This document shows positions 1 through 64,000 of a DNA stretch of 64,000 nt, piece by piece (within the stretch, counting starts at the first letter, position 1; the number at the start of each line of letters is the position of its first letter). The translations under genes and the position numbers were made by a program. The stretch lies in the IMG/VR virus record IMGVR_UViG_3300033073_001248, positions 21,687-85,686 of that record; one strand, written 5' to 3'. Source of the stretch: a virus (taxonomy: Duplodnaviria > Caudoviricetes). The notes below the pieces were generated by a model. It was not told the DNA's origin. It searched no databases and saw only the letters and a list, made by a program, of their open reading frames with translations.

Positions 1-474
1 CACAGTCCCAAAAATATAGGAATATTAAGAGTGTGGTTTACATTTTGGGACAATAATTGGCATGTTGATCCTGCTATAATAAAAGATATGTTAAGAGATC
101 CTTATCAAATGTTTATACACAAAAACTATTTCAAACTTTTAATAGCATGGATAACCTTATTGGTTTCTGGGTCTATGTTAACAGAATCTATGGTACCCAT
201 AATGATAGGATTTATTTTACCTTGTGCTACAACCAGTTTTTTCAGTGGAATTACAAATAGTCTAGGACACACCGTTGGGTATAGGAATTTTGAAACAAAC
301 GACTCTAGTACAAATCATCTTTTTATCCGTTGGTTATTTGTAATAGTGGGCCTACACAACAACCATCATTATAAACCAACAGCATGGAATTTTAATTTAT
401 TAAATCGGTGGTGGGAATTTGATCTTGACGCAGTGATTATAAAACACTTTTTTATAAAAAAATTATATGTATGA
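1..474 (+). CDS. Fatty-acid (delta-9-type) desaturase, 5'-truncated by window edge
   Basis: Frame is open from base 1 (HSPKNIGILRVWF...). Third His box GLHNNHH, SLGHTVGYRNF..D.STN and RWWEFDL match membrane desaturases; paralogous to 3395..4147. Confidence 0.85.
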   Translation, partial: HSPKNIGILRVWFTFWDNNWHVDPAIIKDMLRDPYQMFIHKNYFKLLIAWITLLVSGSMLTESMVPIMIGFILPCATTSFFSGITNSLGHTVGYRNFETNDSSTNHLFIRWLFVIVGLHNNHHYKPTAWNFNLLNRWWEFDLDAVIIKHFFIKKLYV

Positions 475-2551
475 TATTGTATTTTGCTCGGTTCCGCCCT
501 TGGCCATAGATCGAGTTTATTCTGCCCCTGCACTGCTTAAGGGATTAGTGCAAAGCAAAGGATACAAATCAAAAACTTATGATTTTTCAATTGAACTTTA
601 TAAACAGTGCAACAAGGATCCTAAAGTTTACACTAACCTATTAGAATATTTTTGGTCAACTGCAAAAATTTTAAGTGATACTGAAAAAATAATTATTGAA
701 AAATGGTATCAATCAGTTATCCACTTGTTGAAGAATTGCCCTACTAGATTTATAGGATTAAGTGTATTCAGTGGGTGGACTCAAAAAGCTATTTTGGAAA
801 TTTTATTGAAAGCACACGAAGAAGGTTTTGCAAATAAAATTGTTTTGGGCGGTCACGGACTTACAACCACAGTACACTATACTGCTCAAAAATTACTGCC
901 TAACAAAAATATAAATGACAAAATCTATACTTTTGAACAAGCATTACGATCGAAACAACTCTGTGATCATATAATTATAGGCGATGGCGAGTCTGGAATA
1001 TTAGATCTACTAAGAAATAATTCAGTAAAGAATACACAGTACACAGACGAGCAATTTGATTATTTTCTACCTAACTATGATGATTACGAACTAGATTGTT
1101 ATACATGGGAAAACGATGAAACAATAATTGATGTAATTGGCAGTAAAGGGTGTGTCAGAGATTGTGATATGTGCGACATAAGATCAAAATTTGGCAATTA
1201 TAGATTTAAAGACGGAGAAAGAATAGCAGACGAATTAATTGAACTTAATAGTACATATGGATTTAGAAAATTTAGATTTGTAGACAGTTTGACCAATGGC
1301 AGTTTATTGCATTTTGAAAAGTTTATCAAAAGATTAGCCGAATATAATCAGCAAACAAATAAAAACATAGTATGGTCGGGCGAATACATTTGCAGAGACT
1401 TTACTAATAGTAAAAAAGACATTGATGCTTATTATAGTATGTTAGCCGCCAGCGGCGCCCAAGGACTTACCATAGGAGCAGAATCAGGCAGTAATGCAGT
1501 TCTATCAGCTATAAACAAACAAACATCAGTCGAAGCTTTATTTTTTGAACTTGAGTATTTTAGAAAATACAATATTACCAGTGTTTTGTTATTATTTACA
1601 GGCCATTGGTCTGAAACTGAAACGGATTTTATTGACCATTGTCAATTGCTGGTTGATTTAGTGCCCTATAGTTTGTCGTCTACAGTGATAGGAGTAATGC
1701 TAGGCACCACTTTTGGATTAATACATGGTTCTCCTAGTTTCGGTAATTCAGTAATTGAACGGCACAATGATAAATTTGTAAGACTATGGTTTAATCCAAA
1801 TAACCCGACTAACACACTTAAAACACGACTTAAGAGAAGGATTATAGTAAACAAACTTGCAACTGCTTTAAATTTGCCTATAGTAAATGAATTTATGTAT
1901 TTGAAACCTGAATTTGATTTTTTAAGCGACAACTTAAATGACATTAATGAATTTTTTATAAACAAAGGTGGACAGCAAAGCGATATAGATATAACAAATT
2001 TTGTCACAACTTTTTTAAACAATCTAAATAATATTCAGTTCGAAGTTGAAATCGAAGTCTCCACCGTTAACACAGATCCCAGTGTTCATATATCGATAAA
2101 CAATGATGTACTAGTTAACACTGTACTCACAGACGGTGTTTATAGTTTTAGTAAAACTTTAAACGCTGAAAATTCTAATTTGGTAAAAATATCAATGGGC
2201 AATAAAAATATAAATGATACTATTGTTGAAAATAATATAATTATTAAAGACAAGTCTGTTAAATTTGAAAAATTGTTGATTAATAATGTAGATATTTTAA
2301 ATCCAACAATTTATTACAATATAATATCAATGTTTGAGGGTGCTACAAGATTAAATGAATTATCTATGGGTCTATTTAAAAACGATCAAACTCTTGAAAT
2401 TAAATTCCCTAAAAATTTTACAGTTTGGATTAGTAAGAACTATAATTCAAATAAATCTTGGCAAAATATTACCAATAACGCACTGACAGACTCTAGTATA
2501 CAAGAACTTGTTGCAAACCTAGAACTTCTTGTTGATCAAATTAAAATTTAA
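467..2551 (+). CDS. B12-binding radical SAM protein with extra C-terminal domain
   Basis: N-terminal cobalamin-binding-like region (IGLSVFS, IVLGG), CxxxCxxC motif CVRDCDMC, FRFVDS, IGAESGS; about 190-aa C-terminal extension of unknown function. Confidence 0.85.
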   Translation: MYDIVFCSVPPLAIDRVYSAPALLKGLVQSKGYKSKTYDFSIELYKQCNKDPKVYTNLLEYFWSTAKILSDTEKIIIEKWYQSVIHLLKNCPTRFIGLSVFSGWTQKAILEILLKAHEEGFANKIVLGGHGLTTTVHYTAQKLLPNKNINDKIYTFEQALRSKQLCDHIIIGDGESGILDLLRNNSVKNTQYTDEQFDYFLPNYDDYELDCYTWENDETIIDVIGSKGCVRDCDMCDIRSKFGNYRFKDGERIADELIELNSTYGFRKFRFVDSLTNGSLLHFEKFIKRLAEYNQQTNKNIVWSGEYICRDFTNSKKDIDAYYSMLAASGAQGLTIGAESGSNAVLSAINKQTSVEALFFELEYFRKYNITSVLLLFTGHWSETETDFIDHCQLLVDLVPYSLSSTVIGVMLGTTFGLIHGSPSFGNSVIERHNDKFVRLWFNPNNPTNTLKTRLKRRIIVNKLATALNLPIVNEFMYLKPEFDFLSDNLNDINEFFINKGGQQSDIDITNFVTTFLNNLNNIQFEVEIEVSTVNTDPSVHISINNDVLVNTVLTDGVYSFSKTLNAENSNLVKISMGNKNINDTIVENNIIIKDKSVKFEKLLINNVDILNPTIYYNIISMFEGATRLNELSMGLFKNDQTLEIKFPKNFTVWISKNYNSNKSWQNITNNALTDSSIQELVANLELLVDQIKI

Positions 2552-2557
2552 TAAATA
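2550..2557 (+). promoter_or_regulatory. Putative T4-type late promoter (AATAAATA)
   Basis: One mismatch to TATAAATA; lies at the start of a structured intergenic element. Confidence 0.4.
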
Positions 2558-2561
2558 AATT

Positions 2562-2680
2562 TAGCAACGCCATTTTTAAAAAAATGACGCCGGGAAATAT
2601 TGACGCTTAAGGTAGTGACCTTTTTACCAACATATCTATGCTTGGAACGCCAACCGTATAAAGAATTGACAATTCTTTTA
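2562..2680 (+). ncRNA. Candidate structured RNA: four ACGC motifs separated by hairpins
   Basis: ACGC at 2567, 2587, 2603, 2647. Stems: CATTTT/AAAATG (2571-2586), AAGGT/ACCTT (2609-2622), CCAACAT/ATG-C-TTGG (2627-2645), AAAGAATTG/CAATTCTTT (2660-2678) followed by T. Confidence 0.45.
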
Positions 2681-2694
2681 GCTCTTAGTAAAAT
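2666..2694 (+). promoter_or_regulatory. sigma70-type promoter
   Basis: TTGACA (2666-2671), 17 nt, TAAAAT (2689-2694); the -35 box lies inside a 19-bp inverted repeat. Confidence 0.75.
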
Positions 2695-2717
2695 AGTAGA
2701 CCAACAATATTAGTACT

Positions 2718-3398
2718 ATGAGTAAACCTTTGATTTTCTTGGGATCAAATTCAAACATAAGTCTTTTTTCGGAAACTGCTGAAGAAATGGGAATTCCAGT
2801 TTTCGGAATAATTGATGATCAGTATTACGGCAATACTCAATCAATTGCGGAAGTTCCTATAGTTGGATCTGAAAAAACATTCGACTTTGAAAATAATAAA
2901 AATCAATACCAATTTTTTGTAGCGTCTAGTGTTATTCCTAAATTCGAAGGTAGTAAAATTAGGCGTTTAGAATTTATCAACTTATGTAACAGACATCAAT
3001 TACCTTTAGCAACATTAAGAAATAAAATTAGTCAAGTAAGCAAGTCAGTGATTGTTCACCCCGGAACTTACATAGGTTTCTGTGCAGCAATCGGCCATGG
3101 CTGCGAATTAATGCCACATAGTCAAATACACACTCATGCTTTACTTGCTCATGACAGCATTTTAGGAATCAACAGTGTAATTGAAAGAACAGCGTTAGTA
3201 TCAGGTAATTGCGTTATAAAAGAAAATGCACACATAGGGTTTGGATCAGCAATTAGTAAGCTAGGCGGCGCAGTAATAGGAAAGAATGCAGTAATACACC
3301 CTCGATTAACTGTACTTAGAGATGTAGAAGACAATGAAATAGTTAGCCTAGCAGGTGATAACACAAGAAAAATTTATGGTAAGGTAGTAAGACAATGA
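2718..3398 (+). CDS. NeuD/PglD-like sugar O-acyltransferase (hexapeptide repeat)
   Basis: N-terminal LIFLGS / GIIDD Rossmann-like part followed by left-handed beta-helix repeats (VIVHPGTYIG..AAIGHG, VIGKNAVI). Confidence 0.8.
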   Translation: MSKPLIFLGSNSNISLFSETAEEMGIPVFGIIDDQYYGNTQSIAEVPIVGSEKTFDFENNKNQYQFFVASSVIPKFEGSKIRRLEFINLCNRHQLPLATLRNKISQVSKSVIVHPGTYIGFCAAIGHGCELMPHSQIHTHALLAHDSILGINSVIERTALVSGNCVIKENAHIGFGSAISKLGGAVIGKNAVIHPRLTVLRDVEDNEIVSLAGDNTRKIYGKVVRQ

Positions 3399-4147
3399 AA
3401 TTGCAAATTAATAACCTTTTTATATTTCAATGTATAACACATTTAAGTATCATTCCTATGATAATGTATGCTAATTGGTATCATTGGGTAATAGCGTTTA
3501 CAATTTATTTCCTAACTGGCAGTATAGGTATGAGCGGCACTTTTCACAGGTTGCTCAGTCATAAAAGTTATCAAGCACCAAAATGGTGGGAATATTTAGG
3601 AACAGTATTGGCATCTATTGGGGGAACAGGTAGCAGTATTGCGTGGTGTGCTGTACACAGAGAACATCATAGATTTACTGATACTGACCGTGATCCTCAT
3701 AGTCCATATACCAAAGGATTTCTAAAGGTACAGTTTTTTAGTATGTTTCATCAACCTAATGTAAGATATGTTCCTGATTTACTTCGCAGTAATTTTCATA
3801 TAAACATGCACAAATTCTATTGGTTGGTTCATGTCGTTTATGCGGCATGCTGTTATTTGATGGATCCTTTTGCTGTGGTCTATGCTTGGTTAATACCTAG
3901 TTTATTTTTATGGCATGCAGGCAGCAGTATCAATACTTTTAGTCACACACTGGGTTGGCAAGACTACGAAACTAAAGATACTAGCACTAACCATCCTGTA
4001 TTAGGTTTGTTAATGTGGGGCGAAGGTTGGCATAATAATCACCATGCTTTTCCTGCCGACTATAGATTTGGAAAAAAATGGTGGCAAATAGATGTTACAA
4101 GATACCTAATAGAATTAGTAAGGATTAGACAGAATGAAAAATCGTAA
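3395..4147 (+). CDS. Fatty-acid (acyl-CoA/acyl-lipid delta-9-type) desaturase
   Basis: Three His boxes HRLLSH, HREHH..D.DRDPHSP, GEGWHNNHH; hydrophobic segments. Confidence 0.92.
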   Translation: MKLQINNLFIFQCITHLSIIPMIMYANWYHWVIAFTIYFLTGSIGMSGTFHRLLSHKSYQAPKWWEYLGTVLASIGGTGSSIAWCAVHREHHRFTDTDRDPHSPYTKGFLKVQFFSMFHQPNVRYVPDLLRSNFHINMHKFYWLVHVVYAACCYLMDPFAVVYAWLIPSLFLWHAGSSINTFSHTLGWQDYETKDTSTNHPVLGLLMWGEGWHNNHHAFPADYRFGKKWWQIDVTRYLIELVRIRQNEKS

Positions 4148-4889
4148 GCAATTGCCCTGTTGGGGCTATTTAAAAGACTGGCAAATTGATATGCCTGCTT
4201 TGTTTGAGTATTTAAAAAATGTTAATTTGTTTAATTTTGACAGCTACAATGATATTAGGACTGATGCCAATGGGTCAATGAAGGACTTTGTTATTGCAAA
4301 TGAATACTGCCATACAAACTTCTTTAAAGAAGATGAAGCCAACATGGGCAACAGCGATAAGTTCAGGCATGTTATGTTAACAGAATTTGACAAGTCTAAA
4401 AGTCGTGGTGCCGTTGAATTCAAATACACTAACATTTATGAACGAACCAAACGATTGGATCCTACTAGTCCAAATTATTTGCCTGAAGCCGACGAATTAA
4501 ATTATACAGTTAGAACCAAATATGCTCAAGGGGAACTGGCAAAGATAATGGATATGTTTACCAGCAAAGTTACAAGAACAAGACTGGCTTATGTTGCAGG
4601 AAATCACGAACTAAAAGCTCATGTAGACTACGACCCAACTTATATCTGCAGATATCATATTCCTATTATTACAAATCCTAGTGTTAAGATGTACATGAAA
4701 CGCAACGGACAAACCCTAAGCTACCACATGCCTGCTGATGGCCGTGTATACTTTTTTAACACAGGTGTATTGCACTGGGTAGTTAATAAAAGCACTGAAG
4801 CAAGACTGCATCTCATAATTGATGTACATGGACAAAGTGAATTAGACAATTTAGTCAGTTTAGACGAGCAAGCTGAAATACTTGTGTAA
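4134..4889 (+). CDS. 2OG-Fe(II) oxygenase (aspartyl/asparaginyl beta-hydroxylase-like)
   Basis: HVD...RYHIPIITN...FFNTGVLHWVVN...RLHLIID facial-triad pattern. Confidence 0.75.
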   Translation: MKNRKQLPCWGYLKDWQIDMPALFEYLKNVNLFNFDSYNDIRTDANGSMKDFVIANEYCHTNFFKEDEANMGNSDKFRHVMLTEFDKSKSRGAVEFKYTNIYERTKRLDPTSPNYLPEADELNYTVRTKYAQGELAKIMDMFTSKVTRTRLAYVAGNHELKAHVDYDPTYICRYHIPIITNPSVKMYMKRNGQTLSYHMPADGRVYFFNTGVLHWVVNKSTEARLHLIIDVHGQSELDNLVSLDEQAEILV

Positions 4890-4913
4890 ATAATTTTAAT
4901 TCAATCAACTATT

Positions 4914-5882
4914 ATGAGCCTCAAACAACAAATTCTTACCTACAGTCGCCAAGAAACCATGACACCATTAAGTACTTGGTTTGATTCCAAATTGGAACAA
5001 CTTATTGATCAAGGTTTTTACTCAGATCTTAATACTTTAGAAGACACTGGTCAAAAGCTGGTACAAGGCTTAAAAGACTATGGCCAAAAATATAATATTA
5101 CAAATGTAGCCATCGGCATGAGTGGTGGCGTAGACAGTGCCCTAACTGCGGCACTGTTCAAACAAGCAGGTTGGACAGTAACTGGTGTAACTATGCCCAT
5201 ACATCAAAATCCTGCCGAAACTGAACGCGGCATTGAAGCTTGCCAAGCATTAAAATTAAACCATGTGCATGTAGATTTAACCAAACCCTACGATGACTTG
5301 GTCAAAAGTATTAGTGCTTGGGACAGTCAAATCAACAATGCTGGCCATGTTATCCGTAGAGCCAATCTTAGAGTAAGACTGCGTATGATGACTGTGTACA
5401 ATGTTGCCAGCAGTCTGCGTGGCTTGGTGGGCAGCACCGACAACTTCAGTGAGCTGGCTGCAGGCTTTTGGACACTGCATGGTGATGTAGGCGACCTTGC
5501 TCCAATCCAAAGTCTTAGTAAGAGTTGGGAAGTGCCCAAACTGGCTGAAGTTTATGGCGTGCCCGCCAGCACTGTGTTTGCTAAACCCACTGACGGCTTA
5601 GGTATCAGTGATGGGGACGAAGCACAGTTTGGTTTCAGTTACTTAGAATTTGATATTGTTTTGTTATTATTGTGTGCTAAATTAGACTTGCAGACAAGAC
5701 AGCAAGCATTAGAATATTTGCTGCCTGGCACAGCAGACATCGCCAAAGTTAATCGCATACTGGACCGCATTGCTGGCAGTACCTTTAAACGAACTAATCC
5801 ATACAATCTACCGCACCCACAGGACACAGATAGATATAATGGTTTACAAAATCTTGACACCGCGCTCTGGAAAAAAATATAA
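4914..5882 (+). CDS. nadE: NH3-dependent NAD+ synthetase
   Basis: GMSGGVDS PP-loop, RANLRVRLRM, STDNFSE, GFWTLHGD, APIQSLSK, KPTDGL, DEAQFGFSY. Confidence 0.9.
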   Translation: MSLKQQILTYSRQETMTPLSTWFDSKLEQLIDQGFYSDLNTLEDTGQKLVQGLKDYGQKYNITNVAIGMSGGVDSALTAALFKQAGWTVTGVTMPIHQNPAETERGIEACQALKLNHVHVDLTKPYDDLVKSISAWDSQINNAGHVIRRANLRVRLRMMTVYNVASSLRGLVGSTDNFSELAAGFWTLHGDVGDLAPIQSLSKSWEVPKLAEVYGVPASTVFAKPTDGLGISDGDEAQFGFSYLEFDIVLLLLCAKLDLQTRQQALEYLLPGTADIAKVNRILDRIAGSTFKRTNPYNLPHPQDTDRYNGLQNLDTALWKKI

Positions 5883-5887
5883 TAGTA

Positions 5888-5895
5888 TATAAATA
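5888..5895 (+). promoter_or_regulatory. T4-type late promoter TATAAATA
   Basis: Exact TATAAATA in the intergenic gap 25 nt before the 5921 start. Confidence 0.6.
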
Positions 5896-5920
5896 CCATT
5901 ATAAAACTCCAGGTAGCGAC

Positions 5921-6361
5921 ATGATTTACACAATTAAAGACACACTAGACCCATTTGCCAATTATCTCAAGGACGATCCTGTGCGTCCCCATATTCCTTA
6001 TGAACAGAGATTTGGCAGTAATAGGGCAGTGCTGGCCCTTACTGACGACAACACAGTCAAGGCTGTTGTCTGTACCAGATTGTGTAGCACAATTCCCACT
6101 AGCGAAGAAGAACTATTAACAGATAACAGCGCCAATCCCGATACCGCTGTGTTTTATACTATTTGGAGTTACGCACCTGGAGCTGGTCAGCAACTTATTA
6201 GAGAAGGCTTGGCTAAGTTTCGTCAGGAAAATCCCAACATCAAGCGATTTGTGACCTTGAGCCCACCTACAGAACTGGCAAAAAAGTTTCATTTACGAAA
6301 TGGTGCTCGTATATTCAGAGTTAACGATACCACTGTTAATTATGAATATATAAACATATAA
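5921..6361 (+). CDS. Miniature malonyl-CoA decarboxylase-like (GNAT-fold) protein
   Basis: TAVFYTIWS, QLI, NIKRFVTLSP and KFHLRNGARIFRVN match the malonyl-CoA decarboxylase motifs (AIFYSIS, FxTLSP, FHLxNGA) in order, within 146 aa. Confidence 0.6.
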   Translation: MIYTIKDTLDPFANYLKDDPVRPHIPYEQRFGSNRAVLALTDDNTVKAVVCTRLCSTIPTSEEELLTDNSANPDTAVFYTIWSYAPGAGQQLIREGLAKFRQENPNIKRFVTLSPPTELAKKFHLRNGARIFRVNDTTVNYEYINI

Positions 6362-6372
6362 TCAATAAATTT

Positions 6373-7143
6373 ATGAAAATCAAAAACTATGTGATAGGCG
6401 CTCACCGCCGAATCAACAGCACCCAATGGGCATGGAAAGACACCAGCGCCGAAGGCGATATCTACAAAACTTACAGTGAAATGTACAGGCTCAGTCGCAG
6501 CAGTATGTACCATTTCCTTGAAGGCGAATGGGAAGAACTTGTATGGACGGAAGATATTGATAACATTGGTCAAGCAATGAAGTTAAATTGGACCAATGTC
6601 TACAATCTTTGGCACAGTGAACCCTGCAATATATTAGCAGTTGGGCCTGATGTGCAAATAGTTAAACCCTTAAAAATGTTTGGTGAGTTTGACGAATTTA
6701 GAATGTTTAATTGGACAGACCCAAAGTTCTATCATGATGCTAATCCATGGGGCATTGATTTACCCAATTACTTTAACGGTGACTTCAAATACTATCCGCA
6801 CACCATGAGCAAAGATGTGTGGGCCATGGGTATGAATATGGCCAAAGATTGGGCAGGCAACGACACTACTCCTGAAACTTGGGGCAACGAACAGCTAATT
6901 GAAAATGCTATGTTTTGGAGTCAAGGTATCCGATTTGAAGATGCACACAGGCCAGATTTGTTTTATCAAGCTCACGGCCTGCCCTGGGTAGATATTGAAC
7001 AAATGGATCAGTGGAACAACTACAGCTATCAAGATGCCAAAGTTATTCATTGGCACAGCAGTAGACACAGTCCTACCAAATTAAATTGTATGCAACAGGT
7101 AAACGACATGCTTGAAATTCCTGTGCATTCGTGTAAAATATAA
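6373..7143 (+). CDS. Divergent GT-A (GT8-like) glycosyltransferase, putative
   Basis: ILAVGPDVQIVKP (DxD position), YFNGDF, WGNEQLIEN, KVIHWH follow the GT8 motif order; first gene of the sugar cluster. Confidence 0.45.
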   Translation: MKIKNYVIGAHRRINSTQWAWKDTSAEGDIYKTYSEMYRLSRSSMYHFLEGEWEELVWTEDIDNIGQAMKLNWTNVYNLWHSEPCNILAVGPDVQIVKPLKMFGEFDEFRMFNWTDPKFYHDANPWGIDLPNYFNGDFKYYPHTMSKDVWAMGMNMAKDWAGNDTTPETWGNEQLIENAMFWSQGIRFEDAHRPDLFYQAHGLPWVDIEQMDQWNNYSYQDAKVIHWHSSRHSPTKLNCMQQVNDMLEIPVHSCKI

Positions 7144-7159
7144 CATTCAAGGATACACT

Positions 7160-8269
7160 ATGACCCAAATTAGTCAAAGGGATAAAGAACTATTTGAAAA
7201 TTTATTTGTTCTAGAAGTAGCAAACAACCACTTAGGCGATGTTGATCGCGGCCTTAAAATCATTAGAGATCACGGCACAGTAGCAAGATATAACAATGTC
7301 AAGTTTGCTCTAAAACTACAGTTTAGGGACAGCGCAGAATTTATTCATCCTGAGTTTCAAGGTAATACTGAAAATAGATATATTAAAAAAACTGAAGCTA
7401 CTTATCTTACCAAAGAGCAGTACGCAAGACTGATTAAAGAAGTTAAAGCAGTAAATGGCATTCCAATGAGCACACCTTTTGACGAAAAGAGTGTAGACTT
7501 ATGCGTTGAATTTGACATGCCCATTATTAAGATTGCCAGCAGCGATATGAATGACTGGCCTTTGATTAATAAAATTGCTGATACTAAACGAGCTGTTATT
7601 GTCAGTACAGGCGGAGCCAGTGAAAAAGATCTAGATGATCTTGTTGTTTACTTTGAACGAAGAAACATTCCCTTGGCCATTAATCATTGTGTTAGTTTGT
7701 ACCCCAGTGAAGATGATGAACTGCATTTGGATCAAATTGATTACCTTCGTGATCGTTATCCTGGCCATGTTATTGGTCTCAGCACACATGAATATCACGA
7801 TTGGTCCAGCAGTATGCTGATCAGCTATGGCAAAGGCGCAAGAACTTGGGAACGACATGTAGACATTAATTATGGCGGTGTTGCTGTCAGTGCTTATAAC
7901 AGTTTACCAGAACAGTGTGACACTTGGTACAAGGCTTTTCACAAAGCACAGGAAATGTGTGGTGGTTACAGCAACAGTCGCAGAGTTATTAGCCGTCGTG
8001 AAACGGAATATCTAGATGCACTGGTGCGTGGTGCTTATGCTCGCAGAGATTTAGAGCCAGGTTATGTATTGACCAAAGAAAGTTTTGCCCGAGACTTTTA
8101 TCTCAGTATTCCTTTGCGTAAAGGTCAATTAAGCTGTAGAGAAGTGCTGGATGGCGAAAAACTAATTCAAGGTATCAAAGCAGACCAAGCATTGACCATT
8201 GACCATATCGACGGTCCTTACAACGAAAATCCTGCACTTAAAAATCTTATTCTTAACAGAGGTCTATAA
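7160..8269 (+). CDS. NeuB/SpsE-family PEP-dependent nonulosonate-synthase-like enzyme with C-terminal SAF-like domain
   Basis: LEVANNH.G, KLQFR, STPFD, KIASSD, IVSTGG, HCVSLYP, GLSTHE, ERHV. Start moved to the ATG at 7160 behind AAGGA. Confidence 0.88.
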   Translation: MTQISQRDKELFENLFVLEVANNHLGDVDRGLKIIRDHGTVARYNNVKFALKLQFRDSAEFIHPEFQGNTENRYIKKTEATYLTKEQYARLIKEVKAVNGIPMSTPFDEKSVDLCVEFDMPIIKIASSDMNDWPLINKIADTKRAVIVSTGGASEKDLDDLVVYFERRNIPLAINHCVSLYPSEDDELHLDQIDYLRDRYPGHVIGLSTHEYHDWSSSMLISYGKGARTWERHVDINYGGVAVSAYNSLPEQCDTWYKAFHKAQEMCGGYSNSRRVISRRETEYLDALVRGAYARRDLEPGYVLTKESFARDFYLSIPLRKGQLSCREVLDGEKLIQGIKADQALTIDHIDGPYNENPALKNLILNRGL

Positions 8270-10122
8270 TGGCTAGAATGCGTGTAGCCGATTACATTGC
8301 TGAAAGATGTGTGGCAGCAGGTGCTGAACATGTATTTTTAGTTACTGGCGGTGGAGCCATGCATCTTAATGATGCTTTTGGTCGCAATAAAAAGCTAACC
8401 CCAGTATGTTTTCATCATGAGCAAGCAGCTGCCATGGCTGCTGAAAGTTACTATAGGACCACCAACAAATTGGCAGTACTTAATGTAACTACTGGTCCTG
8501 GAGGTATTAATGCATTGAATGGTGTTTACGGTGCGTATGTAGACAGCATTGGCATGATTGTGGTGTCGGGGCAAGTTAAAAACGAAACGCACTATAAGAA
8601 TTATGATTTGCCCATGCGCCAGCTTGGGGATCAAGAAGTAGACATTGTCAGCATGGCTCGGCCTGTTGTAAAATACGCTACTACACTGCGAGATCCTCAA
8701 ATGGTTGCTGAAGTAATGGACAAAGCACTGTTTCTTGCTACACACGGAAGGCCGGGACCTGTTTGGGTCGATGTACCTGTCGATATCAGCAGCACTATGA
8801 TTGAAACTGATGACTTACAGCCGTGGAAAGGTTCTATCAAAAAGTTAGCCGCTGACAAAGATGTTACAGCTAACACTAAACTTGAACTTCAAACACTGGT
8901 GCAGGCTAAAAGTTATAGAGAAATTTCACACATATTGGAAAAACTTAAGAAAGCCAAAAGACCTGTGTTGTTTGCCGGCGCTGGCGTTAGACTGAGTGGC
9001 CGGCATGATGAATTTTTGAAATTAGTCGGTCGTCTTAATATTCCCACTGTAACTGGTTGGAACGCACATGACGCACTGCCCAATGACAATGCTTGTTATG
9101 CAGGCCGTCCTGGCACAGTAGGAGATCGCGCTGGTAACTTTACAGTGCAGAATGCAGACCTATTAATTGTACTGGGAAGTAGACTAAACATTAGACAAGT
9201 TAGCTATAACTATAAAAACTTTGCTAGTCGTGCTTACAAAATTCATGTTGACATAGATCGTGCAGAATTATTTAAACCCAGTTTGTTTACTGATTATAAA
9301 GTACAGGCTGACTTGGCGGAATTTATACCTGAATTCTTAGCCGCACTGAGCAAATATAAACCTAAGAAATCACACTTAGAATATCTTGATTGGTGCCAAC
9401 AGCGAGTAGCAAAGTATCCAGTGGTTGTACCTGAATACAAGCATGGCGAAGAACATGTAAACCCTTACTTGTTTGTAAGAGACATGTATCAACAGTTAAA
9501 TGACAAAGATATCATGGTTACTGGCAATGGCAGTGCCTGCGTTATCAGTTTTCAAACTGCTGACATCAAACAGGGTCAAAGACTGTTTACCAATTCAGGT
9601 GATGCCAGTATGGGTTACGATTTACCCGCCGCAATTGGTGCTTGTTTAGCAAACAATAAACAACGAGTAATTTGTCTAGCAGGTGACGGCAGTCTTATGA
9701 TGAACATACAAGAACTGCAAACTCTTGTTGGTTATAAACTGCCTGTTAAAGTTATTATTTTGAATAACTATGGTTACCTAAGTATTAAACAGACACAGCA
9801 CAACTATTTCAGCGACAATGTTTTTGGTACCAGCCCAGACGATGGCGTTACTATGCCTGACTTTACAGAAGTTGCTAAAGGCTTTAAAATACCTGCACTG
9901 AAAGTAAAAACATGGGCAGACTGGCAATCAAAAGCAGTGCAGTTGGCTATGAAATATGATGGCCCTGCTGTTATTGAAGTAATGTGTGATCCCAATCAAG
10001 TATTTGCACCTAAGTTGGCAGCAAAGAAATTAGCCGACGGTACAATGTTGGCGCCTAGTTTAGAAATGATGAGTCCTTTTCTTTCTGACGAAGAAATGGC
10101 AGAAAACACGATCAAAGATTAA
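8269..10122 (+). CDS. ThDP-dependent enzyme, acetolactate-synthase-like (YerE-type candidate)
   Basis: HHEQAAAMAAE, TTGPGGIN, GRPGPVWVDVP, ThDP motif GDGSLMMNIQEL...ILNN. Confidence 0.9.
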   Translation: MARMRVADYIAERCVAAGAEHVFLVTGGGAMHLNDAFGRNKKLTPVCFHHEQAAAMAAESYYRTTNKLAVLNVTTGPGGINALNGVYGAYVDSIGMIVVSGQVKNETHYKNYDLPMRQLGDQEVDIVSMARPVVKYATTLRDPQMVAEVMDKALFLATHGRPGPVWVDVPVDISSTMIETDDLQPWKGSIKKLAADKDVTANTKLELQTLVQAKSYREISHILEKLKKAKRPVLFAGAGVRLSGRHDEFLKLVGRLNIPTVTGWNAHDALPNDNACYAGRPGTVGDRAGNFTVQNADLLIVLGSRLNIRQVSYNYKNFASRAYKIHVDIDRAELFKPSLFTDYKVQADLAEFIPEFLAALSKYKPKKSHLEYLDWCQQRVAKYPVVVPEYKHGEEHVNPYLFVRDMYQQLNDKDIMVTGNGSACVISFQTADIKQGQRLFTNSGDASMGYDLPAAIGACLANNKQRVICLAGDGSLMMNIQELQTLVGYKLPVKVIILNNYGYLSIKQTQHNYFSDNVFGTSPDDGVTMPDFTEVAKGFKIPALKVKTWADWQSKAVQLAMKYDGPAVIEVMCDPNQVFAPKLAAKKLADGTMLAPSLEMMSPFLSDEEMAENTIKD

Positions 10123-10123
10123 T

Positions 10124-10789
10124 ATGAAACGAGTTTTAGTATTAGGCGGCACTGGAGACATTGGCCAAGCTATTGTGCAGGCCTTTGACAGGGACACAGT
10201 CGTTGCAGCAGGTCATGAGATATGTGACCTCAGCAGTGCTGGCCATGTTGAGTCGTTTATCAAAGCAAATGCGCCTTTTGACACCATTGTACACTGCGCT
10301 GGTTTTAATAATCCTAAAACATTTGATTCGTTAACCACCGAAGAAATTGAAAAGAACTTACAGATTAATCTACTGGGATTTTTGCCTATTATTCAAAACA
10401 ACATTGACTACTGGAAAAAATCCGGGAATGGTAAACTAGTAATAATCAGCAGTTTATACGGACAGTTTGGTCGACGAGGTCGTTTGCCTTACAGTGTCAG
10501 CAAACATGGTCTAATTGGCGTAACCAAGACCTTGGCTATCGAACTAGCGCATATAGGAGTTATGGTCAATGCTGTAAGTCCTGGCTATATTGCTACTAAG
10601 ATGACTACAAAAAATAACACAGCTGCTACTATTGAAAGACTAGTACAGGGCATACCCGCAGGCAGGCTAGGTCGTCCCGAGGAAATTGCAAGCTTAGTCA
10701 AATTTTTAGCCAGCGACCAAAACACTTACATAACAGGACAAGACATTGCAGTAGATGGTGGGTATACTGCTGGAGGTTTTCAACAATAA
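10124..10789 (+). CDS. Short-chain dehydrogenase/reductase (SDR)
   Basis: GGTGDIG, HCAG, catalytic S...YSVSK, VNAVSPG, ITGQDIAVDGG. Confidence 0.9.
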   Translation: MKRVLVLGGTGDIGQAIVQAFDRDTVVAAGHEICDLSSAGHVESFIKANAPFDTIVHCAGFNNPKTFDSLTTEEIEKNLQINLLGFLPIIQNNIDYWKKSGNGKLVIISSLYGQFGRRGRLPYSVSKHGLIGVTKTLAIELAHIGVMVNAVSPGYIATKMTTKNNTAATIERLVQGIPAGRLGRPEEIASLVKFLASDQNTYITGQDIAVDGGYTAGGFQQ

Positions 10790-11943
10790 TGTTTAGCACA
10801 AATTTTAAAATACAAAAAACAGAATTTAGTTTTACCATCGATCCCAAAGTCAGTGCTTTTACTGTGGCCAGTATTCCTAGACCATATGATGTAAAATTTG
10901 TTGACAGTGATGGTTTCGCTTGGCTTGCTGACACAATAAACTCAACCAAAGGTGCGCTATTATTGATTGATAGCAATGTTCGTAATCAGCTAATGGCTCA
11001 TTTGAGTTTTACAGCGCCCACTTATCTTGTTGAAGCTGTGGAAGAAAACAAAAGCATTAACACTGTGCTTAAAATTTGCGATTGGTTACTGGAACAACGA
11101 GCCAATCGTGGTAGCCACTTGTATGTAGTGGGCGGCGGTATTGTACAAGATTTGGGTGCTTTTTCCGGTTATATGTACAAGCGAGGCATTCCGTGGACAC
11201 TGGTACCTACTACACTATTAAGTCAAGCAGACAGTGGGCTTGGTGGTAAAACTGCGGTAAACTATGGTTCAAGTAAAAATGTATTAGGCTTATTCAGTGC
11301 GCCCCGACAAGTATTAGTAGATGCAGAGTTTACTAGGACACTAACAGACTTTGACTTTTTAAGTGGCGGTGGTGAAATACTAAGACTATTAACCACAGGC
11401 GGTGCAAGTTCTTTTGAATTTCTTGAGCAGACCGTTGATCAGTTTGTTGCTCGTGACGCTGAAGCTATCCAACAATTAACTGCATCCAGTTTGTTTGTCA
11501 AACAATCAATTGTAGAAGCAGATGAATTTGAAATAGATCTTCGTCGCAGTATGAACTATGGGCATAGCATTGGACATGCCATTGAAGCATTAAGCAACTA
11601 CAAGATTCCACATGGTCAAGGTGTTGCACTAGGAATCTTTGTAGAGAATATGATTTCTGTTAATAGAAATTTGCTAGACAGTACTGTAGCAGACAGAATT
11701 TTCCGCACAGGACGCAAATTAATCAGCGATTCAGTTTGGCAAGAGTTCATCAATTTGGATGTTAGCAAACTGTTGCCCTATTTGTCCAACGATAAAAAAG
11801 CCCAGGGCACAACACTGCCAATCGCTACGTTGGTCAGCCTAGGCAACATGCAATTCTTAGGATTGGAATTGAACGCAGACGGATTATTTGAAATTGAACA
11901 AGCAGTCAATAAGGTAAAACAAATTGAAAATATTGTTAGTTGA
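10789..11943 (+). CDS. 3-dehydroquinate-synthase-like sugar-phosphate cyclase
   Basis: GGGIVQDLGAF, PTTLLSQADSGLGGKTAVN, KNVLGLF, NYGHSIGHAIE, PHGQGV. Confidence 0.85.
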   Translation: MFSTNFKIQKTEFSFTIDPKVSAFTVASIPRPYDVKFVDSDGFAWLADTINSTKGALLLIDSNVRNQLMAHLSFTAPTYLVEAVEENKSINTVLKICDWLLEQRANRGSHLYVVGGGIVQDLGAFSGYMYKRGIPWTLVPTTLLSQADSGLGGKTAVNYGSSKNVLGLFSAPRQVLVDAEFTRTLTDFDFLSGGGEILRLLTTGGASSFEFLEQTVDQFVARDAEAIQQLTASSLFVKQSIVEADEFEIDLRRSMNYGHSIGHAIEALSNYKIPHGQGVALGIFVENMISVNRNLLDSTVADRIFRTGRKLISDSVWQEFINLDVSKLLPYLSNDKKAQGTTLPIATLVSLGNMQFLGLELNADGLFEIEQAVNKVKQIENIVS

Positions 11944-13117
11944 TTTTGGTGCAACAAATATTAAATCTGTAGTCTATGACACAGACAGTGCCGCAGTAAT
12001 TGACTTTGAAAGTGTTGCCAGTCCCAGTCAAACAAATCACGACACTGCACCGGCATTTACAGTACCTGTTAACTTGTACAGACAAGCCCTAGACATTACT
12101 GCTGGTAAACTGTTGGCCATGCATAATGATGTAGACAGCATTTATATCTGTTCGGAAATGCATGGCTTTACCATGGACAATCAATACATTAGTTGGAAAG
12201 ATAGTAGAGCTGATCTAAAAAAGATAGACAAGTTAGCCTTTTACAATGAAACAGGCTTAATTACACGCCCAGGTATTGCTTACGCTACCTTAAAAACACT
12301 AGAACCAAAAAATAAAAGAATTGGCACTCTTGTAGATGCTGTGTTAGACTCTAGTATAGGAAATGACATAACATTGACTGCCAGTCAAGGCTTTGTAAAC
12401 AAGTATACACAGTTACTCAGTACTAAAATTATAAACGAATTTGAAGGTCTATCAGTTGTTCCTTTGGCCCAAGGCTGTATAGGTACATACAGAAACAAAA
12501 TGGTATATGGTGGTCTTGGAGATCTTCAAGCAGCTATTCTGGGCGCAGGCTTGGGTATTACCGCAGATATGGTCATTAACCTGGGCACAGGCAGTCAAGT
12601 TGCTGTACTTACAGACAGCTTAGATCAAGGAGATCTAAGACCCTATGTCAACGGTACTTGGGTTAGAGTTCTAAGTCATATTCCATCAGGCCGAGCACTG
12701 AATGTAATTGCTGAACTAGTTGAACCATCGAGGTTTTGGTCAATTTGGCAAAATTTAAACGCAGAAGAAATTTTAACCAGCGATTATCAACAGGTTGATT
12801 TGAATTTATTTGCCAGTGCTTGGCAATATACTAATTGTAGTGGCTTTATTAGACTTCAAGAAAGTCAAACAGTACAACACTTTGTAGCCGCAGTTGCAGC
12901 TGCATGGGTCAGACAGTATGTTATTGCTATGCACAGACTTGATTGTAAAACAAATCAAACTCGGGTAGCGGTGTCCGGGGGATTGGCCCACAAGAGCCCA
13001 TTCCTTATAGACTGTTTAACTACACTAAGTCCTGGTAGAACTTATTTTCAACCTAAACTAGCCACAGGTGAAGAAACACTAGACGGTCTCATAAAAATTC
13101 ATGCTGACAAAAAATGA
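11924..13117 (+). CDS. FGGY-family carbohydrate kinase (sedoheptulokinase-like)
   Basis: VDFGATNIK, CSEMHG, SWKD.R, GDLQAA, NLGTGSQ, SGG; TTG start. Confidence 0.7.
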   Translation: MKILLVDFGATNIKSVVYDTDSAAVIDFESVASPSQTNHDTAPAFTVPVNLYRQALDITAGKLLAMHNDVDSIYICSEMHGFTMDNQYISWKDSRADLKKIDKLAFYNETGLITRPGIAYATLKTLEPKNKRIGTLVDAVLDSSIGNDITLTASQGFVNKYTQLLSTKIINEFEGLSVVPLAQGCIGTYRNKMVYGGLGDLQAAILGAGLGITADMVINLGTGSQVAVLTDSLDQGDLRPYVNGTWVRVLSHIPSGRALNVIAELVEPSRFWSIWQNLNAEEILTSDYQQVDLNLFASAWQYTNCSGFIRLQESQTVQHFVAAVAAAWVRQYVIAMHRLDCKTNQTRVAVSGGLAHKSPFLIDCLTTLSPGRTYFQPKLATGEETLDGLIKIHADKK

Positions 13118-13932
13118 TTGAAATTATAAACAACAACAGACAAATTTTAATAAGCGATCAGCATTCACTTTATTTGGAAGAAATTAAAGCAGGATTTGAT
13201 CATTATTTTGACAGTGTTGACTGCAGCACTTCAGCAGGAATTTCAACAGTTGATTTCAGCAGTCCTGGTTGGCATACAGTAAAAGGCTATAACAAGCACA
13301 AAATCTTCTTTCCTTTTGTTGCCGAACCACTGGCAACCACACAACAATATATTGACTTACTAGAACTGACATCAGGCGATACTATTCTTGACTTGGGTGC
13401 TTATTCTGGTTTGGCATCTATAATGTTTAAAGAAACAGTAGGTAAGACTGGGCATGTAATAGCAGTAGAAGCAGACCCCATTAATCATACAGCCTGTGCA
13501 ACCAATTTTGCTGAATATGAAAAAGTAACAGGACTAACAATTGATTTAATATCTGCTGCTGTTTGGAATCATTCTAATGGACTTGCTTTTACATCCGATG
13601 GATCCATGGGTTCTGCTGCACGAGAATTACTGCATGGAAAAAAGACTTCTATGCTCGTAAATTCTATAACCATTCCAGACATAGCTAAAAGATTTAACTT
13701 AGAAAAAGTTGACTGTATCAAATGCGATGTAGAAGGAGCAGAAAGAGTAGTGTTTGATGATCTACAATGGTTTGAATCTTTTAAACCCAAATTGATTATT
13801 GAGGTTCATCAAACAGTAGATGCTGTTGCAGGCATTGAAAAATTAAAGACAATTGGTTATCAATTTGAATCACATGAACAAATTGGATGCGAGTATCCGT
13901 TGATGTTTGGAATTTATTCGAGTACATTATGA
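13114..13932 (+). CDS. FkbM-family SAM-dependent methyltransferase
   Basis: ILDLGAYSG, VIAVEAD, IKCDVEGAE, LIIEVH. Confidence 0.85.
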   Translation: MIEIINNNRQILISDQHSLYLEEIKAGFDHYFDSVDCSTSAGISTVDFSSPGWHTVKGYNKHKIFFPFVAEPLATTQQYIDLLELTSGDTILDLGAYSGLASIMFKETVGKTGHVIAVEADPINHTACATNFAEYEKVTGLTIDLISAAVWNHSNGLAFTSDGSMGSAARELLHGKKTSMLVNSITIPDIAKRFNLEKVDCIKCDVEGAERVVFDDLQWFESFKPKLIIEVHQTVDAVAGIEKLKTIGYQFESHEQIGCEYPLMFGIYSSTL

Positions 13933-14720
13933 AAATAGCAGTATTAGGCGCAAATGGATTTGTTGGCAGTAATTTGGCCAAACATCTTGCACACAAGCAT
14001 CAAGTAGTGCCAGTTACAAGAAAAACTCTAGACCTATTAGACTGTGTCAAAGTCGCAAAGTTTTTGACTAAAGAAAAATTCGATGTTGTGATTATGGCAG
14101 CAGCCACTATGACTGACAATCAATCATTGGCAGATACAAGAAACAACTTAGGTATTTTTATGAACTTTTATAATAACAGTGACTTGTTTAAAAAGTTTAT
14201 CAACTTGGGCAGTGGAGCAGAATACGACAAATCGCAGAACTTAGACTGTGTCGAAGAAACAGAAATTTTTACAAGATTGCCACAGGACAGTTATGGATTT
14301 GGGCAAAATCTTAAAAGTAGACTCAGCGTAGAAAAACCAGGATTTTACAATCTTAGAATTTTTAACTGTTTTGGTAAAGGTGAGATCCCTACCAGATTGT
14401 TTCCAAAATTGTTAAAGACCAAAACAAAATTTGAAATTACTGATGATAGATATTTTGATTATTTCAGCATTCAAGATTTGTGTACAGTGGTTGAAAGTTT
14501 TGTAGAAAATAATCATGTTGTTTACGATGTAAACTGTGTATACGAAAATAAAATTAAAATAAGCCAAGCTGCTAAATTATTTGCTGATATTAAAAAATTA
14601 CGACAAGAAATTGTAGTGGTCAGTACCAGCAAGAATAATTATACTGGTAGCCACGAAAATTTATATTCACTGGGAATCGATTTGCAGGGGCTTGAACAGG
14701 GATTTAAAGATTATGTATAA
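13929..14720 (+). CDS. NAD-dependent epimerase/dehydratase (extended SDR)
   Basis: IAVLGANGFVG, GSGAEY, LRIFNCFG. The YxxxK position reads YGFGQ (Lys absent). Start set to ATG 13929. Confidence 0.8.
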   Translation: MKIAVLGANGFVGSNLAKHLAHKHQVVPVTRKTLDLLDCVKVAKFLTKEKFDVVIMAAATMTDNQSLADTRNNLGIFMNFYNNSDLFKKFINLGSGAEYDKSQNLDCVEETEIFTRLPQDSYGFGQNLKSRLSVEKPGFYNLRIFNCFGKGEIPTRLFPKLLKTKTKFEITDDRYFDYFSIQDLCTVVESFVENNHVVYDVNCVYENKIKISQAAKLFADIKKLRQEIVVVSTSKNNYTGSHENLYSLGIDLQGLEQGFKDYV

Positions 14721-15495
14721 TATTGATAGCTGTCCTGCATGCGGTTCTGACAACATTACCAAACTGCCAGCATACATGCATGAATTTGTAGCTTGGAGAG
14801 TAACGGGCTATAGACCCCATGGACATTTGCCCATTAAAGGCGTACACTGTTTGAGTTGTCAATTTACCTGCAGCGACAGCAGATTAGATGACAGGGAAGA
14901 ACAATTACTGTACGATGATTACCGGGGTGCCAGTTATAACCAACAAAGAATTGCATGCGAACCTACATATGAAAATTATTTAAATAATTTTGACAGCAAC
15001 GAATACATGCAGATAAGACGATTTGGTATTATGGAATTAATAAACAAATATGTTGATGCTGCAAATATTCAAACTGTCTTAGACTACGGTGGTAATAAAG
15101 GCGAACATATCCCCCAAGTTTTCAATCATGCCAAAAGATATGTTTACGATATCAGCAATGTTGGCTTGTTGCCGGGAGTAGAATTATTTGATGTAAATTC
15201 AACTGAGGTTATGGATTTTATCATGTGCTGTCATGTACTAGAACATAAATCCGAACCCGCAGAACTAATTGAGCAAATCAAGAAATACGCAGATAACAAC
15301 ACTTGGTTTTATATTGAAGTGCCTGACAACGAAATTTATTCTCTGCCCGGTGCTGTATTTCACGAACATATAAATTCCTTTACTTACAAATCAATGGTAT
15401 CACTTTTGAGTAGACACGGAATAGAAGTGGTAGAAATAATATCAACATCTGCTAACAATGAACATATAATGTGCGTATTGGGAAAACTTAAATGA
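14713..15495 (+). CDS. Class I SAM methyltransferase with N-terminal Zn-binding CxxC pairs
   Basis: CPACGS...CLSCQ, VLDYGGNKG, CCHVLEH, IEVP. Start set to ATG 14713. Confidence 0.75.
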   Translation: MYNIDSCPACGSDNITKLPAYMHEFVAWRVTGYRPHGHLPIKGVHCLSCQFTCSDSRLDDREEQLLYDDYRGASYNQQRIACEPTYENYLNNFDSNEYMQIRRFGIMELINKYVDAANIQTVLDYGGNKGEHIPQVFNHAKRYVYDISNVGLLPGVELFDVNSTEVMDFIMCCHVLEHKSEPAELIEQIKKYADNNTWFYIEVPDNEIYSLPGAVFHEHINSFTYKSMVSLLSRHGIEVVEIISTSANNEHIMCVLGKLK

Positions 15496-16445
15496 CAAAG
15501 AAAATAGTTTATGTAACAGGCTGTTTGGGTTTTATGGGCAGTCATGTCACTGAAGCTTGTTTAGCCAAAGGTTGGTATGTAATTGGTGTAGATAACTGTA
15601 CCTATGCAGCCAATACAGGTTGGATTGACAGTTGGGACATGCGTTATCCCAATCAGTTTAATTTTATCAAATCGGACATCAATGACTTAGATAGGCTATA
15701 TGACTGCGATTACATCATTAACATGGCTGCAGAAACTCATGTAGACAACAGCATTGAAGACAGCGACAGATTTGTACACAGCAATATAAATGGCGTACAC
15801 AACATTCTTAAATTGATTAACAAAAAGAAACATCGTAGACCTGTGCTGTTACATTTTAGCACAGATGAAGTCTACGGAGATATTGAACAAGGCAGTCACA
15901 CAGAAACGGACTTGTTAAAGCCCAGTAACCCCTACAGTGCTACCAAAGCAGCCGCAGACCATTTGGTAACCAGCTGGGGCAGAACTTATGGAGTTCCTTA
16001 TGTTATTGTGCGCCCCACCAACAACTATGGTATCGGGCAGTATGTGGAAAAACTTATTCCCAAGACTGTTAAGTATCTTACAGTGGGTCGTAGGATAGAT
16101 CTGCACAACAATGGCACTCCTGTGCGTACTTGGTTGTTTGCTGGTGATACTGCACAGGCTGTTATTACTATTATCGAATCTGGCGTGCAAAATGAAATAT
16201 TCAATATCAGCGGTAATTATGAAACACAAAACATTGTAGTGGTTAAAAAGATCCTGGATTTGATCATGCAGGATAAAAACTATAACATCGAAGACCACAT
16301 CGAACACTTGAACAGAATTGGGCAGGATGTTCGATACAGCATAGATGACACAAAACTAAAACAATTGGGATGGCAACCTCAAGCAGAGTTTGACAAAGAG
16401 CTGGAAAAAATAGTACAATACTATCAAGAAAACTTTATTTGGTAA
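15492..16445 (+). CDS. rfbB: NDP-glucose 4,6-dehydratase (RmlB/RfbB-like)
   Basis: TGCLGFMG, MAAETHVD.SI, STDEVYG, YSATK, NNYG, R.GQD.RY. Confidence 0.88.
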   Translation: MTKKIVYVTGCLGFMGSHVTEACLAKGWYVIGVDNCTYAANTGWIDSWDMRYPNQFNFIKSDINDLDRLYDCDYIINMAAETHVDNSIEDSDRFVHSNINGVHNILKLINKKKHRRPVLLHFSTDEVYGDIEQGSHTETDLLKPSNPYSATKAAADHLVTSWGRTYGVPYVIVRPTNNYGIGQYVEKLIPKTVKYLTVGRRIDLHNNGTPVRTWLFAGDTAQAVITIIESGVQNEIFNISGNYETQNIVVVKKILDLIMQDKNYNIEDHIEHLNRIGQDVRYSIDDTKLKQLGWQPQAEFDKELEKIVQYYQENFIW

Positions 16446-16448
16446 CAC

Positions 16449-17768
16449 ATGGAACAGATCCTACAACAAGTTAGAGAATATATTCAACGCAAGCAACAGA
16501 CAAAAACTTGGCGCGAGGGTAAAGACTTTGTCAACTATGCTGGTGCATACTATGATGAAAGTGAATATGTAGCTGGCGTGGAAAGCCTGCTAAAAGGTTG
16601 GTTGGCCATGGGCGATGCTGGCCTTAAATTTGAACGAGAGTTTCCTAAGCAGTTTGGCAAGACAAAAGGCATTGTTACAAACAGTGGCAGTTCTAGTAAT
16701 TTGCTAATGATGGCCAGTTTGACCAGCAAGCGTGGTTATAACTTGCCTAAAGGTACGAAAGTATTGATGCCTATTGCAGGATTTCCTACCACATTAAATC
16801 CTACACTGCAAATGGGTTTTCAGCCCGTGTTTGTAGACATTGAGCTGGATACATTGAATCTTAACTTAGATCAAGTTGAAGCAGCCCTAAAACAACAGCC
16901 TGACATTCGTGTTATTACTTTTGCTCATGTACTGGGCAATCCACCTAACATGTATAGGCTTATGGAATTGGTAAAACGGTATGATTTAATTTTATTGGAA
17001 GACTGCTGTGATGCACTGGGCAGTACCTACGATGGCGTACCTCTTGGATCCTTTGGTCTAATGAGTAGTTGCAGTTTTTATCCTGCACACCATATGACCA
17101 TGGGTGAAGGCGGTTATGTAGCTACAAATGACGCACAACAAGATATCATTCTTCGCAGTTTCCGTGAATGGGGTCGTGGCTGTTATTGCGTAGGGCCCGA
17201 AGCTAACAAGTTAAAGTGCGGCACTTGTGGCAAGCGTTTTAATAATTGGATTCCTACTCTGCCAGATGAAATCTTTGACCACAAATATGTCTACGATGAA
17301 ATTGGCTACAACCTAAAACCAATTGAATTACAGTGTGCCATGGGCTTAGAACAGTTAAAGAAACTGCCTGAAATTCATGAACTGCGAAAGCGTAACTATG
17401 CACTGCTGTTTGACATTTATAAAGAATATGAAGAATTTTTCCACTTACCTCGAGCACAGGCCAAATCGGATCCATCATGGTTTGCTTTTCCCTTAACAAT
17501 AAGGCAGGGCGCACCATTTAGTCGAAGTGATATAGTAGACTATTTGGAAGAAAACCTTATTCAGACTCGTCCGTATTTTGCTGGTAATATTATGTTACAA
17601 CCAGCATACAGCCACTTGATGGATCCGATGGTAGCCAAGAATAATTTCCCTATGGCTACCCATGCTATGACACACACTTATTTCCATGGCACAAGTCCTG
17701 TTATTACGCCTGAACAGATTGCTTATATTGGAAAAATTGTTCGGGGCTTTATGAGTTTGTATGTGTAA
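16449..17768 (+). CDS. rfbH: CDP-4-keto-6-deoxyglucose 3-dehydrase (E1, RfbH/DdhC)
   Basis: EDCCDALG; SFYPAHHMTMGEGG has His where DegT-type aminotransferases have Lys; Fe-S motif GRGCYC...CGTCGKRF; FDHKY.Y.EIGYNLK. Confidence 0.92.
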   Translation: MEQILQQVREYIQRKQQTKTWREGKDFVNYAGAYYDESEYVAGVESLLKGWLAMGDAGLKFEREFPKQFGKTKGIVTNSGSSSNLLMMASLTSKRGYNLPKGTKVLMPIAGFPTTLNPTLQMGFQPVFVDIELDTLNLNLDQVEAALKQQPDIRVITFAHVLGNPPNMYRLMELVKRYDLILLEDCCDALGSTYDGVPLGSFGLMSSCSFYPAHHMTMGEGGYVATNDAQQDIILRSFREWGRGCYCVGPEANKLKCGTCGKRFNNWIPTLPDEIFDHKYVYDEIGYNLKPIELQCAMGLEQLKKLPEIHELRKRNYALLFDIYKEYEEFFHLPRAQAKSDPSWFAFPLTIRQGAPFSRSDIVDYLEENLIQTRPYFAGNIMLQPAYSHLMDPMVAKNNFPMATHAMTHTYFHGTSPVITPEQIAYIGKIVRGFMSLYV

Positions 17769-17776
17769 ATACATGC

Positions 17777-18145
17777 ATGAGCTGGCATGATTTTGTTAGA
17801 GCAAGTTATGACTTGGTTATGGAAAGTGAAGGTCTTAGTGACACTTACTTAGACAACGAAGTTGAAACTTATGTTGTACACTTGTTGGCCAAAAACTTTG
17901 TTAAACTTAACATAAACGAAGAAGCCATTGCCATACAAATCCTCAGCGGCAAAGATTACCAACACATAGGTGACGAGTGTTTGCTGATCAACAGTTATCC
18001 TCTCAAACGCAGACGCTGGCCCACTGACACTTACTATAGAGACATGGGCACCATAGCATATGGTATGGCCAATATAACTGTCATGGAATCAAATTTTGAT
18101 AACGCCAGCCGTGTATTACACAATGTGTTTTGCCGAATAGGTTGA
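17777..18145 (+). CDS. Hypothetical protein
   Basis: 122-aa ORF directly after TGTAAATA; normal coding composition. Confidence 0.7.
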   Translation: MSWHDFVRASYDLVMESEGLSDTYLDNEVETYVVHLLAKNFVKLNINEEAIAIQILSGKDYQHIGDECLLINSYPLKRRRWPTDTYYRDMGTIAYGMANITVMESNFDNASRVLHNVFCRIG

Positions 18146-18197
18146 TGTTTATTCAATAATGTGCTAACATTATGGCTCAATTAACTTTGGAGTTATA

Positions 18198-18353
18198 ATG
18201 TTCGAATCTATCGAAATCCGAAAAGCCGCAAATGGCTTTATCCTTGTTGTCCACACCGAGGACGAAGACAAGGAATATGTCTACGACACCAGTCGTAAAC
18301 TCATGCGAGTGATTAAGCAATATATTGACGCAGACAACAAATCTGAAGAGTAA
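18198..18353 (+). CDS. Small hypothetical protein (51 aa, not in ORF track)
   Basis: GGAG RBS then MFESIEIRKAANGFILVVHTEDEDKEYVYDTSRKLMRVIKQYIDADNKSEE*. Confidence 0.7.
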   Translation: MFESIEIRKAANGFILVVHTEDEDKEYVYDTSRKLMRVIKQYIDADNKSEE

Positions 18354-18363
18354 ACCTAAGTAT

Positions 18364-18415
18364 TAACCCTTCAGTTTACTAGGGTATTGCAAATAATTCG
18401 CGTTTCTGTTATAAT
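18364..18415 (+). promoter_or_regulatory. Early sigma70 promoter with upstream TAACCC-N12-GGGTA inverted repeat
   Basis: TTGCAA (18387-92), 17 nt, TATAAT (18410-15) with extended TGn; ACCCT-N10-AGGGT abuts the -35 box. Confidence 0.75.
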
Positions 18416-18441
18416 TGCATTATTGCAAAAAAGGAAATTAT

Positions 18442-18663
18442 ATGACCCCAAAACAAATCGCTGTTCTTAACACTTTCAAAGTCCTTGCCATTGGCATTGG
18501 CGGTGGATTTTTTGTTGCTGTTTTGCTATCGTTTTTTACTCTTGAAGAAATTGGTCTTGGCCTTGCTATTATTTTGCTGATCAGCGCCATGAAACTTACC
18601 TACGAGATGGAATTGAGTAAAGCAGAAAGCCTGGCTAAGTTGAACGAAATTAGCAAAAAGTAA
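18442..18663 (+). CDS. Small two-TM membrane protein
   Basis: AAGGA RBS, ATG 18442, two hydrophobic segments. Confidence 0.7.
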   Translation: MTPKQIAVLNTFKVLAIGIGGGFFVAVLLSFFTLEEIGLGLAIILLISAMKLTYEMELSKAESLAKLNEISKK

Positions 18664-18739
18664 TACCTAGGTATTACATTTGGGCAATAACCCATCATTA
18701 AGAATGGGTATTGCTCAAAAATGGATAATTTGCTATAAT
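18661..18739 (+). promoter_or_regulatory. Early sigma70 promoter with palindrome TAATACCTAGGTATTA and TAACCC-N12-GGGTA
   Basis: Perfect 16-bp palindrome 18661-76; ACCCAT/ATGGGT; TTGCTC (18711-16), 17 nt, TATAAT (18734-39) with TGn. Confidence 0.75.
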
Positions 18740-18769
18740 AATGACATGATGAACACAAAAGGAGCTAGT

Positions 18770-19798
18770 ATGTCAGCAGTAATTCGTATCCGCAAGGGCA
18801 CTTACCGTAATCAAGAAATTAAAGGTCAAGTGTTTGAATTGGTTGAGCAGTATAAGCGAACCGCTACCGGTGGTTTCGTCACTGTTCGCAATGGCGACAA
18901 TTTCCCTGGCTTTCCCGACACCATTCGTGTTAAGGTCACGGGTGTTGATGCCTACGAATTTGTCAGCGGAGAAGATGCTGTGGAAACTGTGAAAGCCGCT
19001 CCTGTTGCAGCAGAGTCCGAGTCCGACCAAGACGCAATGACTCGTATCCGCGAGCGTTTTGAAATCCTTACCGAAATGACCAAAGCGGCGACCAGCGGTG
19101 ACATTCGTGCTATGATTGTGTCAGGTCCCCCGGGCGTTGGCAAAAGCTACGGTGTTGAAACTGAAGTTGAAAAAGCCTGTTTGTTTGACCAAATCGCTGG
19201 CAAACGCCTTCGTGCAGAAGTTGTCAAAGGTAGTGCAACGGCATTGGGCTTGTACTGCACTCTGTACAAATATTCCGATCCCAATTGTGTTCTTGTGTTT
19301 GACGACTGTGACAGCATTCTGCTGGACGATGTGGCACTGAACCTCTTGAAGGGTGCCTTGGATTCGGGCAAGAAGCGCAAGATCTCTTGGCTCAGTGACA
19401 GTTCTATGCTGCGCCGTGAAGGTGTGCCAGATCAGTTTAACTTTAACGGTAGTATTATCTTTATTACCAACTTGAAGTTTGACAAGATGAAGAGCCAAAA
19501 GTTGCGTGACCACTTGGATGCACTGCAAAGTCGTTGCCACTACTTGGACTTGACTCTGGACACTATGCGTGACAAGTTCCTTCGCATCAAGCAGATTGCA
19601 GGTGACGGTGAGCTGTTTCAGGACTATGACTTTGGTGACATTGGCCGTGATGAGATTCTTGACTTCATGTATGAAAACAAGAACAGCCTTCGTGAAATGA
19701 GTCTGCGTATGGCGCTGAAGATTGCGGATCTCCGCAAGAGCTTTCCCCTGCGTTGGCAAGCTATGGCTCGTACGACCTGTATGAAGCCTGCCGAATAA
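18770..19798 (+). CDS. P-loop NTPase (AAA+-like), early gene
   Basis: Walker A GPPGVGKS, Walker B VLVFDDCD, IIFITN, ALQSR. GGAG RBS before ATG 18770; GC-richer codon usage than its flanks. Confidence 0.8.
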   Translation: MSAVIRIRKGTYRNQEIKGQVFELVEQYKRTATGGFVTVRNGDNFPGFPDTIRVKVTGVDAYEFVSGEDAVETVKAAPVAAESESDQDAMTRIRERFEILTEMTKAATSGDIRAMIVSGPPGVGKSYGVETEVEKACLFDQIAGKRLRAEVVKGSATALGLYCTLYKYSDPNCVLVFDDCDSILLDDVALNLLKGALDSGKKRKISWLSDSSMLRREGVPDQFNFNGSIIFITNLKFDKMKSQKLRDHLDALQSRCHYLDLTLDTMRDKFLRIKQIAGDGELFQDYDFGDIGRDEILDFMYENKNSLREMSLRMALKIADLRKSFPLRWQAMARTTCMKPAE

Positions 19799-19867
19799 CC
19801 CCTGCCGTGTGCGTAACCGGCGTTCACACAAGTGTGATGTAAGCCCGGTTTCGATAAAGGAATAAAA

Positions 19868-20122
19868 ATGTCAAAAGAAATTCCAGACCACCGCGATCAA
19901 TTGGGTCAGGTTCTTAACCTAGGTGACTGTGTGGCCTATCCGCAGAGTAATAATTTGGTTATTGGTGTTGTTCGTAAACTCAACCCTAAGATGATTGGGG
20001 TTCTTAGGATTGGTAAAAACGGTTGGGGTGTTAAAGAACTAAACAAATATCCTGTAGACTGTGTTAAACTGGAAGGGCCCGAAGTTACTATGTTTCTTCT
20101 TAAACATTCAGGGGAAAAATAA
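19868..20122 (+). CDS. Hypothetical protein (small beta-barrel-like)
   Basis: AAGGA RBS; 84-aa ORF in early operon. Confidence 0.7.
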   Translation: MSKEIPDHRDQLGQVLNLGDCVAYPQSNNLVIGVVRKLNPKMIGVLRIGKNGWGVKELNKYPVDCVKLEGPEVTMFLLKHSGEK

Positions 20123-20490
20123 TGCCGTGTATGAGTTATGATACTAATTGGGCCAATCACAGTGTTTATAAAGACAGTCGTGAATTGAAATTGTTAAAAG
20201 AAGAAGCAGATAAGTTGGCTCGTATTGCTTGTCAAGCTCTTTATGAACTTGAAAAAGTTGATCCCCAATCTAATGTGCTATCTATTCCCAGTGAACTGAC
20301 GGTATGGTGGCGAGATCATAAAAAAGCAGATGCGGCCCGTGCAGCTGCTGAACTTAAGGAAAAGAATAAAAAGGCCGCACTGGCCAGGAAAAATGCTGAA
20401 CTGAAGCGTAAGCGTCAAGCAGCATTGGCAAAACTAACTGATGAAGAACAGGCTGTATTTGGTCTAAAGGTGCATCATGGACAAGCATGA
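20122..20490 (+). CDS. Hypothetical early protein (paralog of 20477..20788)
   Basis: Translationally coupled; shares ELxVWW and KLTxExxxVxGL. Confidence 0.7.
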   Translation: MPCMSYDTNWANHSVYKDSRELKLLKEEADKLARIACQALYELEKVDPQSNVLSIPSELTVWWRDHKKADAARAAAELKEKNKKAALARKNAELKRKRQAALAKLTDEEQAVFGLKVHHGQA

Positions 20491-20788
20491 TATTTTAGAA
20501 ATTATTGAAAAAGAAACTGCTAAACTAACTCCTGGCTATTGCAGGTACGCCAAATTGGCCATGTTGGAACTTGAGCGTAACGACATGACTTCATTTGTTT
20601 TGCTGCGTAATGAAGAACTGCGAGTGTGGTGGTCAGGGGAAATTGCCAGAATTGAAAAACGATATAATCGTGCGGCACAAGCTCGTCTTGAGTATGAAAT
20701 TAAATTGTCAGCATGGAATAAACTAACTCCCGAAGATCGAAAGGTCCTTGGACTTCGTCGACCCGTTGAACCCAAAGGAATGCAATGA
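20477..20788 (+). CDS. Hypothetical early protein (paralog of 20122..20490)
   Basis: ELRVWW...KLTPEDRKVLGL. Confidence 0.7.
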   Translation: MDKHDILEIIEKETAKLTPGYCRYAKLAMLELERNDMTSFVLLRNEELRVWWSGEIARIEKRYNRAAQARLEYEIKLSAWNKLTPEDRKVLGLRRPVEPKGMQ

Positions 20789-21180
20789 GCGGTTACAATA
20801 CTTACACTCGTTATCAACGCATTGAAGCACAAGCCAAGAGTTTGGGCTTTCGTTTAGGACGCCCCCCGCACCACTACAGTCCAAAAGATTACGGCGATAT
20901 GGTCACACTGTATCCCGATGATACTGCACTGCCCATTTACAGCCGCGATGCTGAAATTTGGACCAGCACATTTGATGGCATCGAACTGTTTTTGACCGGT
21001 TGGGCAAAGGCACAACAGTATGACGCTATGTTGCGTATGACTGATGACAAGCGCCGCAAGCAATACGAAGCTAAAGAAGTTGAGCGTCAACGAGTAGTTA
21101 AAGAGCGTGAAGAAAAGCGAAAGATGTTTGCTATTCTGGCAAACAAATCCGAAAAACAAGTTGAAAAATTGGTGAAATAA
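20785..21180 (+). CDS. Hypothetical early protein
   Basis: ATGA overlap with upstream gene; charged C-terminal helix. Confidence 0.7.
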   Translation: MSGYNTYTRYQRIEAQAKSLGFRLGRPPHHYSPKDYGDMVTLYPDDTALPIYSRDAEIWTSTFDGIELFLTGWAKAQQYDAMLRMTDDKRRKQYEAKEVERQRVVKEREEKRKMFAILANKSEKQVEKLVK

Positions 21181-21191
21181 TGGAGACATAT

Positions 21192-21302
21192 ATGTTTGAA
21201 ATTTGGGATGGTGATATGTTTTTGTTTACTGTGGCGTTCGAATCAGAGGCAGACCTGTATCGTGAACAGGGGTATACATTAAAGGAAATTGTCAATGCTT
21301 GA
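21192..21302 (+). CDS. Small hypothetical protein (36 aa, not in ORF track)
   Basis: GGAG RBS; MFEIWDGDMFLFTVAFESEADLYREQGYTLKEIVNA*. Confidence 0.55.
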   Translation: MFEIWDGDMFLFTVAFESEADLYREQGYTLKEIVNA

Positions 21303-21474
21303 GCAGATTGTTTTAGTTGCTGTCTTGACTTTGCCCAATAGTTCCGCTATAGTGCAAGAAGTACAGGGCAGATATCAAACCATGCAGGAATGTCAGCGAG
21401 GTCGAACCAAAGCACTCACAGTGCCGGATCGATATCGCAAAAGTCTTGTATGTTTGCCAGTAGACCCCGATTAA
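21295..21474 (+). CDS. Small hypothetical protein with N-terminal hydrophobic segment
   Basis: AAGGA RBS; MLEQIVLVAVLTL...; two Cys. Confidence 0.55.
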   Translation: MLEQIVLVAVLTLPNSSAIVQEVQGRYQTMQECQRGRTKALTVPDRYRKSLVCLPVDPD

Positions 21475-21486
21475 CAAGGAATAATT

Positions 21487-22503
21487 ATGCCTCGCAAGAA
21501 AAAAGAAGTTGTGGAATCTAATCCAGAACACGACAAACTGATTGAAACATTAAAATTTACTCCACGCACTTATAAGATCTTACTGTGGGGCTATGGTGGT
21601 GAAACAGTCATGGGCACTGTCAGTCGTGCTACCTATGACTACTTTAGGCAACACAGAATTAGTGTAAGTGACTATGCTTGGGATTACAGTGACGATGATA
21701 ATCCCCTGCCCGAAGTACCTGAAGAACTGCAACCATTCACTCCTGGATCATGGCATGACTGTGATGACATGGGACACTGTTGGGGAGTAGATCGCAGTGC
21801 TGGCACTATACAAGTTCAAGATGAAAACGACAATACAGTTTATGAAAAATCCTTAGACGATATCAGCGGTATGGGCGTTGACGAAGAAAATCCCGAACAG
21901 TCGGAACCTGAATGGACCTGCGGTGACGAAATTTGGATTGACAGTCAACCCGCAGGCACTGTAGTATTCATTGGCAACAGCAGTGAAAAAGGCACTTTCT
22001 TTGAAGGCGAAATTGAACTCAAATCACCATTCAATCCAGGCCTTATTACACTGACCTACGACGAAATTGACGGTAATGAAATCATCACTAGCGTTCAATA
22101 CGACGGTGAAGACATTGACAACTTTGGTGGCGACACTTCGGGCAAGAGTTCAGACTTTGGCTTTTATATTGCCGGCAGTCAAAAGGCCACAGGCAAGTGG
22201 GAACGATATAAAGACATGGATGATATCAACTATGGCCTAACTGAATGGTTCCCTGTTAAAGTAAATCCCGTTCGTGAGGGACAGTACAATATTAAAACCA
22301 AAGATGGTTACGAATATCGTGCAGCATGGACCGGAGAACGGTGGCGCCAGACTTGGAATGAAGATAAACTTAAAGTAACCGAGTGGCAAGGCATTGCTTA
22401 CGATCCTGACGAGCATTTCTTGCGTGAAGAACTGGATCGACTTTATTTGGAATATCAAAGCCAGTCAGTCGACGATAACCAACCTGTAGAATTTAAAAAC
22501 TAA
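21487..22503 (+). CDS. Acidic hypothetical protein
   Basis: AAGGA RBS; 338 aa, D/E-rich. Confidence 0.75.
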   Translation: MPRKKKEVVESNPEHDKLIETLKFTPRTYKILLWGYGGETVMGTVSRATYDYFRQHRISVSDYAWDYSDDDNPLPEVPEELQPFTPGSWHDCDDMGHCWGVDRSAGTIQVQDENDNTVYEKSLDDISGMGVDEENPEQSEPEWTCGDEIWIDSQPAGTVVFIGNSSEKGTFFEGEIELKSPFNPGLITLTYDEIDGNEIITSVQYDGEDIDNFGGDTSGKSSDFGFYIAGSQKATGKWERYKDMDDINYGLTEWFPVKVNPVREGQYNIKTKDGYEYRAAWTGERWRQTWNEDKLKVTEWQGIAYDPDEHFLREELDRLYLEYQSQSVDDNQPVEFKN

Positions 22504-22511
22504 GGAGTACT

Positions 22512-22706
22512 ATGATGGCAAAAAAATTAAGCAAATTGGCAAAAGTAAATGAAAACATCAGCATCAATCGTTATGACAACGGTTGGATGGTTGAAGTTGG
22601 TGGTGTTGACGGCAACGGTGAATGGAAAACCGCTAAGATTCTTTGTAACACAGAAGATGAAATGCTGTATGTGGTCAAAGAATGGAACATGATGGAAATC
22701 AATTAA
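22512..22706 (+). CDS. Small hypothetical protein
   Basis: AAGGAG RBS; 64 aa. Confidence 0.7.
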   Translation: MMAKKLSKLAKVNENISINRYDNGWMVEVGGVDGNGEWKTAKILCNTEDEMLYVVKEWNMMEIN

Positions 22707-22718
22707 AAGGAATAGATC

Positions 22719-23246
22719 ATGGCAGTTTGGAAAATTTCAACACTGGAAAAAAAGTCCTGCGAAGAACGCGAAATTTGGATCAAGGACGGAGAACAAATTG
22801 TTCGCGTCAATGGATTTCGTTGGGGTACATTTACTGTAGAAACTACTGACGATAATCCTCCCGAAGGCATCACTGCTGACAATCCTGACGGTATTGACAT
22901 GTACAGTTATTCGGGAGAAAATGCTCCTGACGGTGCTGAACTGGACAGCATGGATGATGGTTGGTTGGGTGATTGGGAATTTCCTGATGACATGGACGAA
23001 GATGAACAGCAACGCATCATGGATGGCTATGATGAAGATGCATACGAGTTCATGGAAAACGAAGGCTGGTACAACGACGAAACTGAAGCATGGTTGTTTG
23101 GTCCTTTGGAAATTGTTCGCATCGATGAACCCACAGATACAGTAGTTGATCAACCAGAACCAGGCACTGCTCCACATAGGCCTACTGAAACGGCACCAGG
23201 TGTCGGCACCATTCTTGAGGGCCGAAAGAAACAATGGCCTTTTTAA
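22719..23246 (+). CDS. Highly acidic hypothetical protein
   Basis: AAGGA RBS; D/E-rich 175 aa. Confidence 0.75.
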   Translation: MAVWKISTLEKKSCEEREIWIKDGEQIVRVNGFRWGTFTVETTDDNPPEGITADNPDGIDMYSYSGENAPDGAELDSMDDGWLGDWEFPDDMDEDEQQRIMDGYDEDAYEFMENEGWYNDETEAWLFGPLEIVRIDEPTDTVVDQPEPGTAPHRPTETAPGVGTILEGRKKQWPF

Positions 23247-23313
23247 AGAATTTGCCCTAAAGGCAAATATCAGTTAACGCTCTAAAACTAGCTCCTGCGT
23301 TAATTGATCTTTT

Positions 23314-23339
23314 AGCCCTGCTTCGGCAGGGTTTTTTTT
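23314..23339 (+). terminator. Rho-independent terminator
   Basis: CCCTGC-TTCG-GCAGGG followed by a T8 run. Confidence 0.9.
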
Positions 23340-23366
23340 GACTTTGTTGTTTAAATCAAGTACAAT
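23338..23366 (+). promoter_or_regulatory. sigma70 promoter of helicase operon
   Basis: TTGACT, 17 nt, TACAAT; ATG lies 6 nt past the -10 box. Confidence 0.75.
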
Positions 23367-23372
23367 ACACAC

Positions 23373-24422
23373 ATGGTGAAATTTAATTACATTGAAGACT
23401 ATGTTGAGTTTATTGGTGGCTATCGTGACATCAATAATCGACAGTTAGGTCTTTTTGACACAGTTCCTGCACCCGTAAGTCTGGCAAGATATGACATTAA
23501 AATTGTGGACAGTCTTGCCAGTCAAACTGCTGAAAGAAATATCAGCTACACTGACAAACAAGCAGAACTGGCTAAAAAGATTGTGCTTAAATATCGTCGA
23601 CAACTCAGTCAATTGCCCACGCCTGTTGAAGTTCCTGAAAACATCAGCAGGTACAGAATGGCAATTAGGCAAGTTGATAGAAGCCGCAAAGCTTACATTG
23701 AAAACAACAAATTAATTCTAAAATTTCCCTATGACAGCGAACTGATCACAGCCGTTAAAAATCAAAGCAAACAAGGTGATGGCTCAGCAGTATTTGATGC
23801 AGAAGAAAAAATTTGGCAGTTTGGTATTACTGAAAGTGTTGTAAACTGGATCTGTGCTATAAGTGAAAATCACAATATTGAAGTTGATAAGTCTGTTACT
23901 GATTTATATATTAAAATCCTCGAGTGCGAACAAAAACCTTTTGCTATTGAACTTAGAGACACTGGTACGGGCTATGAAATTGTTAATGCTGCAGACAGTT
24001 TAAAAGAGTATATTGTTTCTTGCTTGGGGGGCTTTGGCTACGACAATATTGTGGCACTAATTGACAATGCAGAAGTATTAGGTTATACTGTGCCCAAAGA
24101 ACTGTTGCTGGATTTTTATAGTAAATTTAGAAGTGAGCTTACAGTAAGGCAACGGCTTTGTGTTAGCCGTAGGCAAAGATATTTTAGCAAAAATAAATTA
24201 GGTCTTGAAGAAATTGTGGAATATGCTAGGCGTACCAACAGACTACCGGTATATGTCTACGCTACAGGTTTACCAAAAACCAGCACCGAAGAAGTTAAAT
24301 ACTTAAGACAAGAAGGAGTTGATACTAAAATCAAATGCCTTGTCAGCGAAAGCAGATTGTTAGTGGGCACACGCAAACAAGCTTGGATCAAACAAGCTGA
24401 AAAAATCTTTTACATTGAATGA
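23373..24422 (+). CDS. Hypothetical protein with HARP-like segment, upstream of UvsW-like helicase
   Basis: LKFPYDSELITAVK...FDAEEKIWQF resembles the HARP motif; coupled to the helicase gene. Confidence 0.55.
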   Translation: MVKFNYIEDYVEFIGGYRDINNRQLGLFDTVPAPVSLARYDIKIVDSLASQTAERNISYTDKQAELAKKIVLKYRRQLSQLPTPVEVPENISRYRMAIRQVDRSRKAYIENNKLILKFPYDSELITAVKNQSKQGDGSAVFDAEEKIWQFGITESVVNWICAISENHNIEVDKSVTDLYIKILECEQKPFAIELRDTGTGYEIVNAADSLKEYIVSCLGGFGYDNIVALIDNAEVLGYTVPKELLLDFYSKFRSELTVRQRLCVSRRQRYFSKNKLGLEEIVEYARRTNRLPVYVYATGLPKTSTEEVKYLRQEGVDTKIKCLVSESRLLVGTRKQAWIKQAEKIFYIE

Positions 24423-25879
24423 CTACCTGTATAATTGAAATCAAAGATGAAGTAAACTGTAAACTTCACAATCTTGAATTAACTGACCGCAAGCGATTAG
24501 TTGAAAAGTTCAAGTACGAAATACCTGGCGCAAGATACTTACCCGCAGTTAGACTTGGACGATGGGATGGTAAAGTGCCCTATTTTAATCTCGGCGGCAC
24601 AACTTACATAAACTTACTGCCTGACATTATACCCTTTGTTGAAGAACGGGGCTATGATATTGACATACAGGACAGTCGTGAATACAGTACAACATTTGAA
24701 TTCGAACCTGTAACAGAAACTACTTTTGCTGACATCAAGTGGCCCAAGGGACATCCTGCTGAAGGCGAGCCTATTCTATTGCGTGACTATCAAGTAGAAA
24801 TCGTTAATAAGTTTTTAGAGAATCCGCAGTGCATTCAGGAAGTGGCCACAGGCGCAGGCAAAACTATTATGACAGCAGCATTATCTGCAAGTGTGCAGAA
24901 ATATGGTCGTAGTGTGGTAATTGTACCCAGCAAGAGTTTGGTCACACAGACAGAAGCAGACTATATCAACATGGGCTTAGATGTAGGTGTGCTGTTCGGT
25001 GATCGCAAAGAATACACACGCACACATACTATCTGTACTTGGCAAAGTCTTAACACACTATTAAAGAATACTAAAAATTACGAAGCAGATGTTACTATTC
25101 ATGAATTTGTAGAAAATGTAGTCTGCATCATGGTAGACGAAGCTCACAGTGCCAAAGCAGACGCACTAAAAAGCTTGTTGACTTCTGTATTTGCCACCAC
25201 ACCCATCCGTTGGGGACTAACGGGTACTATTCCCAAAGAAGACTATGCGTTTCAAGCACTAAACTGTTGTATCGGCCCAGTCATGGGCAGACTAAGTGCC
25301 AGCGAACTTCAAGAAGCAGGCCATCTCAGCAATTGTCATGTAAATATAGTTCAATTGGTAGACTATGTAGAGTACAAAGACTATCAACAAGAGCTTAGAT
25401 ACTTACTGGAAACTGAATCAAGAATTGACTATCTCAGTCAATTAATTAATAAAATATCTGAATCGGGCAATACATTGGTCTTAGTGGATCGTGTGGGTCC
25501 AGGCAAAGAATTAGCCAGTAAAATCAATAATGCTGTGTTTGTGTCGGGCGCGACCAAAGCAAAGGATCGAAAGGAAGAATACGATGAAGTGGCTGTTTCA
25601 GATGGGAAGGTTATTGTGGCGACTTATGGTGTGGCCGCTGTGGGTATTAATATTCCTAGGATCTTTAATTTGGTTCTTGTGGAGCCCGGAAAAAGCTTTG
25701 TCAGGGTTATACAGTCTATTGGGCGAGGTATTAGGAAAGCGCAAGACAAGGACCATGTTGAAATTTGGGACATCACCTCAACCTGCAAGTTCGCAAAACG
25801 ACACCTTACCAAGCGTAAAGCATTCTACAAAGAAGCCAACTACCCATTCAGTTTGGAAAAATTAGACTGGCAGGCTTGA
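24419..25879 (+). CDS. uvsW: UvsW-like superfamily 2 DNA helicase
   Basis: LRDYQ, ATGAGKT, VDEAH, GLTGT, ATYGVAAVGINIP, QSIGRGIR. Confidence 0.88.
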   Translation: MTTCIIEIKDEVNCKLHNLELTDRKRLVEKFKYEIPGARYLPAVRLGRWDGKVPYFNLGGTTYINLLPDIIPFVEERGYDIDIQDSREYSTTFEFEPVTETTFADIKWPKGHPAEGEPILLRDYQVEIVNKFLENPQCIQEVATGAGKTIMTAALSASVQKYGRSVVIVPSKSLVTQTEADYINMGLDVGVLFGDRKEYTRTHTICTWQSLNTLLKNTKNYEADVTIHEFVENVVCIMVDEAHSAKADALKSLLTSVFATTPIRWGLTGTIPKEDYAFQALNCCIGPVMGRLSASELQEAGHLSNCHVNIVQLVDYVEYKDYQQELRYLLETESRIDYLSQLINKISESGNTLVLVDRVGPGKELASKINNAVFVSGATKAKDRKEEYDEVAVSDGKVIVATYGVAAVGINIPRIFNLVLVEPGKSFVRVIQSIGRGIRKAQDKDHVEIWDITSTCKFAKRHLTKRKAFYKEANYPFSLEKLDWQA

Positions 25880-25903
25880 CAATTTTGTCAGTTAGTATAT
25901 ACT
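25876..25903 (+). promoter_or_regulatory. sigma70 promoter with inverted repeat over -35
   Basis: TTGACA (25876-81), 16 nt, TATACT; TGACAA-TT-TTGTCA inverted repeat. Confidence 0.6.
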
Positions 25904-25923
25904 AGCTGAAATTTATTTTACTT

Positions 25924-26430
25924 ATGAGATTATTAACACTAGAACATAACGCAGCCTACGAGCTTAACGAAATACCCGAAGAAGTAGATGATGTAAGATT
26001 TTGTGTCTTAGACAATAGTGACCCAAAAGACCCTGACTACTTTTTTATACCCTTAATATTTTTAGAATCATTTAACAGCCCGGCACTAGTGCTAAACATT
26101 GGGGGCAATGTTGTAAAGATGCCCATGGACTGGCAAATACTAATAGGTGAACCTGACTTGGGGGACTTAGAAGTAGTGCCCTTGACTAGTATTAATGATC
26201 GTGGGTTCAGTGCTTTTGCTTTTAATCCTCTTGCAAGTTTTAGACCTGAATTTTTTAAAATCGAAGTAATTGATATATACCAAGATATTAAGTGGTATTT
26301 CCCCAAACTTAAACCTGGACAAATGCTGGCAGTACCTTTAGAAACTAACAAAGAAAAACCCTTGTGTGTTTACTTTGTTAAAGATATCAGTAGGCAAAGT
26401 GAAATAGTTAACTATACTAAATGTTGGTAA
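25924..26430 (+). CDS. Hypothetical protein (beta-rich)
   Basis: 168-aa ORF downstream of promoter. Confidence 0.75.
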   Translation: MRLLTLEHNAAYELNEIPEEVDDVRFCVLDNSDPKDPDYFFIPLIFLESFNSPALVLNIGGNVVKMPMDWQILIGEPDLGDLEVVPLTSINDRGFSAFAFNPLASFRPEFFKIEVIDIYQDIKWYFPKLKPGQMLAVPLETNKEKPLCVYFVKDISRQSEIVNYTKCW

Positions 26431-26440
26431 AGGATAGATT

Positions 26441-26617
26441 ATGAAACTCGAACACGAATGGATTAGAGACCTGCACAAGTTAAGCATGATGTACAATGAG
26501 CAACGAGCACACAGAGATTTCCAAGCTGACGAAGTTTACAAGTTTGTGCAATGGGTCTATGAACAATATGGATACTTTTACAGTAAACCTGAGCTAACCA
26601 GTAAACATCACCAATGA
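26441..26617 (+). CDS. Small hypothetical protein (58 aa, not in ORF track)
   Basis: AAGGA RBS; MKLEHEWIRDLHKL...SKHHQ*; ATGA overlap with next gene. Confidence 0.65.
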   Translation: MKLEHEWIRDLHKLSMMYNEQRAHRDFQADEVYKFVQWVYEQYGYFYSKPELTSKHHQ

Positions 26618-27342
26618 CTAAAACTCTGGTAGTTTGTGGCTGTAGCTCAAGTTCTGCCAGTACTAGTCAACCTGGTTCAAGTTACACTGAATTATTGGCT
26701 GATAAATTACGCTGGGACCTTGTGCAATTAGCAAGACCTGGCATAAGCAATGGCGGTATAAGATTACAAATAGATGAATGCATAAAATTAAAACCAGATT
26801 TTGCTATCATTGCACCGACTTTTCATGATCGAATTGAAATACCAATAAACAAATTTAATAGTGCAGTTGGTTTAAAAAATATAAATTATACCAATGTAGG
26901 GTACAATTTATTAAGCGAATCTCTGTCAAGTTTAGCTGTAAACAAATTAAACCCCGAGAGATGTCAACTATTATCCTCGGCCAAAATCACCGCTGTAAAA
27001 TACTTTATTGATCAACTTTATGATAGTGATTGGAAACAACAGCTAGACACATGGATAATAAGAGATGGTATAACAGCACTATACCTTGCAGGAATTAATT
27101 TTATTGTTGTTCCTGACAATTTATGGTCAGTAGATTCTGTAAGACAAATAATACCTGATTTAATACCTGACCAGTTTTTGATTACTGATTCTAAAATGAC
27201 ACCGTCGCATGCAAGATTTTTACATCCTGTATTAGATCATGATCCTGGTTATCACAGTGACCCCGCAGGACAACAGTATCTCTCTGAAATATATTACGAC
27301 ATTATAATTAATTGGGAAAATTATGGGAAATCTAAAACCTAA
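26614..27342 (+). CDS. SGNH/GDSL-hydrolase-like protein
   Basis: VVCGCSS (block I), LARPGISNGGI (block II), DPGYH near the C-terminus (block V). Confidence 0.55.
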   Translation: MTKTLVVCGCSSSSASTSQPGSSYTELLADKLRWDLVQLARPGISNGGIRLQIDECIKLKPDFAIIAPTFHDRIEIPINKFNSAVGLKNINYTNVGYNLLSESLSSLAVNKLNPERCQLLSSAKITAVKYFIDQLYDSDWKQQLDTWIIRDGITALYLAGINFIVVPDNLWSVDSVRQIIPDLIPDQFLITDSKMTPSHARFLHPVLDHDPGYHSDPAGQQYLSEIYYDIIINWENYGKSKT

Positions 27343-27589
27343 CACAACTTATGTTTACGAGCAAGCAAATGGCGTAACCTACGCAAGAGAAATCGGGGCC
27401 AACCCCAGTACAAGAATTGAGATTGGCAGAACTGTTAGTCCTCGCGATTTGGAAGAACAACATTTATGGCAAAAAGTAAGGCAAGTTGCGAAAACCAATC
27501 CGGCTTTACAAGCCGAGATGGATCGTGTTATAATGTTGTATTACCTAATCAAAGAAGAAGAAAAGTCAATTTTTCATCACTCAGTATAA
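27323..27589 (+). CDS. Hypothetical protein
   Basis: 88-aa ORF coupled to the next gene. Confidence 0.7.
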   Translation: MGNLKPNTTYVYEQANGVTYAREIGANPSTRIEIGRTVSPRDLEEQHLWQKVRQVAKTNPALQAEMDRVIMLYYLIKEEEKSIFHHSV

Positions 27590-28053
27590 TGGACAAGTTA
27601 TCAATCAACAATGAAATGGCACAGTTGGACGCCAAAAATTATGACTTTTATGATGAGTTGAACGAAGAAGAACGAAAGAAGTTCAGCACTTATCTTATGT
27701 TGCGCTATGCAGCTAGTGTGCAAGGATCACCTGATCTTCAAGAATGGTATCTCAGAGCCACCAATGACCGCGTTAATCAAAACTTTTTTGATTTAAATAG
27801 ACATCCAAAACTACAATGGTTACTGTGTACAACTGTTAGTCCTGGTATGGGTGTACAGCGACATTATTGGCAAGCCGCCAAAAAGAAAGACAGTGCAAAC
27901 AGTAAAGCAGTAAAATTTATTCTTAAATTGTATCCTCATTTAAAACAAGATGAAGCAGAACTGTTGGCCGAAATCAACACAGAAAAAGATCTCAAGCAGT
28001 TTGCACGACAAATGGGCATGACTGATCAGGAAATTAAAAAGGAACTGGGGTGA
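27589..28053 (+). CDS. Clamp-loader small subunit (T4 gp62-like), putative
   Basis: TAATG coupling at 27589. Helical protein whose YLMLR..., N.NFFDL.RHPKLQW, W..KK and KAV..I..LYP pattern recalls gp62; replication context. Confidence 0.5.
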   Translation: MDKLSINNEMAQLDAKNYDFYDELNEEERKKFSTYLMLRYAASVQGSPDLQEWYLRATNDRVNQNFFDLNRHPKLQWLLCTTVSPGMGVQRHYWQAAKKKDSANSKAVKFILKLYPHLKQDEAELLAEINTEKDLKQFARQMGMTDQEIKKELG

Positions 28054-28733
28054 CAGTTACTTGTCAGTACTGTAAAAAATCCTTTACTAGAGAAAGCACA
28101 TTGGCAGCTCATATGTGCGAGCCTAAGCGCAGGCATCAAAATCAAACAGATCCTGATGTACAGATGGGTTTCAAAGCTTACTTGCGTTTTTATGAAATCA
28201 CACAGGGCAGTGCTAAATTAAAAACCTACGAAGACTTTGCCGGCAGCAGTTATTATTCAGCCTTTGTAAAGTTTGGTCGTCACTGTCGTGGCATTCGTTG
28301 TGTTAACTTTGCCAGCTACACAGACTGGTTGTTGAAAAACAATAAAAAACTAGATCAATGGTCTAAGGATGCATTTTATGTAGAATGGCTGCAACAGTAT
28401 ATGCGTAAAGAAAGTGTGGATGACGCTGTAGAACGAGCATTCAAAGAAATGCAGGACGCCACTGAAATAGACATAAACTTGCACAATGATTTTAAAAACT
28501 ACTTTAGATACGGCTCAAGAAACAGAATCTGTCACCACATTGCCAACGGCAGAATTAGTCCTTGGATCATTTATAACTGTGATACCGGAATAGAATTTCT
28601 CAGTGATTTAAATGAAGAACAATTGGCCATTATCATGCCTTGGATTGATCCTGACTTTTGGCAACAGAAATTTAGAGATTATGTAGCAGATGTTGAATAC
28701 ATCAAAAACATTTTAAAAGAAGCAGGCCTGTGA
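28050..28733 (+). CDS. Protein with N-terminal classical-type zinc finger
   Basis: CQYCKKSFTRESTLAAHMC = C-x2-C-x3-F-x5-L-x2-H-x-C. Confidence 0.7.
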   Translation: MTVTCQYCKKSFTRESTLAAHMCEPKRRHQNQTDPDVQMGFKAYLRFYEITQGSAKLKTYEDFAGSSYYSAFVKFGRHCRGIRCVNFASYTDWLLKNNKKLDQWSKDAFYVEWLQQYMRKESVDDAVERAFKEMQDATEIDINLHNDFKNYFRYGSRNRICHHIANGRISPWIIYNCDTGIEFLSDLNEEQLAIIMPWIDPDFWQQKFRDYVADVEYIKNILKEAGL

Positions 28734-28954
28734 CTGAAGTTCATATCAAAATTGAAGATATAAGTGAAGCTTACTATTTGTTAGACGAGCTAAAAAAACA
28801 TGGTTTTGCAGTTAACCAAGATTTTGAATGGAGTTATTTTCCCACTAACTGGGACTATTTCACAAATACCAGCACAGACAGAGGCGTTACTTTTGCTTTT
28901 AAACAGGATGCCTCAGCAAGTTGGTTTTTACTAAAATATGGAAATAGATCTTAA
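28730..28954 (+). CDS. Small hypothetical protein
   Basis: GTGA overlap; 74 aa. Confidence 0.6.
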   Translation: MTEVHIKIEDISEAYYLLDELKKHGFAVNQDFEWSYFPTNWDYFTNTSTDRGVTFAFKQDASASWFLLKYGNRS

Positions 28955-28956
28955 AA

Positions 28957-29682
28957 ATGATTTATATCAACGGCGATAGTTATATGAAAATGTCCGATGG
29001 AAAAAATACCGGTGAATTTTTAGCTGCCAAGTTACAGACCACCGTTATAAACAATAGTATATTAGGGTCATCAAACGAAAGAATATTTAGAACAAGTTTG
29101 CGAGATTTAATCAATTTAAAAAAAACAACCAATGAAAAAATTACAGCTATAGTTGGTTTAAGTTACATATATAGAAAAAGTATCTGGGATCCGTTGGGAC
29201 AAGACGACAGATGGAAACAAAGCAACGACGGCGAATTTGCATGTTATCAAATATTTCAAGGAGAAAATTGGTTAGAAAAATTATTTAAAAATCAATCTTT
29301 TAATAATATGCCAGAACATTTAAAAAAATACAGTAAAGAAATAGCATTATTTTATAATCCTGAAGCAGAAGTAACAAATTTACTGCAATCAGTTGAACTT
29401 TTTTCTACTTGGTGTGAAAATAATAATATCGATTACATTATTTTTTCGGGCCCCCGACAAGAAGATATAATAGATTTTACTGCACCATTTGTTGAACCTT
29501 TTTATAATTCTGTTGTAATAAAAAAAAATGTTTTAAACTTGTTTGAATTTAGTTTTTGTGAATATTGTGCATCACAAGGATTTAAAGGTTTTGATTTTGA
29601 AATTTTTGGGAAATATGCACATCACGGTCAAGCTGCTCATGAAAAATTTGCAGATTTTCTAATAGAGCAGTATAATTTGTAA
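28957..29682 (+). CDS. SGNH/GDSL-hydrolase-like protein
   Basis: YINGDSY, NNSILGSSNERI, C-terminal AHHGQAAH; very AT-rich relative to neighbours. Confidence 0.55.
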   Translation: MIYINGDSYMKMSDGKNTGEFLAAKLQTTVINNSILGSSNERIFRTSLRDLINLKKTTNEKITAIVGLSYIYRKSIWDPLGQDDRWKQSNDGEFACYQIFQGENWLEKLFKNQSFNNMPEHLKKYSKEIALFYNPEAEVTNLLQSVELFSTWCENNNIDYIIFSGPRQEDIIDFTAPFVEPFYNSVVIKKNVLNLFEFSFCEYCASQGFKGFDFEIFGKYAHHGQAAHEKFADFLIEQYNL

Positions 29683-29683
29683 T

Positions 29684-30283
29684 ATGAAGTTTAAATCAGA
29701 CATTGACATTGATTTCGCAGATAGAGATCAAATTCTAAAATTACTCAAGCACACACCTGCTAGTATTATTCGCGACGATAAAGTCACTAAGCATAACACA
29801 GGTGTTTACTTTCAAGCGATACCACAAGATCCCTTTACTGGTCAGGCCAGTTTGGACTATGAAGCAGCAGAAGATCGTGGCTATCTTAAGTTAGACTTTT
29901 TAAATGTTAGTGTGTATGGTCGAGTACAAAGTGAGCAACATCTAGTAGAACTAATGACTACAAAACCCGATTGGGCCAAACTGTATGACCGTGAATTCTG
30001 TGAGCAGTTAATTCATGTCAACGCACACTATGACACATTAATTAGAATGCCTGAACCGGTGGACAGTATCCCTAGAATGGCTATGTTTTTGGCAGTAATT
30101 CGTCCTGCAAAACGGCACTTGATTGGACAGCCGTGGCGCGAAGTTGCTAAAACTATTTGGGACAAACCTCAAGATGGCAGTTATTTTTTTAAGAAGTCGC
30201 ATAGCATATCTTACGCAACACTAGTAGCTGTAAACATGAATTTAAATGACCCTTCGTACAAGGGTAATGCTGCGACGCTTTGA
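29684..30283 (+). CDS. Miniature DNA polymerase III alpha (family C) core-like protein
   Basis: SDIDIDF, KHNTGVY, GYLKLDFLNV, RMAMFLAVIRP, FFKKSHSISYA correspond in order to DnaE PDFDVDF, KHAGGVV, KFDFLGL, ALFRPG, FNKSHSAAYA; only 199 aa. Confidence 0.75.
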   Translation: MKFKSDIDIDFADRDQILKLLKHTPASIIRDDKVTKHNTGVYFQAIPQDPFTGQASLDYEAAEDRGYLKLDFLNVSVYGRVQSEQHLVELMTTKPDWAKLYDREFCEQLIHVNAHYDTLIRMPEPVDSIPRMAMFLAVIRPAKRHLIGQPWREVAKTIWDKPQDGSYFFKKSHSISYATLVAVNMNLNDPSYKGNAATL

Positions 30284-30613
30284 ACGCTTTTGAGCGTTTT
30301 CTTTAAGGCTCAGTGCAGGCCCATATTTTACCTCAACATCCTTACTGTTGAATGTCTTTAATGTTGGCCTAAATGGGTGCCATTCTGTTTTTAGAAATAT
30401 GTTAATGGGCACCATTCTATTGCTTTCCCACCACCAAGCTTCACCCAGTTCTAAGTAAAGCCGTTTCTGCTCGGGTGTTTTTAATACAGCAAAATCATAG
30501 ATGCTGGTTATTACATCATCTATGTTCTGTATGATTCCTATATATTCGTTCCCCCCATAAGTTAAAAAACTTAAAAAGGGATAGTCGTCTAATAATTTCT
30601 GATAGTCCTGCAC
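30242..30613 (-). CDS. Hypothetical protein (only minus-strand gene called)
   Basis: GTG start 5 nt after a minus-strand TATAAATA; protein-like composition (WWWESNR). Confidence 0.7.
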   Translation of the reverse strand: MQDYQKLLDDYPFLSFLTYGGNEYIGIIQNIDDVITSIYDFAVLKTPEQKRLYLELGEAWWWESNRMVPINIFLKTEWHPFRPTLKTFNSKDVEVKYGPALSLKENAQKRSKRRSITLVRRVI

Positions 30614-30618
30614 GAAGT

Positions 30619-30669
30619 TATTTATATGCTGTTATTTGTAGCTTTTTGAATATGGCTTTCGAATAAATA
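30619..30669. promoter_or_regulatory. Divergent pair of T4-type late promoters
   Basis: TATTTATA at 30619-26 (TATAAATA on minus strand) and AATAAATA at 30662-69 on plus strand. Confidence 0.6.
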
Positions 30670-30673
30670 CTCT

Positions 30674-31174
30674 ATGCAGCAGATTAATACATACATCTAC
30701 GACAATACGATCCTGATTCAGATAGCTACGGATCCAGAAATTGAACAAAGGAACAGAGTTGTGTACACTAGAACTATAACAGTCTACAAAGGTGTAGACA
30801 ATATTATCAAAGTAAAAGTCCAAAATCAGGATCAAAAACCCTATAATCTCACTAATGTACAGCCTTTGGTTTTTAGTGTCATTGACGATTATGTTACCAG
30901 CAACGCTAATGTTATATTTCAAAGCAATGTAACAATCAGCAACGCCACAGCAGGCATCGGAACTGTAACTATCCCCGTTATAAACATTAATGCATTTGAG
31001 CGTGAACAGTACATTTACTCACTTTATTACACAACAGGCAACACACAACAACCTGCTTATGTAGATGACAACTGGGGAGCTCAAGGGCAAATGGTTGTTG
31101 TGGGTACTGCATATCCGGAATTTACAGGCAATATATTTGTTGGCGACCCCGTAGAGGATTTGGGCACACTATAA
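30674..31174 (+). CDS. Virion structural protein (baseplate/fibre-associated Ig-like), putative
   Basis: First gene of a late operon; beta-rich with VKVQNQDQKP, GIGTVTIP. Confidence 0.5.
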   Translation: MQQINTYIYDNTILIQIATDPEIEQRNRVVYTRTITVYKGVDNIIKVKVQNQDQKPYNLTNVQPLVFSVIDDYVTSNANVIFQSNVTISNATAGIGTVTIPVININAFEREQYIYSLYYTTGNTQQPAYVDDNWGAQGQMVVVGTAYPEFTGNIFVGDPVEDLGTL

Positions 31175-34100
31175 TGACAATTAGCACAAGACGATTAAGA
31201 TTACTACGCGGCAATGCAGCCGCAGTGGCTGCATTTACTGGGCTTCAGGGTGAATTGGTTTTTAATACTGATACATACACACTGCATCTGCAAGATGGCG
31301 CAACAGCAGGCGGCTATAGTCTTGCTACTACTGCAGATTTAGCCAATATTAGTGCCAACGGCAATTATGGAAACAGTAATGTTGCTAGTTACTTAGCAAG
31401 TAATTCGAATGTAACAATTTTAACAACTTCTAACATTACCTCTTACTCTGATATAATCGGTAATGTGTTTAGTGGTCAGTACTTAGTTTTAGGTAACGCT
31501 ATAAACCAAGGCCAAAGTCCTTTTTTAATAGCCAATGTTAATAATGCAATTAATTTATTGACAGGTAATCGCGGCAACGGCAATGTCAGTATTCAATTGC
31601 GGGCAAATAATAACCTAACTGGCATTTATTTGCGAAATGATAACGGTTCGATGGGATTTAATACGGTCCCCAGCGGACCAAATATTGGTTATACTTTTAC
31701 TTTTAACGGTAGTGCTTATGCCAACGAGTTTTACACTGAAGCCAATATGCCCACAGGATATCAGTTCAACACAACTGATGGGGACACTGGTCTTAGTCAT
31801 GTAAATCTTGGTGGTAATTTAAGTGCTATTAGAATCCGTCAGGCTGGTCGCGAAACAGTTAAATTCTACAGCAACGATACTACCGAAATGCGTGGTAATA
31901 TTGTTATCAGCGACGGTGTAAATTACGGCCAATATCCTAATGCTTACATGCAGGTCTATGGCTATGCCAACAGCTATCAGCAGGTTGTTAACCAAAATCT
32001 AAGCAATAGTGCTGCCTCCAGCTCCGACTTTGTTGCCACAGCAGACAATGGCAGCGACACTTCTTATTTCATAGACATGGGCATTAACAGCAGCCAATTT
32101 GCCAGCGACAGTTGGTTCCCAGAGTCTAGTACAATAAATGATGGTTACTTGTATGTTGTAGGTTACGATGCTGCAGGACCTAGTACAGGTAACATTGGTA
32201 ATTTATATATTGGCAGTACAAATGGTGTTGTAAAAACATTCATAGGCAATACCTCAGATGCTAATGTAGTAACCACAGTCAGCACTAACTTATTTGCTGT
32301 CAGTGGAAACATCACAGCCACTGGTACACTACGAACTAATGCTACAACCATATCATTAGGCTACCATGCAGGCAACAGTGGCCAAGGCGCACTGACTGTT
32401 GCTGTTGGTAACCAAGCAGGTGAAATTGATCAAGGTCTGCAAGCTACAGCAGTTGGTGCTGGCGCTGGTAACTATGCTCAAGGTATTGGTACTACGGCAG
32501 TGGGTACTAATGCAGGAGCTGTTAACCAAGGGCTTCGCGCGGTAGCTATCGGGGCCTTGGCAGGATCACAAAATCAAGGTCAGTATGCTGTGGCTATTGG
32601 TAACTTTGCCGGCGGCACTAATCAAGCAAATAACAGCATTATATTAAGCGCCACAGGCACCAATTGGACTGCCAGTACTTCGGGTTTCTTTGTAGCACCT
32701 GTTGCAACTAGTACCACTGGCAATGTTTTATATTATAATACAACCACAAACGAAATAACTTACGGCGCTGCCGGCAGCACAAATTCGTTATCAAACGGCA
32801 CCAGTAATGTGTCAATACTCACAGCCAATGGTAATGTCACAGTGACAGCAGCTGGCACAAAAACTTGGACATTAGGCACTGACGGAACATTAACATTACC
32901 AAGCGGCGGACAGATAGGTGAAATTCAGTATGCTGGTGGTATTGATTTGTTTGCGTCAAACGCAATGGCCTACACACAAATCAATTATAACAACACAAAT
33001 TTTATCTATGCAGACTCTGGCGTTTCTGCATTGCAAACCCCTAATGCTTATGTAACTGCTGATACTCTCACAAAAAGAGCTTTGATTCAAGTAATAGATC
33101 CTGATACTTCAGCGGACAGTACTTGGAATTTTGCAGCCAACGGAGAATTAGCATTACCTGCCGATAGAGGAAAAATTGGTCTTAATTCTTATGTAAATGG
33201 CATGGACCTTTATAATAACAGTGGCGGTTCGGGCTATGTAAAAATGAATTTTGGTGACCAGTCTTATATGTGGGTCGATCCTGCAGGTGCCCACATTCAA
33301 ACTTCTGGGGGTAATTGGGATTTTAATGCCAACGGTGTATTGGTGGCCACTGGTAATATTGTAGCTAGTTTTGCCACAAGTCCAGCACCTGTAATTTCTG
33401 GTTATGCTTTTGACGGAGTTAGCGTAAACGCTAATATCGGAACATTCAATACAATTTATGGAACTATAGGCACTGCCTCACAAACAAATATTACAACTGT
33501 TGGCACTTTAACTGGTTTGGCAGTATCCGGCACTACTAACACAACCACCTTACAGGTCGGTGGCAATGCTACTATTGGCAACTTAATAGTAACTGGTAAC
33601 TCAACAATTATTGGTAATATTACCCAGATTAGCGGTAACAGTGGTCAATTCTTTGGTAATGCAGCCACAGGCTTTAACGCACTATACACAGGTATTGCCG
33701 CAGGCTATACACCGTTACAACAGACAATCATACAGAGTAGTGGTAATTACAACGACTATGTGCAGATTAATTTGCAAAATATCAACAGCGGCAATGCAGC
33801 CACTGGTGACTATATTGTAACTGCTGACAATGGATCCGACGCTACATATTTCATTGACATGGGCATTGCCAGCAGTAATTTCGATGGTTTGAGTGCTAAT
33901 ATTGTTGGTAATTCAGTTCGTGCAAATGACGGTTATTTGTATACCATGGGCAACGGCTCAGGCAATCAGGGCGGTAACTTAATCTTTGGCACAGGCACAG
34001 TAGGCAAGGTAGTTAAGATTATTGCAGGTGGTGGTAATACATCAAATGTTGTTGCTACTGTTTCTGCAGGTGCATTTACAGTTAATGGCAATATAACAGG

Positions 34101-36795
34101 TTCTTACATATTGGGTAACGGTAGCCAGTTGACTGGAGTTGCAGCCGCTACAGCAACAACAGCACAATATGTAACTGGACTGACCAGCGCCAATGTAATA
34201 ACGGCATTGGGCTATACACCTTCGAATTACGGCGATGCAAACGTTGCAGCGTTTTCTGGTAATTTGAATCCAGGTAACATCATATTAGCCAACGCAAGTG
34301 GCAGAATACAATTTAAGGCTTCGGGCACAACAAACGGTTCTTACATATACGACACACTTGGTTCTTTGTACCTGTCACCGAATACATCCTACTCGGCTAC
34401 TGCAGGCGTTATTATAGCCGGTTCTGGATTTATTTTAGGTCCCAACAGTGCAAGAAACCTAACTCTAAACTATAACAATGTCAACGGCGCAGTTGGTCTC
34501 CAAGCCAACGTGGTAATTGGTACAACACAAGCCGGCGGCAACTTGACTGTAGCTAACAGTATTACAGCCAGCGGTAATGTAACTGGCAACTATTTTATTG
34601 GTAATGGCGCACTATTAACAGGTATTACCGCCAGTGCTAATTATGGAAATACCAATGTTGCAGCGTTCTTAGGTGCATACGGCAGTAACACTATTGTAAC
34701 TACTGGTAATATTACTGGCGGTTACTTCATCGGCAATGGCGCATTATTAACGGGCATAGCAGCAAGTTCTAACTATGGTAACACCAATGTAGCTGCATAT
34801 TTGCCAACTTATACTGGAAATGTAAATGCAGCTTACTATTTTGGTAATGGCAGTCAATTGACAGGAATTACTGCTACCACAGCCACAACTGCACAGTATG
34901 TAACAGGATTGACCAGTGCTAATGTAACAACGGCTTTAGGATATACACCTACAAATTACAGTGACAGTAATGTAGGTTCCTATTTGTCTTCGGGCACCAC
35001 CGGTGCAATAAGTGCATTGTCAGCAACATTCCGTAACGGTGAACCCAATCCTAATTACAACACTTCACAAATAACATTTGGATATGCAGGCACTTCACAG
35101 TACCCTCATTTCATACATACTTTACACAATGCTGGTTCAGGATCCTACAACGCTATTAATTTTTACACCAGCGATGGTACACAGAGTGGTGTATTCCCAA
35201 CAAATGGTATATTAGGTTTAACTATAAGCAATGGTAAAATTGGCGTAGGTAATAACACTAATCCTTCCTATACCTTAGATGTAGCAGGTAATGCTTATGT
35301 AAGCGGCAATATATCAGCCTTATACTTTGTTGGTAATGGTAGTTTACTAACCGGCATTGTAGCAACATCTAGCTATAATGATTCTAATGTTGCTGCTTTC
35401 TTAGCCAATATTGGCAGTAACACAATAACTACAACAGGCAATATTACTGGTAATTACTTTATCGGTAATGGAGCACTGTTAACTGGCATATCAGCCAGCG
35501 CCAACTACGGAAATACTAATGTTGCAGCGTTCTTAGGTGCATACGGTAGTAACACTATTGTAACTACTGGTAATATTACAGCTGGTAATTTAATTGGAAA
35601 TGCATCAGGTACAACAGCTTCTTATACAGGCAATGTAACTGGTAATTTCTTCATTGGTAACGGTTCTACTTTAACAGGTGTAACAAATTACAGCAATGCT
35701 AATGCTGTATCAATGTTAAGCACTAATACCAATGTCATTATTGGTAACACTAACGTTTATCCGTTGCAGGGTAATATTACACAGGTATTCGTTGGTAATG
35801 CCACAGCACTAACCAGCGGCGGCAATACTGGCCCAACTTTGACCAATATACTGAATAATGCCTACTATGATGCCGCCGGCGCACTACGCTATCGCAATAC
35901 ACAGACTGGTGCATTATCAATTGCATTGGGTGGTTCAGGAGGAATTTCAGTAGGTGGAACAACTGGAAGTGTAACAGCCAATGCTGCTAGCGGCATGGGC
36001 GCATGGTTAACTCTTAACGGTACTACTCTTCAAACATATAACAGTATTGGAATTACCAGTTCTGGCACAATAACAACCACTAGTGGTTCATTGGTAACTG
36101 GTGCGGCTGTCAGTACTTTGTTCAATACAGTGGCCAGCACTGTTAATATGGGTGGTGCGGCAACCACTATTGCCATGGGCGCAAGTACTGCAACAGTTAC
36201 AATTGGTTCAGGTACTGGTAATCTTACAGTTGGTAATATTAGTGCTGGTGGCAACATTACAGTCGGCAATGTTATTGGTCTAACCACAAACACAACTATT
36301 ACTGCAGGCACATATACAACTACATTTGATAATGTGGGCAATGTCACAGTAAGTGGCAATTTGACAATCAACGGTGTATATGCTGGCTATGCGCCAGCTC
36401 GTGCAGCAGTTCGTTTATATGGTAATTCATCAACTAATTTGACCGCAGGAACCACAATAAGTAATCAAGTAATTGATTATAATCAAGGCAGTTATTACAA
36501 TAATTCTACAGGACTCTTTACAGTGCCAATTGCAGGACTATATCATTGTTATGCTACTATTCGTGTTGGCAATAACAATGCGCTGAACCAAGCAGCACTA
36601 TTAAAGAATAATAATACAACTGGAGCAAACGTTATTGCATTCTGGGAAACAGATACTAATGCAGGAGTTGCAAGTCATTTCTCAATAACAGGCTATGCCA
36701 AGTGCGTGGCAGGCGATACTATAAGCTTGAAAGTAATAACAGGCAACGTGCAATTTGACAGCAATGACAGCTGGGGCGTAACATATATAGGTTAA
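31174..36795 (+). CDS. Long tail fibre / adhesin (1873 aa)
   Basis: N-terminal LLRG..AAVAAFTGLQGELVFNTDT.TLHLQDG anchor; YadA-like AVAVGNQAG repeats; many GNITGNYFIGNGALLTGI repeats; C-terminal C1q/TNF-like domain (YNNSTGLFTVPIAGLY). Confidence 0.85.
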   Translation: MTISTRRLRLLRGNAAAVAAFTGLQGELVFNTDTYTLHLQDGATAGGYSLATTADLANISANGNYGNSNVASYLASNSNVTILTTSNITSYSDIIGNVFSGQYLVLGNAINQGQSPFLIANVNNAINLLTGNRGNGNVSIQLRANNNLTGIYLRNDNGSMGFNTVPSGPNIGYTFTFNGSAYANEFYTEANMPTGYQFNTTDGDTGLSHVNLGGNLSAIRIRQAGRETVKFYSNDTTEMRGNIVISDGVNYGQYPNAYMQVYGYANSYQQVVNQNLSNSAASSSDFVATADNGSDTSYFIDMGINSSQFASDSWFPESSTINDGYLYVVGYDAAGPSTGNIGNLYIGSTNGVVKTFIGNTSDANVVTTVSTNLFAVSGNITATGTLRTNATTISLGYHAGNSGQGALTVAVGNQAGEIDQGLQATAVGAGAGNYAQGIGTTAVGTNAGAVNQGLRAVAIGALAGSQNQGQYAVAIGNFAGGTNQANNSIILSATGTNWTASTSGFFVAPVATSTTGNVLYYNTTTNEITYGAAGSTNSLSNGTSNVSILTANGNVTVTAAGTKTWTLGTDGTLTLPSGGQIGEIQYAGGIDLFASNAMAYTQINYNNTNFIYADSGVSALQTPNAYVTADTLTKRALIQVIDPDTSADSTWNFAANGELALPADRGKIGLNSYVNGMDLYNNSGGSGYVKMNFGDQSYMWVDPAGAHIQTSGGNWDFNANGVLVATGNIVASFATSPAPVISGYAFDGVSVNANIGTFNTIYGTIGTASQTNITTVGTLTGLAVSGTTNTTTLQVGGNATIGNLIVTGNSTIIGNITQISGNSGQFFGNAATGFNALYTGIAAGYTPLQQTIIQSSGNYNDYVQINLQNINSGNAATGDYIVTADNGSDATYFIDMGIASSNFDGLSANIVGNSVRANDGYLYTMGNGSGNQGGNLIFGTGTVGKVVKIIAGGGNTSNVVATVSAGAFTVNGNITGSYILGNGSQLTGVAAATATTAQYVTGLTSANVITALGYTPSNYGDANVAAFSGNLNPGNIILANASGRIQFKASGTTNGSYIYDTLGSLYLSPNTSYSATAGVIIAGSGFILGPNSARNLTLNYNNVNGAVGLQANVVIGTTQAGGNLTVANSITASGNVTGNYFIGNGALLTGITASANYGNTNVAAFLGAYGSNTIVTTGNITGGYFIGNGALLTGIAASSNYGNTNVAAYLPTYTGNVNAAYYFGNGSQLTGITATTATTAQYVTGLTSANVTTALGYTPTNYSDSNVGSYLSSGTTGAISALSATFRNGEPNPNYNTSQITFGYAGTSQYPHFIHTLHNAGSGSYNAINFYTSDGTQSGVFPTNGILGLTISNGKIGVGNNTNPSYTLDVAGNAYVSGNISALYFVGNGSLLTGIVATSSYNDSNVAAFLANIGSNTITTTGNITGNYFIGNGALLTGISASANYGNTNVAAFLGAYGSNTIVTTGNITAGNLIGNASGTTASYTGNVTGNFFIGNGSTLTGVTNYSNANAVSMLSTNTNVIIGNTNVYPLQGNITQVFVGNATALTSGGNTGPTLTNILNNAYYDAAGALRYRNTQTGALSIALGGSGGISVGGTTGSVTANAASGMGAWLTLNGTTLQTYNSIGITSSGTITTTSGSLVTGAAVSTLFNTVASTVNMGGAATTIAMGASTATVTIGSGTGNLTVGNISAGGNITVGNVIGLTTNTTITAGTYTTTFDNVGNVTVSGNLTINGVYAGYAPARAAVRLYGNSSTNLTAGTTISNQVIDYNQGSYYNNSTGLFTVPIAGLYHCYATIRVGNNNALNQAALLKNNNTTGANVIAFWETDTNAGVASHFSITGYAKCVAGDTISLKVITGNVQFDSNDSWGVTYIG
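34654..35579 (+). repeat. 62-bp direct repeat (1 mismatch) inside tail fibre
   Basis: AATGTTGCAGCGTTCTTAGGTGCATACGG(C/T)AGTAACACTATTGTAACTACTGGTAATATTAC at 34654-34715 and 35518-35579. Confidence 0.9.
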
Positions 36796-36798
36796 TCA

Positions 36799-37335
36799 AT
36801 GACTATTAGAAAACTTCACTCACATAATACAAACAGTACAAGAGCAAGTATTGCTAAAGACTACACCGAGTTATACTTTGACGATGCTACAAACACCATT
36901 TTGTTACCGGATCCAACAGGCCTATTAGAAACAAAAATTGGTGCAGCTACTGCATCACCACAGTTACCTGGTTACAAAGCAGTCTGCGTGGATGACGGAG
37001 TACCAGTTCAACTTGATGGTTTGATAGTTCAGATGAACACAGGTGCGCCCCGCAGTTTACAATTCAAATTGGCCGCGGGTACTATTAGCACAAGAATATC
37101 AGGTGAGATTTACTGGAGCAATGGTGCTTATGTTGGTAATTACAGTGCCAATTACTGGACAGGCGATACACTAAACACCACTTGGCAACAGATATTTGGA
37201 TGGAACTTTCCCTGGGAGGGCGATAAAGCTGTTTACAATGTAATAGATAGAACAAACAAGCGTTTATACAGAATCACTTTAATCATTGGTGCGGGATATA
37301 AAAATAACTTTATTGTCATGGAGAGATTAGTCTAA
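36799..37335 (+). CDS. Tail-fibre-associated hypothetical protein
   Basis: Directly follows the fibre gene; beta-rich. Confidence 0.6.
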   Translation: MTIRKLHSHNTNSTRASIAKDYTELYFDDATNTILLPDPTGLLETKIGAATASPQLPGYKAVCVDDGVPVQLDGLIVQMNTGAPRSLQFKLAAGTISTRISGEIYWSNGAYVGNYSANYWTGDTLNTTWQQIFGWNFPWEGDKAVYNVIDRTNKRLYRITLIIGAGYKNNFIVMERLV

Positions 37336-38297
37336 TGGACATTAGAGGCGGTAGAATAACAGGTGCTAATATAATTGGCAATCCTGCTGTATATACTTTT
37401 ACTAATTTTACATTTACAAATGCCAATGCTGTTGGTAATACCGGCCCTTCATTAAGTTCGGCTACTACTTACTATACAACAACACCAAGTTACAGCGGCA
37501 ACACTTGGGTTACGGACACTAATTATTTCAATGTAACCAACGGAATACAGTATTGGACTGTACCACAAACAGGTACATATACCATTGTTGCCGCTGGTGC
37601 TAGCGGAGGTGGCAATGTAGGTCTGGGCGCACAAGTTACAGGTACTTTTACACTGAATAGGAACGAAACTATTCGTATCCTAGTTGGACAAATGGGCAAT
37701 GTAACCAGCAACATAGGGTCTGGCGGTGGCGGAACATTTGTTATTCGTACGCCATATAATACAACTGCCAGTATTTTAGCTATTGCTGGGGGCGGCGGCG
37801 GCCAGTATTTAACTCAGTCATCAACACTGTCGGGTGGTTCGGGCAATATAACTGGACAGAGTGGGGGCGTTGCAGCAAGTAACGGTGGCGGTGGCGGTGG
37901 CACAAACGGCTCAGGTGGCAACGCTACTAATGGTAGTAATACTGGTACCGGCCAATATGCTGGTGGCGGTGGCGGCTTTGTTGGTAATGGTGGTTATGGT
38001 GGTACACCCGTGTCTGCACCAGGCGGTGAGGGCGGCTATTCTTTTACTAATGGTGGTGTTGGTGGTATGAGATATGTTTATACTGCGGGCCAAACAACCG
38101 ATGGTGGTTTTGGTGGCGGCGGTGGAACCGGTGCCCGTGGAGGTGGAGGTGGCGGCTATAATGGAGGCCAAGGTGGTTTCAACACTCAGTCAGGCTATGG
38201 CGGCAGCAGTTATAATGCTGGTACTAACCGATCCAATGTCAGTAATGTTAATTTAGGACACGGTTTCGCTACTATAACATTTGTGGCAGCAACATAA
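37335..38297 (+). CDS. Glycine-rich (ALK/LTK-type) domain virion protein
   Basis: WTVPQTGTYTIVAAGASGG, ILVGQMG, GGGGGTFV, AIAGGGGG, GGFGGGG, GGSSYN. Confidence 0.75.
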   Translation: MDIRGGRITGANIIGNPAVYTFTNFTFTNANAVGNTGPSLSSATTYYTTTPSYSGNTWVTDTNYFNVTNGIQYWTVPQTGTYTIVAAGASGGGNVGLGAQVTGTFTLNRNETIRILVGQMGNVTSNIGSGGGGTFVIRTPYNTTASILAIAGGGGGQYLTQSSTLSGGSGNITGQSGGVAASNGGGGGGTNGSGGNATNGSNTGTGQYAGGGGGFVGNGGYGGTPVSAPGGEGGYSFTNGGVGGMRYVYTAGQTTDGGFGGGGGTGARGGGGGGYNGGQGGFNTQSGYGGSSYNAGTNRSNVSNVNLGHGFATITFVAAT

Positions 38298-38308
38298 GTA
38301 GGTAAAAT

Positions 38309-39292
38309 ATGCCCATAGATATTGGACCAGGAATCAACATAGGACCAGGAATAGATATAACATCTGGCCCTATAACAGCACTTTATACTTTTACCGCATT
38401 TACTTTTACCAATGGGCCAGCTACAGGTAACACTGGTCCTAATTTAACTCAAAGTCTCAGCAGTTACGATACTGCTACCAACACTTGGTTAACAGACACA
38501 CAATATTATAATAACACAAATGGTATTCAGCTATGGACTGTACCAGCTACGGGTAATTATACTATCGAAGCTTATGGAGCCAGCGGTGGCTATGCAACAA
38601 ACACAAGAGTAGGTCGTGGTGCTTATATTAAGGGACAGTTTGCACTTACCCAGGGTGAAAAAGTTAAAATTCTTGTAGGCCAAGAAGGCAGTGCTAATGT
38701 TACACCCCGAGCAGAATATGGCGGCGGTGGCGGAACTTTTGTTGTAAAAAATACAGTGGGCACACCCACTACCACAGATATTCTAGTAATTGCTGGTGGG
38801 GGTGGTGGTGTTGGATCTACTGCTACCAGTTTTGCCAACGCTCACGGCAGTATTACAACTAACGGCAATGCTAGCTCAACCAGTGTGTTATTTGGATCAA
38901 ACGGTAACGGTGCAGGATCCAGTAACCAAACTGTACAGGGCGGCGCAGGTTTTACTGGCAACGGCACAAATACACAAGTACCATCAAACGATACCCCTCC
39001 CCCGCAGGCTTTTAGATTTGGGGGTAATGGCGGTAACATTAAGTGGGCCGGCTCAACAGAATCTAGTTCTATAAAAGGTGGTTTTGGCGGCGGTGGCAGT
39101 AGTAACCGTTATCAAGCCCCAACCTCAGTGCCAGCCATGGGCGGTGGGGGTGGATATTCGGGTGGTGCAGGGGGATACGGACTTACTTCTTATTTTGGCG
39201 GGGGCGGTGGCAGTTATAATAATGGTACAAACCAAACAAATACCAGTAATGTACGCTTGGGCAACGGTTCTGTCATTATAACTGCGATTTAA
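38309..39292 (+). CDS. Glycine-rich (ALK/LTK-type) domain virion protein, paralog
   Basis: WTVPATGNYTIEAYGASGG, ILVGQEG, GGGGGTFV, IAGGGGG. Confidence 0.75.
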   Translation: MPIDIGPGINIGPGIDITSGPITALYTFTAFTFTNGPATGNTGPNLTQSLSSYDTATNTWLTDTQYYNNTNGIQLWTVPATGNYTIEAYGASGGYATNTRVGRGAYIKGQFALTQGEKVKILVGQEGSANVTPRAEYGGGGGTFVVKNTVGTPTTTDILVIAGGGGGVGSTATSFANAHGSITTNGNASSTSVLFGSNGNGAGSSNQTVQGGAGFTGNGTNTQVPSNDTPPPQAFRFGGNGGNIKWAGSTESSSIKGGFGGGGSSNRYQAPTSVPAMGGGGGYSGGAGGYGLTSYFGGGGGSYNNGTNQTNTSNVRLGNGSVIITAI

Positions 39293-39315
39293 CTAAATAA
39301 CATATAATTGGGATT

Positions 39316-39633
39316 TTGAATATGGCAAGTTATACAGTAGTAACAACAACAGCAGCTAATGTAGCTGGTGTTAATGTTTTAAACAGCACAAGAGTTCGTG
39401 TAGTAGCTAATAATGCCTGTGTTTATGCTATCAACGCTGCTGCCACACTGAGCAGTAATGTTGGTCCTGCTATTCCTGCTAACCGTCCTGTAGATATTAA
39501 CATGGGCGGCATCGGTAAAACTATTAGTGTATTACCAACTGGCGGCGCTAGCACAGTAATCACAGTAACAGAAATTGGTACAGTTTATCAAAGTGCATTG
39601 AATCAAAACAGCACAACATTTTTAAATACCTAA
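39316..39633 (+). CDS. Small structural protein, putative
   Basis: Ala/Val/Thr/Asn-rich 105 aa downstream of CTAAATA. Confidence 0.6.
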   Translation: MNMASYTVVTTTAANVAGVNVLNSTRVRVVANNACVYAINAAATLSSNVGPAIPANRPVDINMGGIGKTISVLPTGGASTVITVTEIGTVYQSALNQNSTTFLNT

Positions 39634-39655
39634 TGGTATTTTCTTTGGAATTATA

Positions 39656-39994
39656 ATGCGTATTGCAGACCTATTAGGCGAACTAGTTAACATATTCGGT
39701 GAACCCAAACAGCCCGAAGAACCTATAATTGGCGGCCTTAACAGTGAAGTTCAAAATCGTCCAGATATTACTGAAGTTGAAGCAGAGCTTGAAGATCACG
39801 CTGATACCAGTAAAATGGTCGCTCCCTTGCAGCAAAAATTAGAACTGCTAAAACGAGCAGTGGGTGTTGACAATATGTATGATGAAGAAGAAGCAGAACA
39901 AGTTCGAGACGAGCTGGATGATATACTAAAAATAGCTGGTGTGCCCACAGCTTCCATATTTGATGCAGGCGATGACGAGCCGCTAGACTCATAA
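39656..39994 (+). CDS. Acidic hypothetical protein
   Basis: 112-aa ORF. Confidence 0.65.
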   Translation: MRIADLLGELVNIFGEPKQPEEPIIGGLNSEVQNRPDITEVEAELEDHADTSKMVAPLQQKLELLKRAVGVDNMYDEEEAEQVRDELDDILKIAGVPTASIFDAGDDEPLDS

Positions 39995-40005
39995 AAGGGT
40001 CGGCC

Positions 40006-40467
40006 ATGTCTGCAAACACTTATACCCAAGACTTTTTTACAGATAGACGAAACTATGCGGATGGAAATGTTCGCATAGGACAAATGGATCGTCTTTGGTA
40101 TGACCCCATTACCAATACAATAAGAGTAGGCAATGGTTTACCTGGTGGCCGCATAGTAGGTTTTGGTGGAAATGGTGCTGGTACATTTAACTACAATGTT
40201 CGCACAGTTACTACAGATTATACCTTTGTTGACAGTGATTACTATGTAGGGGTACTGAGCAATGCCAATGTTACCATTACACTGCCTGTGGGCCAAGAAG
40301 GTCGTATCTGTGTAGTAAAAGATCAAAGTGGCAATTGCAGTACACACAATTTAACTATTAACCCACAGGGGTCCGACACTATAGACAATCAAAATTCAGT
40401 CATATTAGCATTAAACAATGCCGCAGTGGATATGATTTTTACTAATGGCGGCTGGAGAATCATATGA
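40006..40467 (+). CDS. Short fibre/decoration-like structural protein
   Basis: LWYDPITNTIRVGNG anchor-like segment; C-terminal NVTITLP...VVKDQSG...TINPQGSDTID. Confidence 0.55.
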   Translation: MSANTYTQDFFTDRRNYADGNVRIGQMDRLWYDPITNTIRVGNGLPGGRIVGFGGNGAGTFNYNVRTVTTDYTFVDSDYYVGVLSNANVTITLPVGQEGRICVVKDQSGNCSTHNLTINPQGSDTIDNQNSVILALNNAAVDMIFTNGGWRII

Positions 40468-42209
40468 CATATTTGTTTAGTAATACCAGTGCAATCTTTC
40501 AAAGCAACGGAACAGCAATCACTACATCTAACCCTTTGGCGGTCACTGTTGGTGGTGCTAACATTACAATTCAAGGTAATACAAATGTTATCAGTAATGT
40601 AACAGTTACCAATTTTCCTAGTGTACAACCAGTTACTGGCAATGTCAATGCAACTGTAATTGGTAATGTCACAGTTAGCAGTATTACTGGCAATGTCAAT
40701 GTTAATCCAATTACTGGTACTATAACTGTTTCTGGCATAGGCAACCTAAATGTGTCAGGCAATACACTGCCGGTAAGTGGTAATGTTAACGCTACTGTGT
40801 CTGGCACAGTAGCAGTTAGCAGTATCAGCAGTAATGTAACTGTAGTTGACGGTGGCGGCTCGATTACTGTTGACGGTAATGTAGGTATTCTAGGTAATGT
40901 AAATGTCACACAAGGAACTAGTCCTTGGGTAGTATCGGGCAATGTAGGAATTACAGGCAATGCTAATGTTATATTAGCCGACGATGCTAATGTTATTATT
41001 TCAGGATTCTCGGGAGCAACAGCAGATGCATTCGGTCGCTTGCGTGTCAGCAATCCTTTCACACTGTTTGACACACAAGCCCGTTATTTTGATCACGGCC
41101 AGTTTGCGTCTAATACATCAGGTACAGCTAATGTAGTCTATGTGGCAGCACAGAGTTCTTGGCAACTTAATGTAGGTACTGCATCAGGTGATAGTGTATT
41201 ACGAGAAACTGTAAAACCATTTCCTTATCAACCAGGCAAGAGTCAACTGTCACTAAACACTTTTTGTTTTAGTACTCCAAAACCAAATTTGCGTCAACGA
41301 GTAGGATTATTTGATTCAAATGACGGTGTATTCTTTGAAAATGATGGCACTTACAACTATTTTGTAATTAGATCGGGATCTACTGGAGTTGAAGAAAGAA
41401 TTCGCCAAGATGCTTGGAACGGTGATCAGCTTAATAACACAGGACCCCTAACAAATCCGTCGGGCATCACACTGTATCCAGATCGCACACAGATCTTGTT
41501 TGCTGATGTAGAATGGTTAGGTGTAGGCTCAGTGCGTGTTGGTTTTGTGATTAATGGTGCTTATGTTATTTGTCATCAATTTAATCACGCTAATCAACCA
41601 GGCAATACTAAAGTCTATATGACCACTGCTACATTGCCTATTCGCTATGAAATAACCAACACTGGTGTTACAGCCAATGCCAGTATGATGACACAGATTT
41701 GTAGTTCAATTATTTCTGAAGGCGGATTCCAATTATCAGGATCGGGTAACCCTAGAGCAGCAAGCCATTTAATAGGTACGCCAGTTAGACTGCCAAATGA
41801 TGTCAGTTTCAAACCATTAATATCTATTAGACTGAAAAGCACTAATTTGAATGCTGTGGTTATTCCAACAGCCTATACTATAGTTCCATTGGCTCAAAGC
41901 TTTTTCCAATATCGTATTTACAAAAAAGCCGTTACATCAGGCGGCTCATGGGTAAGTTCAGCAGCTGATAGCAGTGTAGAATACAATCTTGCCCCAACTA
42001 GTTTAGTGTCAGGCGACATAGCCGAACAGTCATTTCTAAACAGTACCAACCAAAGTACCGGTGCTCCTATACAAACTGAGTTTAGTTTTGAGTATCAGTT
42101 GGAGCGTGAACCATTTACTGGTGTAGCTTATGAATATGTAATTATGATGGCCACAACAGGTCAAAATCAAGATGTCTATGCCAGTATTGAATGGCAAGAA
42201 ATCAGTTGA
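40464..42209 (+). CDS. Fibre/spike-like structural protein with VTGNVN repeats and lectin-like C-terminal domain
   Basis: N-terminal V-T/S-G-N-V-N repeats, DAFGRLRVSNP, beta-sandwich-like C-terminus. Confidence 0.65.
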   Translation: MTYLFSNTSAIFQSNGTAITTSNPLAVTVGGANITIQGNTNVISNVTVTNFPSVQPVTGNVNATVIGNVTVSSITGNVNVNPITGTITVSGIGNLNVSGNTLPVSGNVNATVSGTVAVSSISSNVTVVDGGGSITVDGNVGILGNVNVTQGTSPWVVSGNVGITGNANVILADDANVIISGFSGATADAFGRLRVSNPFTLFDTQARYFDHGQFASNTSGTANVVYVAAQSSWQLNVGTASGDSVLRETVKPFPYQPGKSQLSLNTFCFSTPKPNLRQRVGLFDSNDGVFFENDGTYNYFVIRSGSTGVEERIRQDAWNGDQLNNTGPLTNPSGITLYPDRTQILFADVEWLGVGSVRVGFVINGAYVICHQFNHANQPGNTKVYMTTATLPIRYEITNTGVTANASMMTQICSSIISEGGFQLSGSGNPRAASHLIGTPVRLPNDVSFKPLISIRLKSTNLNAVVIPTAYTIVPLAQSFFQYRIYKKAVTSGGSWVSSAADSSVEYNLAPTSLVSGDIAEQSFLNSTNQSTGAPIQTEFSFEYQLEREPFTGVAYEYVIMMATTGQNQDVYASIEWQEIS

Positions 42210-42240
42210 TTTAAGTCAAAAAATCATATACAATCACTAG

Positions 42241-43287
42241 ATGTTTAATGCGGTTCAAGATTATACCGTAAGTTTGTTGCCTTCTAAAAGAAGACGCAGC
42301 CAAAGCGGTTGGCAAAGTTTCAATGCTGTTTGCTGTCAACACAACGGTGACAGCCCCGACACAAGAGGTCGCGGTGGCATCATGACCAATCCTAATGGCA
42401 GTGTGGCTTATCATTGTTTTAACTGCCAGTTCAAAACCAGTTATACTCCAGGCAGACCTTTAAGTTTCAAATTTAGAAAACTGCTGCGTTGGTTGGGCGG
42501 AGATCTAAATGAAATACAGCGACTGGTTATCGAAGCACTGAGAATCAAAGATCTAATCAAACCTGAAGAAATAGAAGAAGAAAAAGAATCGATTACTTTT
42601 GAACGCAGATCCCTGCCCCTTGAAGCAAAAAGCTTTTGGGCGCTAGCAGAATTTTATAAGTTAGCAGACAACAATAACTTGCCCGCAAACTTTGTACATG
42701 CGGTCAACTATGTTGTAGACAGAAAGATTGACTGTAACAGATATGACTTTTACTGGACTCCCGAAGTAGAGCACAAACTAGCGCATCGTGTTATAGTGCC
42801 ATTCAAATACAAGAATGAAATAGTTGGTTATACAGCCCGTGCTATAAACGATGGTATCAAACCCAAGTACCACAGCAATCATCCCGCTGACTTTGTGTTT
42901 AACTTAGACAATCAACGGCCTGACAATAAATTTGTCATAGTCTGTGAGGGAACTTTTGATGCCATGAGCGTAGATGGTGTCAGTGTACAAAGCAATGAAA
43001 TAAGTGAACAACAAGCAGAACTGATAGAACAGTTGGGCAAGCCTGTGATATTTGTGCCGGACTTTGACAAACACACAGACAAACAAGGTCGTGAAGTATG
43101 GCCAGGCTATGCTGCAGTAGAACAGGCTGTTGAATATGGATGGAGCGTAAGTTTTCCTGTATGGCGTGAAACCTGCAAGGACATTAATTCTGCTGTACAA
43201 AAATATGGCAAACTATTTGTGTTAAAAGCTATCTTAGACGCACAAGAGTCTAATCCATTAAAAATCAAATTGATGAAAAATAAGTAA
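42241..43287 (+). CDS. DNA primase (Zn-binding + TOPRIM)
   Basis: CCQHNGD...HCFNC Zn site, GYTARAI, VCEGTFDAM, FVPDFD, KDIN; adjacent to helicase. Confidence 0.85.
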   Translation: MFNAVQDYTVSLLPSKRRRSQSGWQSFNAVCCQHNGDSPDTRGRGGIMTNPNGSVAYHCFNCQFKTSYTPGRPLSFKFRKLLRWLGGDLNEIQRLVIEALRIKDLIKPEEIEEEKESITFERRSLPLEAKSFWALAEFYKLADNNNLPANFVHAVNYVVDRKIDCNRYDFYWTPEVEHKLAHRVIVPFKYKNEIVGYTARAINDGIKPKYHSNHPADFVFNLDNQRPDNKFVIVCEGTFDAMSVDGVSVQSNEISEQQAELIEQLGKPVIFVPDFDKHTDKQGREVWPGYAAVEQAVEYGWSVSFPVWRETCKDINSAVQKYGKLFVLKAILDAQESNPLKIKLMKNK

Positions 43288-43290
43288 AAT

Positions 43291-44733
43291 ATGTCAAAAG
43301 AATATACTACAGATCTACAAAAATTATTTTTAGAGATGATGATTCAAAACGCTGAAAGCTATTTGCGTGTTCAAAACATCTACAATCCCGAAAACTTTGA
43401 TCGTAGTCTAAAAAGCACAGCCAAGTTTATTAGAGAACATGTGGACACGCACAGAGCCATGCCCACAAGGGAACAGGTGTTAGCATTTACCGGCACAGAA
43501 CTAAAACCTGTTCCTGACTTGACAGACAATCACTATGATTGGTTCATGGCGGAGTTTGAAGGCTTTACTAAGAAACAAGAACTGGAACGAGCTATTCTCA
43601 AAGCCGCAGACATGATTGAAAAAGGTGAGTTTGACCCAGTAGAAAAACTAATCAAGGATGCGGTACAGATCAGTCTGACCAAAGACATGGGCACTGAGTA
43701 TTTTGAAGATCCCCGTGCTAGATTGATGAAGATCAAAGACAACAACGGACAAGTCAGCACAGGCTGGCCCACTCTTGACAAGCGACTGTTTGGTGGTATG
43801 AACAGAGGTGAACTCAACATCTTTGCTGGTGGTTCGGGTTCGGGTAAAAGTTTGTTCATGCAGAATATTGCCATTAACTGGGCTACACAGGGTCTAAACG
43901 GTGTGTTTTTAACACTGGAACTCAGTGAAGAACTCTGTGCCATGCGTATGGATTCAATGGTGGCCAATGTCAGCACTAAAGAAGTGTTTAAAGACTTGGA
44001 AACAGTTGAACTTAAGGTAAAGATGGTGGGCAAGAAGTCTGGTAACCTGCGTATCAAATACATGCCAGCACAGAGTAATGTAAATCAAATTCGCGCATAC
44101 TTAAAAGAACTGGAAGTACAGACTGGTCGCAAAACAGACTTTATCATGGTAGACTACTTGGACTTGGTCATGCCAGTTAGTGCTAAGGTTTCGCCCAACG
44201 ACCTGTTTGTCAAAGACAAATATGTATCAGAAGAACTGCGTAACTTGGCTCGTGAGTTTGGCATACTGATGGTCACTGCTAGTCAGTTGAATAGAAGTGC
44301 AGTTGAAGAAATTGAATTTGACCACAGTCATATCTCGGGCGGTATCAGTAAGATTAACACAGCAGATAATGTGTTTGGTATCTTTACCAGTAGAGCAATG
44401 CGTGAGCGTGGCCGCTATCAAATACAGTTAATGAAAACTCGTAGCAGTTCGGGTGTTGGTATGAAAGTGGACTTAGAGTTCGATCTTGAAACACTGCGTA
44501 TTACTGACCCTGGTGAGGAAGCACAGGGCACACCTGGAACGGTCAAGCCACAGGTTGGCAGCATCATGAGTCAAATTAAAGCCAAAAGCACTGTTGGTGA
44601 CGGTGAAGAACAGCCTGGGGGATTTCAACGAGCACAACCCAAAGAAGGCTGGAGCTTGGATAAACCTGTACATGGAGAAGCTAATAGCACTAAGCTGAAA
44701 GCTATGCTAGCCGGATTAAAGAAAGTCGAATAA
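43291..44733 (+). CDS. Replicative helicase (T4 gp41/DnaB-like)
   Basis: STGWPTLD, FAGGSGSGKS, LELSE, IMVDYLDL, TASQLNR, MKTR. Confidence 0.9.
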   Translation: MSKEYTTDLQKLFLEMMIQNAESYLRVQNIYNPENFDRSLKSTAKFIREHVDTHRAMPTREQVLAFTGTELKPVPDLTDNHYDWFMAEFEGFTKKQELERAILKAADMIEKGEFDPVEKLIKDAVQISLTKDMGTEYFEDPRARLMKIKDNNGQVSTGWPTLDKRLFGGMNRGELNIFAGGSGSGKSLFMQNIAINWATQGLNGVFLTLELSEELCAMRMDSMVANVSTKEVFKDLETVELKVKMVGKKSGNLRIKYMPAQSNVNQIRAYLKELEVQTGRKTDFIMVDYLDLVMPVSAKVSPNDLFVKDKYVSEELRNLAREFGILMVTASQLNRSAVEEIEFDHSHISGGISKINTADNVFGIFTSRAMRERGRYQIQLMKTRSSSGVGMKVDLEFDLETLRITDPGEEAQGTPGTVKPQVGSIMSQIKAKSTVGDGEEQPGGFQRAQPKEGWSLDKPVHGEANSTKLKAMLAGLKKVE

Positions 44734-44736
44734 ATA
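44729..44736 (+). promoter_or_regulatory. Putative late promoter AATAAATA
   Basis: Overlaps helicase stop; followed by GGAG RBS and TTG start. Confidence 0.45.
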
Positions 44737-44757
44737 CACTTAATCTGGAGCTGAATT

Positions 44758-45006
44758 TTGCAAAAAAAGACCCGTAGTTTGCTAGAAGAGCTGGATTCTT
44801 TGCGTTTACATAAAGACCGCGAAAATCTAGTAGAAAGCCGCGCCAATAATATTATCCAGGGCGCTATTAATCTAGTAAACTTTATCCGTGAAAACTATGA
44901 GCCTGCGGCCGCTGAAGAACTGGAGCGCAGACTAATAAACAGTATTAGAGCACAGGATCCTGCTAAATTTAGTCGTGGCGTCAAAAGGCTAAAAAATGAA
45001 GATTAA
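44758..45006 (+). CDS. Hypothetical protein
   Basis: GGAG RBS, TTG start, 82 aa. Confidence 0.7.
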   Translation: MQKKTRSLLEELDSLRLHKDRENLVESRANNIIQGAINLVNFIRENYEPAAAEELERRLINSIRAQDPAKFSRGVKRLKNED

Positions 45007-45739
45007 AGACATAGTTCAAGAAGGAATACTAGACACTTTAGGTAGAGGTATTGCAAAAGGTTTTGGTGTACAGCCCGACGATCAGTCAAGGACCAAAGAA
45101 CTTAGATCAAAAGCAGAGCTTAAGACAAGAGCACAATTACCCGCTCAAGCCTTTAAACAGTTTCAACAACTTTTAACAAATTCTGGTATTAACTTGGCCA
45201 ATCCCAGAACTTATGATTACGATCAATTATCACAGTATCTAAAAGATTACTCTAAATATTACTTTGCCAGTGGAGTACAAGACCCAGCTGCCAGTTATAT
45301 TACAAGTGAAATTGATTCTTTATCTACACCAAAAAATCTCACAAATGCTTCTATAGCACAATTTTTTAACAGTGTTAACGACGCCAGAAGTGATGCCATA
45401 GACAACGCTACAAAATTATATAGAGTACCGGTGCAACCAGAAAAAACCGAACCAACACCTAAAGAAACTCCTGCACCTGCAGAAACACCTTCTACAGCTA
45501 CCCCTGCTTCTACTCAACAACCAACACCTAAAGAAACTCCTGCACCTGCAGAAACACCAAGACAAGACACTGGTTTGCCTCCAAATGTGTCTGTACTGGC
45601 AACTAGTCCAGTGGTATTACAAGTGGGCAAGAAAAAATTTGAGTTAGACGATTTAGATCAATGGCACCCATTAGGTATGAAACGAACTGTCAGCGCAGGT
45701 GAAGCAGCAATTTTAAATAGATATTTGTCAATGTTATGA
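44996..45739 (+). CDS. Hypothetical protein with Pro/Thr-rich linker
   Basis: 247 aa; PTPKETPAPAETP occurs twice. Confidence 0.7.
   Translation: MKIKDIVQEGILDTLGRGIAKGFGVQPDDQSRTKELRSKAELKTRAQLPAQAFKQFQQLLTNSGINLANPRTYDYDQLSQYLKDYSKYYFASGVQDPAASYITSEIDSLSTPKNLTNASIAQFFNSVNDARSDAIDNATKLYRVPVQPEKTEPTPKETPAPAETPSTATPASTQQPTPKETPAPAETPRQDTGLPPNVSVLATSPVVLQVGKKKFELDDLDQWHPLGMKRTVSAGEAAILNRYLSML
45451..45558 (+). repeat. 39-bp exact direct repeat
   Basis: ACCAACACCTAAAGAAACTCCTGCACCTGCAGAAACACC at 45451-45489 and 45520-45558. Confidence 0.95.
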
Positions 45740-47100
45740 AATTATTTGAAATAAAAAAGAATACGCCTAAGTGGCAGATATTTGAAAGCAAGGAAGGCAA
45801 GAATCTGCATCTTGAACACATTGAAGATTTGATATTTAATGAAGGATATCAAGGCGCACAACGAGCACTGACCTACTGTGAAAACCTTCGTCAAATGTTT
45901 GCTGAAGGCACAGGTACAGCAACGAAAATTACAGTAAAATGGGATGGGGCTCCTGCTATTATCTGCGGCGTTGATCCCGCCGATGGAAAATTTTTCGTAG
46001 GTACAAAAAGTGTGTTCAGCAAAACCGAACCTAAAGCTTGTAAGTCTACAGCAGATATTAAAAAGTTTTATAGTGAACAACCCGATCTAGCCAACAAGTT
46101 AATTATTGCACTCAAGAATCTTAGCAAAATTGGCATTGGCAATGTCTTGCAAGGCGACTTAATGTTTACCTCAGACACACTGCAAACTGCTGATATCAAT
46201 GGCGAAGAATGCATTACATTTACTCCCAACACCATTACTTACGCTGTACCTGCCAACGAACAACTAGCAGAACGAATCCGCGGTGCTAAGATCGGTATAG
46301 TATTTCATACTGCCTACGAAGGTGCTAGTTTGCCTGAAATGACTGCTAGTTTTGGAGTTAGTGTAGCAGGTCTGAACCCCAGCAAAGATGTGTGGTTTGA
46401 TGATGCTACTTACAAAGACCTTACTGGTATTGCTAGCCTAACACCTGAAGAAAATACAATGATCAGTCGTACACTGGGTGCTGCTGCCAATACCTTAAAA
46501 AAGATAAATCCAGCTAAGTTTAATACCATATTGAATAACACAGAGTTTAGCCAATACATTAAACCTTTTATTAACAGTAAAGTTAAAGGCGGCGAACAAG
46601 TAGGTGAACCCACTGCGTTCCTGCAGGAATTTATTACATTTTATCGTGGTAAAATGGAAGCAGAAATTGACACACTAATGAAAAACAGTCAATTTACTGA
46701 ACAACAGGAAGAACTTGTACACCAATACATGGCAACAAGAGACGCTGCTGCCAGAAAACAATTAGATAAAGCACTGCTAGAATCGGGTGTAAAAGTAGCT
46801 GTACTGCGTAGAATTGAAAAAATTGTTGCCAACGAAGAATTCATGGAAGATAATAGCAACACACTATTGGGCGTATTGGCTATCTACAAGCGTATAATTG
46901 AAGTCAAGCTAATGATTCTCGGCAAAATGCAGAAAGTAGAAAGTATAGGTACTTTCATTAAAACTGATAACGGTTACAAAGTAACTGCCCCTGAAGGTTT
47001 TGTAGCCATTGGACATGACGGCGGCGCTGTGAAACTGGTTGATAGACTAGAGTTCAGCAAACAGAACTTTTCCGCACCTAAACAGTGGAAAAAAGATTAA
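45736..47100 (+). CDS. Large-phage protein with ligase/capping-type nucleotidyltransferase motifs (recalled as DUF6267-like)
   Basis: HLEHIED, TVKWDGAPA (KxDG motif I), LQGDLMF, PEGFV, VKLVDR. Confidence 0.55.
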   Translation: MKLFEIKKNTPKWQIFESKEGKNLHLEHIEDLIFNEGYQGAQRALTYCENLRQMFAEGTGTATKITVKWDGAPAIICGVDPADGKFFVGTKSVFSKTEPKACKSTADIKKFYSEQPDLANKLIIALKNLSKIGIGNVLQGDLMFTSDTLQTADINGEECITFTPNTITYAVPANEQLAERIRGAKIGIVFHTAYEGASLPEMTASFGVSVAGLNPSKDVWFDDATYKDLTGIASLTPEENTMISRTLGAAANTLKKINPAKFNTILNNTEFSQYIKPFINSKVKGGEQVGEPTAFLQEFITFYRGKMEAEIDTLMKNSQFTEQQEELVHQYMATRDAAARKQLDKALLESGVKVAVLRRIEKIVANEEFMEDNSNTLLGVLAIYKRIIEVKLMILGKMQKVESIGTFIKTDNGYKVTAPEGFVAIGHDGGAVKLVDRLEFSKQNFSAPKQWKKD

Positions 47101-47104
47101 TCGG

Positions 47105-47112
47105 TATAAATA
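47105..47112 (+). promoter_or_regulatory. T4-type late promoter TATAAATA
   Basis: Exact match upstream of the 47156 gene. Confidence 0.7.
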
Positions 47113-47155
47113 AATTTATGTGCGCGAGCACTAAACTTTTAAAAGGAAAAATAAA

Positions 47156-47578
47156 ATGGCAGTTTTTACAAGAACAAATGGTAATGCACAAAACGTTGTA
47201 AGCGTTGGTAACGTTGCCCTAAGCACAGAAGCTTCTACACTAGGTACAATCGTAAGCACAGGTATTGGCAAGCCAATCCGCGCTTTCTCTGTAAACAGTA
47301 ACGTTGCTTTGACAACCGCTCTAGGCACAGGCGAAGCAGTTGAAGCTATTCTAGGCGTATTTGGCCAGAAAGCTACTCTACTAGCATACCAAGTTTCCAG
47401 TGCTGGTATTGGTGGTGTTACAAACGGTTTGGTCAGCGTTGTTGTTGAAGACAACAGCTGGACAACCACAGACCTACAAGCTAACATTGTTGCTCTAGGC
47501 ACAGTAAGTTCTGTTAACCTAACAGGTGTTAAGGTTGCTGAACCTGGTCTACAGTTTGTTACAACAGCTGGTAACTAA
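47156..47578 (+). CDS. Probable abundant virion structural protein
   Basis: Own late promoter, AAGGA RBS, strongly biased codons, own terminator. Confidence 0.65.
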   Translation: MAVFTRTNGNAQNVVSVGNVALSTEASTLGTIVSTGIGKPIRAFSVNSNVALTTALGTGEAVEAILGVFGQKATLLAYQVSSAGIGGVTNGLVSVVVEDNSWTTTDLQANIVALGTVSSVNLTGVKVAEPGLQFVTTAGN

Positions 47579-47601
47579 TCAGAAGTTTACACAACACAAA
47601 C

Positions 47602-47627
47602 AAAGGCACTTTCGCAGTGCCTTTTTT
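47602..47627 (+). terminator. Rho-independent terminator
   Basis: AAAGGCACT-TTCGC-AGTGCCTTT plus T run. Confidence 0.88.
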
Positions 47628-47633
47628 GTTGGC

Positions 47634-47641
47634 TATAAATA
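47634..47641 (+). promoter_or_regulatory. T4-type late promoter TATAAATA
   Basis: Exact match, 5 nt before ATG 47647. Confidence 0.7.
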
Positions 47642-47646
47642 TCTGT

Positions 47647-48051
47647 ATGGAACCCGTAATAACAGCTTTTACTCTAGTTGATGTTACAGCTACCGGCGTA
47701 ATTAAAGGTGAATCCTTAGTCAGGGATCAACAGCGTAATTGGGAAACTGTGCTACAAGTACTGGGCCTTAAAACACAGCCCATTATCATTAATCGTCCAG
47801 GCCTGTGGGCCAATGAAGAACTTAAATATTTTGAGTTTGGCGAGTTTTATGAAGGCCGACACTCGATTTGGGCTTTTCAATTTCGTGGAGAACGAGACGA
47901 TTTCTATAACTTAGACATACTGGAAGAAGACTTCGACCAAGTACCCATTATAGTGGGCCTAGACGAAACTGCGAGATTTATGTTGCCCGTGTTTTTTACA
48001 CAGGGTCATTTAAAAAACATATACTTTAAACAATTAAACATCAAACTATAA
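47647..48051 (+). CDS. Hypothetical protein
   Basis: Start set to ATG 47647 (after terminator and promoter). Confidence 0.7.
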   Translation: MEPVITAFTLVDVTATGVIKGESLVRDQQRNWETVLQVLGLKTQPIIINRPGLWANEELKYFEFGEFYEGRHSIWAFQFRGERDDFYNLDILEEDFDQVPIIVGLDETARFMLPVFFTQGHLKNIYFKQLNIKL

Positions 48052-48111
48052 ATAATGTTGATGCTCAGGCACCAATAGGCACTCTTTATGGCACACAAAG
48101 GCACACGACAC
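48047..48111 (+). promoter_or_regulatory. Late promoter followed by 4x GGCAC leader repeats
   Basis: TATAAATA 48047-54; GGCAC at 48068, 48078, 48090, 48100; GACAC at 48107. Confidence 0.6.
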
Positions 48112-48137
48112 GCATCTCATTTAACCCAAGAGATAAT

Positions 48138-48398
48138 ATGGCAACCACCGCGATTGAAAAAGAGAATCTTGAGGCGCACGTTGAGCTTTGCGCTGAAAGG
48201 TACAAACAGTTGGAAAATAAACTTACTGATGTCGAAAAACGACTAGACACAGTCGAAAACCACCTTATTGAAATCAAAGATTCTATTACTAATAAAACCA
48301 GCGGCATAGACGGTAAATTTATTACTATAGGCACTACTATTTTAGGCGTTATGTTTACGGCTATAATCAGTTTACTAATACACTTGGCACAAAAATGA
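48138..48398 (+). CDS. Coiled-coil + C-terminal TM protein (XhlA/holin-like), putative
   Basis: Heptad region LENKLTDVEKRLDTVENHL, then a single TM helix FITIGTTILGVMFTAIISLLI. Confidence 0.55.
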   Translation: MATTAIEKENLEAHVELCAERYKQLENKLTDVEKRLDTVENHLIEIKDSITNKTSGIDGKFITIGTTILGVMFTAIISLLIHLAQK

Positions 48399-48607
48399 AA
48401 ATAGTAGAAATCACTAATGGAATGTCCGTAGCTATCACAAACGAAGAAGCAGATCTGTTATTGCAGTTTGACGAACAAACTCCAAGCATGGCACGCCGTG
48501 ACTTGGATCAAAGGCAACAACTCATGGCCAACAATCTAGTAAATAAAAATGTACTAAAGAGAATCAAAGAAAATGGCCGTATCGTCTATAAAAGAAAAAC
48601 TAGGTAA
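48395..48607 (+). CDS. Small hypothetical protein
   Basis: ATGA coupling; 70 aa. Confidence 0.7.
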   Translation: MKIVEITNGMSVAITNEEADLLLQFDEQTPSMARRDLDQRQQLMANNLVNKNVLKRIKENGRIVYKRKTR

Positions 48608-49085
48608 ACTTTTAGTTAATTTAACAATTAAAAAAATCGAACTTTGGTCTCACAACGAGCTTACAAAACTTAAACACAACCCAAAACCCTTTTGTTTAGA
48701 ATATTCAGACCGTCATTATGGCATAGGTGATTTTGATATTAAAATACTGTCAGATAATACGGCCAAAGTACACAAAGACGGCAAGTTTTTACATCATTTT
48801 CAAAACAAACAGATAGCAATTTACTATTGTGCCTACGAAAAACTCTACAAATTCACCAGTTCAGATAATCTACTTAAAGTAGACACTGAACTGGCTTTAG
48901 CAAGAGCAGAATACGACATACTTTATTACAAGCTAAACAATAAAAAAGCCGGCCCTGTGTCAAATCGAGATATAATTCTAGCTAAATTTCAAGAAGCTTA
49001 TGCTAGGCTAAAACGAGCCGAATCGGAATTCAAGAAAACAATGAACACGCATAAATATAATAAAATCTGGGATACCATATTATGA
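48573..49085 (+). CDS. Hypothetical protein
   Basis: 170-aa ORF in operon. Confidence 0.65.
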   Translation: MAVSSIKEKLGKLLVNLTIKKIELWSHNELTKLKHNPKPFCLEYSDRHYGIGDFDIKILSDNTAKVHKDGKFLHHFQNKQIAIYYCAYEKLYKFTSSDNLLKVDTELALARAEYDILYYKLNNKKAGPVSNRDIILAKFQEAYARLKRAESEFKKTMNTHKYNKIWDTIL

Positions 49086-49753
49086 ATTTAAAAGAACTTG
49101 CACCTAAAAAGACACACCGTCTTAACAAAGTTATGGAAAGCCGCTTTGGTTTTACTGTAGACTATGACAACATGACTTATGCTAAAGCACAGCGCCTAAG
49201 CATTGCCATTGAAGAAAGTCTAAATAAAATCCGCCAAAGCTATGGCATTCACACTGCTGAACAGAATCCAAAATACATGGAAATGTTCATGGTAAAAGAA
49301 GGTGTTGACGCTTGGTTGCGTGACAACAGACTACTAACAGAAGGTGAACTAGAAACTGCTGAAGCAGTGCTAGCAGCTAAAGACATGGTAGACAGCATTC
49401 AGGACATGATAACTGATGCGTCTAAAATGTTAAACGAACAGCTTCCTCCGCTGCTAGACACTATTCGTGACCAGTTAGGCACAGCTCAAGCAGACCAGTT
49501 TAAAACTACTGCTACAGGTGCGCTACAAGGTTTGATGGATGCGTTGAACACTGCTCGTGACAGCTTAGACAATGGAAGCCGCCAACTGGCGGGCGAGCAA
49601 GTTGCTGAGCCAATGGCACTGGGTGGTGCAGGTGCAGTAGGTGGTGCAGAAATGCCTGCGCCAGATGCAGACCTAGAAGCAGGTGGTGAAGACTTTGCCA
49701 CAGCTGATGCAGCTGCAGGCGGTGAAGAAGAACTTGGCCGCGAAAGACGATAA
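49082..49753 (+). CDS. Helical hypothetical protein with acidic tail
   Basis: 223 aa; CATAAATA upstream at 49050. Confidence 0.7.
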   Translation: MNLKELAPKKTHRLNKVMESRFGFTVDYDNMTYAKAQRLSIAIEESLNKIRQSYGIHTAEQNPKYMEMFMVKEGVDAWLRDNRLLTEGELETAEAVLAAKDMVDSIQDMITDASKMLNEQLPPLLDTIRDQLGTAQADQFKTTATGALQGLMDALNTARDSLDNGSRQLAGEQVAEPMALGGAGAVGGAEMPAPDADLEAGGEDFATADAAAGGEEELGRERR

Positions 49754-50133
49754 TGCGAGCCAGCGATTTTATTCGCGTGACTGAAACCAGTGACGATAAC
49801 AGCAGCATCGTCACTGCTTTGAGCCTTATAAAAAGCAAAGTTGACCAAGGTGAACTACAGGCTAAACTGCCTGTACAGTTTATTGTGCGACTAATTCAAA
49901 ACACAGGCTTAACCAGTTTTACAGTAGATGACTTAAGAGCAGCCAATGAAGCTATTCCTGCTATGAAGAACATTGTAAAACAAATCACACCCGATGAAAT
50001 AGTTTTTGTTACACACAGTTACAGCAGTGTTAACAATCCTGAAGAGCCCGAAGCCAAAGGCGCTCCAGTAGACAATCCAGAGCAGACAGTTGCCAACATG
50101 GCCAAAAGCGCCATGAAGCGTAGACAAGACTAA
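49753..50133 (+). CDS. Hypothetical protein
   Basis: TAATG coupling; 126 aa. Confidence 0.7.
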   Translation: MRASDFIRVTETSDDNSSIVTALSLIKSKVDQGELQAKLPVQFIVRLIQNTGLTSFTVDDLRAANEAIPAMKNIVKQITPDEIVFVTHSYSSVNNPEEPEAKGAPVDNPEQTVANMAKSAMKRRQD

Positions 50134-50165
50134 TTAAATACAGTATAATCACTGAGGAGATTTAT

Positions 50166-50558
50166 ATGGCCTATAGTCAAGCCGTGATTGATCATTACGA
50201 ACATCCCCGAAATGTTGGCAGCTTTGCCAAAGACGAACAAGACATTGGTACAGGCATGGTAGGTGCGCCTGCTTGCGGTGATGTGATGAAATTACAAATC
50301 AAAGTTGATCCCAAAACGGGTGTTATTACTGATGCCAAATTTAAAACCTATGGTTGTGGTTCTGCCATTGCCAGCAGCAGTTTGGTAACAGAGTGGGTCA
50401 AAGGCAAAACTTTGGACGAAGCCGGTAGTATCAAAAACAGCGAAATAGCCGAAGAACTGGCACTGCCTCCAGTTAAGATCCATTGTTCTATTTTAGCGGA
50501 AGATGCTATCAAAGCCGCAGTAGCAGACTATCGCAAACGACATGATAACGCTAACTGA
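50166..50558 (+). CDS. iscU: Fe-S cluster scaffold IscU
   Basis: HYEHPRNVG, GAPACGDVMKLQI, FKTYGCGSAIASSS, LPPVKIHCSILAEDA; GAGGAG RBS. Confidence 0.96.
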   Translation: MAYSQAVIDHYEHPRNVGSFAKDEQDIGTGMVGAPACGDVMKLQIKVDPKTGVITDAKFKTYGCGSAIASSSLVTEWVKGKTLDEAGSIKNSEIAEELALPPVKIHCSILAEDAIKAAVADYRKRHDNAN

Positions 50559-50862
50559 ACTAGCAGCTCGAAAAGTCCAACAACAGCTTGCCAAAAGAGG
50601 TCAAGGTGTTGGACTTCGCGTTGGTGTTCGAACTACCGGTTGCAGCGGACTGGCTTATGTGTTAGAATATGTTGATCAACCACAGCCCGAAGACCAATGC
50701 ATAGACTGTGCTGACTGTAAGATATTTGTAGATCCAAAAAGTTGCGTATATCTGCAGGGACTTATAATAGACTACAAACGAAATGGTCTTAATGAAGGGT
50801 TTGAATTTATCAATCCCAATGAGCGAGATCGCTGTGGTTGCGGAGAAAGTTTTAGAGTTTGA
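50542..50862 (+). CDS. iscA: A-type Fe-S carrier IscA
   Basis: ITLTELAA, GVRTTGCSGLAY, EGFEFINPN, CGCGESF. Confidence 0.95.
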   Translation: MITLTELAARKVQQQLAKRGQGVGLRVGVRTTGCSGLAYVLEYVDQPQPEDQCIDCADCKIFVDPKSCVYLQGLIIDYKRNGLNEGFEFINPNERDRCGCGESFRV

Positions 50863-51560
50863 TGAAATCAATACAAAATCATTGGCAAGAGGGCTACCTA
50901 GCTCGCCACGGCTGGAATCCTCCCAATGCAACTGAGTATTGGTCAGGCATGGACAGTGAAGAAAATTACAAGAAAAACCCACATCCCGATTACACTGAGA
51001 CCAGCATAACTTATACCTATAACAGTCAAGGTTTTAGAACGCATCAAGTTGACTTAGCAAATACCGACAATACAATTTTATGTTTTGGTTGTAGTCACAC
51101 TGAAGGTGTAGCAGTTCAAACTCCGTGGCCTGAAATCATACAGCAGAGATTACCTACTTACAAAGTCTATAATTATGGCCACGGTGGTGGCAGTTCGGAC
51201 ACTGTGGCAAGATTAATTACAAATTATGTACCGCTATTAAGGCCAAAAATTGTTTTAATACTATGGCCCGATATGTACAGATATGAACTGTATGATCAGT
51301 ATGGTATTGATTCTATATCATCGTGGAGTAATGACAAAAGTGCATTAAGACTATTAACAGATCATAATGTAACTAACTGGACTGCAAAAAATAAAATTTA
51401 TGTAAATAACTTCTCTAAAATTTATAACTTTAATCTATATCAAGATCTAACAAATAACTGGATAGACGAACCCATGGATGTTGGCAGAGATTTTGCACAC
51501 CCTGGACCTAAAACACACATTGCAATAGCAGAAAAATTTTTATCTCAAATATCATGTTAA
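50859..51560 (+). CDS. SGNH/GDSL-hydrolase-like protein
   Basis: CFGCSHTEG, NYGHGGGSSD, RDFAHPG. Confidence 0.55.
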   Translation: MMKSIQNHWQEGYLARHGWNPPNATEYWSGMDSEENYKKNPHPDYTETSITYTYNSQGFRTHQVDLANTDNTILCFGCSHTEGVAVQTPWPEIIQQRLPTYKVYNYGHGGGSSDTVARLITNYVPLLRPKIVLILWPDMYRYELYDQYGIDSISSWSNDKSALRLLTDHNVTNWTAKNKIYVNNFSKIYNFNLYQDLTNNWIDEPMDVGRDFAHPGPKTHIAIAEKFLSQISC

Positions 51561-52237
51561 TTCAAAAATATAACTATACTCCTATTAATCGCGAAAGCGT
51601 AGATGGCCGCAGACACTATTGTTTGCCCGATGGTACTAAAGTTCCGTCAGTTACTACTATCTTGGATGCTACAAAACCACAGGAAAAAGTTCAAGCGTTA
51701 ATGCGTTGGCGTAAAAGTGTAGGTGAAGCAGCTGCTCAGCAGATTACTACAGAAGCTGCTAATCGCGGCACTAGAATGCACAAGTGGTTGGAAAATTTTA
51801 TTAAAGATGGAGAACTGGGACAGCCCGGCACTAATCCTTTTAGTAAACAAAGCCACGGCATGGCCAATACAATTATATTTGAAGGCCTGGGCAAAAAGGT
51901 ACAGGAATACTGGGGAGTAGAAGTTCCATTGTATTGCAGTGGGTTATACGCAGGCACCACAGACTGTATTGCAGTTTGGAATGGAAAACCTGCTATTTTG
52001 GACTTTAAACAAACAAATAAACCCAAAAAGCGTGAGTGGATTGAAGATTATTTTTTACAGTTAGCAGCCTACGCACTAGCACACAATGAAACACATGGCA
52101 CTGATATAAAACAGGGTGTTATTTTAATGTGCAGTGGAAACTTTGAGTATCAGGAATTTACAGTAGAAGGCCAAGAATTTGAGGATTGGACTGAAAAGTG
52201 GCTCAATCGCATACAGCAGTATTATAGTTTGTACTAA
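51554..52237 (+). CDS. PD-(D/E)XK (Cas4/RecB-like) exonuclease
   Basis: PSVTTIL, RGTRMH, EVPL, AGTTDCI, ILDFKQT, YFLQLAAY. Confidence 0.85.
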   Translation: MLIQKYNYTPINRESVDGRRHYCLPDGTKVPSVTTILDATKPQEKVQALMRWRKSVGEAAAQQITTEAANRGTRMHKWLENFIKDGELGQPGTNPFSKQSHGMANTIIFEGLGKKVQEYWGVEVPLYCSGLYAGTTDCIAVWNGKPAILDFKQTNKPKKREWIEDYFLQLAAYALAHNETHGTDIKQGVILMCSGNFEYQEFTVEGQEFEDWTEKWLNRIQQYYSLY

Positions 52238-52261
52238 ATACAACATTAGGATAACAAGAAC

Positions 52262-52777
52262 ATGGCCATAGTTCAAATCAGTCAGATCAAACATCGCAGG
52301 GGCGTTGAAGAAAACTTACCACAGCTAGCCAGTGCAGAACTAGGCTGGGCTGTAGACACACAACAATTGTACATTGGTAATGGTACCCTAGCTGAAGGCG
52401 CACCTGAAGTAGGCAATACAAGAATTCTTACAGAAAATGATTTGCCTAATGTAGCTTATTCCACTGCTTATACTTTAACTAATAACACCAGCGCCAATGC
52501 CAACATAGGCGGCGATTTATATTTTGCAAATACAACACCCAGTGTAACAGTGGATTATAGCGTACAGCGTGGTGATAACTATAAAACAGGTACACTAACA
52601 ATAGCACAGTATAATACAACTGTTGCTTACTCTGACACATTCGTAGAAACAGCCAATGTGGGCGTTGTATTGTCAGTTAACATGTTCGGCAACATTGCGG
52701 CAGTGCAATACAAAACTACCAACACTGGTATTGATGCTAATTTAAAGTATAATTTTACTAAAGTTTCTTGGTCTTAA
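52262..52777 (+). CDS. Virion structural protein with fibre-anchor-type N-terminus
   Basis: IKHRRG..ENLPQLASAELGWAVDTQQLYIGNG; ACTAAATA upstream. Confidence 0.6.
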   Translation: MAIVQISQIKHRRGVEENLPQLASAELGWAVDTQQLYIGNGTLAEGAPEVGNTRILTENDLPNVAYSTAYTLTNNTSANANIGGDLYFANTTPSVTVDYSVQRGDNYKTGTLTIAQYNTTVAYSDTFVETANVGVVLSVNMFGNIAAVQYKTTNTGIDANLKYNFTKVSWS

Positions 52778-53233
52778 TTGAATAATTTTTGGAACGAAAT
52801 GCCCTATGACCGTTTAAGGTTATGGCAGGATTTTAGACATCGCATCAGTTCGTTATCCCTAGAACAAGCAGTTTGGGAAACCGAACACCTATGGACTTAT
52901 GCGCCATATCAAAAATACTATCTTACACTGGATGAAGTCAAAGATTGGCCTGGACCTTGGGAATTATTATTCGAAAACTACTACTGCAATCTTGCAATTG
53001 CACTAGGAATGTTGTATACTCTATATCTAAGTGAGCACCGCCCCGAATTAGAAATAAGAGTATATTATGAGCCATCATCCATGGCGCAATATAATTTATT
53101 ATTTGTTGACCAAGGAAAATATGTTCTTAATATGGAACATGATACTGTATTAAATAAAACACAGATTGACAAGACACTAAAACTAAAGAAAACTATTTCC
53201 GTTAAGGATTTAGGGTTAGAACTATTACAATAA
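52778..53233 (+). CDS. Hypothetical protein
   Basis: 151-aa ORF, TTG start; start uncertain. Confidence 0.65.
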   Translation: MNNFWNEMPYDRLRLWQDFRHRISSLSLEQAVWETEHLWTYAPYQKYYLTLDEVKDWPGPWELLFENYYCNLAIALGMLYTLYLSEHRPELEIRVYYEPSSMAQYNLLFVDQGKYVLNMEHDTVLNKTQIDKTLKLKKTISVKDLGLELLQ

Positions 53234-53237
53234 GAGA

Positions 53238-55583
53238 TTGAGCACAATGATTCAAGTTATTAAACGAGACGGCACAAAAGAACAATTAAATCTAGAAAAG
53301 TGGCAAGCACAGATTCAAAAAGTATGCAAAGGTGTAGCCGATGTCAGTCAAAGCATGATTGAAATCAAAACACATCCACAGTTTTTTGACGGTATCACAA
53401 CTAAAGAAATTGACGCACTAACTCTAAGAGCTATTGTAGACTTGATCGATGTAGAGTCTAATCCTGATGTTGGCCATGTCAACTATCAATATGTTGCAGG
53501 CAAACAGCGTCTTAGCATGTTGCGTAAGGATGTATACGGCAGCTATGAAGTGCCACATCTTTATGACATTGTAAAACGAAATGTGGCAGTTGGTCTGTAT
53601 ACTCCTGAACTGTTGGAATGGTACAGTGAAGCAGACTGGGACCGAATGAATGAAATGCTGGATCATGAAAAAGATGAACAGTACAGTTATGCAGCCATTG
53701 AACAGCTGATAGAAAAATATCTAGTACGCAATCGTGCCACAAAAGAAATTTATGAAACTCCGCAGGTTCGATATATGATAGCAGCTGCAACTGTATTTCA
53801 CAAAGAAGAACCCAACACAGCGAGAATGCGCTACATAAAGGAATATTACAATGCGGCTAGCGACGGTCTTTTCACTCTTGCCACTCCTGTTCTTGCTGGT
53901 CTGGGCACTCCAACAAAACAATTTAGTAGCTGTGTTCTCATCCGCAGTGACGACGATCTTGACAGTATTTTTGCATCCGGGGAGATGATGGCCAAGTATG
54001 CCAGCAAGCGAGCTGGTATTGGTCTAGAAATTGGTCGTTTGCGTCCTCTGGGTTCGCCCATTCGCGGTGGCGAGATCATGCACACTGGTATGATTCCTTT
54101 CCTTAAGAAATGGTTTGGCGACCTTCGTAGTTGCAGCCAGGGTGGTATCCGCAATGCGTCAGCTACTGTATTCTATCCTATTTGGCATCATCAGTTTGAT
54201 GACCTTATTGTGCTTAAGAACAATCAAGGTACAGAAGAAACTCGTGTTCGTCACATGGACTACGGAGTAGTACTGTCAGCATTCTTTTGGCGCCGCTTTA
54301 AAAATAAAGAGAATATTACATTCTTTGATCCCAACGAAGTACCTGACTTATACGAAGCTTTTTACAGTAATAGTAAACTGTTTGAAGAACTATATGTCAA
54401 GTATGAACGCACACCTGGACTTCGTAAAAAGACCATGAATGCCGAAGAAGTATTCAAAAGCGGAATACTAAAAGAGCGCACCGACACAGGCAGAATTTAT
54501 CTTGTGTTCATTGACAATGTCATGAACCAAGGTCCTTTCAATCCTGAATATCATACCATTTATCAAAGTAATTTGTGCTGTGAGATACTTTTACCTACTC
54601 GTCCTTTTAAGCGTCTTGATGATCCTGACGGCCGCATTGCCCTCTGCACTCTTGGATCGATTAACTGGGGTGCGTTCCGTAATCCTGAAGATATGCGTAG
54701 GGCTTGTCGCATTCTACAGCGTAGCCTTTGCAATATATTGGACTATCAAGATTTTCTTTCCATACAAAGTGAGTTAAGCAACAAAGAGATTCAACCTTTG
54801 GGTATTGGCGTAACTAACTTGGCCAATTGGCATGCCAAGCGTGGCTTTAAGTATGGCGACAAAGATGCACTGCAAGATGTAAAGACATGGATGGAACATC
54901 AAGCATTTTACTTAACAGAAGCCACAGTTGATCTTGCTCGTGAACGCGGCAAATGCGGACACAGTGACTTAACAAGATATGGACAGGGCGTTTTTCCTTG
55001 GGAATTGCGAGCCGAAGGTGTTAATGAACTGGCAGACTTTAAACCAGAACTAGACTGGGAAACACTGCGAAACAACATGAGACAGTGGGGCGTTCGAAAC
55101 GCTACACTAATGGCTATCGCTCCTGTGGAAAGCAGCAGTGTAGTAATTGACAGCACAAATGGCATCGAAATGCCTATGAGTTTGATCACAGTAAAAGAAA
55201 GCAAAGCAGGTTCGTTTACACAAGTAGCACCTGACTATGCCAAACTAAAACACAAATACGAATTAATGTGGGAACAGAAAGACTGTGTGGGTTATTTGAA
55301 AACCGCTGCGGTATTGGCTGCGTATGTTGACCAAAGTATCAGCACCAACACTTTCTATAATCCTGCACATTTCCCAGGACGCAAAGTACCTACTACCCTG
55401 ATTGCTAAAAACTTAATGCAAGCACACAAGTGGGGATTGAAAACATTTTATTACAGTCTTATCAACAAGCAAGGTGCAAAGGCAGACATGCAGGAAGCAC
55501 AACCTGAAGCACAGATCAGCAGCAGCATCAGCAGTGCCATTGACTTTGAAGATCAAGAAGACTGTGAAAGTTGCAAGTTGTAA
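53238..55583 (+). CDS. nrdA: Class Ia ribonucleotide reductase alpha subunit with ATP cone
   Basis: VIKRDG ATP cone, FSSCVL, QSNLCCEI, CTLG, APVESSS, TFYY, C-terminal CESC; alternative start ATG 53247. Confidence 0.95.
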   Translation: MSTMIQVIKRDGTKEQLNLEKWQAQIQKVCKGVADVSQSMIEIKTHPQFFDGITTKEIDALTLRAIVDLIDVESNPDVGHVNYQYVAGKQRLSMLRKDVYGSYEVPHLYDIVKRNVAVGLYTPELLEWYSEADWDRMNEMLDHEKDEQYSYAAIEQLIEKYLVRNRATKEIYETPQVRYMIAAATVFHKEEPNTARMRYIKEYYNAASDGLFTLATPVLAGLGTPTKQFSSCVLIRSDDDLDSIFASGEMMAKYASKRAGIGLEIGRLRPLGSPIRGGEIMHTGMIPFLKKWFGDLRSCSQGGIRNASATVFYPIWHHQFDDLIVLKNNQGTEETRVRHMDYGVVLSAFFWRRFKNKENITFFDPNEVPDLYEAFYSNSKLFEELYVKYERTPGLRKKTMNAEEVFKSGILKERTDTGRIYLVFIDNVMNQGPFNPEYHTIYQSNLCCEILLPTRPFKRLDDPDGRIALCTLGSINWGAFRNPEDMRRACRILQRSLCNILDYQDFLSIQSELSNKEIQPLGIGVTNLANWHAKRGFKYGDKDALQDVKTWMEHQAFYLTEATVDLARERGKCGHSDLTRYGQGVFPWELRAEGVNELADFKPELDWETLRNNMRQWGVRNATLMAIAPVESSSVVIDSTNGIEMPMSLITVKESKAGSFTQVAPDYAKLKHKYELMWEQKDCVGYLKTAAVLAAYVDQSISTNTFYNPAHFPGRKVPTTLIAKNLMQAHKWGLKTFYYSLINKQGAKADMQEAQPEAQISSSISSAIDFEDQEDCESCKL

Positions 55584-55586
55584 ATA

Positions 55587-55775
55587 ATGGACGCTTACGA
55601 TGTTCAAGAACGGCTTAAACAAGCATGGAGTACCATTGCCATGCAACAGAGCCAAACAGGCAATTTAACTAAGAGCTGGCCCAGTATTCCTGTAGTTGTA
55701 AAAACAGAAGGGCTAGAAAAAATTGTTGTTGATGTCGTAGTTAAAGACAATCGAATTTATTTGGAGTTAAAATGA
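55587..55775 (+). CDS. Small hypothetical protein
   Basis: 62 aa, coupled to aceA. Confidence 0.6.
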
Positions 55776-56980
55776 AAAAACGAAACTATACTGTGGAAAC
55801 AGTGAAAAAACTGCAAGGCAGTGTTCAAATCGAGCATACCCTAGCTAAAAGAGGAGCCGCAAAGCTGAGAGAGCTGTTGGCCACGGAACCTTATATTAAC
55901 ACACTGGGTGCGTACAATGGTCAAATGGCAGTACAACATGCCAAAGCAGGACTAAAAGCAATTTATTTAAGTGGCTGGCAAGTTGCGGCTGCTAACAATA
56001 CTGCTAATCAAACTTATCCTGACCAATCACTGTATCCCGTCGATTCTGTGCCCCGTGTAGTCAAAGGCATCAACAATGCTTTCCGTCGTGCTGATCAAAT
56101 TGAGTACAGTGAAGGCAAGGTAGAAACAGATTACTTCCTGCCTATTGTAGCAGACGCAGAAGCTGGCTTTGGTGGTGCGCTAAATGCCTATGAACTAATG
56201 TCAGCAATGATTGAAGCTGGCGCCGCAGGCGTACACTTTGAAGATCAATTAGCCAGTGAAAAGAAATGTGGTCACTTAGGTGGTAAGGTCTTAGTGCCTA
56301 CAAGCCAAATGATTCGCACACTAAATGCTGCAAGATTAGCTGCGGATGTAGCAGGAGTAGATACAGTTATTATGGCTCGCACTGACGCAGAAGCTGCTAC
56401 ACTTATTACCAGTGACCATGACCCTTTAGACAAGGATTTTATCATAAATGAGCGTACTGAGGAAGGTTTTTACAAATTTAAAAATGGCATTGATGCTTGT
56501 ATTAGCAGAGGTCTTGCTTTTGCCCCTTACGCTGATCTCTTATGGTTCGAAACTTCGACGCCTAGCATTGCACAGGCTAGAAAGTTTGCCGATGCCATTC
56601 ATGCTGTATATCCTGATCAGATGCTTGCCTACAATTGCAGTCCTAGTTTTAATTGGCGTAAGTTTTTAAGTGCTGATGAATGTGAAACTTTCCAGCGCGA
56701 ACTAGGCGAACTGGGCTACAAGTTCCAATTCATTACGCTGGCAGGTTTCCATAGTGTTAACTTGGCTACATTTGAATTAGCTGAAGCATATAAAGAAAGA
56801 GGAATGGCTGGCTATAGCGAAATGCAACAGCGTGAGTTTGCTGCACAAGAGCGTGGCTTTACCACAGTTAAACATCAGCGTGAAGTTGGTGTCAGTTACT
56901 TTGATTTAATTAGCGAAGCAGTTGGTGCTACATCAACAGTTGCTAATAAAAGCAGTACTGAAGCAGATCAGTTTCATTGA
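55772..56980 (+). CDS. aceA: Isocitrate lyase
   Basis: [34 protein letters not shown], catalytic [38 protein letters not shown]. Confidence 0.97.
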
Positions 56981-56989
56981 GATATAATT

Positions 56990-57070
56990 ATGGAACCATT
57001 CTGCCCTAAGTGTCACACAAGACATGGATCAAAAGAACCATGCCCACATATCCCACCAGGAAATCATTAA
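56990..57070 (+). CDS. Possible 26-aa Cys/His micro-protein
   Basis: MEPFCPKCHTRHGSKEPCPHIPPGNH* exactly fills the gap between aceA and the next ATG. Confidence 0.4.
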   Translation: MEPFCPKCHTRHGSKEPCPHIPPGNH

Positions 57071-57071
57071 T

Positions 57072-57662
57072 ATGAAAGCTCTAATATTGGCATTATCATT
57101 GTTTGCAGCTGGCTTTGTTCATGCAGGCGAACTTACTATTTGTAAAGGCAAGTACGCTCTTTGTGCTGCCAGTACTTGTAAACCAACAGGAAAAACAATT
57201 ACTACTAACAATGGCGTAACTTATCCTGAAGTTGAGTGCAAATGTCCAGTATTAGATGGCCCCAGCATTGCTGATACCAGTGCTGGTGTTATGAAAGGTA
57301 GTTGCAGTGTAGACGATCCCACAACGCAAGTTTGGAGTTTGTTTGCACCACGATTCCACTATCCTCAAGAAGCCAACAACTTTGTACAAACACCTAAGTC
57401 TGCAACCAGAGCCAAAGTACAGGCCTGTCCAGGTGCGGTAGCTGAAGGCAGTGCCAACTGTTGGGGTATGATGTGCCGTTATGAAAAAGATCCCATTAAC
57501 GGAACCACAGTTGCTCGCTGTAGTTGTCCTATTAATCAAATTGCCAAAGGTACTGAGTTTTTAACTGAAGCGGGACAAGGTGATCCCATTGCTTGCGTAC
57601 AGCATCCAGTGGCAGCACCAGATCCATTTGCTGATAAAATTTTGAATGTGAAACAACAATGA
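57072..57662 (+). CDS. Secreted cysteine-rich protein (signal peptide, 12 Cys)
   Basis: ATG 57072: MKALILALSLFAAGFVHA-G signal-peptide pattern; 12 Cys in the mature part. Confidence 0.7.
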   Translation: MKALILALSLFAAGFVHAGELTICKGKYALCAASTCKPTGKTITTNNGVTYPEVECKCPVLDGPSIADTSAGVMKGSCSVDDPTTQVWSLFAPRFHYPQEANNFVQTPKSATRAKVQACPGAVAEGSANCWGMMCRYEKDPINGTTVARCSCPINQIAKGTEFLTEAGQGDPIACVQHPVAAPDPFADKILNVKQQ

Positions 57663-58759
57663 GTAAACAACAATATAACCTTGCCACCACTACAGATTAT
57701 CTACATCGTAAGATGTTTCTTGACCCCGCAGGTCCAGTTACTATTCAAAGATTTGAAGAAGTAAAATATAAAAAAGTTGTAGACTTTGAACAAACTGCTC
57801 GCGGATTCTTTTGGGTGCCTGAAGAAATCAGTCTTACCAAAGATGCTGGGGACTTCAAAGAAGCCAGCGAAGCAGTTAAACATATCTTTACCAGCAATTT
57901 ACTGAGACAAACAGCCCTGGACAGTCTTCAAGGCCGTGGCCCTAGTCAAATCTTTACACCTGTGGTTAGTTTACCGGAGTTAGAAGCACTTGTTTACAAT
58001 TGGACCTTTTTTGAAACAAATATTCATAGCCGTAGTTACAGTCATATCATCCGTAACATTTATAATGTACCTAAAGAAGTTTTTAACACTATTCACGATA
58101 CTAAAGAAATTGTGGACATGGCTTCAAGTGTTGGCGAGTATTATGACCGCTTACACATGGTTAACTGCCGCAAAGAACTGGGCGAAGAAATTTCGGAAAA
58201 AGAACACATAAAAGCGATTTGGCTTGCACTCAATGCCAGCTATGCACTAGAAGCATTCCGCTTTATGGTGTCTTTCGCTACAAGTCTAGCAATGGTTGAA
58301 AACAAGATCTTTATTGGTAATGGCAACATCATCAGTTTAATCCTACAAGACGAATTACTACACAAAGGTTGGACTGCTTGGATTATTAATCAAGTGGTCA
58401 AAGAGGACGCAAGATTTGCACAGGCAGCAGAAGAGTGTCGCGACGAAGTCTACGCCATGTACATGGATGTTATTCGTGAAGAAAAGGCTTGGGCAGATTA
58501 TTTGTTTAAGAAAGGTCCTGTTATTGGACTGGGTTCAACTATTCTCAAAGACTTTGTGGACTACACAGCCAAGTCAGCACTACATGATATTGGATTAAAA
58601 TATCATTTGCCTGCACCAAAGACAACACCTATTCCTTGGTTCAATAAACACAGTGATACCAGTAAGAAACAGACTGCGCTGCAAGAAAATGAATCAACCA
58701 ATTATGTTATTGGTGTAATGAGCGACAACTTAGATTATGATGAGCTACCAGTAATTTAA
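57659..58759 (+). CDS. nrdB: Class Ia ribonucleotide reductase beta subunit
   Basis: FFWVPEEISL, ETNIHSRSY, EAFRF, QDELLH, ALQENE...Y. Confidence 0.95.
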   Translation: MSKQQYNLATTTDYLHRKMFLDPAGPVTIQRFEEVKYKKVVDFEQTARGFFWVPEEISLTKDAGDFKEASEAVKHIFTSNLLRQTALDSLQGRGPSQIFTPVVSLPELEALVYNWTFFETNIHSRSYSHIIRNIYNVPKEVFNTIHDTKEIVDMASSVGEYYDRLHMVNCRKELGEEISEKEHIKAIWLALNASYALEAFRFMVSFATSLAMVENKIFIGNGNIISLILQDELLHKGWTAWIINQVVKEDARFAQAAEECRDEVYAMYMDVIREEKAWADYLFKKGPVIGLGSTILKDFVDYTAKSALHDIGLKYHLPAPKTTPIPWFNKHSDTSKKQTALQENESTNYVIGVMSDNLDYDELPVI

Positions 58760-58804
58760 TCTTGGCCGCTTACTAAGACTAATTAAAATAAACAAAGGAA
58801 AACT

Positions 58805-59059
58805 ATGTTAACTGTTTACAGTAAAGCCAACTGTCCTTTTTGCGATCAAGCAAAAAATTTACTTAAATTAAAAAACATTCAATTTGAAGAAATCCGTGTA
58901 GATGAAAATCCCGATGCAAGACAATTTATTGTAAACGAAGGACACAGAACAGTACCACAAATTTATAAGGATGGTAAACTGTTTGTACAAGGTGGATATC
59001 AAGGCCTAGCTAGGCTAACAGAAAGTGAACTCAAGGAACGAGCAAATGTTAATGAATAA
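58805..59059 (+). CDS. Glutaredoxin
   Basis: CPFC, HRTVPQIY, GGY; follows nrdB. Confidence 0.92.
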   Translation: MLTVYSKANCPFCDQAKNLLKLKNIQFEEIRVDENPDARQFIVNEGHRTVPQIYKDGKLFVQGGYQGLARLTESELKERANVNE

Positions 59060-59357
59060 ATCATACAAAGAAGGCGATATTGTTGCATTTAAAATGGTAA
59101 ACGGCGACGAAATCGTAGCTAAGATCAAGTCAATCAACGGCTCAAACTGGTTAGTTGATAGACCCTGTACAGTATTGCCCAGCAGTCAAGGTATTGGGCT
59201 CGTACAGAGCCTGTTTACAGGGGATATAAATAATGCTATAGAGATCCGTGCTGAGCATGTAATGTTGCATGCCCCTGTAATTGCAGAAATGGAGAGCCAC
59301 TACATCCAAACTACTACAGGCATTAAAACAGTCAGCAAAGGATCCATCATTACTTGA
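59052..59357 (+). CDS. Hypothetical protein (Sm/SH3-like beta-barrel)
   Basis: GDIVAFKMVNGDEIVAK; start set to ATG 59052. Confidence 0.6.
   Translation: MNKSYKEGDIVAFKMVNGDEIVAKIKSINGSNWLVDRPCTVLPSSQGIGLVQSLFTGDINNAIEIRAEHVMLHAPVIAEMESHYIQTTTGIKTVSKGSIIT
59225..59232 (+). promoter_or_regulatory. T4-type late promoter TATAAATA (internal)
   Basis: Exact match about 135 nt upstream of the PAAR gene. Confidence 0.45.
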
Positions 59358-59367
59358 CGGGATCATT

Positions 59368-59658
59368 ATGCCAGGAGCAGCAAGAGTAGGAGACATATTA
59401 GGACCAGGTGGCGTGTTAACAGCACCATTTAGTCCTGATGTATTTGTAAATGGCCGTCCGGTAGCGCTGCGTGGCATTATCTACACCGCTCACCCTTGTT
59501 GCGGAGTAAAAGGTTGTCCACCGGCACACTGTGGTGGTCCTACATCATCTATTGCCAGAGTTGTTAAAGTAAATGGTCTCACTCCGGTTGTAAAAGGTAG
59601 TCCAGGTGCTTGTGGTCACACTGTTAGAACTGCCAGCAGTGATGTAATTTTTGGTTAA
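59368..59658 (+). CDS. PAAR-domain spike-tip protein (T4 gp5.4-like)
   Basis: MPGAARVGD, VFVNGRPVA, H..C...H, CGH; start set to ATG 59368. Confidence 0.85.
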   Translation: MPGAARVGDILGPGGVLTAPFSPDVFVNGRPVALRGIIYTAHPCCGVKGCPPAHCGGPTSSIARVVKVNGLTPVVKGSPGACGHTVRTASSDVIFG

Positions 59659-59661
59659 AAT

Positions 59662-60195
59662 ATGGCAACAGTACCTTTAGTTTATCAAAATAATAATCCA
59701 ATTGTTGAACCATCTTTAAGTCCGTTGCAGTTAGCATTGGCAGCTTATATGGCGCAAGGCACACCGTTTGCGTTTGGTCCTAATCAAAGATTTACCGCTG
59801 CTATGAAAATATTTACAGATAGCGTTGCTTTAAGGCCTTTGTCAACTGACCCACGAACAGGCTTGCCAAGAACCCCAGACATAAGTAAAGATCTTGTAGG
59901 TATAAACTATCAAGCCAAAGGTGACGACATTTATTTGTATCGTAGAGCCCAGGATTGCGGCCCTGATGAAAATAGATATGAATTTGTTTGGGTGGCGAAA
60001 AGATCGGAATTAGGATTTGGCACATGGCTTTATTATGCTACAAGAGTGCCAGGGGGATCTATAGCAGGTGCTAACTCTAATCCTGGTGACTTTGGTGGAA
60101 CTTATGACGGCGCTGGTGTAGCTGCTGGCAGCGGATTTGGAGGCGCTGGTGCAGCTGGTGCTGGGGTTGGCGGGGCAGGAGGTACAGGAGAATGA
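59662..60195 (+). CDS. Hypothetical virion-module protein with Gly/Ala tail
   Basis: Between PAAR and a large late gene. Confidence 0.6.
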   Translation: MATVPLVYQNNNPIVEPSLSPLQLALAAYMAQGTPFAFGPNQRFTAAMKIFTDSVALRPLSTDPRTGLPRTPDISKDLVGINYQAKGDDIYLYRRAQDCGPDENRYEFVWVAKRSELGFGTWLYYATRVPGGSIAGANSNPGDFGGTYDGAGVAAGSGFGGAGAAGAGVGGAGGTGE

Positions 60196-62126
60196 GCGAT
60201 TATTCTCAACAAATAAATGAAATTTTTGCTAATGGGCCTGTTATTGGTGCTAATGCGGCAACTATTTTAGACACAACTTGGAATGCAACTTTTAATGGCA
60301 ATCTTGTATTTGATCCAAACTATTGGCGGGAATCCAGCGACTCGTCCCCAGGCAATCTAAGTGGTGTTTATACTGGCTCCATATCGGCATTAGGTAATAT
60401 GGTAGCCACCGCATTAGGTAATAATTACTTAATTGATAAAAACAGGCCTTTAGACTATAGATATATCAATAGCAACGGTCAAACAGCCACTCCTATCTAT
60501 ACTTCTGTTGATCCAACAACAGGCCAACAATACGCATTATATCCTGTTGGCACTACTGTTGCACCTTGGCTATCTGGATATTATAGGACTTATTGGACTA
60601 ACCCACAAAAAACAACATTTGGGTCTAATAGTGCTATTCCTGCGTTAACCGGAGTAATGCCTGAACAGTATCAAGCAACTATGCCTGGTAGTTTTGTGTA
60701 TTATGTTGATTTACAAATGACTAGATTATCCGGCAGTAGTTATTGGGATAATTTTTATTTTATAAATGTTTTAAACCAATTAATAGGTTGGGTAACAACT
60801 TCAAATGCTTACACTAAAGGCCTATTAGAATCAGAAGCTAAAAACTTGAAATATTTTGGTTTTAACAGTTATAACGATTTAATAACCCAAGGGTGGGTTG
60901 CTTACAAAGGCAGCGTGGCACTAATACAATCATTTAAAAATATAGGAAAATTAGTAGATACGATACCGTTGGGTATTTTTGGAACCAGTAATGGTGTTAC
61001 AAAAACATTGATTGATAATGGATTAGGTGCTATAGGGGGCCTTAGTACAAAATTATTTGAATCAGGCATAATCTATCAACAGATCGAAAATCCTAATTAC
61101 ACACAACAATTAAATGCTATTTTACAAACAATTACTGCTGCCAGTGATTTGGCGGTAATTCAAAGTGTGCTGCAAACAAAAGTCCCAACAGATTTGTTTA
61201 CTAGTCCTTTAAGCTACACAAGTATAGAAGCTACCAGCGGACTAACCAATGACAGTGGATTTATGAACTTAGCAGAAGTGGGCAAAGATATATATCTTAA
61301 AGCCCCCGGCAGTAATTTTACTTTAGGTCAGCAGGTAGCAGACCTAATTATAAAAATTCAAACAGAAACTTCTTCCAGTATAGAAGATTTACAAACAAAT
61401 GACAGTTTGTTAACTCCTGCCATAGTTGCACAATTACGGAATTATTTGCCTATGAGTGCAAATAATGCACCTATTTCTATTTTAAATGTAATAGGAACAG
61501 CCGCAGGATATTATGTAGAAAACTTAGAAAAGGTGAATGAAGGTATAGCAGAATTATACGCTACAGATTATGGAACACAAATTACCAGTATTTTATCAGA
61601 AATAAGTAGATATTTTGCAAGAGTGGCACTAAGCGAATCTGAAAACACAGCGGCAGCTAATTATACTCCTGTTCCTCCTCCACAAACAGCATTTGATTCC
61701 CAAGGCAATGCTTATACAATCCCTGGCACAGGCGGACCTGATTGGTGGCAAACTCAATGTATAGCGAAACAACAACAATACTTGTCTTTGTTAAACACCA
61801 TCGCTGCAGATCCAAAGATGACCACCATTGTGGATAAAATTAATACCAACTATAATATGGCCTGCGGTTATCTTTCTATTGAAACTACTAACTATAACAA
61901 AGCAAATGTTTCGGTCTCGTCATTTAACGATAATAGTCAAATATTTGCTTTTGTCAGCAGTTTACCGGAATACGGCGTAGACAGAAATCAAATTGGCACC
62001 GACTATTTGTTGTATCAATTGTCACAACCAACTGTGTCTGGCAACATTGCTCAAAACATTTTGAACCAATACAAGAACAGTGACTTCATCAGTAATGCTG
62101 GTGGAAAAGTTACCGGTCTAGTGTAA
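60192..62126 (+). CDS. Large hypothetical virion (baseplate/tail) protein
   Basis: 644 aa, Ser/Thr/Asn-rich, PAAR neighbourhood. Confidence 0.6.
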   Translation: MSDYSQQINEIFANGPVIGANAATILDTTWNATFNGNLVFDPNYWRESSDSSPGNLSGVYTGSISALGNMVATALGNNYLIDKNRPLDYRYINSNGQTATPIYTSVDPTTGQQYALYPVGTTVAPWLSGYYRTYWTNPQKTTFGSNSAIPALTGVMPEQYQATMPGSFVYYVDLQMTRLSGSSYWDNFYFINVLNQLIGWVTTSNAYTKGLLESEAKNLKYFGFNSYNDLITQGWVAYKGSVALIQSFKNIGKLVDTIPLGIFGTSNGVTKTLIDNGLGAIGGLSTKLFESGIIYQQIENPNYTQQLNAILQTITAASDLAVIQSVLQTKVPTDLFTSPLSYTSIEATSGLTNDSGFMNLAEVGKDIYLKAPGSNFTLGQQVADLIIKIQTETSSSIEDLQTNDSLLTPAIVAQLRNYLPMSANNAPISILNVIGTAAGYYVENLEKVNEGIAELYATDYGTQITSILSEISRYFARVALSESENTAAANYTPVPPPQTAFDSQGNAYTIPGTGGPDWWQTQCIAKQQQYLSLLNTIAADPKMTTIVDKINTNYNMACGYLSIETTNYNKANVSVSSFNDNSQIFAFVSSLPEYGVDRNQIGTDYLLYQLSQPTVSGNIAQNILNQYKNSDFISNAGGKVTGLV

Positions 62127-62142
62127 AAACACTTCAAAAAAC

Positions 62143-62171
62143 TTGAAAAAACGCAAAAAAACCGCTATAAT
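62143..62171 (+). promoter_or_regulatory. sigma70 promoter
   Basis: TTGAAA, 17 nt, TATAAT; inverted repeat AGTTAAT/ATTAACT (62178-62193) at the predicted start site. Confidence 0.65.
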
Positions 62172-62260
62172 GTATGCAGTTAATCCATTAACTACGCATA
62201 GATCATAAAATTCCAACGAGTTATATAAAAACACACTCTTTAAGAAAGGAGAAAGTACAT

Positions 62261-62842
62261 ATGGCATCACACGCTATATCAAATCAATATTATGACAGAG
62301 TGATAAAGTCAACCAAAATATTATTATTAGTCATAGCCGGCGCAATTTTATTTGCGTTAGGAACCACAGCAGTTCAAGCCAAATTCGACAGCTTGAAATT
62401 TAAAATTGCCGAAGGTCTAAGTAATCCACCAATCACCATGGCCGAGCGTGAGCGACAATTAGACTGCTTAACCAAAAATATTTATTGGGAAGCAGCTTCG
62501 GAACCATTTGAAGGTAAAGTTGCGGTTGCTCAGGTCACCATGAATCGTGTACAATCAGGCAAGTTTGCAGACAATGTCTGCGGAGTTGTTTATCAAAAAA
62601 ATACATTTTATCAAAAGGTAATTTGTCAATTCAGCTGGGTCTGCGAAAGCACACACATGGTCAAACCTGTGTACGCACCCTTGTACAAAGAAAGTCAGGA
62701 AGTTGCTAAAAAGGTTTTACTGGAAAATTTTAGATTGCCCAGTTTAACGAACGCAATGTATTATCATGCTACCTATGTCAGCCCAGGCTGGCGCAAAGAA
62801 CGCATAGCACAAATCGGTCAACACATTTTCTATAAGGAATAA
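62261..62842 (+). CDS. SleB-family cell wall hydrolase (Hydrolase_2) with N-terminal TM/signal
   Basis: CLTKNIYWEA..EPFEGKVAVAQVTMNRV, VCGVVYQ, CQFSW, MYYHATYVSPGW, IGQHIFY; AAGGAG RBS. Confidence 0.9.
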   Translation: MASHAISNQYYDRVIKSTKILLLVIAGAILFALGTTAVQAKFDSLKFKIAEGLSNPPITMAERERQLDCLTKNIYWEAASEPFEGKVAVAQVTMNRVQSGKFADNVCGVVYQKNTFYQKVICQFSWVCESTHMVKPVYAPLYKESQEVAKKVLLENFRLPSLTNAMYYHATYVSPGWRKERIAQIGQHIFYKE

Positions 62843-62843
62843 A

Positions 62844-63158
62844 ATGAACTACAGTTTGTTAAAGTTTTTTGTACTTGTAAAGAAATTCTTTCTTGACCAT
62901 TTAAAAAAACTAACTGCTGAAACATTGGGATGGATGGCTGCAATCACACTGCATCTCAGTACTGTGCCCAGTATGTTGGCTTTGATGAGCGGACTAACTG
63001 ACAAACCACCAAACATTGACCTTGTGCTGTTTATCTACATCAGTTTAGTCATGTTATTTGGCAGAGCCATTTTACTTAAAGATCAGTTAAATATTATTAC
63101 CATTGGTATTGGATTTATTGGACAATCTGTGCTGATGGCTTTTATACTGTTTAAGTAA
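62844..63158 (+). CDS. Small multi-TM membrane protein
   Basis: Three hydrophobic helices; follows the cell wall hydrolase. Confidence 0.65.
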   Translation: MNYSLLKFFVLVKKFFLDHLKKLTAETLGWMAAITLHLSTVPSMLALMSGLTDKPPNIDLVLFIYISLVMLFGRAILLKDQLNIITIGIGFIGQSVLMAFILFK

Positions 63159-63820
63159 TGAACTATTTTGAATTACTGGAAAGATTATTTGGTCTATACG
63201 AACGAGTATATGACCAAAGATTAACTGGTGATGAATTCTTAAAAAAAATCAAAGCCGCAGTTCCATTTCGCGAATGTAGAATCACCTTAGTTCAAAGTCT
63301 TAACCTACTGCCCAATCAATTGCCAGTAGCAGGACTGTATGATGCTGAACTTGACGAAGCAGGTCTAAAGCCAATTGAAATGGAAATCAGCATACACAAA
63401 ATCAGGAAGCATTTGTTATTCAACGAGAATGACATTACTCCCGAGCAATGGGCAGAGTTTTGCATAGACTTTGCTTGCATTTTAGGTCACGAGTTTGTAC
63501 ACATGCATCAGTTTAGACGCCGTGACTTTAAAATGAATAGACCCTATGCAGCCAGCAGCCTTAATCCTGCCAAGCGTGAGCAACAGTGCTACTATGGAGA
63601 CAGCGACGAGCTAGATGCTTATGCTTGGTCTGCTGCTGCAAACGCAGTTATTGAAATTACGCCGGCTGCAAAACGAATAGAACGAACCCAACTATACAAA
63701 ACTTACACAAGGGTCTTTGACAAAAATGATCCTGTGGTGTTAAAATTTGTTCGTAAAGGCAATCGCTATTTGAAAAAATTGGAGAAACAAAAAAATGGCA
63801 CAAAATTTAAACAATGTTGA
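63158..63820 (+). CDS. HExxH metallopeptidase-like protein
   Basis: ILGHEFVHMHQ with a downstream ELDAYA Glu. Confidence 0.55.
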   Translation: MNYFELLERLFGLYERVYDQRLTGDEFLKKIKAAVPFRECRITLVQSLNLLPNQLPVAGLYDAELDEAGLKPIEMEISIHKIRKHLLFNENDITPEQWAEFCIDFACILGHEFVHMHQFRRRDFKMNRPYAASSLNPAKREQQCYYGDSDELDAYAWSAAANAVIEITPAAKRIERTQLYKTYTRVFDKNDPVVLKFVRKGNRYLKKLEKQKNGTKFKQC

Positions 63821-64000
63821 TGAAGGTACCGAGGACGATTTTTTCGATAACATTGCAGATGATGACTATGTTTTTGTTGTAGACAAAAACGGCACATTGA
63901 AAACACTGTTGTGCCCTGAAGATGAAACTACTGTGGCCAGCGACCAAATTTTAAGTTTAATGAAAGCATTTGGCATTGACTTGCATGCCACACATACACT
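63795..64000 (+). CDS. Acidic hypothetical protein, 3'-truncated
   Basis: GGAG upstream; MAQNLNNVDEGTEDDFF... open to the window end. Confidence 0.6.
   Translation, partial: MAQNLNNVDEGTEDDFFDNIADDDYVFVVDKNGTLKTLLCPEDETTVASDQILSLMKAFGIDLHATHT

Follow-up and report, generated by a model that had tools for sequence, protein, structure and literature searches.

We propose, with moderate confidence, that the eleven-gene operon at positions 6373-17768 of the window (the whole 64,000-nt stretch of phage DNA analysed here) makes a methylated NDP-3,6-dideoxyhexose with a long polyhydroxyalkyl branch at C4, a rare sugar of the erwiniose/caryophyllose/gastriose class that would be passed to a GT8-like transferase. 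What is new here is that the operon, judged by gene content, occupies a sugar island of variable content that many large phages carry. The core of the initial annotation (a dehydratase plus E1, YerE-type C4 branching and a longer, caryophyllose-like donor) is favoured by the affinity of the ThDP enzyme to JanthE, the linkage to E1 and the swapping of donor modules.

Results

Operon structure

All eleven open reading frames of the block were present, on the plus strand, as initially annotated. Neighbouring frames abut or overlap by 1-46 nt. Most of the functions predicted earlier were confirmed by Pfam and NCBIfam, so that the family assignments are well founded at the level of sequence; two genes without a Pfam match, g1 and that of a 397-aa protein, were assigned otherwise. 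The probable transcription unit extends from a promoter-like site (TTGACA, 18 nt, TATAAT; 5854..5883, +; sigma-70 consensus 12/12), the candidate operon promoter, to a terminator-like hairpin after the last gene (18222..18239, +); both were found solely by scanning for consensus sequences, and such promoter sites are no more numerous in this region than expected by chance. A unit of this extent would also take in the genes of a mini malonyl-CoA-decarboxylase-like protein (mini-MCD, 146 aa; 5921..6361, +; PF05292, E=5e-9) and of p122, a conserved 122-aa phage hypothetical protein (17777..18145, +; no Pfam match).

The source contig measures 85.7 kb, only about 16% of the phage genome. No NTP_transferase, Fer2 or FNR-type domain was found in it, and the earlier statement that the window lacks a nucleotidyltransferase and an E3 reductase thus holds for this fragment. 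The carrier is a giant freshwater phage.

Genes for the acceptor sugar

The RmlB-like NDP-glucose 4,6-dehydratase (15492..16445, +) is of the dTDP type, with 297 bits against TIGR01181 (cut-off 365) and only 73 bits against the CDP-type model; it is 62-89% identical in sister phages. RfbH (16449..17768, +; NF011936, 449 bits, cut-off 423) is assigned as an E1-type NDP-4-keto-6-deoxyhexose 3-dehydrase using PMP and a [2Fe-2S] cluster, and Yersinia E1 (PDB 3bcx) aligned to it at E=1e-98. As in the Yersinia enzyme, His (in FYPAHH) replaces the Schiff-base Lys and the Fe-S Cys motif is retained. This clear E1 signature bears out the earlier reading of a 3-dehydrase and not an aminotransferase. Unlike Yersinia E1, the phage-type protein carries an additional Cys, within a 5-residue insertion in the cluster loop, and has a dTDP-type dehydratase as partner and no E3 nearby.

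Branching, transfer and methylation

The YerE-like ThDP-dependent carboligase (8269..10122, +) has three TPP_enzyme domains and the canonical GDG motif. Its best PDB match was JanthE (8rph; 389 bits over the full length), whereas the best acetolactate synthase reached 224 bits; by sequence the enzyme groups with YerE-like JanthE, not with acetolactate synthases. JanthE of Janthinobacterium sp. HH01 (PDB 8rph, 8rpi, 8rpj) is a characterised YerE-like aldehyde-ketone carboligase (PMC12188165). This best solved relative differs from the phage enzyme in its cofactor motif, CDG instead of GDG. The phage ThDP clade is nested within bacterial diversity, suggesting that the cassette is of bacterial origin.

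A short extended SDR (13887..14720, +; Epimerase/RmlD-like, PF01370, 52 bits) is predicted to be the YerF-like reductase of the branch carbonyl. Like the ThDP and donor genes it has diverged, to 34-58% identity, whereas RmlB and E1 remain at 62-96%.

For g1 (6373..7143, +), earlier called glycosyltransferase-like, the AF2 model (pLDDT 95.4) gave glycogenin and other GT8 enzymes as top Foldseek matches (probability 1.0, TM about 0.54). The fold is thus that of a GT-A, GT8-like (glycogenin-like) retaining glycosyltransferase, and g1 is predicted from this model to be the transferase for the final sugar. We found 189 relatives of g1 in viral contigs.

Two methyltransferases complete this group. 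One, of the FkbM family (13114..13932, +; PF05050; TIGR01444, 80 bits), had no homologue in any other locus compared and is particular to this phage's version of the island. The other (14692..15495, +; Methyltransf_23, PF13489, 49 bits) carries an N-terminal zinc-ribbon-like motif, CxxC...CxxC, and related enzymes occur in 8 bacterial loci.

The donor module

The NeuB-family PEP-condensing synthase (7160..8269, +; PF03102, 120 bits) probably starts at ATG 7160, not at TTG 7112, where the frame opens. PseI and NeuB models scored about 100 bits, far below cut-off, and the protein is 57-89% identical across loci. It is predicted to make a 3-deoxy-2-ulosonic (alpha-keto) acid as donor. A classical FabG-like SDR (10124..10789, +; adh_short_C2, 147 bits) is predicted to act on the donor side chain as a ketoreductase.

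The DHQS-like protein (10789..11943, +), a putative NAD-dependent phosphate-eliminating enzyme, has both DHQ_synthase domains (N and C; PF01761 and PF24621), as do AroB and the sugar-phosphate cyclases. It scored 285 bits with TIGR04425 and 249 bits with aroB, both below cut-off, and it is nearer to true DHQS (PDB search, E=5e-38) than to EEVS, DOIS or DDGS (1e-21 to 1e-23). Invariant columns of the family alignment fall at positions aligning with DHQS ligand residues. The phage protein retains those for the DAHP phosphate, the carboxylate and the metal, whose roles we take to be as in DHQS structure PDB 1dqs; among the aligned catalytic and ligand positions, one active-site Lys is changed to Arg. 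This change, the sub-cut-off scores and its place in a sugar-branching cassette set it apart from AroB.

The 397-aa protein (11924..13117, +) has no Pfam match of its own and was assigned through its relatives as a divergent FGGY-family sugar or sugar-acid kinase; it is 25-47% identical to family members, of which 14 of 21 match FGGY_N. The family profile found gluconate kinase first in PDB (1e-17), followed by xylulokinase (2e-15). The conserved DHQS ligands and this sugar-acid-kinase-nearest profile would both fit a ulosonate phosphate intermediate. A heptose-type kinase and sedoheptulose as input, as initially suggested, are unsupported, because the kinase profile points elsewhere and the DHQS-like protein is far nearer to true DHQS than to sedoheptulose-7-phosphate cyclases.

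The cassette in other loci

The five-gene cassette (NeuB, ThDP, SDR, DHQS-like, FGGY) recurs in about 80 metagenome loci (members per 80 loci: DHQS 78, SDR 66, FGGY 64, NeuB 48, ThDP 45), and in almost all of the 66 loci with the FabG-like SDR this gene immediately precedes the DHQS-like one. On longer contigs it is adjoined by glucose-1-P cytidylyltransferase (TIGR02623, 471 bits), CDP-glucose 4,6-dehydratase (502 bits) and E1-type RfbH, whose His and Cys were kept in 17/17 sequences examined, and is accompanied by GT2, GtrA (Gtr-type transferases) and large membrane proteins. An E3-like Fer2-FNR reductase adjoins it in one locus. Comparison of loci thus links the cassette to E1-type genes in bacteria and phages alike. 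A Treponema locus, whose upstream flank is cut, has an HMGL-like (BphI/ErwI-type) aldolase after the kinase, in the position that NeuB takes in other loci.

The variable island in sister phages

The island has the order NadE, mini-MCD, GT, variable part, RmlB, E1, p122. Its conserved left border is a NadE-like NAD synthetase gene (4914..5882, +; PF02540, 138 bits; TIGR00552, 136 bits, cut-off 63.65), which lies beside a g1-family GT in 46/79 viral loci. Mini-MCD, the first gene 3' of the promoter-like site, adjoins g1 in 23 of these 79. At the island's end, p122 homologues occur in 7 sister loci (38-90% identical); its protein atlas matches were phage hypotheticals only.

In sister phages g1, RmlB and E1 are retained, and the donor modules differ: an aminotransferase with a split ThDP enzyme in 11-15 loci, an HpaI aldolase with DHQS-like, SDR and ThDP genes in locus L128, and a TRAP transporter with ThDP and NeuB in L097. 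The closest relative is locus L096, where identity is 73-97% in the flanking genes, RmlB, E1 and p122 and lower in g1 (61%), the ThDP enzyme (34-39%) and the reductase (38%). The donor-specific parts therefore co-vary.

Discussion

In the pathway that we propose, the RmlB-like enzyme would convert host NDP-glucose, probably dTDP-glucose, to the 4-keto-6-deoxy sugar, from which RfbH, with electrons from a host reductase, would remove the C3 hydroxyl to give NDP-4-keto-3,6-dideoxyhexose. In parallel, the NeuB-like synthase would condense PEP with a small aldose to a 3-deoxy-2-ulosonic acid. The FGGY kinase would then phosphorylate its terminal hydroxyl, the DHQS-like enzyme would eliminate the phosphate through transient NAD-dependent oxidation, and the FabG-like SDR would reduce the resulting ketone, yielding an omega-deoxy keto acid (the order of these donor steps, from condensation to reduction, is proposed). 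The YerE-like enzyme would decarboxylate this acid and add it to the C4 ketone, the short SDR would reduce the branch carbonyl in the fashion of YerF, the FkbM and MT23 enzymes would methylate the product and g1 would transfer it. A virion protein is the leading, if tentative, candidate for the acceptor; a host envelope glycan is possible, some other acceptor unlikely and DNA still less likely.

The closest pathways are those of yersiniose (YerE/YerF), erwiniose (ErwE/F/I/J), caryophyllose (MMAR_2331-2333) and gastriose (MygE/F/I) (Steitz et al. 2022, PMC9306805). In the published scheme an aldolase or transaminase makes a functionalised alpha-keto acid, a YerE-like enzyme joins this acid to CDP-4-keto-3,6-dideoxyglucose, and the branch is completed by a YerF-like reductase (PMC9306805; PMC12247030). 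As in the phage, a 4,6-dehydratase and E1 make the 4-keto-3,6-dideoxy acceptor, the YerE-like gene lies beside reductase and keto-acid genes, and the cluster includes a glycosyltransferase. The aminotransferase or HpaI aldolase swapped in beside the ThDP enzyme of sister phages agrees with the scheme's prediction (PMC9306805) and supports the proposed pathway. Unlike these systems, the phage operon has a dTDP-type and not a CDP-type dehydratase, two methyltransferases, no nucleotidyltransferase or E3 on its contig and a phage as carrier, and the known donor gene is a pyruvate aldolase. On our best reading, its NeuB-like, FGGY-kinase, DHQS-like and SDR genes stand in for that aldolase.

Several observations count against this reading. 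Some predicted YerE-like enzymes rejected ketones in vitro (PMC12247030). The scheme offers no obvious role for a HAD phosphatase that 25 cassette loci include and this phage lacks. On a Leptonemataceae chromosome, the ThDP, SDR and DHQS-like genes occur with no NeuB or E1 gene within 10 kb. Ring closure is chemically facile and is the usual sequel to phosphate elimination of the DHQS type; an enzyme that stopped short of it would represent new enzymology.

The DHQS-like enzyme might instead complete the aldol step, so that the side chain would end in, or be, a cyclohexane or cyclopentane ring. Such a carbocyclic product is possible, not the favoured option, and we regard it as unlikely. Besides the ease of closure, the nearness to true, cyclising DHQS, with its aligned positions kept but for the single Lys, speaks for it, and two carbocyclic sugars, caryose and bradyrhizose, exist in bacteria. 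However, cyclisation of the free ulosonate phosphate would destroy the alpha-keto acid required by the ThDP enzyme. If it followed joining, with the branch ketone as C2 of DAHP, the kinase and a closed DHQS-type site with conserved carboxylate-binding residues would have to accept a bulky NDP-sugar. Moreover, the structurally known products erwiniose, caryophyllose and gastriose are acyclic with a terminal methyl (PMC9306805).

It is improbable that the operon has two products, a yersiniose-type C2-branched sugar made by the ThDP enzyme from pyruvate and a separate quinate- or dehydroquinate-like acid made by the NeuB, kinase, DHQS-like and SDR genes. Pyruvate is YerE's own substrate (PMC9306805; PMC12247030), and NeuB, kinase and DHQS-like enzyme read naturally as a by-pass to a dehydroquinate analogue. 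Yet linkage of the five genes holds in about 80 loci, in which no ligase or acyltransferase is conserved beside the cassette, and sister phages substitute other keto-acid-forming genes beside the ThDP enzyme, which is sensible only if the module feeds that enzyme.

That the block is a recently captured, decaying or non-functional host O-antigen fragment, as the bacterial ancestry of the ThDP clade might suggest, is very improbable. The initial annotation had allowed for such a fragment, absent from relatives; the block is instead intact and tightly packed and recurs in relatives. An independent 23.6-kb metagenome contig carries the operon at about 99.5% identity (79 differences in 14.4 kb, no indels within the operon); of the 30 best-supported variants, 23 are synonymous and 7 non-synonymous. 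A second IMG/VR contig and freshwater runs of at least six studies contain the same block (99-100% identity), and further viral contigs retain copies that have diverged to 40-83% aa identity. On our reading the block is a working phage operon. Ordinary metabolism (acetolactate synthase, aminotransferase and a phage AroB), which the top NCBIfam names (acetolactate synthase and aroB models, all below cut-offs) would suggest, is hardly credible, as JanthE beats every acetolactate synthase by 165 bits, RfbH has the His and Fe-S cysteines of E1, and the surrounding genes form a sugar pathway.

Our preferred reading, a long-branched dideoxy sugar, places the operon beside the polysaccharide clusters of jumbo phages and cyanophages, which are likewise polymorphic sugar and GT clusters differing between related large phages (Iyer et al. 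2021, PMC7824862). In the available part of that description these contain epimerases or dehydratases, PfkB kinases, nucleotidyltransferases and GTs, with no E1, ThDP-branching or NeuB/DHQS module mentioned. A shared sugar core with swapped side-chain genes looks as if the final glycan were under diversifying pressure.

An intact eleven-gene operon

The operon lies in an IMG/VR virus record of 85.7 kb, ~16% complete by CheckV, in which nearly all genes are on the + strand; bases 21687–85686 of this record make up the window. PHROG matches included a virion structural protein, a DnaB-like helicase, DNA helicases and the large subunit of ribonucleotide reductase. ORF calls and domain searches confirmed the eleven-gene operon of the initial annotation: eleven ORFs fill positions 6373–17768, and neighbouring ORFs overlap or stand a few bases apart. 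Domains were found for a NeuB-family synthase (its gene probably starting at ATG 7160), a three-domain ThDP enzyme, a FabG-like SDR, a 3-dehydroquinate synthase (DHQS)-like protein, an FkbM methyltransferase, a short Epimerase/RmlD-like SDR, a Methyltransf_23 protein with an N-terminal CxxC...CxxC motif, an RmlB-like 4,6-dehydratase and RfbH. A perfect sigma-70 consensus match (5854–5883, + strand) and a terminator-like hairpin (18222–18239, + strand), both of them consensus matches only, enclose the operon together with the mini-MCD gene and a conserved gene for a 122-aa protein. Megablast with the operon block gave no match among GenBank phages, and no RNA runs were listed among the sequencing runs carrying the stretch.

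The block recurs at 99–100% protein identity in a second IMG/VR contig, which comes from a different sample. Eight freshwater runs, drawn from six or more studies, also contain near-identical DNA (at least half of the sampled words). An independent 23.6-kb contig covering 4900–19309 differs by 79 substitutions and has no indel in the operon interior; 23 of the 30 best-supported variants are synonymous. The operon block is real and under selection. These near-identical, intact copies and the synonymous excess rule out that it is a decaying host fragment.

A probable deoxysugar pathway with a YerE-like carboligase

RfbH scored 449 bits against the curated model NF011936 (cut-off 423) and aligned to the Yersinia 3-dehydrase E1 (3bcx) with E 1e-98, retaining FYPAHH and the cysteines. 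It is thus an E1-type 3-dehydrase, as initially annotated, with His in place of the PLP-binding Lys and with the [2Fe-2S] Cys motif. The RmlB-like protein scored 297 bits against TIGR01181 (dTDP-glucose 4,6-dehydratase) and far less against the CDP-type (73 bits) and GDP-type (48 bits) models. Since the TIGR01181 score lies under the cut-off of 365, we infer dTDP specificity rather than assign it.

The absence of a nucleotidyltransferase and of E3, the Fer2-FNR reductase partner of E1, previously noted for the window, was borne out on this fragment of ~16% of the genome; no Fer2 or NAD_binding_1 domain occurs in the 85.7-kb contig. We assume that NDP-glucose and an electron-donating reductase would be supplied by the host. 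SpnQ, a TDP-sugar 3-dehydrase, functions with general cellular reductases. At 17160–17235 (RfbH residues about 240–263), all phage-type E1s have a 5-residue insert in the Fe-S loop with an extra cysteine (CYCVGPEANKLKCGTCG, compared with CYCxxGxDN-TC in bacterial E1), which may be related to E1 operation without a dedicated E3. A literature search found no account of RfbH in large phages.

The best solved relatives of the ThDP enzyme were 8rph, 8rpi and 8rpj (389 bits, E 3e-115, residues 3–608), compared with only 224 bits for the best acetolactate synthase. Structure 8rph is that of JanthE, which has been characterised as a YerE-like carboligase (PMC12188165); where JanthE has a CDG motif, the canonical GDG stands in the phage enzyme. 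By these similarities the ThDP enzyme belongs with the YerE-like carboligases and is predicted to add an acyl anion derived from a keto acid to a ketone. The genes for an NDP-4-keto-deoxy sugar (RmlB-like and E1) share its operon, a linkage repeated in bacterial and phage loci. In the ThDP tree, phage-type sequences form one clade (support 100/100) nested inside bacterial diversity.

One published scheme covers erwiniose, caryophyllose and gastriose (Steitz et al., PMC9306805): an aldolase provides a functionalised alpha-keto acid (a transaminase could in principle do the same), a YerE-like enzyme joins it to CDP-4-keto-3,6-dideoxyglucose, and a YerF-like reductase completes the branch. A 2025 review added ropiose and aurantose and mentioned >200 predicted clusters (PMC12247030). 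The caryophyllose of M. marinum, 3,6-dideoxy-4-C-(D-altro-1,3,4,5-tetrahydroxyhexyl)-D-xylo-hexose, has an acyclic, methyl-terminated branch (PMC5706390). The core of the earlier reading, namely 4,6-dehydratase, E1 and YerE-type branching, is supported, with chemistry deduced from sequence throughout. The operon appears to be a variant of this known kind of pathway, its new elements being the NeuB/kinase/DHQS-like donor module, carriage by a phage and a modular island. Our literature searches found neither E1- and ThDP-based sugar branching in phages nor a description of the present gene combination.

The donor cassette in other loci

We collected neighbourhoods by a related-locus search, ORF calling and BLAST. 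An alignment-seeded scan of metagenome contigs yielded 80 loci, and a scan of genome contigs with a single protein yielded four. Within the 80 loci, and bounded by contig ends, cassette genes recurred as follows: DHQS-like in 78, FabG-like SDR in 66, FGGY kinase in 64, NeuB-like in 48 and ThDP in 45. The SDR, DHQS-like and FGGY genes were almost always adjacent, in that order.

Longer contigs revealed recurrent neighbours: a HAD phosphatase (25 loci), glucose-1-P cytidylyltransferase (20 loci; TIGR02623, 471 bits), CDP-glucose 4,6-dehydratase (TIGR02622, 502 bits), an RfbH-like protein (20 loci; E1-type in 17 of 17 sequences examined), an extra extended SDR, GT2 (18 loci), GtrA (nine), an MT23 methyltransferase (eight) and large membrane proteins. 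One bacterial locus, L032, does carry an E3-like Fer2-FNR reductase. We read the longer bacterial loci as self-contained, with a CDP-dideoxy-keto sugar that would be made, branched and transferred by a Gtr-type route. The 4,6-dehydratase is of the CDP type in bacterial cassette loci, in contrast to the dTDP type in phages.

In a Treponema MAG, whose contig is cut upstream, an HMGL-like (BphI/ErwI-type) aldolase gene follows the kinase gene, in the NeuB position of other loci. This fits NeuB doing the job of an aldolase, the formation of a 3-deoxy-2-keto acid. A Leptonemataceae chromosome (L007:7475–11140) has solely the ThDP, SDR and DHQS-like genes of the cassette, 55–70% identical to the phage genes, amid genes for cysteine-rich repeat proteins and ~2.5 kb from an integrase gene. 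Its ThDP copy falls inside the phage-type clade, and the genes could stem from a phage-to-bacterium transfer or be what is left of a larger set.

Enzymes of the proposed donor module

The NeuB-like protein matched the Pfam NeuB domain with 120 bits and the NeuB/PseI/LegI equivalogs with ~100 bits. The latter are far under the cut-offs of 340–400, which points to a distinct NeuB subfamily. The 397-aa protein of the module had no Pfam match, but its homologues form an FGGY family, whose members matched FGGY_N (14 of 21) and FGGY_C (2 of 21). Against the PDB, the family profile found gluconate kinase, xylulokinase and glycerol kinase, with FGGY kinases at 1e-17, and was nearest to a sugar-acid kinase.

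The DHQS-like protein consists of PF01761 and PF24621 (DHQ_synthase N and C domains) and belongs to the sugar-phosphate cyclase superfamily. It scored 249 bits against TIGR01357 (aroB; cut-off 305) and 285 bits against TIGR04425 (cut-off 400), below the cut-off in both cases. Similarity to true DHQS (E 5e-38) was much greater than to EEVS, DOIS and DDGS (1e-21 to 1e-23). Invariant residues in the family alignment were D148, K154, N164, E196, K238, R252, N256, H259, H263, H275 and K336/K337. These columns line up with DHQS, with one Lys-to-Arg change, at positions that we take to be the ligands of DAHP phosphate, carboxylate and metal. We know of no sequence feature that separates cyclising from non-cyclising outcomes.

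A modular sugar island in phages

The DHQS-like gene was found in three distinct viral contigs only, and the transferase family of g1, the first gene of the operon, has 189 relatives in IMG/VR. Across the 79 loci analysed, the island order is NadE-like, mini-MCD, g1, a variable part, RmlB, E1, p122 (the 122-aa protein) and an AAA protein, and a phage-type E1 (73–96% identity) occurs in at least 31 of them. The commonest variable part, in 11–15 loci, is a class I/II aminotransferase with a split ThDP enzyme. Our phage, L010 and L005 have NeuB, ThDP, SDR, DHQS-like and FGGY genes; L128 has an HpcH/HpaI aldolase with DHQS-like, SDR and ThDP; L097 has a DctPQM TRAP transporter with ThDP and NeuB; and L130 lacks the ThDP enzyme altogether. 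In the closest relative, L096, the flanks, RmlB (89%), E1 (96%) and p122 (90%) lie within 73–97% identity, compared with 61% for g1, 38% for the short SDR and 34–39% for a split ThDP enzyme. The acceptor-making genes are constant, and the donor genes, ligase, reductase and transferase change together, as expected if all of the latter handle one variable side chain.

L128 (7789–12180) has aldolase, DHQS-like, SDR and ThDP genes and lacks the kinase, which would be consistent with an aldehyde substrate that is already phosphorylated. This natural variant is helpful for working out the role of the DHQS-like enzyme. The TRAP transporter of L097 (3020–5721) is complete (DctP/DctQ/DctM), lies within the island adjoining the ThDP and NeuB-like genes, and may serve phage import of a keto-acid or aldose precursor.

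Genes for the NadE-like protein (4914–5882) and mini-MCD (5921–6361) adjoin the g1-family transferase gene in 46 and 23 of 79 viral loci, respectively. This linkage persists at identities as low as about 33% and might be functional, beyond mere synteny. The phage-only hypothetical protein p122 (17777–18145) is always last in the island and conserved at 38–90% identity in seven loci; a protein atlas search returned nothing informative on its function. Upstream of the island is a further run of unusual metabolic genes (467–2551, 1–474, 2718–3398, 3395–4147 and 4134–4889; in other contigs, 1463–2989 of L003 on the G000 contig, L002:11426–12949 and L002:7681–8592). Three B12/radical-SAM-like proteins, a TauD dioxygenase, two small FA_desaturase-like proteins, a NeuD-like hexapeptide acyltransferase and an AspH/LpxO-like hydroxylase are encoded upstream; NeuD, Des2 and AspH lie next to the island in six sister phages.

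The g1 protein had no Pfam match, and only one of 37 homologues matched PF03407, weakly. Its AlphaFold model (pLDDT 95) resembles glycogenin (E 5e-7, probability 1.0, TM 0.54) and other GT8 GT-A transferases, and we predict a soluble, GT8-like GT-A transferase. The GT8 family spans protein-glycosylating and LPS-core enzymes. The transferase is also exchangeable, since in some phage-type loci the g1 position is taken by a GT34-like transferase of the GMA12/MNN10 family (L005:3684–4340, L012:2417–3184, L013:2–787). These three have no sequence similarity to g1.

Discussion

Family-level evidence supports 4,6-dehydration, 3-deoxygenation by E1, YerE-like ligation and GT-A transfer as the predicted steps of this pathway. 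For the donor, the DHQS affinity, the kept ligand positions, the sugar-acid kinase profile and the kinase-less L128 suggest an order of NeuB or aldolase, kinase where needed, DHQS-like enzyme, SDR and ThDP enzyme. The DHQS-like enzyme would eliminate phosphate without closing a ring, and ketoreduction would follow.

The branch might instead be cyclised to a carbocycle. Ring closure after phosphate elimination is chemically easy, which makes non-cyclising elimination the weakest link of our proposal. We nevertheless favour elimination without ring closure because the ThDP enzyme requires an alpha-keto acid and the known products of this pathway class have a terminal methyl; a carbocyclic branch is, in our estimate, unlikely. 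A shewanellose-type pyruvyl-amide branch made via NadE was rejected because NadE fits the NAD synthetase model and neighbours the island generally. An ebo-type or EEVS-type cyclitol pathway was likewise rejected: it has different partners, and the protein is closer to DHQS.

We tentatively propose, as a whole that is somewhat more apt to fail than to hold, that the DHQS homologue was recruited with the NeuB-like synthase and FGGY kinase into a non-cyclising 'phosphorylate, eliminate, reduce' device, which generates the methyl end of the long keto-acid donors used for ThDP-branched sugars, and that a large freshwater jumbo-phage family swaps such modules in one conserved island, diversifying a glycan of the virion, the host envelope or DNA.

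Branched long-chain dideoxy sugars, caryophyllose and erwiniose among them, are rare surface antigens, and how their side chains are made is understood only in part. Our locus would offer a compact enzyme set for a second route to the keto-acid donor, one that needs no aldolase, and possibly a new reaction outcome of the DHQS fold. YerE-like enzymes are of interest in biocatalysis as a means of making chiral tertiary alcohols, and the island variants are a natural 'mix-and-match' set for their substrate specificity. Polymorphic sugar clusters of jumbo phages have been proposed by Iyer et al. 2021 (PMC7824862) to remodel the host surface. The exchange of modules inside a single island suggests selection on the glycan, which could act by masking receptors, shielding the virion or evading the defences of the host.

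Follow-up and report, generated by a model that had tools for sequence, protein, structure and literature searches.

The window analyzed here is a 64,000-nt stretch (positions 21,687 to 85,686) of IMG/VR record IMGVR_UViG_3300033073_001248, an 85.7-kb fragment of an uncultured phage. CheckV estimates this fragment to be ~16% complete, and a contig of this length at this level of completeness points to a jumbo phage with a genome of several hundred kb. The neighbouring genes are consistent with a jumbo phage and include those for helicases, a probable primase, a ribonucleotide reductase and virion proteins as well as an 1873-aa fibre. At positions 29684-30283 on the + strand there is an intact ORF of 199 aa, with an ATG start and a TGA stop, that codes for one unit (hereafter the C-unit) of a split minimal DNA polymerase III (Pol III) alpha subunit. 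The features of the window that are relevant to this ORF, together with other genes in its neighbourhood, are as follows.

24419-25879, + strand: UvsW-like DNA helicase, 486 aa (phrog_16 at 5e-77)
26614-27342 and 28957-29682, + strand: two ~241-aa ORFs without a PHROG match, located in an otherwise syntenic replication block
28050-28733, + strand: C2H2 zinc-finger protein, 227 aa (phrog_11058 at 3.7e-54)
29684-30283, + strand: C-unit of the split minimal Pol III alpha, with D6, D8 and D71, K69, R140-P141 and the helix-loop-helix Y167/F169/K171-S172-H173
30242-30613, - strand: convergent neighbour of unknown function, 123 aa (phrog_11637 at 1.7e-32)
31174-36795, + strand: giant repetitive protein, 1873 aa, Gly/Asn/Thr-rich, with an N-terminal Mtd_N (major tropism determinant) domain
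42241-43287, + strand: probable DNA primase, 348 aa (weak DNAG_N match at 0.005; assigned mostly by synteny)
43291-44733, + strand: DnaB-like replicative helicase, 480 aa (phrog_19 at 7.4e-76)
53238-55583: class I ribonucleotide reductase

A preliminary description of this DNA had proposed that the 199-aa ORF is a free-standing gene with no frameshifted continuation on either side. This is indeed the case, as the upstream ORF at 28957-29682, which ends 1 nt 5' of the C-unit ATG, is unrelated and the downstream neighbour is a convergent ORF on the opposite strand whose 3' end shares 42 nt with that of the C-unit gene. A small opposite-strand gene also occupies the equivalent position in phages Phosso and PAC2, in the ENA contig NODE_11 (L111) and in a contig with a fused form of the gene (L092). 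The phrog_11637 product could be a functional partner or a regulator of the C-unit.

Synteny with PAC2 and Phosso extends to the UvsW helicase, the C2H2 protein, the small reverse ORF and the primase-DnaB pair. The UvsW helicase gene is at the equivalent relative place in both phages, as part of a syntenic replication/recombination block. The C2H2 protein, for which the zf-C2H2 match (6e-5, 23.6 bits) falls under the Pfam cut-off of 25.2 bits, is a conserved upstream neighbour in related jumbo phages and directly adjoins the C-unit in PAC2. The primase-DnaB pair is likewise located 3' of the C-unit in Phosso and PAC2, which is the basis of the primase assignment. Relative to these phages the local gene order of the window contains extra insertions, namely the 241-aa ORF upstream of the C-unit and the 1873-aa fibre gene downstream, the latter separating the C-unit block from the primase-helicase block. 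Additionally, the 1873-aa protein exhibits a C-terminal C1q-like match that is 0.2 bits under the Pfam cut-off, and probably functions as a giant tail fibre or receptor-binding protein. At the nucleotide level, a 20-kb part of the window had no megablast match among phage records.

Several other observations concern genes outside of this block or of no assigned family. The ORF at 28957-29682 has a weak, sub-threshold match to DUF6071, and the idea that it and the ORF at 26614-27342 are paralogues was rejected upon direct comparison. In NODE_11 a 262-aa ORF, close to these two in length, occurs after the C-unit rather than before it. A 402-aa ORF at 55772-56980 (+ strand) strongly matches isocitrate lyase (PF00463, E 6e-103; also PEP_mutase), and has no PHROG match. 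It is a candidate auxiliary metabolic gene, of a glyoxylate-shunt or methylisocitrate lyase type. At the other end of the window, positions 467-2551 (+ strand) encode a 694-aa radical SAM protein (PF04055, 2.4e-10) that is contained in a region (1-4000) with a G+C content of 0.32, markedly below the ~0.41 observed elsewhere. Since PA5oct-type relatives are reported to have modified G and QueE-like genes (PMC12191111), this region may belong to a DNA-modification module.

Family assignment and predicted fold of the C-unit

The 199-aa protein is a member of phrog_11778, annotated as "DNA polymerase", with residues 2-187 aligning to profile positions 4-190 of 197 at 2e-61. Residues 152-188 additionally give weak matches to long DnaE-type PHROG families, and the full-length DnaE-type profile phrog_405 weakly matches two collinear stretches of the protein (profile positions 559-631 and 773-810). 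Other single-sequence searches were uninformative, with Pfam reporting nothing for this ORF at E<=1 (the PF07733 threshold was not reached) and a phmmer search against the PDB returning only a chance match. When a profile of the family (alignment A1) was searched against all PDB sequences, the Pol III alpha chains of E. coli, Thermus and M. tuberculosis were recovered at E 6e-6 to 1e-4, and the only other matches were two chance ones at E 0.65.

Structure prediction similarly depended upon the family alignment, as AlphaFold run with the single sequence gave an uninformative model (pLDDT 35) while the A1 alignment gave a mean pLDDT of 95.5. Foldseek analysis of the latter model placed DnaE chains in the top twelve positions (probability 0.47-1.0, best E 1.5e-3). 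The predicted C-unit fold is the second half of the C-family palm joined to a trimmed finger core. The model covers E. coli DnaE residues 397-784 only, minus 407-509 and 642-738, in agreement with the preliminary description, in which PHP, the clamp-binding site, the OB fold and most of the thumb and fingers had been listed as missing.

Homologues are present in 96 phage records, all of them jumbo phages of group 2.2. Among these, the window protein is 52% identical to that of Atu_ph07, 50% to that of Phosso, 46% to those of the PA5oct group and 40% to those of 121Q/PBECO4/GAP32.

Catalytic and substrate-binding residues

The preliminary description had recognized five DnaE motifs in the correct order, including three catalytic Asp residues. 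A family HMM run on dnaE translated from MG1655 establishes that all five are collinear with E. coli DnaE, and their conservation was counted in alignment A1, which comprises 84 full-length representatives with identities of 30-62% to the query. In SDIDIDF, D6 and D8 correspond to E. coli D401 and D403, and each is kept in 83/84 sequences; LKLDFL holds the counterparts of K553 (K69) and D555 (D71), both invariant (84/84). KHNTGVY is the counterpart of the E. coli KHAGGVV strand at 510-516 (H37 kept in 82/84, G40 in 83/84) and VIRPA contains R140-P141, equivalent to R639-P640 (Arg in 83/84, Pro in 84/84). Finally, YFFKKSHS supplies Y167, F169, K171, S172 and H173 at the positions of E. coli Y754, F756, K758, S759 and H760, with conservation in 59, 70, 68, 67 and 82 of the 84 sequences, respectively.

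The roles of these residues in the E. coli enzyme have been described in a 2026 cryo-EM preprint (10.64898/2026.06.29.735100). In that study D401 and D403 are on the catalytic strand, K553 touches the primer terminal phosphate (with K553A inactive), and the templating nucleotide is contacted by R639, P640 and G641. Furthermore, Y754 provides the stacking contact for the incoming base, H760 excludes rNTPs as a steric gate, and the GS motif (R362-G363-S364) binds the beta- and gamma-phosphates (10.64898/2026.06.29.735100). Retention of the Tyr, the steric-gate His and the template-contacting Arg-Pro in the C-unit family thus argues for template reading and use of dNTPs.

Reduction in size has occurred between the motifs, as had been proposed from the sequence alone. 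The span from D6 to K171 is 165 residues versus 357 for D401 to K758 of E. coli, a roughly twofold difference that matches the original estimate, with the thumb (407-509) replaced by 24 aa and an index-finger segment (642-738) replaced by 10 aa. E. coli residues before 397 and after about 785 have no counterpart in the C-unit. Lost with the thumb are the beta-strands that grip the minor groove, and the missing index-finger segment is the one that carries R709, R710, K714 and K715 near the dNTP (R709, K714 and K715 within 4 A). In addition, the separate N-terminal protein of relatives (see below) has a conserved Glu at the position of E. coli R390, so the chemistry could differ from that of DnaE. 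Together, the deletion of the thumb and of R709/K714/K715 and the replacement of R390 by Glu indicate a remodelled nucleotide pocket for which templated DNA synthesis is not guaranteed.

In relatives the remainder of the palm is encoded by a separate gene

The ORF starts just five residues before the DxD strand and does not contain the GS motif strand or the N-terminal palm. Since the strand that binds the nucleotide triphosphate is missing, the C-unit is not a complete catalytic core, and on this point the preliminary description, which had treated the 199-aa protein as a catalytic core on its own, needs to be revised. In relatives a separate protein of 170-175 aa (PF07733; hereafter the N-unit), encoded 40-240 kb away, carries the N-terminal palm and the GS strand (E. 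coli R362-G363-S364). For example, in the 338.5-kb IMG/VR genome G001 (97% complete) the C-unit is at 94 kb and a 171-aa ORF at 331 kb is the N-unit, which ends in ...GVGRGSSVAS...DLDITEFLK. GAP32 has its C-part at 213 kb and, at 247 kb, an N-part annotated as "DNA polymerase III alpha subunit". The closest long relative, the 263.9-kb contig NODE_11 (ENA ERZ4229443), has a C-unit 82% identical to that of the window and carries its N- and C-units on the same strand, 117 kb apart. The N-unit of relatives passes the PF07733 gathering score (36.7 bits), and its profile aligns to E. coli DnaE 349-392, which places the break between the two units between residues 392 and 400.

A natural fusion of the two units is also found:

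L092 (ENA ERZ28653423 scaffold_211374), 1066-2193: fusion ORF P0141, on a 2.4-kb contig with the usual convergent downstream gene

This 375-aa protein has a 190-residue N-terminal extension with GVGRGSSSAS upstream of the DxD strand and a C-part that is 42% identical to the window protein. The order of the two pieces is that of DnaE, and PF07733 spans their junction (residues 97-207 against model positions 12-121). P0141 is the sole fused form among the best 150 of the 433 clusters, and a word-based search aimed at longer (fused) homologues came up empty, which is weak evidence. A tblastn search of phage genomes with P0141 gave 188 matching places in 96 records, the same records that contain C-unit homologues, with two separate places in 39/40 records among those listed. 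N- and C-units therefore co-occur in essentially every phage record with a C-unit. The N-unit family is also as abundant as that of the C-unit, with at least 8000 clusters of 170-175 aa and PF07733 present in all 120 listed.

A search of the genome for a complementary DnaE piece and a family A/B replicase had been recommended at the outset, and its outcome was divided. Both a complementary piece and a family B polymerase (PolB) are present in G001, Phosso and PAC2, whereas neither was found in the window's own contig, which represents ~16% of the genome. Specifically, in this 85.7-kb contig there is no tblastn match to the N-terminal piece of P0141, no match to PF07733 and no match to PF00136 (PolB), and the one GRGS-type motif in its six-frame translation occurs in a stop-interrupted frame ~10.7 kb before the window. 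With only ~16% of the genome in hand, the missing N-unit and PolB are uninformative rather than contrary. As the N-unit gene is not on this fragment, pairing of the two units in this particular phage is inferred from relatives.

Conservation and selection

An exhaustive representative search recovered 433 clusters of C-unit homologues at 50% identity, and the family comprises at least 8000 clusters in a 90%-identity database. Full-length relatives are 183-219 aa and the shorter members look like contig-end fragments. The ratio dN/dS was calculated by the Nei-Gojobori method from 79 IMG/VR coding sequences; over the 81 pairs with 0.05<dS<1.5 the median is 0.088 and the highest value 0.17. The 199-aa gene is real, strongly conserved and under purifying selection, and it is not decaying, as indicated by a dN/dS of ~0.09, uniform length and near-invariant catalytic residues (the three Asp residues are kept in 83, 83 and 84 of 84). 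The initial judgement that the ORF does not reflect simple decay, for which variable truncation with a dN/dS near 1, or Asp residues that are not conserved, would have been contrary signs, is thus upheld.

Comparison with known polymerases

A split minimal Pol III alpha, present alongside PolB in group 2.2 jumbo phages, has been described computationally by Iyer, Anantharaman, Krishnan, Burroughs and Aravind (Iyer et al. 2021, Viruses 13:63; PMC7824862). The window ORF is the C-terminal unit of this enzyme and as such is of an already known kind. It is not new given that description, the "DNA polymerase" annotation of phrog_11778 and several GenBank records in which homologues are labelled "DnaE-like DNA polymerase III alpha", and the novelty implied by the preliminary description is accordingly withdrawn. 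The window protein corresponds to the described C-unit in family, size, content of Mg2+- and template-binding residues and neighbours, and its relatives likewise have PolB and a separate N-terminal unit for NTP binding. Nothing essential sets it apart; the partner gene is simply not on the window's fragment. A literature search recovered no experimental study of the split mini Pol III protein, and the PA5oct omics paper and a 2026 jumbo-phage review make no mention of the C-unit protein.

Bacterial DnaE and PolC (E. coli 2hnh/5fkw, Taq 3e0d, M. tuberculosis 5lew and G. kaustophilus PolC 3f2b) share with the C-unit the catalytic Asp triad on the Pol-beta-like palm. In contrast to these enzymes, the C-unit does not have the PHP domain, the GS-bearing N-terminal palm (which is on the other gene), the thumb (407-509), the index-finger segment (642-738), the ring and little fingers, the clamp-binding motif, or the HhH, OB and tau-binding domains. 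DnaE and PolC are also bacterial replicases, whereas in the phage PolB would be the replicase. The full-length DnaE-like enzymes of group 3.2 phages such as Bacillus phage G (phrog_405) show only weak collinear matches to the C-unit; they are host-like proteins of ~1190 aa that have a PHP domain and serve as replicase, while the C-unit is a 199-aa phage-specific half. Finally, unlike a complete Pol-beta-like nucleotidyltransferase domain, the C-unit has no GS strand before the DxD in the same protein.

Relatives with long assemblies provide a view of the polymerase complement as a whole. In G001, Phosso and PAC2, each of which has a family B polymerase, the full-length DnaE profile detects only two small ORFs, apart from a 27-residue match (E 0.01) in Phosso. 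PHP and C-terminal domains are not matched in these three genomes (phrog_405 positions 1-359 and 821-1190). The split Pol III is not the main replicase in these relatives, where it coexists with a family B polymerase.

Proposed role of the split enzyme and alternative explanations

The reading that we consider likely is that the ORF is the C-unit of the minimal Pol III alpha that jumbo phages of group 2.2 (RaK2/121Q/PA5oct/Atu_ph07-like) encode in two genes, and that this enzyme as a heterodimer carries out templated incorporation of dNTPs beside PolB. The C-unit would contribute the three metal-binding Asp residues, the primer-phosphate Lys K69 and the template-contacting R140-P141, with the Y167/F169/K171/S172 helix-loop-helix forming the putative nascent base-pair pocket and H173 presumably gating out rNTPs. 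The C-unit alone is predicted to be inactive and to pair non-covalently with the far-encoded ~171-aa N-unit, as the source of the N-terminal palm helices and of the GS strand for triphosphate binding. Upon association the two units would rebuild a Pol-beta-like palm in which the GS strand of the N-unit is beside the DxD strand of the C-unit. The ~370-aa heterodimer, with no thumb, clamp-binding motif, PHP domain, OB fold or proofreading partner, would be a template-dependent dNTP polymerase that is distributive (of low processivity) and clamp-independent. Its work beside the T4-type family B replicase would probably not be bulk replication but a specialised kind of synthesis such as repair or gap filling. 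Along similar lines, Iyer et al. (2021) suggested that the split enzyme may cooperate with PolB in one-strand synthesis or repair (PMC7824862). Of the two options offered in the preliminary description, one subunit of a split polymerase is therefore favoured, given the separate N-unit in relatives, the P0141 fusion and the account of Iyer et al. (2021).

The other option was a nucleotidyltransferase repurposed for ends such as signalling. In its present form this explanation holds that the pair is catalytic without being a conventional templated polymerase, and acts instead as an untemplated or terminal nucleotidyltransferase, as a specialised enzyme that places modified nucleotides into the modified DNA of the phage, or as a maker of a nucleotide signal or anti-defence compound. 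The loss of the thumb, of R709/K714/K715 and of R390 leaves a pocket unlike that of DnaE, these phages already have a PolB replicase, and PA5oct-type phages appear to carry modified G (PMC12191111), all of which are in keeping with such an enzyme. However, the near-invariant equivalent of the His760 steric gate and the template-contacting Arg-Pro (82/84 and 83-84/84), along with the base-stacking Tyr (59/84), point to use of dNTPs and reading of a template, and there is no direct evidence of an alternative substrate for the two-gene enzyme. We therefore regard this explanation as unlikely. A specialised form of it, in which the N+C mini Pol III uses its remodelled pocket for modified nucleotides or for short-patch or untemplated synthesis tied to DNA modification or anti-defence, strikes us as improbable.

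That the 199-aa protein acts by itself as a miniature polymerase or nucleotidyltransferase, with no need of a partner, is very improbable. Its own start and stop, three Asp residues and compact, confidently predicted fold would be expected of such an enzyme, but it is devoid of the GS strand and N-terminal palm, the parts with which every Pol-beta-like nucleotidyltransferase contacts the beta- and gamma-phosphates, and the regular company of the N-unit as well as the existence of the P0141 fusion speak for a two-part enzyme. A decaying remnant or non-catalytic pseudo-enzyme derived from a captured host dnaE, as might be supposed from the presence of just about one sixth of DnaE and the failure of Pfam to recognise the ORF, is scarcely credible and its decay is refuted by the selection and conservation data, which include uniform length across the 433 clusters and the abundance of the family.

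Implications

The two-gene minimal Pol III alpha would, if active, be the smallest known C-family polymerase, and its ~370 residues would then represent the minimal functional core of the fold used by the bacterial replicase. An active pair would also provide a model for the ancestral form of the C-family fold, as was proposed for minimal Pol III alpha by Iyer et al. (2021; PMC7824862). The window adds one more environmental member to a family that was described computationally in 2021, and it raises again the question posed at that time of why an abundant environmental clade of jumbo phages keeps a clamp-less polymerase beside a T4-type PolB.
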